A stretch of 38,726 nt of DNA from Rhizaria sp. SCN 62-66 (GCA_001724265.1 MEDY01000115.1:62001-100726), one strand, 5' to 3'; positions 1 to 38,726 are shown, counted from the first letter of the stretch. Notes: generated from the sequence alone by a model not told the origin. Numbers and translations: made by a program.

Positions 1-1179
1 GATATTGGGACTCTTGTTCATCAACACGCTTGCCTTGGTGATTGCATTCGTATTATTCGTGTTTGATGCAAGATAATGATGTGAAGCGTGCTGACGGTAG
101 TCTTGGGCGTACGTGCTATACATCAACGAGAGTAGCTTCATTGGTGCAAACGCATTCACCGCCAGAGTGCGCTCCCACTCACTCATCTGAGGTTGAGTGT
201 TCGTCGCGTCTAAGGGGGTACTTAGAGCGGGGTTAGCCTTCGACCAAGCAGGACCCGTCGTCACTCTACCGGCGTTGCTAATGATGACATGTGGCAGAGC
301 AACACTATCCTGGCCCAAAGCAGCCGCAGCAGCAATGACACTGACACTAGCAGCAGCTGCTGCAACATCAACTTTGGCTGCTGTTGTTGTGAATGCGGGG
401 GTGGTGGCGAGAGGCAAGGCACGCCATGCCGCTGCGAGCGCACTGGAATCAGCCACATCGACGACAAACGCCGTCACAAAGACGTCATTTTTCGGAACCA
501 CGGGCTCGGGGAACGCAGCTGGCACGGCGGGGTAGTACGCATCGGCAGATTTAGGGCTTGCAAAAACATCATCGTCATCGTCAGCGTTGGTCTCGTCGTT
601 GTCGTTGGTGATGACGACACAGTCACTTGCTGTTGTCGGAACTGTGCCAGGCGCAATCTCAATGTCACCAGCAGTACCACAAATCTTAACACAAGGCACG
701 TGCTTATGAGTCGGTCTAGTGCCATTGCTGTCTTTACAGTTGTGCTTTGAGCGCGGCTTTGCGGAGGCAATGTGTCGTTCGAAGAGGGTGACTCGACAGC
801 CTTGCTTGATGAGAGCAGTGCAGAGCTTCCGGAGCGCGGGCTCGTCGTTATCCCAGAGAACAACGTGACGCGCACCGGCGTCAAGAACACGGCGAGCGAG
901 GAGCACGCCGAGACCTCCGGCAGCGCCAGTTAAGAGGACAGTTTGCGAGGCCAAAGGGGGCAATCCGATAGCACCTTCTTTGCTGACGGTGCCAGCACTG
1001 GGGAGAAATGAGGAGAAGATACGTGTGCGCATTTTGAGATATAACGCATATAGCGGTTCGGCAGCGTGTAGTAATATGACGACAGTAAGTGCGCATAATG
1101 TGGCAACGCCAGTCGCGTGCACGAGGGCGTCTAAAAGCCCCATGAGCCACTGCGCTGCTCCTGCGCGAACTGAAGGCAT
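1..1179 (-). CDS. Short-chain dehydrogenase/reductase (classical SDR, retinol/17b-HSD-like); 3' end lies outside the window
   Basis: Manual translation from ATG 1179 is open to the window edge, so the ORF track missed it. It shows an N-terminal hydrophobic segment, the Rossmann motif TVLLTGAAGGLG, VVLWD, VDVAD, VIISNAG and EWERTLAVNAFAP. The catalytic YxxxK would be beyond the edge. Confidence 0.85.
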   Translation of the reverse strand, partial: MPSVRAGAAQWLMGLLDALVHATGVATLCALTVVILLHAAEPLYALYLKMRTRIFSSFLPSAGTVSKEGAIGLPPLASQTVLLTGAAGGLGVLLARRVLDAGARHVVLWDNDEPALRKLCTALIKQGCRVTLFERHIASAKPRSKHNCKDSNGTRPTHKHVPCVKICGTAGDIEIAPGTVPTTASDCVVITNDNDETNADDDDDVFASPKSADAYYPAVPAAFPEPVVPKNDVFVTAFVVDVADSSALAAAWRALPLATTPAFTTTAAKVDVAAAAASVSVIAAAAALGQDSVALPHVIISNAGRVTTGPAWSKANPALSTPLDATNTQPQMSEWERTLAVNAFAPMKLLSLMYSTYAQDYRQHASHHYLASNTNNTNAITKASVLMNKSPNI

Positions 1180-1553
1180 GAAAGTGTCGGGGAAGTGAAG
1201 CATAATGAGAAATTAAAGGAATTAAATAACAAATTTAAAATGTATATGTGTAACTAAAACTAAGTATCACTTGATCATTTCTTTTGACGATCGCAACCGA
1301 AAGATAACGTGGAAAACAAAACATCCCTTCCTTCACTGGCTCCAGCCGTACTGAAGACTCAAAGGAAACATCAAAAATTGCGGTATTTTAACATAAACTC
1401 ACTCAACTTGCGTTGGTATGACACAAATCTCCGTGTTCTGCTTGTGGCGGTTATCTCACACACTATAGCAAGATTTAATACTGATATGGAGCTATATAGG
1501 CCTCATTTTTTCTTGCTTCACGCTTGGTTGCGATCGTCTTTTCTCACCCACTG

Positions 1554-4500
1554 TTAATCAAGTTTGTCGTTCTTATCATTGTTCTTCTTGTTCGCAAGAG
1601 AGTGCAGCGTCTGCCCTAACGGCGTGCGCGCAGGCACTCCCTTGAACTCAACCTCAGTGCTTGCAACTCGAGAGCTACTGGTGACACTTGGGCTCTCGCT
1701 CACATCACCTCTATCACTGATGCTGCTGTTGTTGTACGCGTCGCCGTCATCGATAATGGGCGCCTGACCCTCAGGCGTGGTGCTGAAGTACTCCGCAACT
1801 TTGTTATAGTACGGGTCAACCGGAGGCCGCTTCGTTAAAATGCTGTGCAACACGTCCTTATCGTCGGCACTACTGATGTCGTCGGATGTGTCATCGTCAG
1901 CTGCGACAGCATCCATGCTCGACGCAATATCACCGCTGGCAGTACCAGTGTTGACAGCGTTGTTGTTGCTAGCAGCGAAGACACCGGCGGAGGCACCGGT
2001 CGTCGTTAACATGCACTCGCTCTTGCGGTTGTTGCTGAGGTTATTTGTGTTGTTGCTGCTCGCGTTGCCAAAGATAGCGCCGAGGCTATTCGCTGCAGCG
2101 TTGGGAAGCGGACCCGATGCGACCTGGGACAGCATTGCCGCTAATACAGTAATGTCGTTCTGTTCACTCTTCTTCGCGTCAGCACCGCGGACAATAGCAG
2201 AGCCGTTCTTCGCACCGCCGTTGTCGTTCGCTGTCGCCGCAATGGTCGCGGAGAGACTGGAAGACCGGTCAGAGACTGCGGCTGCAGCAGCAGCAGCGGC
2301 CAGGACAGCAATCGTAGCAGCGTCGATGTCAGTGTTGCTAAGTGATCCCGAAGCAAATGCATCACTCTTCGCTGTAGCGGAAACAGCGTTGGTAGTATTG
2401 GGGACATTCAACACGGTGTCAGGAACACGCTTAGTAGTCTTGTTGTTGTTGCCGTTGTTGTTATCAGTGGTATCAATACCAGGCTGCGTATGAGGGTGCA
2501 CAGCCAAAACACCAGGTACAAACGCGTACGACTTGCTGTGGGCGCTCATGCTCGCAGCAGACGTGTTCTCATTGCTCTTGCTCGCCTCAGGGGCACTATT
2601 TGGAGCAGCAGCAGCAGGAGGAGCAGCAGGAGGAGTAACCGCGCTTGAGCTGTAGTTGTTAACGCTAACCGTCTCCGTCTTAGCAGCCACAGCGTCATAG
2701 CTAACAGCTGTACCGTTGGCACTGACATTAGCCCTCACGCTCACGGTTGTACTCGCACTTACACTGCCGGCATCATTTTCAGCATTCGACGTGGACTTAA
2801 TGTGTGTGTCCGCAGTGATGCTCATGCTATGACTCGCGACATTGTTTGCGCTCGTGTTAACAATTGTCGCTGTTGGAGTCGAAGTTGTCGTTGACGTCGT
2901 TGTATGTGTCGTTACTGTCTCAGCCACAGTCTCACCCCTTGCCTCGGCCTCCGCACGCTCTTTCGCAGCCATCGCCACCGCCGCCGCCGCCCGCGCCGCC
3001 GCCGCGGCCTCGGCAGCCTTGGCCTCGGCCTCAGCTTTGGCCTTGGCGGCAGCGGCGCGGCGGCGCCGGGACGTCGGTGCGTGCGCCTCCAAGTCAACGT
3101 GCGTGAACGCCGGGTATTGGGCGCGGATGCCGCGCTCGATACGGTCGACCTCGTGGCCAACCTCTTGCACTGCGGCGTCGCCAAACTGCAGCAGTAGCGC
3201 TTCAGCGGCAGCGCGGGAGAGACCGGTCACGGGGCGAGGCGCGAGCAACGCGGCGACGGCGGGTGGCAGCTGCGACTGCAGTGACAGAAACGTGTTCGCA
3301 GAGCCAGAACTCGTGGAAGCGCCAGTATTGCTTTGCGTGATATTATCCGCTGCAGTTTCTTGAGACAATGCTCCAGACTCTGATTGAGACTGAGACTGAG
3401 GCTGGGGCTGACGCTGAGACTCGAGTTGTGATGCCTCCTCCTTCTCTTGCTTTGCCTTAAGCCGAGCAGCTTCTTCCTGAGCAAACAGGAACTGCGCAGC
3501 GACAGTCAGCCTCTCAACACGCGCACGCTCTTTAGCCTGCGCCTCTGCTAAACTGCCACGTTGCAGCAAGTGAATGATCCGGCGACCGGCGATAGCGCCG
3601 TCTGAGTTTGGCAAGTTAGGCCGCCACCCTTCTGGAAAGTTAGGCCGCGTCGACCCATCCGTCTGCGAGCTCTGCGCAGCCTGAGACTGGGCCTGCGACT
3701 GAGAAGTAGAGACAAGAGCGGTGACGGGAGGCGGAGGTCCATATAGAACTTGCTGCGCCAACTGATGTCCGTTGAACTGCAGCTCACCTTTGAACCGCGT
3801 ATCTTCAGGCCCGTAGCTGATCGCCTTGAGGTCGTGAATCGCGACGACAGAGGGCCGCGCAAAGACCACATCAGTGACACCGGCGAGAGTCTCACGGTCC
3901 ACCGACCGGCCCGTGAGCATATTGAGATTGCGCTTGATGAGAAACCCAGCGACGAAGCCCATTCCAGTGCCGACGATGAGCGTGCCCGCAGTGTCCCAGA
4001 GGCAGTTCCCAGTGACGTGGGTGAGGTAGAGTGACCCCATCGCAACGCACAGCGAGCTGACCGCGGCGGCGTCCTCGATGACGACGGCGATGGCGGTGGT
4101 GTCGCTGCCTTCGCGCATGTACTGCATGAACCCCATGCCGCGGCCGCGGCGCTCTTTCTTGGCGAGCGTGCGGACGACCTGCACTGCGTAGAGCAACGTC
4201 GCTGATTCGACGACGAATGAGCCGGCCAAGACGACAACAGTGAGCAGGCTGAGGTCGACGTCATGGGTACCCAGGAACAGTTGACCCACGCCGTGGTACA
4301 GTGTGGCACCGCAACCAAGGAAGAAAACACCAGTCGCTGAAACCAGCGCATACGCAAAGCGGGCGGGTGCGTGGCCATAAGGGTGAATCTGTTTCACGCC
4401 AAAACAAAAGTAATAAACGAGAGTGAGAAGCAGCCATTTCAGTTCAACAGGATATTTAACGCACTGGACTAAATAAAGCTCCAATTTAAAATAAAGGTGT

Positions 4501-5247
4501 GTCAAATAGTTGAACTTGACAATAGTTGTAAATTTGATGTGATATAACGAACCTGAGTGGGCTCCTTGGCAGACTCACGAATACCAATCATCAGCAAGAC
4601 CTGATTCGCCGTGTCAACAAGCGAATGCAGCGCCTCGGCAAACATGACACCAGAGCCAGAGTACCACGCTGCAAGCAGCTTCCCCACAAACACAACGCCG
4701 TTGCCTGCGATGGCAGTGGCGACCGAGGCAGCTGTGAGGTGGGCGTCGGGCAGCGTCGAGCTCGTTTTGCGCGCGTTTTCTTGTTCTTCGTCCACCAACG
4801 CGCGCGTGTCGTCAAGCTCCACAGAGGTAAGCGCCGCGCGAGGGTTCACCAAGTACAGGTTCGGGTTTGAGCTCGAGCCGACAGTGGCGGCGGCGGTGGC
4901 AGCGGAGGCGGCCGCGGCGGCGGCGGTTGCGGCCGCATGAGCTGCCGCCAGCGCGGCGGCTGTGGCGGCTGACTCGGTGGCAGTCTGCTCGTGGCGTTGG
5001 CGCCGCTCCTGCCTGCGCATAGCACGGTAGCTGGACAGTGTGGACGCGTTGGCGCTAGGCGTGTGAGTGCTATTGTAGCCGTCACTGTTGTTCAGGTTAC
5101 TGCTGCTCTGTCCGCTCGTGATAGCGTTGTTGTTGGAGTTAGTCGAGCTGATGGTGTTGCTCTTATCGTTGCTATGGTTGGCGTTGGCGTTATCTGAGCT
5201 GGCATCGGACTGCGGCTGTAGCCGTGGCGGCGACTGAGACGGCTGCT

Positions 5248-5278
<31 letters not shown>

Positions 5279-6028
5279 GCCTGAAGAGATCGTGTTGTTA
5301 GCCGGCGAGGGAATGCCGTAAGGAACACGGTTGCCGCGTGCAAAGCGGCTGTTGCTGAGCCAACCAACGCCTGCATCGGTGAGGCTGCCGCTACTGCTGC
5401 TCGGTAAGTTTGCGTTGAGACTATTGCCACGCAAAAGCCTGCGCCAGCCCTTGTTAACGTCGGCGCCAGGGCTTGCACTACCGCTGTTGTTACGACTAGC
5501 GTCATCGTAGTTTGAGCCAGAGCTGGAGGTTGAGTAGCAGCGTTGTTGCGTGCTGTGGCAGTTGTAGTGGGCACTAGTACTGCTGAAGCGTGTCACACGA
5601 GCATAAGCAGGAGAGCGGCTGTGAGTCGACATGCGAGCAGAGTAAAGCAGGTCGCTGCTAGCATTAGTATACAGCGGAGTTATTGGACCTAAAACACATG
5701 TTGTGGCGGTTGTAATAGGGCTACGAGAGTTGCACTGTGTGACAACAGACGACGACGCTGATGTTGTTAACGTTGCAGTTGCAACAGCGTGGAGTCGGGA
5801 GTGATGCGAGACGATACCATGTGCGCGGGAAGAAAGCGTGCGCACACTGTGCATACGGCGTGGTGCTGTGTACTCACTGCCGTGGGTGGCGCTCGGAGCA
5901 GAAGAAGCGCACGTGCGCAGAAGACGGGTAAGGATAACAAGGCGGGGTTTGACCAAGTCGCGCGCGGCTGTCTTTGCAAGTCTATAACAGGGACAAGACA
6001 GAGTACTGAAAAGCTGAAACCTACGCAT
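1554..6028 (-). CDS. SLC30A9: Cation diffusion facilitator, SLC30A9/ZnT9 (plant MTP7)-like zinc transporter, probably mitochondrial; about 1436 aa
   Basis: Exons 6028-4553 and 4388-1554, with a GTTCGT...CAG intron at 4552-4389 that joins KEPTQ|IHPYGH. Motifs are AEALHSLVDTANQVLL, VVIEDAAAV, WDTAGTLIVG, RFKGELQFNG and EVDRIERGIRAQYPAFTHVDLE. The N-terminus is Arg/Ser-rich and presequence-like, and the exact start Met is uncertain. Stop TAA. Confidence 0.85.
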
Positions 6029-6880
6029 CAGACGGTGAATGTAATTTTAAGCAAGCTGAGAGTATGCCTGTTTGTTATATGCAAATGAAACATGCTGATA
6101 GGCCTGGTAAAGTAGGCCGGATGCAGGATCTGCATGACGTTGTCGGCTCACTTGCCGAGGGTACCTCGCATGGTATATCACAGAATGAAAAATGCTAAGT
6201 AAATGCCTAAATATCACCCCGTAAATTCAGTACACTTCAAAGATAATTACCGCTATACACGGCGATTAGAGTGCACTGTAGTGTGTTAAGTCTGGGCCAC
6301 TGACGTGTCGAGAGTGCAGACGGCCTTTAACAAAGCGAGAAGTAATCCTTTTAGTTTATCAGCGCCAGGCTGTGTGCGACCTAAGACGAAGACGGTCGTC
6401 TCGCCGCTCTGGAAAGCGATCTAGCGCAATTTTCTGACAAAATATTACGCTGCCATTGTACATTTAGTTGACCTATTGCTTTGTTCACATGGAAACCGAT
6501 AACGATTGCTGTTTTACGCTTGTAGTGAGCCGCTAGAATAATTTTTATTGAGGCCCATAGCTGAGCCGTTTTTGCAAGTGACTATTTCCGCTCCGGGCCA
6601 ATATGCGCCCGCCACAACGAATGCCTTCTAATGCAGCGCTTTCTACAGGCATTTCCTTACCTGTTATTCACAATTTGCGCTTTATTTTATCCTGCTCAGA
6701 CTTTCTTCTCTTCCACAAACCCGACTTGCTCGCCTGGCAGCCCCTCGCCTCTCCCCACCACCACAGACCACAACCCCGCCATTTCCCTGGCCTGGCTCGG
6801 CCCCGCGCTCCCCCGCACCCACTCCTCCCTCCTTCGCCGCGTGTTTCCTCGCGTTTTGCTCGCTTTCCACAAGGACTACG

Positions 6881-9800
6881 ATGGGTTGCGGCGCGTCCAC
6901 CCCCGTCGCCGTGCGCGATGTTGACATCGGCACCCGCGAAAGACAGCTCAAAGCGCGCTTCACGCCCACCTACGTGCCCCGCGACTCGAGCGACACGTCC
7001 GTGCTGCTCAAGGTGCTCGAGCAGGCGCAGGGCGGCGTGTTTAAGCGCCGCGCACCCGGTTCCAACGGCACGGGCTCCGGCGAGGCCTCTTCCTTCGTCA
7101 GCGCTCTCGACAGTTTTGATAGCGACGACGGCCTGTCGTCAAAGCGCATGCAACGCTTCGGCAACGCAAACCTGCTCGCCTCGCGCCGCGGCAACATCTC
7201 CGGCGACTCCAGCGCCGGCGGCGCCTCGTCCGACACCGGCCGATCTGGCAGCGCGCGCCCACAGTTACGGAGCTCTCTCGCCGCACCGGCGCCGTCGTCC
7301 GCATCCCCGGGCCGATCCCCGCCCGTGACTCCCAGCGGCGGCGGCAGCAACCTCACCGCCAGCTCCAGCGGCTCCCGCGGCCGCGGCAGCAGCGGCAGCG
7401 GCGGCGGGCGCCAAGCGCAACAGCCCGCGGGCGCGACCGTCCTCGCGCCCGGCACGCCCTCTGTCGACGGGCTCTTCACGGAGTACGGATTCTCCGGGAA
7501 GTCCGTCGTCGCCCGCCTCACGCGCCACCCCATCGGTCTGCTGCATTACTGGACATTTTTGCACTACCTCGACTTGGAGTCAGCGGCTGCGGTGTGTTCG
7601 TTGAACGCGCTCACGGCCGTGGCCTCAGCGGCGGCGCCGCCGATGACTGCCGCGCAGGCACGGGCGGGTGGCCGCACAGCCGCTAACGGCTACAACAGTC
7701 AGGGCAGTCTCGGCACAGGTGTCCCCGGTGCGACTGCCGAGGACGCGCCCTACGAGGTGTTGCTGCTGCTGTATCTGCAGCTGGACAAGCTCTTCAGGTT
7801 TGGTACCATCCCTCCCGTGACACGCAACCCCTTTGGCCGCATCGTGCACGTCGAGTACAACGACGCCGCGTCTGCGGACGAAGCTGCCGCGCAGGCACAG
7901 GCGAACAGCAACAGCGCCAACGGCAGCGGCAAAGCCACCACCGCCGCGGCCGTTGCAGCCGATCCAGCCGCGGATAAGCAGCAAAAGGAGCGCACAATGC
8001 ACTTGCAGTTCATGCGGGACCAGTACTACAAGCAGTTCGCAGCCATCCGCAGCCACCGCGTGTTCTACCAAACGCTCGCGGAGACGGCTGAACGCATCCA
8101 GACCTCGTTCTGCGGCGGCTCGCAGGCGGCTGGCTCGTGCACGCTGATGTCGCACCCGCAGTACGCCCCCAACGCGTCATTGCGCGCTCTGACTCGCGTG
8201 CTGCCCAGTGAGTGTGTGGGCGATCTCGCCCGGTCGTTGGTCTACTACAGCAACGCGACGAAGGAGATTCTCGCGGCCGTCACCGCCATCGAGCGTGAGC
8301 ACCGCGATACCGTCGCCGAGATCGACACCGCCGTTGCGGCCGCCGTCGCCGCAGGCGCTGACGTGGGCGCCGCTCTAGCCAAGTTCAGGTTCTCCGCCGT
8401 CGCCAGCGATACCTTCTACGAGCTCGAGCTCGAAGGGCGCGCGCACACCGATCTCAACCCTCTCGCGCGCTTTTCGTTCGGCGGCGTCCGTGACAGCACG
8501 GCTGGCGGCGACCCCGCGGCCTCCGCCGCCGCGCTCGCCGCCGCCGCCACGGCCGCGGCCGCCGGCGTCGTCGGTAAACACGGGCGCCGCGTCGATTGCA
8601 CGCAGTCTCGGCTGCTGCGGCAGGGCGCCGCGGCGAACCCGCGTGCGTATGCGTTCTTAGCGCTTGTTAACGCGCCCAAGGCGCCGTATATCCCTGATTT
8701 AGGCGTGCTCTTCGCTCGCGAACGCGTGCTTGAGGTCCTTAGCGAGCACACAATCGCTCCTTTTCTCCGCTCGACGCTGTACAAGGGCCTCGCGTCGACG
8801 CTGATCACCGCCTGCGCCGCGCGCCGCGGCACCGGCAGCGACGCCTCGGCCCGCGGCGCCTCGGCCTCGGCGGCGCACGGCAGCAGCTCGAACCTCGCGG
8901 CTGCCAACAGGACGATGCTGCCGCTGTCAGCTGCTGTGCCGCAGTCGGCCGCCGCGCTGATGTCGCCGCCGCCGCAGCTGATCCTGCTCGAAACGATGAA
9001 GGCCGCTGGCTACGCCGCGTGGCTCGGCTACGCGCCGGGGCCCATGCTGTTCACGGCCGCCGTCGCCGCGAGCGCGAGCAGTGCCCGCGGCTCCCAGTCG
9101 GTCAAGGACGCCAACGCGACGACGACGGCGATGGTGATGTCCGGGCTCGGCGCCGGCGTCGTTGTCCCCGGGGCGAGCAATACCATGCCGCTGTCGCCGC
9201 GCGGCACGGGCAGCTTCAGTGCGACTGGCGGTCCGCGCGCCATCGTGCTCCGCGAAGCCGGCAGCGGTGGCAGCGGCAGCAACGCAAACCATAACCAAGT
9301 TGCGCGAGATGAAGCCAAGTCGTTCCCGCACGGGCCGAAGCTGCCGCCGCTAGCGTATGACCTCAGCAAGGTGACCGTTGCGCGCGAGGCGCTCAAGAGC
9401 TACTGCCACGCTGTACCGATGTTGCCGCATAATGTTGGCGTGTGTGTTATCTCGCTTTTGGCAGAATCGCCCAATCACGAGGCGTTTTGGCAGTACAAGC
9501 GCGCTATGTACGCCCACCAGCAGCACATCGCGGCCAATTTACCGCGCGGCTCTGCACCGTGGACCCCCACAGCGCCGGTGCCGCCCACGATGGAGCCGCC
9601 CAACACGCTCCGCGTCGTATACTGCAACGCCGAGTTTGCGGCGCTGTCGGGCGGACTCGCTCAGTACGCGAACTCGGCGGGCGGCGCGTCTGCGGCGGCT
9701 GCGGCGGCGGCGGCGAGTGATGGCGGACACCACAATAATGTCGCCAACTCTTCGGCTGCGTCTATCATGGCATCAATTGCCGCACAGGTACGCCGACTTT

Positions 9801-11325
9801 TCGCACGAATATCAAAGATATCACCAAATTTTTGATTGATATATGTTGAAAATAAGTAGGTTTATAATGTTTCCTGTTGTTTCATTTTCATACGACTCTC
9901 ACTAATGACATCTGTAATTCATTGTTTCCTTTTGCTCTTTAGGCTAACATGGGTCGTCGCCCCTTCACCGCTGCGGGCGACGGCCTCGGCTCCGTCACCG
10001 TACGCCCGGGCACCGCGCTTGGCGGGCTCTTTGGCCCCGGCGTGTCGAGCGCGAGCATGGCCGGCAACAACTCCGGCGGCGGCGGCGGCGCCGGGTACAT
10101 CAACGTTCTCGGTCGTGACTACCGTGACCTGTTCGCGACTGGGGAAGGCAAGGCGGAGCTGATTGCGAAGATGACGTCGCTGCAGACGATTCACACCGTG
10201 ACACGGCTGTGTTCGGCGTCTGGCAGCGAGTCGACCCCTGTGGTGATTGCAATGAAGCCGGTGTTCATGCGTGCGAGTCTGGGGCCCAAGCAACCCGTCC
10301 GCAAGCCTGGTATGTATCTCTAGCAAAATACCACATACCAAATATATAATTAAATATTTCGTGCAATAACAGTGTATTATAACTACATATCCAACTTTAG
10401 TTTGAATTTCTCACATCTATAACTTCTATTGCTCGATTGTTGATTGTTTCTTGTTTACAGGAATGGCTAGTACTCAACTGGCGCCCGGTGAGTTGCCCGA
10501 TAACGTGCGCTCCGCCGCCGCTGCCGACCCAGATACTCTCGTTTCCGAGTCCAAGGCCCATGGCACGACGTTCTTCTCTCCTCTATTCTATATTGCCGTT
10601 GCTTTCCGTCTGCATGCGCCTGCTGACGCCGCCCACCTCACGCCCCAGGTACGAAAAATCAGAATAATTAATTTGTCGATATCCCGCGTATTTGTGGATC
10701 TAACAAGATTATATTACATGTGTTTGTAATTTACACATGTTTGGTTTGTTTATTATATGCATATCTTGGTGATAGTATCTCACGTTTTGTGTTACCTTTG
10801 TTTTTCAATGCTTAACCTCAATAGGGTGTGCCGACGAGCGGTTTCGCCGATTTCGCAGCGTTCCACCCTTCCGCCGCGCACTCTGCACTCGACTTCGTTG
10901 GTGGCGCTACTCTTGGTCTACTCCCTGGTCTCCAGGCCGCGCCAGAGGGCCAGGGCACAGGCCGTTTCGCGCGCGCCAACGGCGCCGGCGGTGTCCTGTC
11001 CCAGCACTTGATGACAGGTACGTACGGCGTGATCGACGCGGCGTCCCGCGGCGCATGCACCGGCGCCGGCTGCTCCACCGCCGCCGTTGATTCTAACGCG
11101 GGCAGCAACAACGGCGCACAGGCCAGTCACACGCGCCGTGGCAGCGCCGCTATGTACGGGGGAGGTGGCGGCGGCTCGAGCTCCGAGGGGCCCGAAGACC
11201 GTGCTGAGCGCGTGTTGCGCGGTATGAGTGATCTAGACCAAGAGGCGCTGTTGCAGGCGCGGTGGGCGCATGATACAGCGTGGTTGAACCTGTTCCCTGA
11301 TGTGCACAACGTCAATATCGCGTAA
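6881..11325 (+). CDS. N-myristoylated/palmitoylated signalling protein with RGS-like and PAS-like domains; about 1320 aa
   Basis: Exons 6881-9787, 9943-10309, 10461-10648 and 10825-11325 are all GT-AG and phase-compatible; stop TAA. The N-terminus is MGCGAS. RGS-like helices are LTRHPIGLLHYWTFL, LLLLYLQLDKL, AERIQTSFC and ARERVLEVLSEHTIAPFLRSTLYKGL. PAS-like segments are LRVVYCNAEFAALSG and VLGRDYRDLF. The gene structure is well supported; the domain calls are by eye. Confidence 0.65.
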
Positions 11326-13224
11326 ATTATCACTCACTGAAACACTGCCTAACACGCAGACGGTTGGTGAAACGGTGTATAGATAGATTTGATTCCAAAC
11401 GTGTGTAAGGTCAACTATTGGGTGTGCCGCGTTGGTATATGCGTGTGTCGTGTTGCTGTAGCTGGATTCGCGTTGCTGTCAATACGATTGTCTCTGTTTA
11501 TAAACGTTTTTGTTTGTTTCTCTTTTTGTTCTGTACCAATTATTCGCTTTCTTTTTTTCTCTGTCATTTTTTTCTTGATACCGCGACGACGCTTCAAACG
11601 AGTCAAATCGAACCAATTTTCCCGCACTTGCTGTTGCTGAGAGTTGATGCTGTGGTCGTCAATGTGCCAAGATCGTTGTCGTGTTTAGTTTCTCGGTTTC
11701 TTCTTCTTTTTAGGTTTGTGCTGTCTTTTGTTGTGTCTCTAACTTCTCAATCCGCCATGTTTAATAATGGTCACTCTAATGTGTCATTGTTAGCCATATC
11801 TAAAGATACTAGATGATATAAGTTGTTTACGTTTAGTTCGTAGTCCCAACCAGTCTCAGTTTCTGTCTCTGTCCCGGTATACCAGTCTAATCGTTTATTC
11901 AAGGCAAGTTCACAAAACAATCTGTTGTCGAAGCTCGCAACTCCTTCATTTCAAGTGGGTGACTGGTGTTGTGAAGTAGTTCTATAATACGTACTTACGC
12001 ACAAAATCAAATCGAAACAACACCAAACAAACACGTAATGTGCTATTTTTAACTCGACTCAAACCGTGGTTACACGTGCGCCTACTAAGGCGCACAAAGC
12101 ATGGGTAACTCTTTTAAAAAGCTTTCGTACAAAGAATAAGAGGAGAGTCATCATAGGCACACATTGTGGAAAGACATTGGAAGTAATCTCTTGTTGTTAA
12201 GACGTATGTTGGCTTTGGGTTTACTTTCAACCCAAAGTAATGTGTGTCGCAACTGTGCTGCTTGATTTCCTGCTTGATTTCGTGTTGTCACCAAACAATG
12301 ACTTGCGTTTTCCATTCAAAAGTGTTTTCGTTCCCTGATTTGCCTTGTTCTTCTTCTTTTTTCTTCTACTTAGATTGAACTATTATACCCAAACACCAAA
12401 TTATCCTCCTGTACAGCCACCATTTTAGTCGTTTTATCGCCATCATCACCACTGTCATCGTAATCGTTAGTTGTGTGTAAACTTATGTAGTACGTCCGTA
12501 TATACCGTTTACATGTTTCTAAAATCCCGTCTAAAACTCCTCTTATATCATTTTTCTTGTGTACATCGGTGCATATATGCTCTTACTTGATTACATTTGC
12601 GTTTGTAATACACATGACATGTTACTTCACTCATATTAGACATGCAAATGATCCGTTGGTGTTGCAATGGTAATGTATGATTATGTTGATGTGTGGGGAC
12701 TGCTATATAAAATAAGCTTAATATAAGAAGGAAACTTAACTTGCATAAACCCAGCATATGTGCGAGGTCAATACGTACTTAAGAATCGTCACGAAGACAA
12801 AGCAAAGGTATGTTGCACAAAAGCGCTCCAACAAAATGTGACTCAGAAGCATGTGACAAGCTCATTCTAGTGCGATGGCTGACAAACATAAACACACAAT
12901 CAGAACGCATTATAATAAAACAAACGACTAAACATGCGAAAATTCAGTCACCGAAATGTACAAGTTTGAACATAAAAAATATACTCGCAATTGAGAGTAA
13001 AGCAGCATTCACACACGCTTACACACGCATGGCGGTGCGAGCGTTCCTGAAAAAAGAACGCTTACATCATCACGGCCACACAAACAGGGGGCAAGTTCGA
13101 CACACAGTTACTTAAACTTTGATTTAGAGCTCGATTGTGACTGTGACGTAGCTTGCGAGTGGGCTTCCGACTCTTCTGGAGAACGCGCGATAGGATTGCT
13201 CTTATTCGCGGCAGCGGCGGATAG

Positions 13225-15291
13225 TCAGTCAAGACTCTGCCTGTTCGGTCCCAGCACATACCGGTACGGAAACGGCATTGTCAAACTAGCACACCCGATG
13301 GGCAAGGGCGCGATCACTGGCATCTGCGTCGGAACCTGAGCATCGCGCACTTGCTGCAGCCGGAGCTCCGTGCCCTGTGCGGCAACCTTGTCACGCGTAC
13401 CCCCATGTGTTCCCACCCCACGGGTTCCGGCCTCGAGCACCGCGGGCGTGTTGTAACTCCCCGGCCCCGCAGTCGGCGTCGCGCCCCCCGACGCCGAGTG
13501 GCCCAACTTCAACGGCGCCGTTGTGGCTGCAGCAGATGCGGCTGAGAGAGCGCCGGCGACGCGGGCCGCTCCACTTGCGTCGGTCTTGGCCGCGGTTACG
13601 GCGGCGGCGTCGTCGGTGTCGAGCCCGGTGATGACGTCGCTCGAAGGACCGAATAAGTCGCTATCAGTGCTCTCGCCGTCGTCGTCGTCGTCCGCGGTGG
13701 CTTTGCCGCCTTTGTGGTGGACCGCGGCGACAGTGCCAGGCAGAGGCAAGAGCTCGGCGTCGCGCGCAAGCGACTCCGCAAGAGCGGCGACAATGAGCGC
13801 AGAGTATGTGCCGCCGCCGCAGAGGATGTGCCACACCGCGTGCAACGGCGGGTACACGGGCAGAGAAAGCAGGCGCTGGCACATGAAGTTGTCGGTAAGC
13901 CACGACGCTCCGGCGCACAGTGTGATGCCGACGTGAAACACCATCCAGCCCTTCAGGGCGGAGGCCGCGGGGGGAAGGTGGAGAAAATGGCGGCGGAACT
14001 CGAAGGATAAAACAACGCCCATGACAGTCATGTACATGAAGTGTACCTGGAAGACGGTGGTAAAACCGACGCCAGCGTGGATAAACGTCCAGAAAGCCAC
14101 GTACGCGACGAGCGCGCGTGCACGGGAGCGGGTGAGGAACCCAAGCCCGACGGCGTTCATAGCGCGCGCCACGGGTGCGAGGAACGCAAGGGTGGGGACC
14201 GTAGCGAGCCAGTCGGAGTGTTGGGACAAGCTAGGGTCTAAGGTCGTGCGGATGCGGTGTAAAGCCGTCATCCAGATGTACCAGGACTGGGCGATGGTGT
14301 AGATCATAGGCAACTCATCCAGCAATTGGGTCGAGAAATGGAGGGAGCCATGGAAAAGGGCGGAGCCGACGCCGACGATGGCGGTTAGGAGACCAAACAC
14401 AGTCAGGCTACAGTGCCAACGATTGCAATGCAAAGAGAGAGAGAATACAGGAACGACACAAAAGGATAAAGACGGAAGAATCAGACAACTATATTTAGAT
14501 AGAATATAATAAATGTAGTCTTTGGTACGTATACGGAGCTTTAGACTATTCAGTGATTATATATGTTGCCCTTTTGCTTGTTTAAAGAGGCGTACCGAGG
14601 GTTGTGACCACACTTGTAGGACCAATAGGCGGTGAGAAGACCGCCGAATGTGATCCACAGAGACGAAAACTAAACACAAAATCAGAATATGCGAATGTGT
14701 TAGTAATAATGGAGAGTCGTTGTTCATCATAGCACGATGAATTGTGATTAAGTTCGGAGAAATTGGGTGATATATAGGAGCAAGTAAGGAAAGGTTGCTG
14801 AGGTGAGAGTGGGTGTGAGTCACTGAAACATGCATATCAAAACAGCATGTTGTGACGAAGCAGACTGACCAAGGCATAGTAATTACACCAACATGTTTAA
14901 CCATATACCGAAGTCTTGTTTCTATAGATATTGGTATACGTACGCAATTGAAGAACTCAGCGACATAGTGGGAGTGTGCATAGTTTGGCTCACACCAATC
15001 AATCGTACTACAAAACAATGGAAAACAGAAGTGCATAGGAACAAAGGATATATATTTAGCATGATTGCAATAGGCAACGTCTCAAAAGAAAGGTCCGAAG
15101 CGTGTTTGTGCACGACAAAGTGCTGTGTGATTGAGGATTAAAGAAGGGACGTCGTAGATTTGATGTTGGTCGGAGTTCGGTGGGAGTTTCAGCAGAATTA
15201 GGAAGATATAAGCGCAGGCTTACCTCGTGTGGGGGCTCCAGAAACCATCCTTGTCGTGGGAACCGTCAGAAAAACGGACAACGTTCGACAT
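13225..15291 (-). CDS. ACER3: Alkaline ceramidase (CREST superfamily, ACER3/YPC1-like); about 462 aa
   Basis: Exons 15291-15224, 15007-14944, 14669-14596 and 14407-13225. The spliced product reads DGFWSPHTSTIDWCEPNYAHSHYVAEFFN, VGVGSALFHGSL, QLLDELPM, WLTDNFMC and LHAVWH (Zn-binding His motifs). Stop TGA. Confidence 0.92.
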
Positions 15292-15814
15292 GGACTGAGA
15301 ACGAGGAAGATGCATGTCGGGAAAGAGTAGAGATCACGAGAGAGGTTGTGAGAGTCAGGGAGTCGCTCAAGAGACATGATTTGACATGAACGCCAGGCGC
15401 CAGAGCGCGTATGCAAATCACAAAGTATATTTGAGTAGAAGTGTCATCGGTTATAGTTACTCATATATTGATTGTCGGACGAAGCCCGTTGATAATTACG
15501 CTCCAAAACGTAGCACTTCGCGAGCATCCTCTCGGTCCAATGTTCTCTTTCTTCGGCCGCTTGGCTCAGAGAGTCGAAGCAGTTTCTTGCAAGAGGTCAT
15601 ACCACTCCATCAGATTCCCGTTGGCGTTCGAATTAATTTTAGTAAATTAAAACTGTCGCTTGTATATCATAGTTTAGCTACATTTGCTATTGACGGACCT
15701 CTGAGGCGGGCGATTCAAACTCCCAGTCGAATAGTCGTTACCTCCGCTCCAACGTATTGCCAACCTCACCCACCCTCCGTCGCCCTCCTTGCTCACTCAC
15801 TCGCACTCTTACAG

Positions 15815-18800
15815 ATGCCGTTGTCTGTGCTGAACGCGCTCACAGCAGCGGTGCCCCTCTCCGCAGCACCCTCTGGCCCTGGCCAGAGCGGCAGCGACCA
15901 GATCCCCATTTTCACTCAGAGCGCAACCATTACAACCGCGAGCAACGCCACTTGCCCCACCGTGCCGACCCTCCCCACGACTGCCTCTTCCGGCGCCCCC
16001 TGTGAGGAGGACCCTACCGTCATTAACGAGCTTGTGATTACCGTACACTCCGCCGAGAACCTGTTCCATGTGCACGCAGACGCCGAGGACCCCGCCAAGA
16101 AACGCCCAACGAAGCGCGGCGGCACCAGCGGCTCGAGCAGCGGTGGCGGCGGCGGCGGCGCTGGTAATAGCAGCGGCGGCGCCGGCTCCGCGCTGGGCGG
16201 CAGCGGCGCGCTGGGCGGCGCGGGCGCGGGGAAGAGCGGCACCTTAAAGCCCTCTGCCAACAGCGGCGGCGGCGGCGGCGGAAACAACAGTTTCGGCGAT
16301 AACTCAACCGCCGCCGCTGCTTCTTCCTCTTCCTCTGCTTCCGCGGGCGCTTCAGGCGCTGGCTCGTCGACGTCACGCCGCCCGGGAGCGCGCGCCGCCG
16401 CCGCTGCCGCCGCCGCCGCTGCTGCCGCAGCCGCCGCTGCCCTACGTGACCAGGTACGTCCGCACCCGCAAAACGGTGGCACAATCACAATACTTGACAT
16501 ATCTCACTGAAACAAGCACCCTAAAATACTAAATTTGGGGATTTCGGCATGAGATATTATTTAGTCTATGAATACCGTTAATTTATGTCACTAAACCTAT
16601 ATCCTGTTTTCTATATCTTCCATCTTAACTTTTGCTTTGCTTTGTTTTGCTTAGGGTTTCGAGCGGTCTCCCCTGCACGCCTGCGTAGCCGTCGCCGCGG
16701 GCGGTCTGGCCCCCACCGCGTCCCCCTGGTCTGCCGACTTCACTTCCCTCCGCGGCGCTCTGAAGGCCGAGCAGCTCGCCGCCGCTCAGGCCCAGCTTGT
16801 CCAGCAGCAGCAACAGACCGCCGCCGCCGCCGCCTCTGCCGCCGCCGCCGCCGCCGCCTCTGGCAAGGCCCCGTCCCGAGGCTCCCACTCGGCCGCAGCG
16901 GGCGCTGGGACCGGTGCTGGGCTCGGCGGCGCTGCCGCGCTGGGCAAAGCTGACGCCGCCGCCGCCGCCGCGGCCGCCGCCGCCGCTGCCGCCGCCGCCG
17001 CGCCGCCGTTGGTGCCCGAGATGCGGTTCGGTTCTGACTGGGTCGTTTCCCCCGTGGCCACAAACTGCCGCGGCGCGCCCAAGTTCGAGTACACAATTAC
17101 AATCCCGATCAAGTCCAAGTCGCATTTCCTCAATCTCATCGCGAATAGGCAGCTCGAGCTCGCAGTGAACCAAGTCTTTGGTGTTCCGGCACACTCCAAC
17201 ACCGCCTCCTCTGACACTGCAAGCGCGTCCAACAGCTCTAGCGCCGCTGCTGGCTCTAGCTCCAGCTCTAACTCGTCTGCCAGTGCGAGTGCGGGCGGGG
17301 GTGCGAGTGGGTCTCCGGTGCTCTCATCCCGCCGCGCCGCCGCCCTCTCCCGCACCAGCAGTAGCAGCAGCAGCAACGCTGCTAACAGCCACAACAACAG
17401 CACGGCGAGCGGCAACAACAACGCGAACGGCAGCGCCGCGGCGGAGGCTGTGTCGGCCGAGGCCGCCGCCGCCGCCGCTGCCGCCGCCGCCGAGCAGCTG
17501 CGCATGTACCCTATCGGTCGCGCGCGGCTTGACTTAAGCTCCCTGCTCACAGGTGCGGACAGTGTCCCCGCGACCGAGCTTGCGCTCGAGTTTGCGCAGC
17601 CCGTTGTCGCGCGCGGCATGCAGCTGCTGATGGAGGAAGTGGTGGCGCACGAGGCAATTACGGGCGCAGCGGCCGCCGCCGTCGCCGCTGCCGCCGCTAA
17701 TGGCATCCACGTCCCTAACAACAACAGCAACAGCAGCAACAGCAGTAGCCACGGCGGCACGGCGGCGAACAGTAGTAACAGCACGTCGCCAGCGTTGGCA
17801 TCCCGCTCGCTCAGCGGTGTCGCCGTGAACGCCGAGACAAACTCGCTCTCTAGTGCGTTCAGCCCCACGAAGCACGGCGTCGCGTCCAGTTTCCTGTCTT
17901 TGCCGACCGGCAGCAGTGCCAGCGCCAGCGGCCGGTTCGGCGCGGGTAGCAGCAGCGACAGCAGGGGCAGCTTCAATAGCAAGTCTCAACAACAGCAGGC
18001 GGCGGCGGCGGCGAGTGCCCAGGCTGCCGCCGGAAGTCAAGCCGCGGGTACCCGTGGGTCAGGTGTTCCGAAGACAGCGCACGTGTTGTTCACTGCGCCT
18101 CCCAAGGTTATCGTGAGCGCCCGTCTCGCCCGTGGACCGATGCTCACGGTCGCTGAGGCGGCGGAGTTGGCCATTGCGGAGCTGACGGTCAGTGAAGTCA
18201 GCAGTGTCCCCGCGGGCGCTCTCGGCGACTGTGACGCGAGCCTCAGCTCTCCGAACAACATCAATAACAGCGGCAATGGCAGCAATGCGAACACCGCGAG
18301 CACGGGCTCGCTCAACGGCAACGGCAACGAGAACAACAATAACGTCTCCGCTAATGCAAGTGGTGTCATCACAGCAGGCGCTACAGCCTCCGGCTCTGGC
18401 TCTGGTTCTGGCTCTGGCTCTGGGTCTAGTAGCGCGGCCGCCAACGCCGCCGCCAGCGCCGCTCTCGCCGCCGCCAAAGCCACGGAGCGTCAGCGCATGC
18501 TCATCGCATCCGTCGCGGTCGCCGCCGTCACGTCTCTTCTCGGCGCTCAGGGCCCCGCCGCCGCCGCCGCCATCGCCGCCTCACTGCGCCGCTGCCCCGC
18601 CGCCACCAGGAGCCCTGCGGGCGCGAGCGCGCTGCCGGCGTCGGGCACGCCCTGGGGGGTGCTCCGGTCGCCGCTGTTCGCCGCTGCCCTCGGCGTGCCC
18701 CCCGCCGTGCTACTCGCGGCCGCTGCCGGGATGCAGCAGCAGGGGTTTGTGCGGGAGCGGCTGTTGGCGGCGACGGTGGCCGCGGTGGCGGAGGAAGAGG

Positions 18801-21800
18801 CGCATGTGCCGGTCGCAGCGGTCGCTACTGCGTTCCCGGTGACCGGCGACGTGTCGTCGTTCGCCTCTGTCACCTCTAACCAGAGCCAGGGCCAGAGCCA
18901 AAGCCAGGGCTACGGTAATGGGTCCAATATGCTTGACTTTGACGACTGTGACCCTGAGTCGGACAGCAACAATAACAACACCAGCAATTCTGGCGTGAAC
19001 GCGAGTGCGGCTAGTTTGTTGGTGTTGGCTGACGCTGGTCCCTCATTGACCAACTCCAACAACAACAACAACAATTTTGCCGCGAATAACGCTGCTGCAG
19101 GCTCTGGCAGAGCTGTCCCGTTGACACAGTCACGCCGAATCGTGTTGTCGCCAGACGCGCTGGCTCTGCTCCGCGCACACGTCCTGACCGCCACGACTGC
19201 CAACAGCGGCAACAGCAACAACAACAGCAACGCTACGGCGTCGTCGTTTGTTGCGCCCGCGACGCTCCCCCTGGCCGTCATGCTCGGCTCTGCGCCTCTC
19301 TCGGCCCTGGCGCCGCCGCCGGCCCCCACCTTTGCCCAGACCGTGCAGGCGTGCCCGCCGTACCCGAGCCCCGCGGTTGCCGCCGCCAACGCCGCCGCCG
19401 ACGCCGCCGCCGCGGCCGCTGTGACCAGCGCTGGAAGTACCAGTGGCACTCATGGAGGTAGCAGTGCCCCGTCATCGGCACGCACTCTCTCTGCATCCAC
19501 TTCTGGCGCCGCTTCGACTGGCGGCAGCTCTAACTCATCGTCATCATCGTCTGTGGCGGCAGCGGCTGCGGCGGCCGCGGCGGCTGCGGGTGTGACCGGC
19601 CTGCCGAATGTCGCGCTGCTGCTCCCAGGGATGTCGACCAAAATGCAGCAAGACAGTCAAGCACTCGTCCTCGCATCGCACCAACCCAACCTCACAGATA
19701 GCGTCAACGCCAACGCCAGCGCAGGCACCAGCAGCGCCAGCTCTAGCAGCGTCTTTGGCGCGAGCGCAGTGCTGCAGCTGCCGGCGCCGGCGGCTGGGTC
19801 AAAGCTCATGTGGGGTCTCGCGTCGCTGGACCTGTCCCCGCTCGCCGAGCCCGGCGCACTGGTCGTCCGCGCCCGCTGCCCGCTGGCGACGTGCGACGCC
19901 GCCACTGTCGCTGCCATCATGGGCACGGCGCGCGCCTCAGCTTTCACTCGTGGCCACGCTGCGAACGCAAACTCTACTGCCAGTAGCAGTGGCCCCGTGA
20001 CTGCCAGTGCCAATGCGAGTGCACGCGTCAACGCTGTGAGTGTCGATGTGGCACCGGGTTTGCTTGTTGCGGCTGCGCTAGCGGGCGCGTCCGCGGCCGA
20101 CACCGCCGCGCTCGCCGCCGCTGCAGGCACCACAGCCTCGGGCGCTGCCGCTTCTCGGGGGGTCACTTCTCTCCTCACCACAATCGCGAACAACAACAAC
20201 AACAATAACGGTCACAGCGTGGGCAACACCGAGAATGCCTCCGCTGCTGCTGCCGCTGCGGCGGCGAACAGTGGCGGTGTCACAGCGTCTCCGGCCCCGT
20301 CAGCTCGCCGCGCCAACCCCTCCAGCAGCACCCCCACCGACAGCTCGAGCAGCAACAACAACGGTAGCAGCGGAAACAACAGCAGCAGCAACAGCAGCAG
20401 CTCCAACACGTCTGCGGCTGGGAGTGGCAGCGGCAACGGCGCAGGCACGGCAACGGCAACTGCGCCGGCGACTCCGGGCCCCTCTGCGCGCGCTTCGTTC
20501 GCACATGACAAGACCGCCGCCGCCGCGGCCGCCGCGGCCGCCGCGCAGGCCCAGGCCCAGGCGCAGGCGCAGGCGGCTGTGGCGGCCCGCTCCCTCTTCC
20601 AGCTCACGGGAACGGCGCTCACGGTCACTTTGACGCTCACGAAGCCGCTTGTGCCCGTGTTGCTGCCGCCGCCGGAGCCGGAGTCCGCTGCTGCGGCCGC
20701 CGCCGCCGCTGTGGCAGCTGGCGGCTTCGTCGTCCCTGCCTCTCACTCCCACTCCAACGACAGTAGCGACAAGGTGACTGTCATGGGTGATGATGCTGCT
20801 GCAGCTGATGGGAGTAACACTGCGCAGGTGAAGACGAAGAGCGTGAGTGCACGGCAGCGCATCGCCGCCGTTGCCGCGCGCGTCGCTGCGACGGTGCTGG
20901 CCACGCCCGACGCCGCCGCTGCCCTCTCTCACCACGGCCACGGCGACAGCGCCGGGAACCCGGCAGCTCACGGTAACAGTGATCTCGCAGCAACGGAGAG
21001 TGAGGGCGCGGCTGCTCTCGGTGCACTGGCGCTGGCGCTGCAGCGGCGCGGGCTCATCTCCACCTTCGCCACCGCTCTCGAGCGGCCCCTGGCCGCGCTG
21101 GCGGGCGAGCTGGCTGCGGAACGCGCTTGCGACAACGCGAACATCAATGGCAACGGTGATGATGATAATGCTATTTCGGTTGATGACTTGATCCAGGAGG
21201 CTCTCACTGCCATCGACGCTTCCCTCGACGACAACAACAACGCTAATGCTAAGACTGGGAATGGCTATAACAATGAGGCTTATCCCGAGTCGGCAAGCTC
21301 CGAGGCCGACTGTGAGCGTGAAGTCACCGCCGTTCTGACCGAAGCTTTGGCCGCGTCCCTGCGCGCGAGCGTCCAGGCCGCTCGCTGGGCCGCGGCCGCC
21401 TCCACTCTCGGCGCCGCTGCCAGTGCCGTCGCGCCAAAGACGAGGGCCTGGACCGCGTGCTTAGACCGCGTGCTGCTGGTTTCGACGGCGCGCGCTCGTA
21501 TCGTCGACACGGTCTATAACAACCACAACAACAACAATAGCAGCTGTAGCAACGGCGAGAGTGCTGCCGGTGTGTCTGCTGTGTGTATTGAGGCTGTAAC
21601 GCGCGTGAATGTCGAGCTCTCACGCGCCTACTTAGCTCTGGCCGCTGCCGCTCTGGCGTCGCAGCCCACCGCCTCACAGGTGCAGTCGCACTCGCCGTCT
21701 CAGGTGGGTAAGAAGCTGCAGGGCCCTGGCGCGGCGCGTGAAGCGATTCACCGCGCGCTCGTCTTCTCTGCACTGCCTGACCTCACTCTCTGCGGTGCCC

Positions 21801-24395
21801 TTAGCGACGGCAACGACCACCACGACAACATCAGTGAGAGGAGTCACCGTACACAGTCTAATGCTATGACTGGTTGTGTTCCGCCGTCTCTGCGTGACGT
21901 TGACACTGCTCTCGGCCTCGGCACCACTCAGCACGAGCAACAGCAGCAGCGTAGTGCCGGCGGCAATGACAGCGGCAGTGACCGTGAGTCGAACTGGGGG
22001 CATGTGATCGGCAACGTCGCCGCGCCCTCCCCTGCTCTGCTGAGCTCCCGCACGCACGCTCTCAGCTCTCTCCTGTATGACCGACAGCCGCAGTCCCAGC
22101 AGTCCCAACAGCCTCTCTGCGAGCAAGTTACCGGTGTCCAGTCAGCCGCGTACGCGCTCTGGGCTCTCGCCACGCTGGCGTTGGACGGCGTTGGCCACAG
22201 TCAACTCGCACTCTCACGCGCGCGCGCCGCCGTTGCCATTACCGCTGCACTCTACCACTGCCACCCCGATGATATCTCTCGCATCGATGTGAGTGACGCC
22301 GTGTCAACTGTGCGAGACTATCAGCTCGCGCTCGCGCTTGGGTTTTGCGCTGAGATTGCCGAGGAGGACGCTACGGCCGCCGCCGCCTACGCGTCCGCTG
22401 CGCAGGTACTCTCGCGCTCTTCCATCACTCTGTCCAGCGCAAGTAATGGCGGCGGCGGTGTGAATAATGCGGGTGTTTTGGCAGCGTCCCACGCCCAGGT
22501 TGCTTGGTTTGGACCCGCCCCCGCCCGCGGCTGCAGCTTACAGTTGGCTTTCCCGCTCGATCTCTCCGGCTGCCCCCACATTGCACTGGCGCGCACTCTG
22601 CTAGCCCTTGCCCCTGGCACTGGCGAAGCGGCGGCCGCGATTGGCGGCTGCGATCTGCGGGCGCAGGCGTTGATCCGTCTCCGTGAGTCGATTGATAACA
22701 TCGCAGCCTCTCAGGCGGGCGGCGAGCAGTCTCACTCCAGCTCGAAGAATGACGACGGTGCTATTGCTGTTTTCTTCGATGTGGACGCTGGTACTCGTGT
22801 GTATAATCATTATACCAGCGGTACATGTGAGTTCACGGCCCGCGCGTTCGGCGTTGCACCGTCTGTTGAGCTCGCTTTGGCGCTCTCCAGCGACGCCGCT
22901 GGGGCCGAGGAGGCCGTTGCGCTCGCAGAGGCCGCCGTGTCAGCCGCAGAAACAGCCGCAGACGCCGAGGCGAATGACCGTGAGCGCTCGCAAAGTGGGG
23001 GATCACAATGCGATGGGTGGAGCGCGTTTGCCGCGTATGTCGCCGTGCGCGCGCGCGCTGTGCTAGTCCGCGCACGCTTTACTCTCGCGATTACTGCGAC
23101 GATCACGGCGAACAGTGCCAGTGCGAACAACGGTTATAACAACAACGGCAGCAACGGCGGCAACAATGTCTGGAGCGCAATGTGGACTGCGCCACTCACG
23201 GCTGCCGCGGCCGCTGCCATGGACGCCGCAGCGGTGTCCGGCGCTGCGATGGCTCTGAGTGGCGAGCAAGAGGCGCTGCTGGGCGCTGTGTATGACGATT
23301 ATACGCACTATCAGGTATGTTGTTGAGCTCACTAGCAAGCCAAAAAACAATGACGTCACTTAAATATCAATATATCTCGCTCTAATATTGCGGTATTGTC
23401 TCCAAACTAAGGCGTATGAGTTAAAAGTATGGTTTATAGCCAAATAATTCAATTCTCTCACATGTTTTTATCTCGTGTTTATATATTGTTGTTTCTCCTA
23501 GACTTCGCACGAGTCCGCCGCCGCTGAGCGTGCCCGCCTCTGCTCACAGTCACAGTCTCCATCTCAGTCTCCGTCTCAGTCTGTGATCGCATTGGCCTAC
23601 GACGCCGTCACTGCCCGTGTCGGCGATTCTCCCGCTGATTTCTCCCTGCAATGCGCATTCGCACTCACATCACTCGCTCTCAACTCCAACAACACCCTCG
23701 TGAACAACAACGGCGGCGATGCGGGTGCGGCCATTGCGAGTGCGAACGACGCTCTCGTGACTGTGCGCACGCTTATCACTGGCAACGCACAGATGACACA
23801 GGCGCAGACGACGGCGGCACAGACAACAGCGGCTCACCCGCTTCCGTGGCTCCTGTGGGCCCTCACGGCCGCGCACGCCCTCACAGCGCACCGCAACTCC
23901 CAGTCACACGCACAATCGCACGCAGGCAACAACAACTCGTGCAGCCACAGCACCGCGACCGCGACTGTGCGCGCTCTGCGGGCGGAGGCCTTAGGCGCCC
24001 TCTCTCGCGCGCTGAGCTGCGATGGCGTCACTGGACAACGCCCCTTGCCGCTGGCCTGGGCGATGTACGCCGTCGTGGCGCTCGAGGGGGCGGTCGACGA
24101 GAAGGCCCTACTGCTCGCGGTCGCCGCCGCCTCCCCTGTTTGTGCGGCCTCTCCAGTTTCTGCGTCGGGCCACGCGGAGGCGGCGGCCGGGGAGAACAAG
24201 GTGGAGGCCGAGCTCTCAATCGCGCTTGCGGCGGCGGAGGCCGCTGTGAACGCCGGCATCGCAACTGACCGCGGCGACGGCGACAGCGACTTTGACTGTG
24301 GCAGTGCTGACGAGTGCAACAGGGACGGCTGGTCAGCGTGGACTGCGCTGAAGACTGTGTTTGAGGCCAGGGGGCTCTGGGAGGTTGTCCAGTAA
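15815..24395 (+). CDS. CFAP70: CFAP70 (TTC18)-like cilia/flagella-associated protein, greatly expanded by low-complexity inserts; about 2730 aa
   Basis: Exons 15815-16453, 16655-23314 and 23502-24395, with phase-0 CAG|GT...AG introns; stop TAA. Ordered blocks resemble CFAP70 as recalled: LVITVHSAENL (C2-like), IGRARLDLSSLLTG, ELTVSEVSSVP, SRRIVLSPDA, GLASLDLSPLAEPGALVVRARCPL and GTALTVTLTLTKPLVP, followed by a degenerate helical TPR-like C-terminal half. Confidence 0.65.
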
Positions 24396-24918
24396 GGAAG
24401 CATGGTGTGTGAATACTTGCGCAATCTAAGTACCCTCTTGTTCGGCAGCTTACATTATAACATCAAGTCTATCTCTAAGTATCCGTCAGTGTTGTAAAAA
24501 AGTGTCTTAAAACCAGGGAATTATATTACTGGCTGTGGAATGAAGCAGAGGCTTTGTTCATGCTTTTTGAAGATACGTCTTTTTATATTCTAGTTATATC
24601 CAGTTCAAAATATGTTTTAAAAGTTTTCTAACTGCTGCAATACGTGCCTGTTTTTGACCACGATGATATTCAACCATAACAACAACAACCAACGTAATAC
24701 AACATTAAACTATCCATCACTTTGGTGCAGACATGTTATATATTTAACAAGACCTGTTTCTTTTGATTTACTCACAATAATAACGATAACTTAACGCCTC
24801 TTTCGTGTTCACAAACAACCCAAAAGAAGCTTACTCACATTCTCATAACATGCTAGGCTCACAGCAACATAGCGCATGTCCGCGGCTTAACTCGCTAACC
24901 CCCGCGCGGCCTGACTCC

Positions 24919-25893
24919 TTACTCGCTAGCGGGCTTCTTCATGCCGAACAGCTCGTGAAGTTCGCCCGACTGGAACATACTGGTGACGATGTCGCAGCCG
25001 CCGACGAACTCACCGTTGACGTAGAGCTGAGGGATGGTAGGCCAGTCAGAGAAGATCTTGATGCCATCGCGAAGAACAGGTGAGTCAAGGACGTTGCACG
25101 CCTCGTACTGCACGTCTGTTGGTGTGTTGTGGTGGAAGCAATAACGAAAACGTCAAAAAGCCAAGACCAAACGAAGTGATGAGATTGAAGAACTACAAAG
25201 TGCGACTTTTGTGGCAGAAATTTAAGACTGACATTTTCCGACATGATTATCATGAACAAAAGATATATTATAGAAATAGATCGAATGTTAACAACAACCT
25301 CTCAATTTAATAAAATAGTGTTGTTTGTTATTGTTTTCTAGACGTACTGAGGTGCGTGAGGATCTGAACGACGCGGGACGAGAAGCCGCACTGAGGGGCA
25401 TCAGGCACACCCTTCATGAAGAGCACGACCTTGTTGTTGGCGACAACCTCGCCGATCTGGCGCTGCATCTCGGCCATCTCCTCCTCCTCGGCGGTGGTGG
25501 GGGCGGCGGCAGGGGCCTTCTTCTGGGGCTTGAACTGAAAACAAGGGGAGAAAGCAAAGTGGCGAAATGAAGAGACATTCGAAGTGAGCGACCAAACTTT
25601 GACAGAGGCATGCAGACTGCTTATGACAGTGTTGAAGAGTGCTGATGGGAGCGTACGGCATTGTCGGAGTCGGGGTCAACGGAGAAGGCGCGCACGGGGA
25701 TGGCGACAAGCTTCTCGAAGGAAGGGAGCTTGACGCTCTTAAGACTCTTGCTGTTAGCGATGGTCGCAGCGCTGCCGGAAAAGAGGGCGGCGGGCGCGGC
25801 AGAAGAAGCGAACCGGGCAACCGCGGTAAAGGTGGTGGCGCGGGAGAGCAGGGTCGCGGCGCGGGTGGCGCGGGAGAGACGGGAAGCGAGCAT
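24919..25893 (-). CDS. GLRX5: Mitochondrial monothiol (CGFS) glutaredoxin, Grx5/GRXS15-type; about 206 aa
   Basis: Exons 25893-25657, 25534-25348 and 25115-24919. Motifs are [17 protein letters not shown] and [25 protein letters not shown]. The N-terminus [13 protein letters not shown] is a presequence-like segment. Stop TAA. Confidence 0.95.
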
Positions 25894-26724
25894 GGTCTGT
25901 CTGTAGGGGACGGGAGCGGAGTGAGGGTGGAGAACGACGAAGTGTGAGGGTGTTGCGCGGAAGAGAGAGCATGGCGTGCGATGTAAACGCACAATTATCG
26001 TGCACAAGTCATAAAACATGCGAATATAAACGTGCAATGTCTGTTATTGACACTGAGATTGCTATCAACGGATGATAGAATGCAGGTTGAATGTGTTTCC
26101 TCAAGGCTTGAACGGCCCTGAGCAGCTGCCACAGTCATGAGCGTGGGGCAAGATGGTAAATTTGGGCAATATCAGTCTTAAGACAAGTTTCAGTCTGGTG
26201 AACACAACGCAGCTGTGGACAAAGCGTGATTTTAATTGTAGTTCTCACAGTAAGGTGTTTCATTTATTCCCGTTATCCCCTATCTAGACCCGAAAAACTA
26301 CTCTTGCGCCTCAAGCGAGCACGGTTGTGGCAGACCTATTGAGAACGCTATCGATATGCCTAGAGAAAAATAATACAATAGATGAGTACTCACAAACAAC
26401 AATCCATCGGTAAAGGTCAAATTTGACCCCCGGCACCCCGTTACCTTGTGCTAACATGCTGGGAACCGCTCCACCACATACGCTATTGTGTTGGTGGTCT
26501 ACATTGCATGCACTGCAGCCGCGAGCCGACCGTGAGCAGCTATCAAGCTGGGAGAATTGCAATGACGAGTTCTCAATGTATATCCATACGATGCAAGTGT
26601 AGATTAAAAACCGGAGTGTCTACGTTGCGTTTTATTTTCATCTCAAATTGCAGCTCTCAACCACGTGCTCACATTGCTACACGACTCTTGTCGACATTCA
26701 ACTGTCCAAAGCGGGAGCCTCGAC

Positions 26725-29700
26725 ATGCAAGTCTCGCGCGACCTAGACCACCCTTCTCTGGGGCCGCGTCTCGGTCTCGTGTTGCTTCTCGTCGCCCTCG
26801 TGTTTTTTTCTCTCATAGGTTTCCTTATTCGATCCGCAACGCCTCCAACGGGACCGAATATCGAACGCATCGTGCTCACAGCGCTGCCCTCACTCACACC
26901 AGAAGACTATGACCACAACTCTTCTAACAGCAACAGCAACAGCGACAGCGACGACATTTATACTCTCGCCGGCGACGTTGCCTCGTCTCTTCTTACCACC
27001 GCTACGACCGTCTCTGGTCCGATCTCCGACCTAGCGCGTTTTCTCGCATCCGCCTCGCTCTCGCCAGAAACCACCACCGCCGCCACTTCTGCATCTAACC
27101 CTAGCTCGAGTTCCACCTCCTGGCAACAGCACGCGGTCGCTGCATTCACGCGGACCAACGCTAGCGCCGAGCTCGACCTCCTCCCTCCCGAGCTCTGCCC
27201 GACTTGTTACAGCGCCGCCGCTTTCCACCGCTCTATTCAGCCCATCTGCGCTCTGCCGGCCCCGCAACGCTCCGCTGGTTTGTCCAGCGACCACCCGATC
27301 CTGTGGCACACCAACCAGGGCACGTATCGCGCCCCGGCCGCGTGGTCCACCGCCGCGTCTGTCATCACCGCTGGCGTGCGGACGGGGAAGCCGCTGTGTC
27401 GACACTGCTTGGGCGCAGCGCGGTGCCAGTCGGCCGCCAGTGCGGCCGTGCACAGCGCTTTGCTACCGCCTGCAGTCGCGCGGCACGAGCGTGATTACCT
27501 GCCGTTTTCCCCCGCGTCTGCCGCCAACAACTACCTCATGAACAGTAACAGCCATACCGCCGCTGCCGCTGGCTTGACTGCCAACTCGGGTGATGACGTG
27601 AACGGTAATAGTGGCGAAGGCGCTAGTAACAACGCTGCGTCGTCATTTCCACAGCAGCCGACATTACTTAACGGTTGGCGGTCGATTGACGGGTCCCGGT
27701 TCGACATTGACAGCTGCGTCGACGCCATCGACGTCGTGTACACGTGGGTCAACGGTTCTGCCCCCTCCGTCCGCGCGTCCCGCGTCGCTGCTCGCCGCGG
27801 GCTCGGCAGATATGTTTCCCCCGTCTTTGCCTCTCTGTTCCCGCCGCCGGCGCCTGATCAGAACTCGCTGGGGGACAACCGGTTCCGCGATTCCGGCGAG
27901 CTGCAGTATTCGATGCGATCGATCCTCAAGCACGCGCCCTGGGTGCGACGGATCTTCCTCGTCACTTCGGGTGAAACGCCGTCCTGGCTCAATACGAGCC
28001 ATCCTAGCGTCACAGTCGTGCCACACAGCGTGATCTTCAAGGACGCGAAACGGAACGCGCCGTCTTTCTCGTCAAGCGCGATCGAGTCGGCGCTGCACCG
28101 CATTCCGGGCCTTTCTGACAACTACATCTACGTCAACGACGACGTGTTCTTCATCAAACCGGTCGAACAAGAGGCATTTTGGTCGCCTGCGAGCGGATTG
28201 CTGCTGGAGCGCGCGGGTTGGCAGTTGCAAACGTGCAATGTTGGCTGTGAAACGCAGCATGTCGGCGACGGCGTCTGCCATCCGGCATGCATGACCGAGG
28301 CGTGCCAGTGGGATCTGGGCGACTGCGAGCGCAACTACCTCCGCGCGCCCGCTCCCTGGGAAGTCTACGACATGTTGCTCGCATTGGGCCCGTCAGGGCA
28401 GCCGCCGCAGGGGTCGTAGCTGTGGAGCTATCTCCCGCGATTCCCGCTGAGGCCGATCTCGCAGGACGAGCTGCAGTGGGCGACGACGGACGTCACGACC
28501 ACGGCTGCACTCAACCGCAAACGTGACAGCTTGAACCGCGTCGTGAACATCAATCTCAACAGCAACAACAATGGCAAGTGGGGGCGCTCACCATCCTTCC
28601 GCCTAGCGAGGGATGCCAATGGGAACATGGCGTTTGGTGGCAGCAGCAGCAGCGGCAGAGACGGCGTGCAGCCGCCGTTTGACAGCGACGAAGTGACGGA
28701 GAATGACCGCAGCGCAGTTACGCCACGCTACTCATATACTCCTATCTCTGATAACAACAATCATGCTGACGGTAACGACGAGTCAGAAGCTGAGTCTGTC
28801 GCAAGTGATAATAACGGCGACTTTGAAGATGATGTTGTGTACACAGTTGGCAGTTATGCGCCGTTTTACTCCGCAGCCCGCTACAACGCGGGCCTCTACA
28901 ACCCTGCCCTTCACAGTAGCAGTGTTAACAGTAGCGACAGCAAGAAGTCAAGCCGCAGCAGTGGCAGTGGCAGTGGTAAAACGCGACAGCGCGCGCACCC
29001 TCTTCTGCGCCGCCTTGCTGAGCTCGGTGTGCTGATGCTCGCACGGTCTAATCTGGCCGATAACGCGACCGCCGAAGCTGGTGTCTCTGCAGCCCTGCTC
29101 ACGGTCACTCGCGCGAATGCAAACTCTGATTCCAGCTCCGACGCGGGGAAAAGTGGCGCGTCCGACACTGCGATGCCGACAGTGGCTGAGATCGCTGGCC
29201 TCTTTTGCGCTCCAGGCTGTCTGACTGCCTGGGTCGGCGACGGCGTCTGCGACGACGCTTGCCACGTTGCAGAGTGCGCGTTTGACAGCCGGGACTGTGA
29301 GGTCACGTTTGCTGACGCGCTGGCCTCCGTTATGCCGCCGCCGCCGCCGTCTTTGACCGACTCCGCGTCCACCTCACCGGGTGTGACGTCGATGGGTGCC
29401 GAAGCCGCGCCGACAGAGACTGCTCGCAGTGGTGGCAAATCGGGCAGCAGCTCTAACTCTATCGTCGCTGGCTCTAGCTCTGGCTCTGTTTTTACTGGCT
29501 CAGGTGCGAACAAGGCCAAGGGTCTCCAGAGGTTTGCAGCACTCTCAGTCGCGACCGGTGGCGCTGACCGCAGTGCTGTTACCGCAGACCTCGACTCTGG
29601 CTCTGCGTTCGACTCGAACTCGGCCTCTAACGACGATGTCGATGATGACAGTAATGACAGCTCTGTTGTTGCTGAGAGTAGTCGTCGTGAGTCTGTGAAG

Positions 29701-32700
29701 TCTGCTATCTTCCGCGCTCTCACTGCGAGGACCGCAAGCACAGACGGCAACAGCAACAGCAACAGCAACAGCAACGGTAACGGTGCAGGCGCTCCTTTTG
29801 TAGCGTCCCCGTCGCTAAGCCAGAGTGAGCGCCGCCGCCGCCGCCAGGCGCTGTTCCTCTAGCAAGAGCAGCAGCAGGGCCAGCAGCGCACCCACCGCCA
29901 ACGTCAGCAGCAACAGCAGCAGCAAAAACAGCTGCCGCAGCTGAACCGTCTCACTCAGCTGCCGCGCACCGTCGCCGCGCGCGTGATGCGTATGATTGCG
30001 AAGCAGAGTGCGGTGTTCACTGCTCTGCACGCGCTGATGGGGGAAATCCCGGCCTGGGGCGCGGCGGTGATCCCCGAGCACGGCAACAGGAAGCACCTGC
30101 ACGACACGCACAGGGTCGTCATGGCGAACCCGTTCACGGTCGGTCCGCTCGATTTCGACGCCAGCGGGGGCAGCAAGAGCAACGCTGGATCAGTTGTCGC
30201 CAGCGGCAGCGCTGACAGCGTGCCGAGCGCCGGCGCCCTGGCGCAACTGCAGCAACAGCAGCAGCAGAGGAAGGCTATGCGTCGCCGCAGCCACGGTACC
30301 AGCCACGTCAGTGGCGACGGGAGCTCGAGCGACAGTGGCAGTGGCATCCATAGCCGTCGCCGGAAGGTGGCGCGGCGGGCTGGCTTCACCGCGCCGTCGG
30401 CGAACCGCGTGTTCGAGCTCTCCGTGCGCCGCTCCTTCACCGGCGTGTACGGTTGGCTCACGGGCGCGCTGGCGCTGTCTTACCACAACCGGCCCGAGGG
30501 GCTGCGACACGACCACGATTATGCGGCCCGCGCCCGCGACTCGGCGGCCAACGCGGCGGTGCAGGCAGCGGAGGAGGCGGCAGAGCTGGCGAGGCAGCAG
30601 CAGCTGCAGCAGCAGCAGGAGCAGGAGCAGGAACAGGAGCAGGCGCAAGCGGCGGCTGGGACTGCGGCAGGGGTGCAGGTGCATGTGCAGATGAAACAAC
30701 AGTCTCGGACTGCAGGTGCGCGTGCTCGCAGTGGCCATCATTACAACTTCACGACTGCGGCGATAACGGGTAGCTCTGCGTTGCTGCCGCTTGCGTCGAT
30801 GGGGAGTGACCAGTGGCCTGTGGACAACTTCCCCACGGTCGGCGGCCTAACTTCCCCCGTCTCCTTAGTCCGGGGCCACTGGTGGACGTTTTTGCAATCG
30901 CGGCACGTGCTGCGGCTCACTCGTCCGCAAAACAACAAGATCGTCGAAGCAACCCACAAGTTTGTTCTGTCGCGTACGCAGTCGCTGATGCGCAAGTTGA
31001 TGGTCAATCCGATGAAAACCCCGATTCCGCATAAGCCGCAGGTCGGCAACAAGCACGTGTACTCGCGCATGCAGTCTCTGCTGCCCGACGAGTACAAAAT
31101 CCTCGAGTCCCACCGGTTCCGTGACCCCTACGACATCCAGTTCGGCTACGCGCTCGCTGGTTTCACCCTCAACGCCAAGCACCCTTCGCTGCACTCACTC
31201 GCACAGTCGCTCTTCGGCGCGCATGACACTGACTGCAACGGCGTGCTTGTCGGCGCAGAGGTCGAGGCCTTGCTCAAGGATCTCTTCACACCGCGGAGCC
31301 TGCCGTCGTACGTCATCCCTGCCGCACGCGAACGCGTCGCGCGGTGGCCGTTCAAGGCGCCGCTGACGCCGCCGCTGTGCCGCACGCCCAAAGAGGCGGC
31401 GCTGGGACGGGCGATGCGGATGCGCGCGCGCAACCTGGCTCTCGCCAGCGCCAAAAGCAGCGGCAACGGCAACGGCTCCGGTACCGGTAACGCCAACGAT
31501 GATAGTCGCTCTTTGGGGCCGAACATCGGCACCTCAGACCGGTCTGCCACTGTGACAAGTGCGGATGTGGAAGCGATGCTTCGCCCGTGGGATCTAGCGT
31601 GCGTCGTCAAGGGCACCGCCCCCGCCACCGACGCCGACGCCGGCGCTGACGATGACGCTTCCGATTCCCCACCTACTTCAGCCGGCTCGAGCGCCAACTC
31701 CGACTCTCCCAGCGCCAGCGCCAGTGCGAGTGCGCGTGTCGTGGGAACTGGCAGCTCTGCGCGCGCCTCCGTGTGGCACACCATGCTGTCCACAGTGGCG
31801 ACCCTGCCCGGCTCCACCCCCGAGACGCCCCTCGTCGTCGGTCACCTCGCGCAGGACCCTCTGCTTCAGGCTATGATGCGCGACGCCCCCTGGCGCGACT
31901 TCGCGCCGGGCCCCAGCGCGGGCTCGGTCAAACTCTCAGCTGCGGCGCTGCGTGCCGGCATCGCCGCCGCCAGCGGCGCGGGTGCCAGTGGTGCGCCTGC
32001 GGTCATTGGCACGGGGCGCGGTATCTATGCGAACCTCGACACGAGCGCTACCCTTGCTACCACCAACACTGCTTCTGCGACTGCCAATGGTGATACCACC
32101 GCCGCGAACAGCAACGGTGCTGCACATGCAGATACTGGCAATATTGGTGCTGCTGCTAACATTGATCCTGGTACCAGTCAATTCAAGCCGCAATCTACAG
32201 ACAGCTCGAGCTTCACTACAACAGCGAGTGAGAGTGATGGGTCAGCTTCGGCTGTTCCAGTCATGACGTTCGTCCAGCTCATGGAGTGGTCTCTGGCGCG
32301 CGCGGTGATGCAGCAAATCCAGCTTCCTTACCGTCCTATGTACCACGCACACACGCCTCTGCGCGGCAGCTCAGTCGCGTACATGGGCATTTCGGATGAC
32401 AGTTTGAACGATTTGTACGGGCTGTTTAACAAGGTGGAGACGATGTTTACGGCTGACCCGCGGCAGCGCGCGTTTGCGTGCCTGAACGACGCCATCCAGG
32501 TACGAACTAAAACAAGTAAACAACAAAATCTGCTTTGATTTTTTTATGCGTTGGTCTTTTATTGCATAAATTTGTCTCATATCAACTTATAATCATTTGA
32601 TTGCGGTGTTTCTTTTGCTGTGTTTTAGGGTGATGTACCGCATAATTACGGCGACATGATGAAGTTTACGTTCGAAAAGGCGTTCCCCACCCCTGCGCCA

Positions 32701-33672
32701 TGGGAAAAGCGTGGGCTCCCCAAGCGCCCTCCGCCCGTGATGCCCTCTAAGCCGCTGGCTGACGACGTCGTCGCGGTCGCGACTGACACGGCCGTGCCGG
32801 GCGGTGACATCGCTCCTGTTGACGCCAACGCCGTGACTGGTGGTGCGAGCGCTCCCGTTGATTCTAGCACCGTCACCGCTGCTGCTGACACGCGCGAGAG
32901 CACATCCGTTGACGATACTAGCGCGTCCACTGGCACGAGCGGCACTCTTGTTGTTGATGCGACGACTGCTTCTGCTGACTCGGACGCTCCGGTCGACACC
33001 AGCGCCACTGTTGACACTGCCTCCGCTGCTTCTGGTAGCACCAACTCTGCCAGTGATGGTAAGAGTGCGGTTGACGCAGAGTCTTCAGAGTCGAGCGTTG
33101 TTGCTTCTGGCTCTGACGCCGACGCTAACGCCAATGCTGATGCTAACGCCGACAATGATCCTAGGTCGGATTCTACATCTGACTCGAACGCTGGTAATGA
33201 CGCCGATGGTAATGGTGCCAACAATGATGCTGTTGCTGAGACGGATGCAATCGCCGGCTCTGACGTCAACGCTCAGTCCGATTCTGCGTCTGTAACAGGT
33301 GACGGCGAAAACAACACCGACGGCGGTGACGATGGCAACGGCGACAACAAGGACGACGAATAGGGTGGTGATGGTGACGGCGATGACAGCGATTCGCGTG
33401 AAAACACCGAAGAAACCACTGAACAGGCTGATAACACTGACGGAGTGTTGCCCCCCATCGCCGACTTGCCGAGAAGCGTTACTATCGACGCTGATGCTGA
33501 CAGCAAGCTTCCAGCTCCCGATCGCGGTGCCAATGACGCCAGCGCTGGCGACAGGGCTAGCACTGATGGTGGTATCACTGTTAGTGACGCCGTGCCACCT
33601 TCTGTCGATCCCAACTTTACTCCTGATCCATCAGACACTGCTACAGCTCCAACTTTGTCTGGGAGGAACTGA
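26725..33672 (+). CDS. GNPTAB: GNPTAB-like Stealth-family N-acetylglucosamine-1-phosphotransferase, about 2272 codons if three in-frame TAG codons are read as sense
   Basis: Exons 26725-32499 and 32629-33672. Domain order is N-terminal TM, CR1 IDVVYTWVNGS, CR2 (RFRDSGELQYSMRSILKHAPWVRRIFLVT...IYVNDDVFF), two LNR repeats (GDGVCHPAC, GDGVCDDAC), CR3 (PIPHKPQ...HRFRDPYDIQF), EF-hand DTDCNGVL, CR4 (FACLND...FPTPAPWE) and an acidic tail. In-frame TAG at 28417, 29860 and 33361; final stop TGA at 33670. Confidence 0.85.
28417..28419 (+). other. In-frame TAG no. 1 in the Stealth gene (PPQGS*LWSYL)
   Basis: The frame continues without stops from 28420 into ORF 28531 (offset 111 nt = 37 codons), which carries the second LNR repeat. 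Confidence 0.9.
29860..29862 (+). other. In-frame TAG no. 2 in the Stealth gene (QALFL*QEQQQGQQ)
   Basis: The frame continues from 29863 through a poly-Gln tract into ORF 29983 (offset 120 nt = 40 codons), which carries CR3, the EF-hand and CR4. Confidence 0.9.
33361..33363 (+). other. In-frame TAG no. 3 in the Stealth gene tail (NKDDE*GGDGDGDD)
   Basis: The same Asp/Gly-rich composition and codon style continue in frame for 102 codons to TGA 33670, where AT-rich non-coding sequence begins. It could alternatively be the true stop. Confidence 0.7.
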
Positions 33673-36100
33673 AATCTAAGCTGTCATCAAACAGTAACTT
33701 CTTTCCACCGCCTCTTCATCACGTTCGAAACGCTCTACGTTTACGTTCGCTTTAAATTAGAAGAAATGTCCGCTGTGTCAATTCATTTTGTTGCTTGTTT
33801 ATTTGTTTCGTTTCTATGGTGATCCCACAGCTTCCCTTTCTTGAGTCAGTCCGCGCACCGGTTCTGATTGCTCACATCAGTCAGCAGTTTCAGCGTGCGC
33901 CGCGCGGGCTACAGTTTCGCACTTTTATGTTGTTGTTTTTTTTGTCTCGTGGTTTATTTATGTACCGTTTGACTTGTTCATATGTCATTTTTCTCGGTTG
34001 TGATTTGTCGTGATATGTGATGACCTCTTTTAAGAACTCGGTGCGTATCTTCCGCACTACCTCTCCGATAACCGTATTGCTATCATTTCGCGCCACAAAT
34101 TCCGTGTACTTCTCCAACAATCCGATTTGCCCCCTCTGTCTCCCTCCTCGAAGCGTATTGCCTGTTATTTAAAATTCTTAAACTTAGGTTTGCTTTTTAG
34201 TTCCTGACGGCTCAGTGTGCTCGTTATGTAACGTCCCCCTTGTCAAACTCTTGCTCGGGGCGGTCACGCATGCTGATTGCCGCGGGCTATTAGATTTCGC
34301 ACACCCCATGTTATGTCTGTTCAGGCTTTGTCCAGATGTTGCCTGACTGATTACGCAACTCTCGCGTATGTCGTGGCACTTCTTGATATTGCACTGCCGC
34401 GCTCAGCATTCGCATTGATTCGCCCTAGTAGTTGCTCTTCCTTTAAAAACAATAATGTCTGTTGTACAACATCGTTTCTCATTCTGCCTGTTATGTTCAA
34501 AACTATCTCCAAGTTTTAAATGCTTGAAAGAGAAAATGTTATTTTGTAGACTTCATTTTCCCCGCTTGCTCATTGTCACTGCAATCTACAATTGCGTTCT
34601 CGACGTATCATCATGGCTGTGTCACGTGACACTCTTGAGGATTGTGGAGTACGCAGAATAGAGGTCTCGGCAGTCACATTTTCATCATCGTTCACAACAA
34701 CAACCTCCGTACGTTTCCGTTCCTACTGCATCCACTCACGCGCACAAAGAACCGAATCACACAAAAATCATTCCTAACATTTCATTGTTACGCTCACACC
34801 CAATGCATCCCTTCAATCCCCCTTAGCTCCTCTTTCCCAGCTCCCCGCACATCCGTATCGTTTGGTTCTGTTTCTAGTTTTTCTTCCCCCAAGTTACGTT
34901 TTCCCGTCTATGTCTTCATCATCATCCCATTCGCAGACCGCGCACAAGTTGCTTCGGGTCGCACTGCTGCAACCGAATCAACGCGACTGTGTCTACGTTT
35001 TGCAGTTGTTTACAACAAAACTTCGCACACACACACGCACATTTGCCACGCTTGTCAGACTTCTCTCCCTAATCACGCTGTCCATTGTTTTTCGTTTTCT
35101 TTTTCGGTGGGTATATCATCACCATGTTACGCTCTGTAGTGTTCTGTATTGTCTTCTATTCACTGCCTCCATTTCTGTGTCGTGTCTTTGCGCAATACGC
35201 CGTCATCACCTCCAATCGCGCCTACGCGGGCGCGGGCGGTGCTCTCACTCCGTATCCAAGTCACAACACTCACTAAACAGACAACCTAGCTCGTTATTAA
35301 GTTGAACCCAACCAGCATCAGCATGCTTTGTTTGTGTTCGATTCAGTAGGAACATTATGTATACTGTATCATCACTATCCTCGTTTGTTTTGAATGCAGT
35401 CGTTTTGACTCTGTTTGTTACCCACAGAGCAGCGCCTGCACGTCAACACGTCTAAATGCTCTCTTTAGACCCTTTGTTTATGATGGTAATACGTACTAGC
35501 TTCTGTTCATAGCCGTGCGTCGCCGCGTTTGGATATGCACAGCATGTCATGTACACGTGGGATTGCACAAATGCGTGTGCGTGTCGGTCTCGTGTGTCTG
35601 TTTTCCGATGTTATCAACATCTTTTCTTGATTATCTGTGTTTTTCCCCATCCCTTTTCATCGCGACGTGTGAGCATGCGTCATTCGTAGCAACAAACCAG
35701 ATCAACTCGCACTCACAGTTCGCGTCATCTGTTTTATGGGTTGGCTTCATCAATAGAGAACAGTTAATGTTGTCATGCAACCAAAATGTGTCAGCCTCTT
35801 ATCTTAAAGAGTCCTATAATGCTGTAATAAGCTTACGAAGTAATTTATACTGCATTTTATTACGAGGCTTATGAAGAGTACCTCCAAGAAAAGAAACAAA
35901 AAAGAGAACATGAACACCAAAATATCACAGAGACAATAGTACAGAGACAATAGTACAGAGACATTACGCAAAACAAGATCAAAAGACATTAAGGAGGAGA
36001 AAGTGAAGATGGAGATGCAAAATGTGGTAGTGCATCTTTTAAACACACAAAAAACGCAGACAAAACCTGAAGTGAGTTCACCTCAGAGTTCTTTCCACGC

Positions 36101-36120
36101 ACACACACACACACACACAC
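36101..36120. repeat. (AC)10 microsatellite
   Basis: Directly visible in the sequence. Confidence 0.9.
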
Positions 36121-37814
36121 GACGCACATAGTGATCTTACACGTCGCAGGCGGTCGCTGTTGCAGCAGTCGTGCGTCTCTGAGTAGCAGTGTGCATCTTA
36201 TGCTTCCTACTGCGATTCATACGACGGCAACGCGCGACAAGACGGACGGCTAGAGACGTGAGAAGCGTGTGATCAATGTGATACTGGGAAATTGTTGGTA
36301 GTGGTATCATTATAATCATCATACACAAGAGCTACCACGTTTTTGGCAGTAGTCTATAAAGAATCCCACCTATCAATGAGATGCCTTATGATTCAAGTGC
36401 GAAAACATGCGCACGAGCTGAAATAACGCTTCAGCCCGCTTTGCCTTAGGAAGTATTGAGTGTTGTGACACCGGGTGTGTGGAGGAACGGGAGGTGCGAA
36501 AAGGAAGTTCAATGCTTTGACGTCGAATGGGAGAGAAGAAAACAAAGACAAAACGAAAATGATGAAACAAAGCAACAGCAACAACAGCAAAACACAAAAA
36601 GAAACTCACAAAAAACAACAACGGGGGATGTGCGGTAACAAGGAGACATAAAACAAACACTGTTGCTGGAGAATACGTGTGAAAAGTGGATGGAGGAGCA
36701 GAAATAAACACACATTTAAGACGAAAGCGACGACGACGTAAAACGAAACAAAAAAATAAAATGCATAGCCAAAAAAAGGAATATTATGAACAACACAACA
36801 TGTTGAGTGCGATACCAAGACGTGAAAGTGCGATAACGATTGAGTGGGTGGAGTGAGCGAAAGCGTGAGCGAACAGAAGGCCAAAATCGAAGTGAATCAA
36901 TCGTATTCGTCAACTTACTACGATGGTAGCAAGGCGATAATGTTAATATTTAATCTAACACATAAGCACAGGCGGTCGGGAACTTGTCAATGACGAGAGG
37001 TTTGGTTATAGTGACAAGTACCCGTGAGGCACGCGTACGCGGTAACATGCGTGCGCAGTCAGCAGAGAAAAGCAAGCTTAGGAGCATGTGAAATCAAACA
37101 CAACCACAAGCGAAGAAACGCATGACAACAAAGGCAGCAAAGAGACTACCTCAGTCTCGGCCGCTGATGCTGCTATTATCACAATAGTCGTCGCAGTTCG
37201 CTATGTAATTGTGTTGATGCCGATCTCAATCGGTTTTTTCCTCCGTCTCGTATCACGATAAAACAGAGCAAAGCACACAAAAGAGACATAAAAGAAAAGA
37301 AATTAAAAAATAGATCGAAAAAATCGTCTTTAAAAAGTTCCAGCACAGACAGAAATGGACTGTTTCAGATTGCACATAAAGTGCTAACACAGAAACAGAG
37401 AGGCGAACTAGACAAGAGACAAAAACGTATGCGAATAGAGTGAAAGAGCATATCAAAAGAAACGGAAAATCCAGAAAAGAAACAATCATCAACAAAATTA
37501 CAAATCAACATAACATAATCAGAAGCTGTTTTGATTTCGAAACGCTGTCGCGTCAATTCATATGAATTCAAGTGAAATGAGTGCGTTTAGCTGTTTTGAA
37601 AGGGAAACGTAAAAAAAAAAAAGCAAAGCTAGCTCAAACAGCAATCACTGCAGAGATATCGTCTTCGTAACACAGTCTCATACCAAACTGGGATGACAGA
37701 CAGCGCGACTAGAAACTGACAAGTCAGAGCAATTGTGCAAGAGAGTAGAAATGCATGTCGTATTACTGACTGTGTTGCACCAGCAGGCAGTACTCACAGT
37801 CAGTTGATGGTAAC

Positions 37815-37850
37815 ATGATGATAACATCCTGTGCATGATGTTATCATCAT
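37815..37850. repeat. Perfect 14-bp inverted repeat, 8-nt loop
   Basis: ATGATGATAACATC-ctgtgcat-GATGTTATCATCAT. Confidence 0.85.
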
Positions 37851-38088
37851 TTTTTTCCTTGATTGTTGTTGCTGCTGCTGTTGTTTGCGTTATGAAATTG
37901 ATGTTGGCGTTATGCCGTTGGTGATTTTGTCGTAGTCGGAGTTGCTGTTGTTAATATTGATGATGTTAAAAACAATATTTGCCTGGAAGTGAGTTTGGTT
38001 ATTGAGAGTTTGTTGATATAGCTGTAATTAATATTGTTGCAATCTCACGCTCATGAATGAAGAAAACAAAACAAAAAAAAATACACAC

Positions 38089-38121
38089 AGTAGTATAGGG
38101 CCGCTTCTACCCTATACTACT
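38089..38121. repeat. Perfect 12-bp inverted repeat, 9-nt loop
   Basis: AGTAGTATAGGG-ccgcttcta-CCCTATACTACT. Confidence 0.85.
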
Positions 38122-38197
38122 ACACACACAAAAAAAACACGAAATAACGAAAACGCATGTTAAAGCAAAGACGGAAAAGCTTACTTGTCGGCTGCCA

Positions 38198-38726
38198 TCA
38201 CAGCACAGCTGCATCGGCCTCGGTGCCCGCAGTGGCCGCGTCCGCGCCCGCGTCAGGCGCGTCGCCGCCGTCGCCGCCTTCGGCCTCGGCTTCGACAGCG
38301 CTGGGCTCGGCGTCTCCGTCTGCGTCGTGGGGCTCGTCGTCCCCGCGGTCGCCGTTGTCGCCGTTGTCGTCCACGACAGGCAACGCCTGTTCACCGGTGG
38401 GTTTCCCGTCGTCGCCGGCGGCCGCGGGGCCCTTGCGCTGTTCGGAGTCCAGCTCCCAGGGCGCGGGCGTCGGAAACATCGTCTCGAAGGTGTCCGCAAA
38501 ACGGTCCGCGTAGTCCGGTGGCGCGTCCCCTTCGATCGCGTCGTTGAGACATACAAACGGTCGGTTGCGGCGTCGGCCCGCGAACATGGACTGGATGCGG
38601 GTAAAGAGCGCGTCCGGGTCTTCTAAGTGCTTGTTGGAGATGCCTAAGTAGGACACCGACGAGCCCTGGAGGGGGGACCGCGCGTGGTACAAGGGACGGT
38701 ACGGCAAGTGCATTTGCATCATGACA
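38198..38726 (-). CDS. 3' end of a second GNPTAB-like Stealth paralog (CR4 plus acidic tail); the 5' part lies outside the window
   Basis: LPYRPLYHARSPLQGSSVSYLGIS...FVCLNDAIEGDAP...FPTPAPWE aligns colinearly with LPYRPMYHAHTPLRGSSVAYMGIS...FACLNDAIQGDVP...FPTPAPWE of the upstream gene. Stop TGA. Confidence 0.9.
   Translation of the reverse strand, partial: VMMQMHLPYRPLYHARSPLQGSSVSYLGISNKHLEDPDALFTRIQSMFAGRRRNRPFVCLNDAIEGDAPPDYADRFADTFETMFPTPAPWELDSEQRKGPAAAGDDGKPTGEQALPVVDDNGDNGDRGDDEPHDADGDAEPSAVEAEAEGGDGGDAPDAGADAATAGTEADAAVL

What the first reader, a model, noticed from the sequence alone, without database searches (positions are those of the whole stretch)
26725..33672. UAG appears to be a sense codon (best fit Gln) while UAA and UGA remain stops: candidate non-canonical nuclear genetic code
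Seen in sequence: four ORF-track fragments (26665, 28531, 29983 and, after the intron, 32656) plus the 33445 tail form one reading frame. The only breaks are three TAG codons, with no frameshift and no internal TAA or TGA. Stealth CR1-CR2 lie before the first TAG and CR3-CR4 after the second, and all motifs look intact. All seven visible gene ends use TAA (4) or TGA (3), counting this gene as ending at TGA 33670; none uses TAG. TAG no. 2 opens a CAG/CAA poly-Gln run. Established: CR1-CR4 together form one Stealth catalytic domain, so a functional enzyme needs translation through TAGs 1 and 2. UAA and UAG are normally reassigned together; uncoupled UAG-only reassignment is known from few nuclear codes (Iotanema spirale UAG=Gln, an uncultured rhizarian UAG=Leu, some phyllopharyngean ciliates). 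Inference: this organism decodes UAG as Gln, perhaps at an early, rare-usage stage. Leu cannot be excluded, because none of the three sites is at a conserved position.
Basis: partly seen in the sequence, partly recalled or inferred. Interest (0 to 1): 0.9.

Follow-up and report, generated by a model that had tools for sequence, protein, structure and literature searches.

The report
In-frame UAG codons, likely read as sense
A sugar-phosphate transferase gene of an uncultured wastewater microbe with a nucleus carries three in-frame UAG "stop" codons, and a related microbe carries another, so this lineage probably reads UAG as an amino acid.

Summary
One reading frame (26725-32499, a 129-nt intron, then 32629-33672; 2,273 codons) encodes a GNPTAB-like Stealth protein. 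It is broken only by TAG at 28417, 29860 and 33361 and ends at TGA 33670. Conserved domains lie on both sides of the TAGs. The TAGs sit in GC-rich coding sequence, not in the AT-rich introns of this genome, and coding signal continues past the third TAG. Seven gene ends use TAA (4) or TGA (3), none TAG.

New evidence comes from two contigs of a related organism in another metagenome (L001, L002; 61-66% identical protein, 5% apart from each other). They share an in-frame TAG at a different site, inside a conserved block. Third-codon-position changes are in excess between them. None of 15 more distant loci has a stop.

Against: about 6,600 other codons in the window and a 1,905-codon paralog have no TAG. 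"TAG only" is not significant by itself (about 0.2). No tRNA, release factor or whole genome could be examined. No listed RNA contig crosses a TAG.

Verdict: UAG is most likely a rare sense codon, with UAA and UGA as stops (0.65). The amino acid is unresolved; Gln is only weakly favoured. This would be a new, non-ciliate member of a known kind of code variant.

The parts
26725..32499 (+). Exon 1 of the GNPTAB-like Stealth gene (ATG 26725 to the 5' splice site); contains TAG 1 and TAG 2
27727..27804 (+). Stealth CR1 (residues 335-360)
   Evidence: Pfam PF17101, E 1.2e-5, 25.4 bits, just under the curated cut-off of 27.2
27880..28191 (+). Stealth CR2 (residues 386-489)
   Evidence: Pfam PF11380, E 2.2e-39
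28228..28329 (+). LNR (Notch) domain 1 (residues 502-535). Its first residue, Gln (CAA), is the column where the relative L001/L002 has TAG
   Evidence: Pfam PF00066
28417..28419 (+). In-frame TAG 1 (codon 565), context tcg TAG ctg, local GC 0.71
   Evidence: Conserved residues follow it (S568, R572, P574, L575...)
29206..29298 (+). LNR domain 2 (Cys828-Cys858), between TAG 1 and TAG 2
   Evidence: Invariant Cys/Asp/Gly columns in alignment A1; Pfam reports 2 LNR stretches
29860..29862 (+). In-frame TAG 2 (codon 1046), context ctc TAG caa gag cag..., opens a Gln-rich run, local GC 0.75
31030..31158 (+). Stealth CR3 (residues 1436-1478), downstream of TAG 2
   Evidence: Pfam PF17102, E 0.0017, 18.7 bits, below the curated cut-off of 24.2; many invariant columns in A1
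32500..32628 (+). Spliceosomal intron, 129 nt, GC 0.29, GTACGA...TTTTAG, phase 0; splits CR4
   Evidence: junction confirmed by alignment to the paralog
32629..33672 (+). Exon 2: rest of CR4 (...FPTPAPWE), a long acidic low-complexity tail, TAG 3, then the terminal TGA at 33670-33672
33361..33363 (+). In-frame TAG 3 (codon 2170), context gaa TAG ggt, local GC 0.57
   Evidence: The 102 codons after it score +32.6, above all 1,632 non-coding control windows
38198..38725 (-). C-terminal 175 codons of a convergent GNPTAB-like paralog (unsplit CR4), ending in TGA at 38198-38200
   Evidence: Pfam PF17103, E 1e-12

Best explanation
The organism is an uncultured, GC-rich, intron-bearing eukaryote found in wastewater and bioreactor communities, and not a ciliate by its genome style. 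It most likely translates UAG as an amino acid and terminates at UAA and UGA. UAG appears to be a rare codon here, seen so far only in poorly conserved linker or tail segments of one long, low-complexity GNPTAB-like gene and in its homolog in a related organism.

Shown: the three TAGs are real DNA, lie in exon-like sequence, and are flanked on both sides by conserved, still-coding sequence. A relative carries a different in-frame TAG that has been kept while the gene evolved under constraint.

Inferred: decoding is by a tRNA with a CUA anticodon, with a release factor that no longer recognises UAG well. Neither could be looked for. The amino acid is unknown. Gln is weakly favoured because TAG is one transition from CAG, one TAG site aligns with Gln in the closest homolog, and another borders a Gln run. 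Leu, Glu and Trp are not excluded.
For: 1. The spliced frame of 2,273 codons has 3 TAG, 0 TAA and only the terminal TGA; the other two frames have 45 and 130 stops.
2. CR1, CR2 and LNR1 lie before TAG 1, LNR2 lies between the TAGs, and CR3 and CR4 lie after TAG 2. The alignment with paralog P0254 and homolog P0005 has invariant columns on both sides of TAG 1 and TAG 2.
3. Local GC at the TAGs is 0.71, 0.75 and 0.57. The introns I delimited have GC 0.27-0.36 and are 129-185 nt long. Every other in-frame TAG in a TAG-as-sense ORF lies in an intron or forms its 3' splice site: 9940, 10321, 10822, 16652, 23499 and 32626.
4. After TAG 3 the frame keeps the same three-base periodicity. It scores +32.6, against a maximum of 21.0 among 1,632 non-coding windows, and 0 of 5,000 shuffles reach it. 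The signal is lost after TGA 33670.
5. L001 and L002 come from a JGI metagenome and are 66% and 61% identical to the window protein. Both have TAG inside a conserved block (AAWKL[TAG]NCNSGCDTQ). The spliced L002 frame of 717 codons is otherwise open.
6. L001 and L002 differ at 58 of 1,098 aligned bases: 11, 17 and 30 at codon positions 1, 2 and 3, with 22 synonymous and 26 non-synonymous codon changes. The shared TAG has therefore persisted under purifying selection.
7. As a control, 0 of the 15 other metagenome loci (L003-L017) have a stop inside their matches.
8. Of 7 gene ends, 0 are TAG (4 TAA, 3 TGA). The ceramidase end is supported by the matching C-termini of relatives.
9. Both differences of the 2025 strain (run X2) inside this gene are synonymous third-position changes.
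10. An expected neutral decay that produced 3 nonsense hits would mean about 130 substitutions, since nonsense is 2.3% of substitutions. No frameshift is seen.
Against: 1. TAG is absent from about 6,600 codons of the other genes in the window and from the 1,905-codon paralog P0254, whose longest contig has the same length (151,102) as that of the window's ORF. By my own arithmetic on these counts, three random hits would all fall in one gene about 3-4% of the time.
2. Three of three breaks being TAG is expected about 20% of the time under random nonsense mutation.
3. Zero TAG among 7 gene ends is weak: about 0.13 if TAG were 25% of stops (my arithmetic).
4. No tRNA gene was found in the window.
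5. L001 carries a 1-base deletion relative to L002. It may be an assembly error or a sign of decay.
6. The organism has at least three GNPTAB-like paralogs, which raises the prior chance that one copy is dispensable.
Confidence: 0.65

Rival explanations
1. Gene-specific recoding in an organism with the standard code. The UAGs of this gene would be removed at the RNA level, for example by A-to-I editing of UAG to UIG (read as Trp), as in the restorative editing of premature stop codons in filamentous ascomycetes. Alternatively they would be bypassed by programmed readthrough, as a way to keep the enzyme scarce or stage-specific.
For: All three TAGs of the window cluster in one gene, while about 6,600 other codons and paralog P0254 have none. 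The homolog in a relative also has a TAG. Fungal editing prefers a U before the edited A and so often hits UAG (abstract start of PMC11156358, search listing). 71 such premature-stop genes are described in Fusarium graminearum (abstract start of PMC10776026, search listing). Two of the three window TAGs are followed by C, which I recall as a leaky context.
Against: The TAG sites differ between the two organisms, and the four contexts share no motif. The 61-nt folds around the four TAGs are not unusually stable, with z-scores of -0.66, -0.82, -0.50 and +1.37, and the A lies in a hairpin loop in only 2 of 4. Three successive low-efficiency readthroughs would leave almost no full-length enzyme (inference). 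Nothing suggests an ascomycete: introns are 129-185 nt and the gene has LNR domains.
Confidence: 0.12
2. A young pseudogene. One redundant copy of an expanded GNPTAB-like family has picked up nonsense mutations, and TAG is simply the commonest nonsense outcome in a CAG-rich, GC-rich gene.
For: There are at least three paralogs in the organism. 58-61% of possible nonsense hits give TAG. TAG is absent from all other genes examined. L001 has a frameshift relative to L002.
Against: There is no frameshift and no TAA or TGA in 2,273 codons, although three nonsense hits imply roughly 130 substitutions under neutrality. Conserved motifs downstream of the TAGs are intact. Coding periodicity is intact after TAG 3. 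The two strain differences in the gene are both synonymous. The relative's TAG is shared by two variants whose differences are enriched at third positions. Its 717-codon spliced frame is otherwise open.
Confidence: 0.13
3. The TAGs are removed by splicing of short, in-frame, atypical introns.
For: The gene has one genuine in-frame intron (129 nt) that contains three stops.
Against: GC around the TAGs is 0.57-0.75, against 0.27-0.36 in the introns I delimited. There is no GT...AG pair with the T-rich tract seen at the real introns. Residues conserved in homologs flank TAG 1 closely.
Confidence: 0.03
4. Assembly or sequencing error.
For: The window comes from a metagenome assembly, and low-complexity repeats in this gene break many contigs.
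Against: Contigs of X1 bridge all three TAGs without differences, and X4 (another study) bridges TAG 3. The 564-aa ORF ending at TAG 1 is on 4 contigs. L001 and L002 carry their TAG independently.
Confidence: 0.02

Closest known systems
UAG-only nuclear reassignments in Iotanema spirale (UAG=Gln) and the rhizarian exLh (UAG=Leu), Panek et al. 2017, PMC5304391 (abstract and passages read)
   Same: In-frame UAG only; UAA and UGA are kept as terminators; the organisms are not ciliates. In exLh, UAG is rarer in highly expressed genes, which the authors read as less efficient decoding.
   Different: Those cases rest on hundreds of UAGs in dozens of genes (384 in 71 genes for exLh) and on conserved alignment columns. 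Here there are 3 sites in one gene plus 1 in a relative, none in about 6,600 other codons, and the amino acid is unresolved. No tRNA or eRF1 data are available. The paper's supplementary codon tables could not be seen.
[quoted passage not shown] 2024, PMC11687900 (abstract read)
   Same: UAG alone is reassigned, UAA is the preferred stop, and the discovery came partly from environmental assemblies.
   Different: Those are ciliates with widespread UAG usage and identified suppressor tRNAs. This genome is GC-rich with 129-185-nt introns and multi-kilobase genes, and its UAG usage is very low.
Restorative A-to-I editing of premature UAG codons in filamentous ascomycetes (PMC10776026, PMC11156358; search listing and abstract starts only)
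   Same: Genes that look like pseudogenes, with in-frame UAG clustered in particular genes of a genome that otherwise uses the standard code.
   Different: There is no sign of an ascomycete, no hairpin signal at the sites, and no RNA evidence of editing.
GNPTAB (GlcNAc-1-phosphotransferase alpha/beta), the Stealth family: the host gene, not the phenomenon
   Same: CR1-CR4 and two LNR domains in the usual order. The best named relatives are annotated GNPTAB in oomycetes, Diplonema, Thecamonas and animals at 40-53% identity.
   Different: The protein is much longer (2,272 residues) because of low-complexity inserts and has a roughly 550-residue acidic tail after CR4. There are at least three paralogs in the organism.

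Membership tests
UAG-only stop-to-sense nuclear genetic code | In-frame UAG in many otherwise intact, conserved protein-coding genes | tested here: inconclusive
   There are 3 sites in one gene and 1 site in the homolog of a related organism. There are 0 in about 6,600 other codons of the window and 0 in paralog P0254. The genome is not held.
UAG-only stop-to-sense nuclear genetic code | UAG is not used as a terminator | tested here: inconclusive
   0 of 7 gene ends are TAG. The sample is too small: about 0.13 by chance if TAG made up 25% of stops.
UAG-only stop-to-sense nuclear genetic code | UAA and UGA remain terminators and are absent in frame | tested here: met
   Gene ends are 4 TAA and 3 TGA. 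There are no TAA or TGA codons in the training exons (5,439 codons) or in the 2,273-codon Stealth frame before its end. The TGA end of the ceramidase gene matches the C-termini of its relatives.
UAG-only stop-to-sense nuclear genetic code | UAG positions match one amino acid in conserved alignment columns | tested here: inconclusive
   The three window sites fall in unalignable linkers. The relative's site aligns with Gln (CAA) in the window but with Pro in 136 of 144 family members.
UAG-only stop-to-sense nuclear genetic code | A cognate tRNA with a CUA anticodon | not testable with these tools
   ARAGORN found 0 tRNA genes in 38.7 kb and Rfam found 0 matches. The rest of the genome is not available.
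UAG-only stop-to-sense nuclear genetic code | Altered eRF1 recognition of UAG | not testable with these tools
   There is no eRF1 gene in the window and no genome is held.
UAG-only stop-to-sense nuclear genetic code | The mature mRNA keeps UAG (neither spliced out nor edited) | not testable with these tools
Stealth / GNPTAB family (host gene) | CR1, CR2, CR3 and CR4 in order | tested here: met
   Pfam finds CR2 at E 2.2e-39, with CR1 (25.4 bits) and CR3 (18.7 bits) below their curated cut-offs. CR4 is shown by a 41%-identity alignment across the splice junction to a paralog whose CR4 scores E 1e-12.
Stealth / GNPTAB family (host gene) | LNR (Notch) repeats between CR2 and CR3, as in eukaryotic GNPTAB | tested here: met
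   PF00066, 2 stretches, E 9.9e-12.
Neutral pseudogene | Frameshifts and mixed stop types; loss of conserved motifs and of codon periodicity | tested here: not met
   There are no frameshifts and no TAA or TGA. The motifs are intact. Codon periodicity is retained after TAG 3.
Fungal-type restorative A-to-I editing | The edited A lies in the loop of a stable hairpin | tested here: not met
   Fold z-scores are -0.66, -0.82, -0.50 and +1.37, and the A is in a loop in 2 of 4 minimum-energy folds. This is a weak test.

The most novel reading that the evidence does not exclude
An unrecognised, non-ciliate eukaryotic lineage of engineered and waste waters has captured UAG as a sense codon and still uses it very sparingly, in about 1 of 3,000 codons and only in tolerant linker regions. 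This would be a natural snapshot of an early, low-usage stage of stop-codon reassignment with UAA and UAG uncoupled.
Probability: 0.55. Interest if true: 0.8.

Novelty: new member of a known kind. Interest (0 to 1): 0.68.

Why it matters
Reassignment of UAG alone, with UAA kept as a stop, was long thought to be constrained. It is documented in only a handful of lineages: Iotanema, the rhizarian exLh and three phyllopharyngean ciliate lineages (PMC5304391, PMC11687900).

A further independent case would add a data point on how often UAA and UAG uncouple. This one would come from a GC-rich, non-ciliate organism in which UAG is still very rare, so it could show what an early stage of codon capture looks like. 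Such stages are usually only inferred.

There is also a practical consequence. Standard gene callers cut this organism's genes at UAG: the protein collection holds the 564-aa fragment that ends at TAG 1. Proteins of this lineage in metagenome catalogues are therefore likely to be fragmented.

Tried and rejected
**Whole genome, earlier findings and Atlas.** No genome is held. The Atlas did not accept the query.

**More DNA of the same organism.**
- Single-protein scans of the metagenome, viral and prokaryote-genome collections found no relative.
- The alignment scan of prokaryote genomes returned 80 loci. Every record title is a bacterium, almost all actinobacteria.
- The viral scan returned one distant locus at 35% identity.
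- None of these helps.

**tRNA and RNA families.** There are 0 tRNA genes and 0 Rfam matches in the window.

**RNA across the TAGs or the intron.**
- The listed poly-A RNA contigs of run X5 lie inside the gene at 26850-27231, 30084-30510, 30801-31052, 31560-31958 and 32686-32950, with no differences. None reaches a TAG or the intron.
- 3,016 pieces were not shown, and DNA may be present in that library.
- Transcription, splicing and editing at the TAGs therefore remain untested.

**Amino-acid inference.** The alignment of the spliced protein with P0002 and P0005 places all three sites in gapped, non-conserved stretches.

**Hairpins at the TAGs.** No signal was found.

**Taxonomy.**
- Named best hits of the Stealth domain are spread over oomycetes, Diplonema, Thecamonas, Andalucia and animals at 40-53% identity.
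- The ceramidase has only unnamed close relatives, at 71% and 61%.
- The lineage is not placed.

**Literature.** I found no paper on a UAG reassignment in a wastewater eukaryote. The searches were (full-text terms UAG, genetic code, wastewater, eukaryot, stop codon reassignment). This covers only the held library.

**Correction.** I first took P0002 (64% identity) for a related species. It is a paralog of the same organism. Its cluster mate P0254 lies on a contig of 151,102 bases, the same length as the longest contig holding the window's ORF, and P0002's longest contig (113,409) matches that of the window's ceramidase.
Full report
**What is there**

Between 26608 and 33672, frame 1 is broken by TAG 28417, TAG 29860, TGA 32536, TAA 32590, TAG 32626 and TAG 33361, and it closes at TGA 33670. 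The three stops at 32536-32626 lie in a 129-nt stretch of GC 0.29. This stretch starts GTACGA right after ...LNDAIQ and ends TTTTAG right before GDVPHNY.... Removing it gives a junction that aligns without a gap to the unsplit C-terminus of a second Stealth gene on the minus strand at the window's end (38198-38725; Stealth CR4, E 1e-12).

The spliced gene has 2,273 codons, with 3 TAG, no TAA and the terminal TGA. The other two frames of the same stretch have 45 and 130 stops.

Pfam finds CR1, CR2 and two LNR domains, then CR3. CR1, CR2 and the first LNR precede TAG 1. The second LNR lies between the TAGs. CR3 and CR4 follow TAG 2. The protein is a GNPTAB-like GlcNAc-1-phosphotransferase homolog. 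Named relatives are 40-53% identical.

**Are the TAGs real DNA?**

The window comes from an uncultured organism seen in bioreactor, wastewater and activated-sludge runs of several studies. No whole genome is held.

- Contigs of run X1, which may be the source sample, bridge all three TAGs without differences.
- Run X4, from another study, bridges TAG 3 and the intron without differences.
- Run X2, from a third study, reaches TAG 1 with only 18 letters on one side, so I do not count it as bridging.
- The 564-aa ORF that stops exactly at TAG 1 is on record on 4 contigs.
- No difference at a TAG appears among the 40 listed rows of other letters; 101 rows were not shown.

An assembly error is therefore unlikely.

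**Are they in introns?**

No. I traced seven AT-rich gaps of 129-185 nt between coding blocks, with GC 0.27-0.36. Six have clear GT(A/T)(C/T)G... and T-rich ...YAG ends: 32500-32628, 9788-9942, 10310-10460, 10649-10824, about 23315-23501 and 4394-4567. The gap at 14415-14591 is similar.

The 61-nt GC around the three TAGs is 0.71, 0.75 and 0.57.

When TAG is read as sense, every other in-frame TAG in a high-scoring ORF is either a 3' splice site (9940, 10822, 16652, 23499, 32626) or lies inside an intron (10321).

**Is TAG 3 simply the true stop?**

Homologs end 1-15 residues after the APWE motif, so I considered this. The 102 codons from TAG 3 to TGA 33670 keep the base composition by codon position of the tail before it. 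For example, G at position 1 is 0.49 against 0.56, and A at position 3 is 0.12 against 0.04.

These codons score +32.6 with a codon model trained on other genes of the window. That is the 37th percentile of true coding windows and above all 1,632 windows from intergenic DNA (maximum 21.0). None of 5,000 shuffles reaches it. Right after the TGA the periodicity is gone. The frame is, or very recently was, coding through TAG 3.

**Gene ends**

My gene models give seven ends:

| Gene | Strand | Stop codon and position |
|---|---|---|
| Cation-efflux gene | - | TAA 1554 |
| Four-exon gene, about 6880-11325 | + | TAA 11323 |
| Ceramidase | - | TGA 13225 |
| Long gene 15380-24395 | + | TAA 24393 |
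| Mitochondrial-type glutaredoxin | - | TAA 24919 |
| This gene | + | TGA 33670 |
| Paralog | - | TGA 38198 |

If 15380-16510 is a separate gene, which is uncertain because its 5' splice site is not obvious, an eighth end is TGA. The ceramidase end is confirmed by relatives that end at the same motif. Zero of seven is weak evidence: about 0.13 if a quarter of stops were TAG.

**How much does "only TAG" mean?**

Little by itself. From this gene's codon content, 58-61% of all single-base nonsense changes give TAG, so three of three has a probability of about 0.2.

The lack of other damage means more. Nonsense changes are 2.3% of possible substitutions. Three of them under neutral decay would imply on the order of 130 substitutions, and with them several frameshifts. 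There are none. The conserved columns downstream of the TAGs are intact. Both differences of the 2025 strain inside the gene (27276, 32382) are synonymous.

**Independent evidence from a relative**

A scan of JGI metagenome contigs with an alignment of this protein, its paralog P0254 and homolog P0005 returned 17 loci. The two closest are L001 (1,216 bp, 66%) and L002 (2,557 bp, 61%), both from one metagenome. Both have an in-frame TAG between CR2 and the first LNR cysteine...LERAAWKL[TAG]NCNSGCDTQFLGDG.... The match to the window's protein runs straight through it.

L002 has two AT-rich introns like those of the window. Its spliced 717-codon frame is otherwise open. It is closest to the window's gene (60-62%), then to P0254 (about 42-56%) and P0005 (40-45%).

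L001 and L002 differ at 58 of 1,098 aligned bases: 11, 17 and 30 at codon positions 1, 2 and 3, with 22 synonymous and 26 non-synonymous codon changes. The third-position excess is significant by my chi-square on these counts (about 9.8, 2 degrees of freedom). The TAG they share has therefore been carried along while the gene was under purifying selection.

None of the other 15 loci, all more distant (28-50%), has a stop in its matches.

One caveat: L001 has a 1-base deletion in a C-run relative to L002, plus a 6-base gap. This may be an assembly error or real damage.

**What argues against a genome-wide reassignment**

- About 6,600 other codons in the window have no in-frame TAG.
- Paralog P0254 (1,905 aa) was called as one ORF. 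Its longest contig has the same length, 151,102, as that of the window's ORF.
- Three random hits would all fall in one gene only about 3-4% of the time, by my arithmetic on the gene lengths.

So either UAG is a rare codon concentrated in tolerant, low-complexity parts of a weakly expressed gene, or something is specific to this gene. In the rhizarian exLh, UAG is also depleted in highly expressed genes (PMC5304391, passage read).

**Rival explanations**

- **Gene-specific RNA editing or programmed readthrough.** The model is the restorative UAG-to-UGG editing of ascomycetes (PMC10776026, PMC11156358; listings and abstract starts only). I could not test this with RNA, because the listed RNA contigs do not reach a TAG. 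Folding around the four TAGs shows nothing unusual, and the four contexts share no motif.
- **Pseudogene.** A paralog family makes this more plausible a priori, but the absence of frameshifts, the intact motifs and the relative's conserved TAG argue against it.

**Which amino acid?**

Unresolved. The three window sites lie in gapped, non-conserved stretches of the alignment with P0002 and P0005. The relative's site is alignable. There the window has Gln (CAA) and P0254 has Thr, while 136 of 144 family members have Pro.

TAG 2 precedes QEQQQGQQ. TAG 3 sits in ...NKDDE-x-GGDGDGDD, which would suit Glu as well. Gln is the mild favourite; Leu, Glu and Trp remain open.

**What the organism is**

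Not placed. It is a eukaryote, with spliceosomal introns, LNR-bearing GNPTAB paralogs and a glutaredoxin with a mitochondrial-type presequence. Its exons are GC-rich and its spacers AT-rich. TAA is used as a stop and never occurs in frame. That rules out the common UAA+UAG=Gln codes. Together with the long genes and the 129-185-nt introns, it does not look like a ciliate (this last point is inference).

**Comparison with what is known**

UAG-only reassignment with UAA and UGA as stops is known from:
- Iotanema spirale (Gln) and the rhizarian exLh (Leu) (PMC5304391);
- three phyllopharyngean ciliate lineages (Leu once, Gln twice) (PMC11687900, abstract).

This would be a further, independent, non-ciliate member with unusually low UAG usage. 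I found no paper describing it in the held library. The supplementary tables of these papers were not available to me.

**Verdict**

Translation of UAG in this lineage is the best explanation (0.65), ahead of gene-specific recoding (0.12), a pseudogene (0.13), splicing (0.03) and artefact (0.02). The decisive data all lie outside what could be reached here: the rest of the genome, a tRNA with a CUA anticodon, eRF1, RNA reads across the sites, and peptides.

Noticed in passing
window 38198-38725 (-), with proteins P0002/P0254: The organism has at least three GNPTAB-like paralogs: the gene of the finding, a convergent neighbour whose last 175 codons are in the window, and P0254 (1,905 aa). P0254's longest contig has the same length as that of the window's ORF. 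The neighbour's CR4 is not split by an intron.
   Followed up: partly
window 6880-11325 (+): This is a four-exon gene with no Pfam match. Its product starts MGCGAS..., which looks like an N-myristoylation/palmitoylation signal (recalled). The ORF track's apparent TGA end at 9833 is inside an intron; the real end is TAA 11323.
   Followed up: partly
window 15380-24395 (+): Three long ORFs with no Pfam match are separated by AT-rich gaps of about 165 and 185 nt. The second gap has clear GTATGT...CCTAG ends, so at least 16655-24395 is one gene of more than 2,500 codons. Whether 15380-16510 belongs to it is unclear.
   Followed up: partly
window 33700-38100: A 4.4-kb AT-rich spacer (GC 0.37-0.45) lies between the two convergent Stealth genes. 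It has no ORF with coding score and no Rfam match. One poly-A RNA contig of run X5 lies at 34245-34557, so it may hold long 3' UTRs or an unannotated transcript.
   Followed up: no
window 24919-26043 (-): A three-exon monothiol-type glutaredoxin gene with an N-terminal presequence ([16 protein letters not shown]...), probably mitochondrial, ending in TAA.
   Followed up: partly
L001 about 855-900 versus L002 about 740-785: The two variants of the relative's gene differ by a 1-base gap in a C-run and a 6-base gap. As assembled, L001 is frameshifted and then hits a TGA.
   Followed up: partly
window 26926-26953, 28640-28658, 29905-29932, 31457-31709, 36571-36591: Trinucleotide-repeat, low-complexity stretches in this gene attract hundreds of unrelated metagenome contigs. 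They produce false joints and loose ends in the read-laying tables, so depth figures over these bins are meaningless.
   Followed up: no
protein P0005 (unnamed; Logan and ENA sources): This 59%-identical homolog from another organism or paralog starts just after the position of CR1, so it lacks CR1. That is what a gene caller would produce if an in-frame stop or an intron lay there. Its DNA could not be fetched.
   Followed up: no
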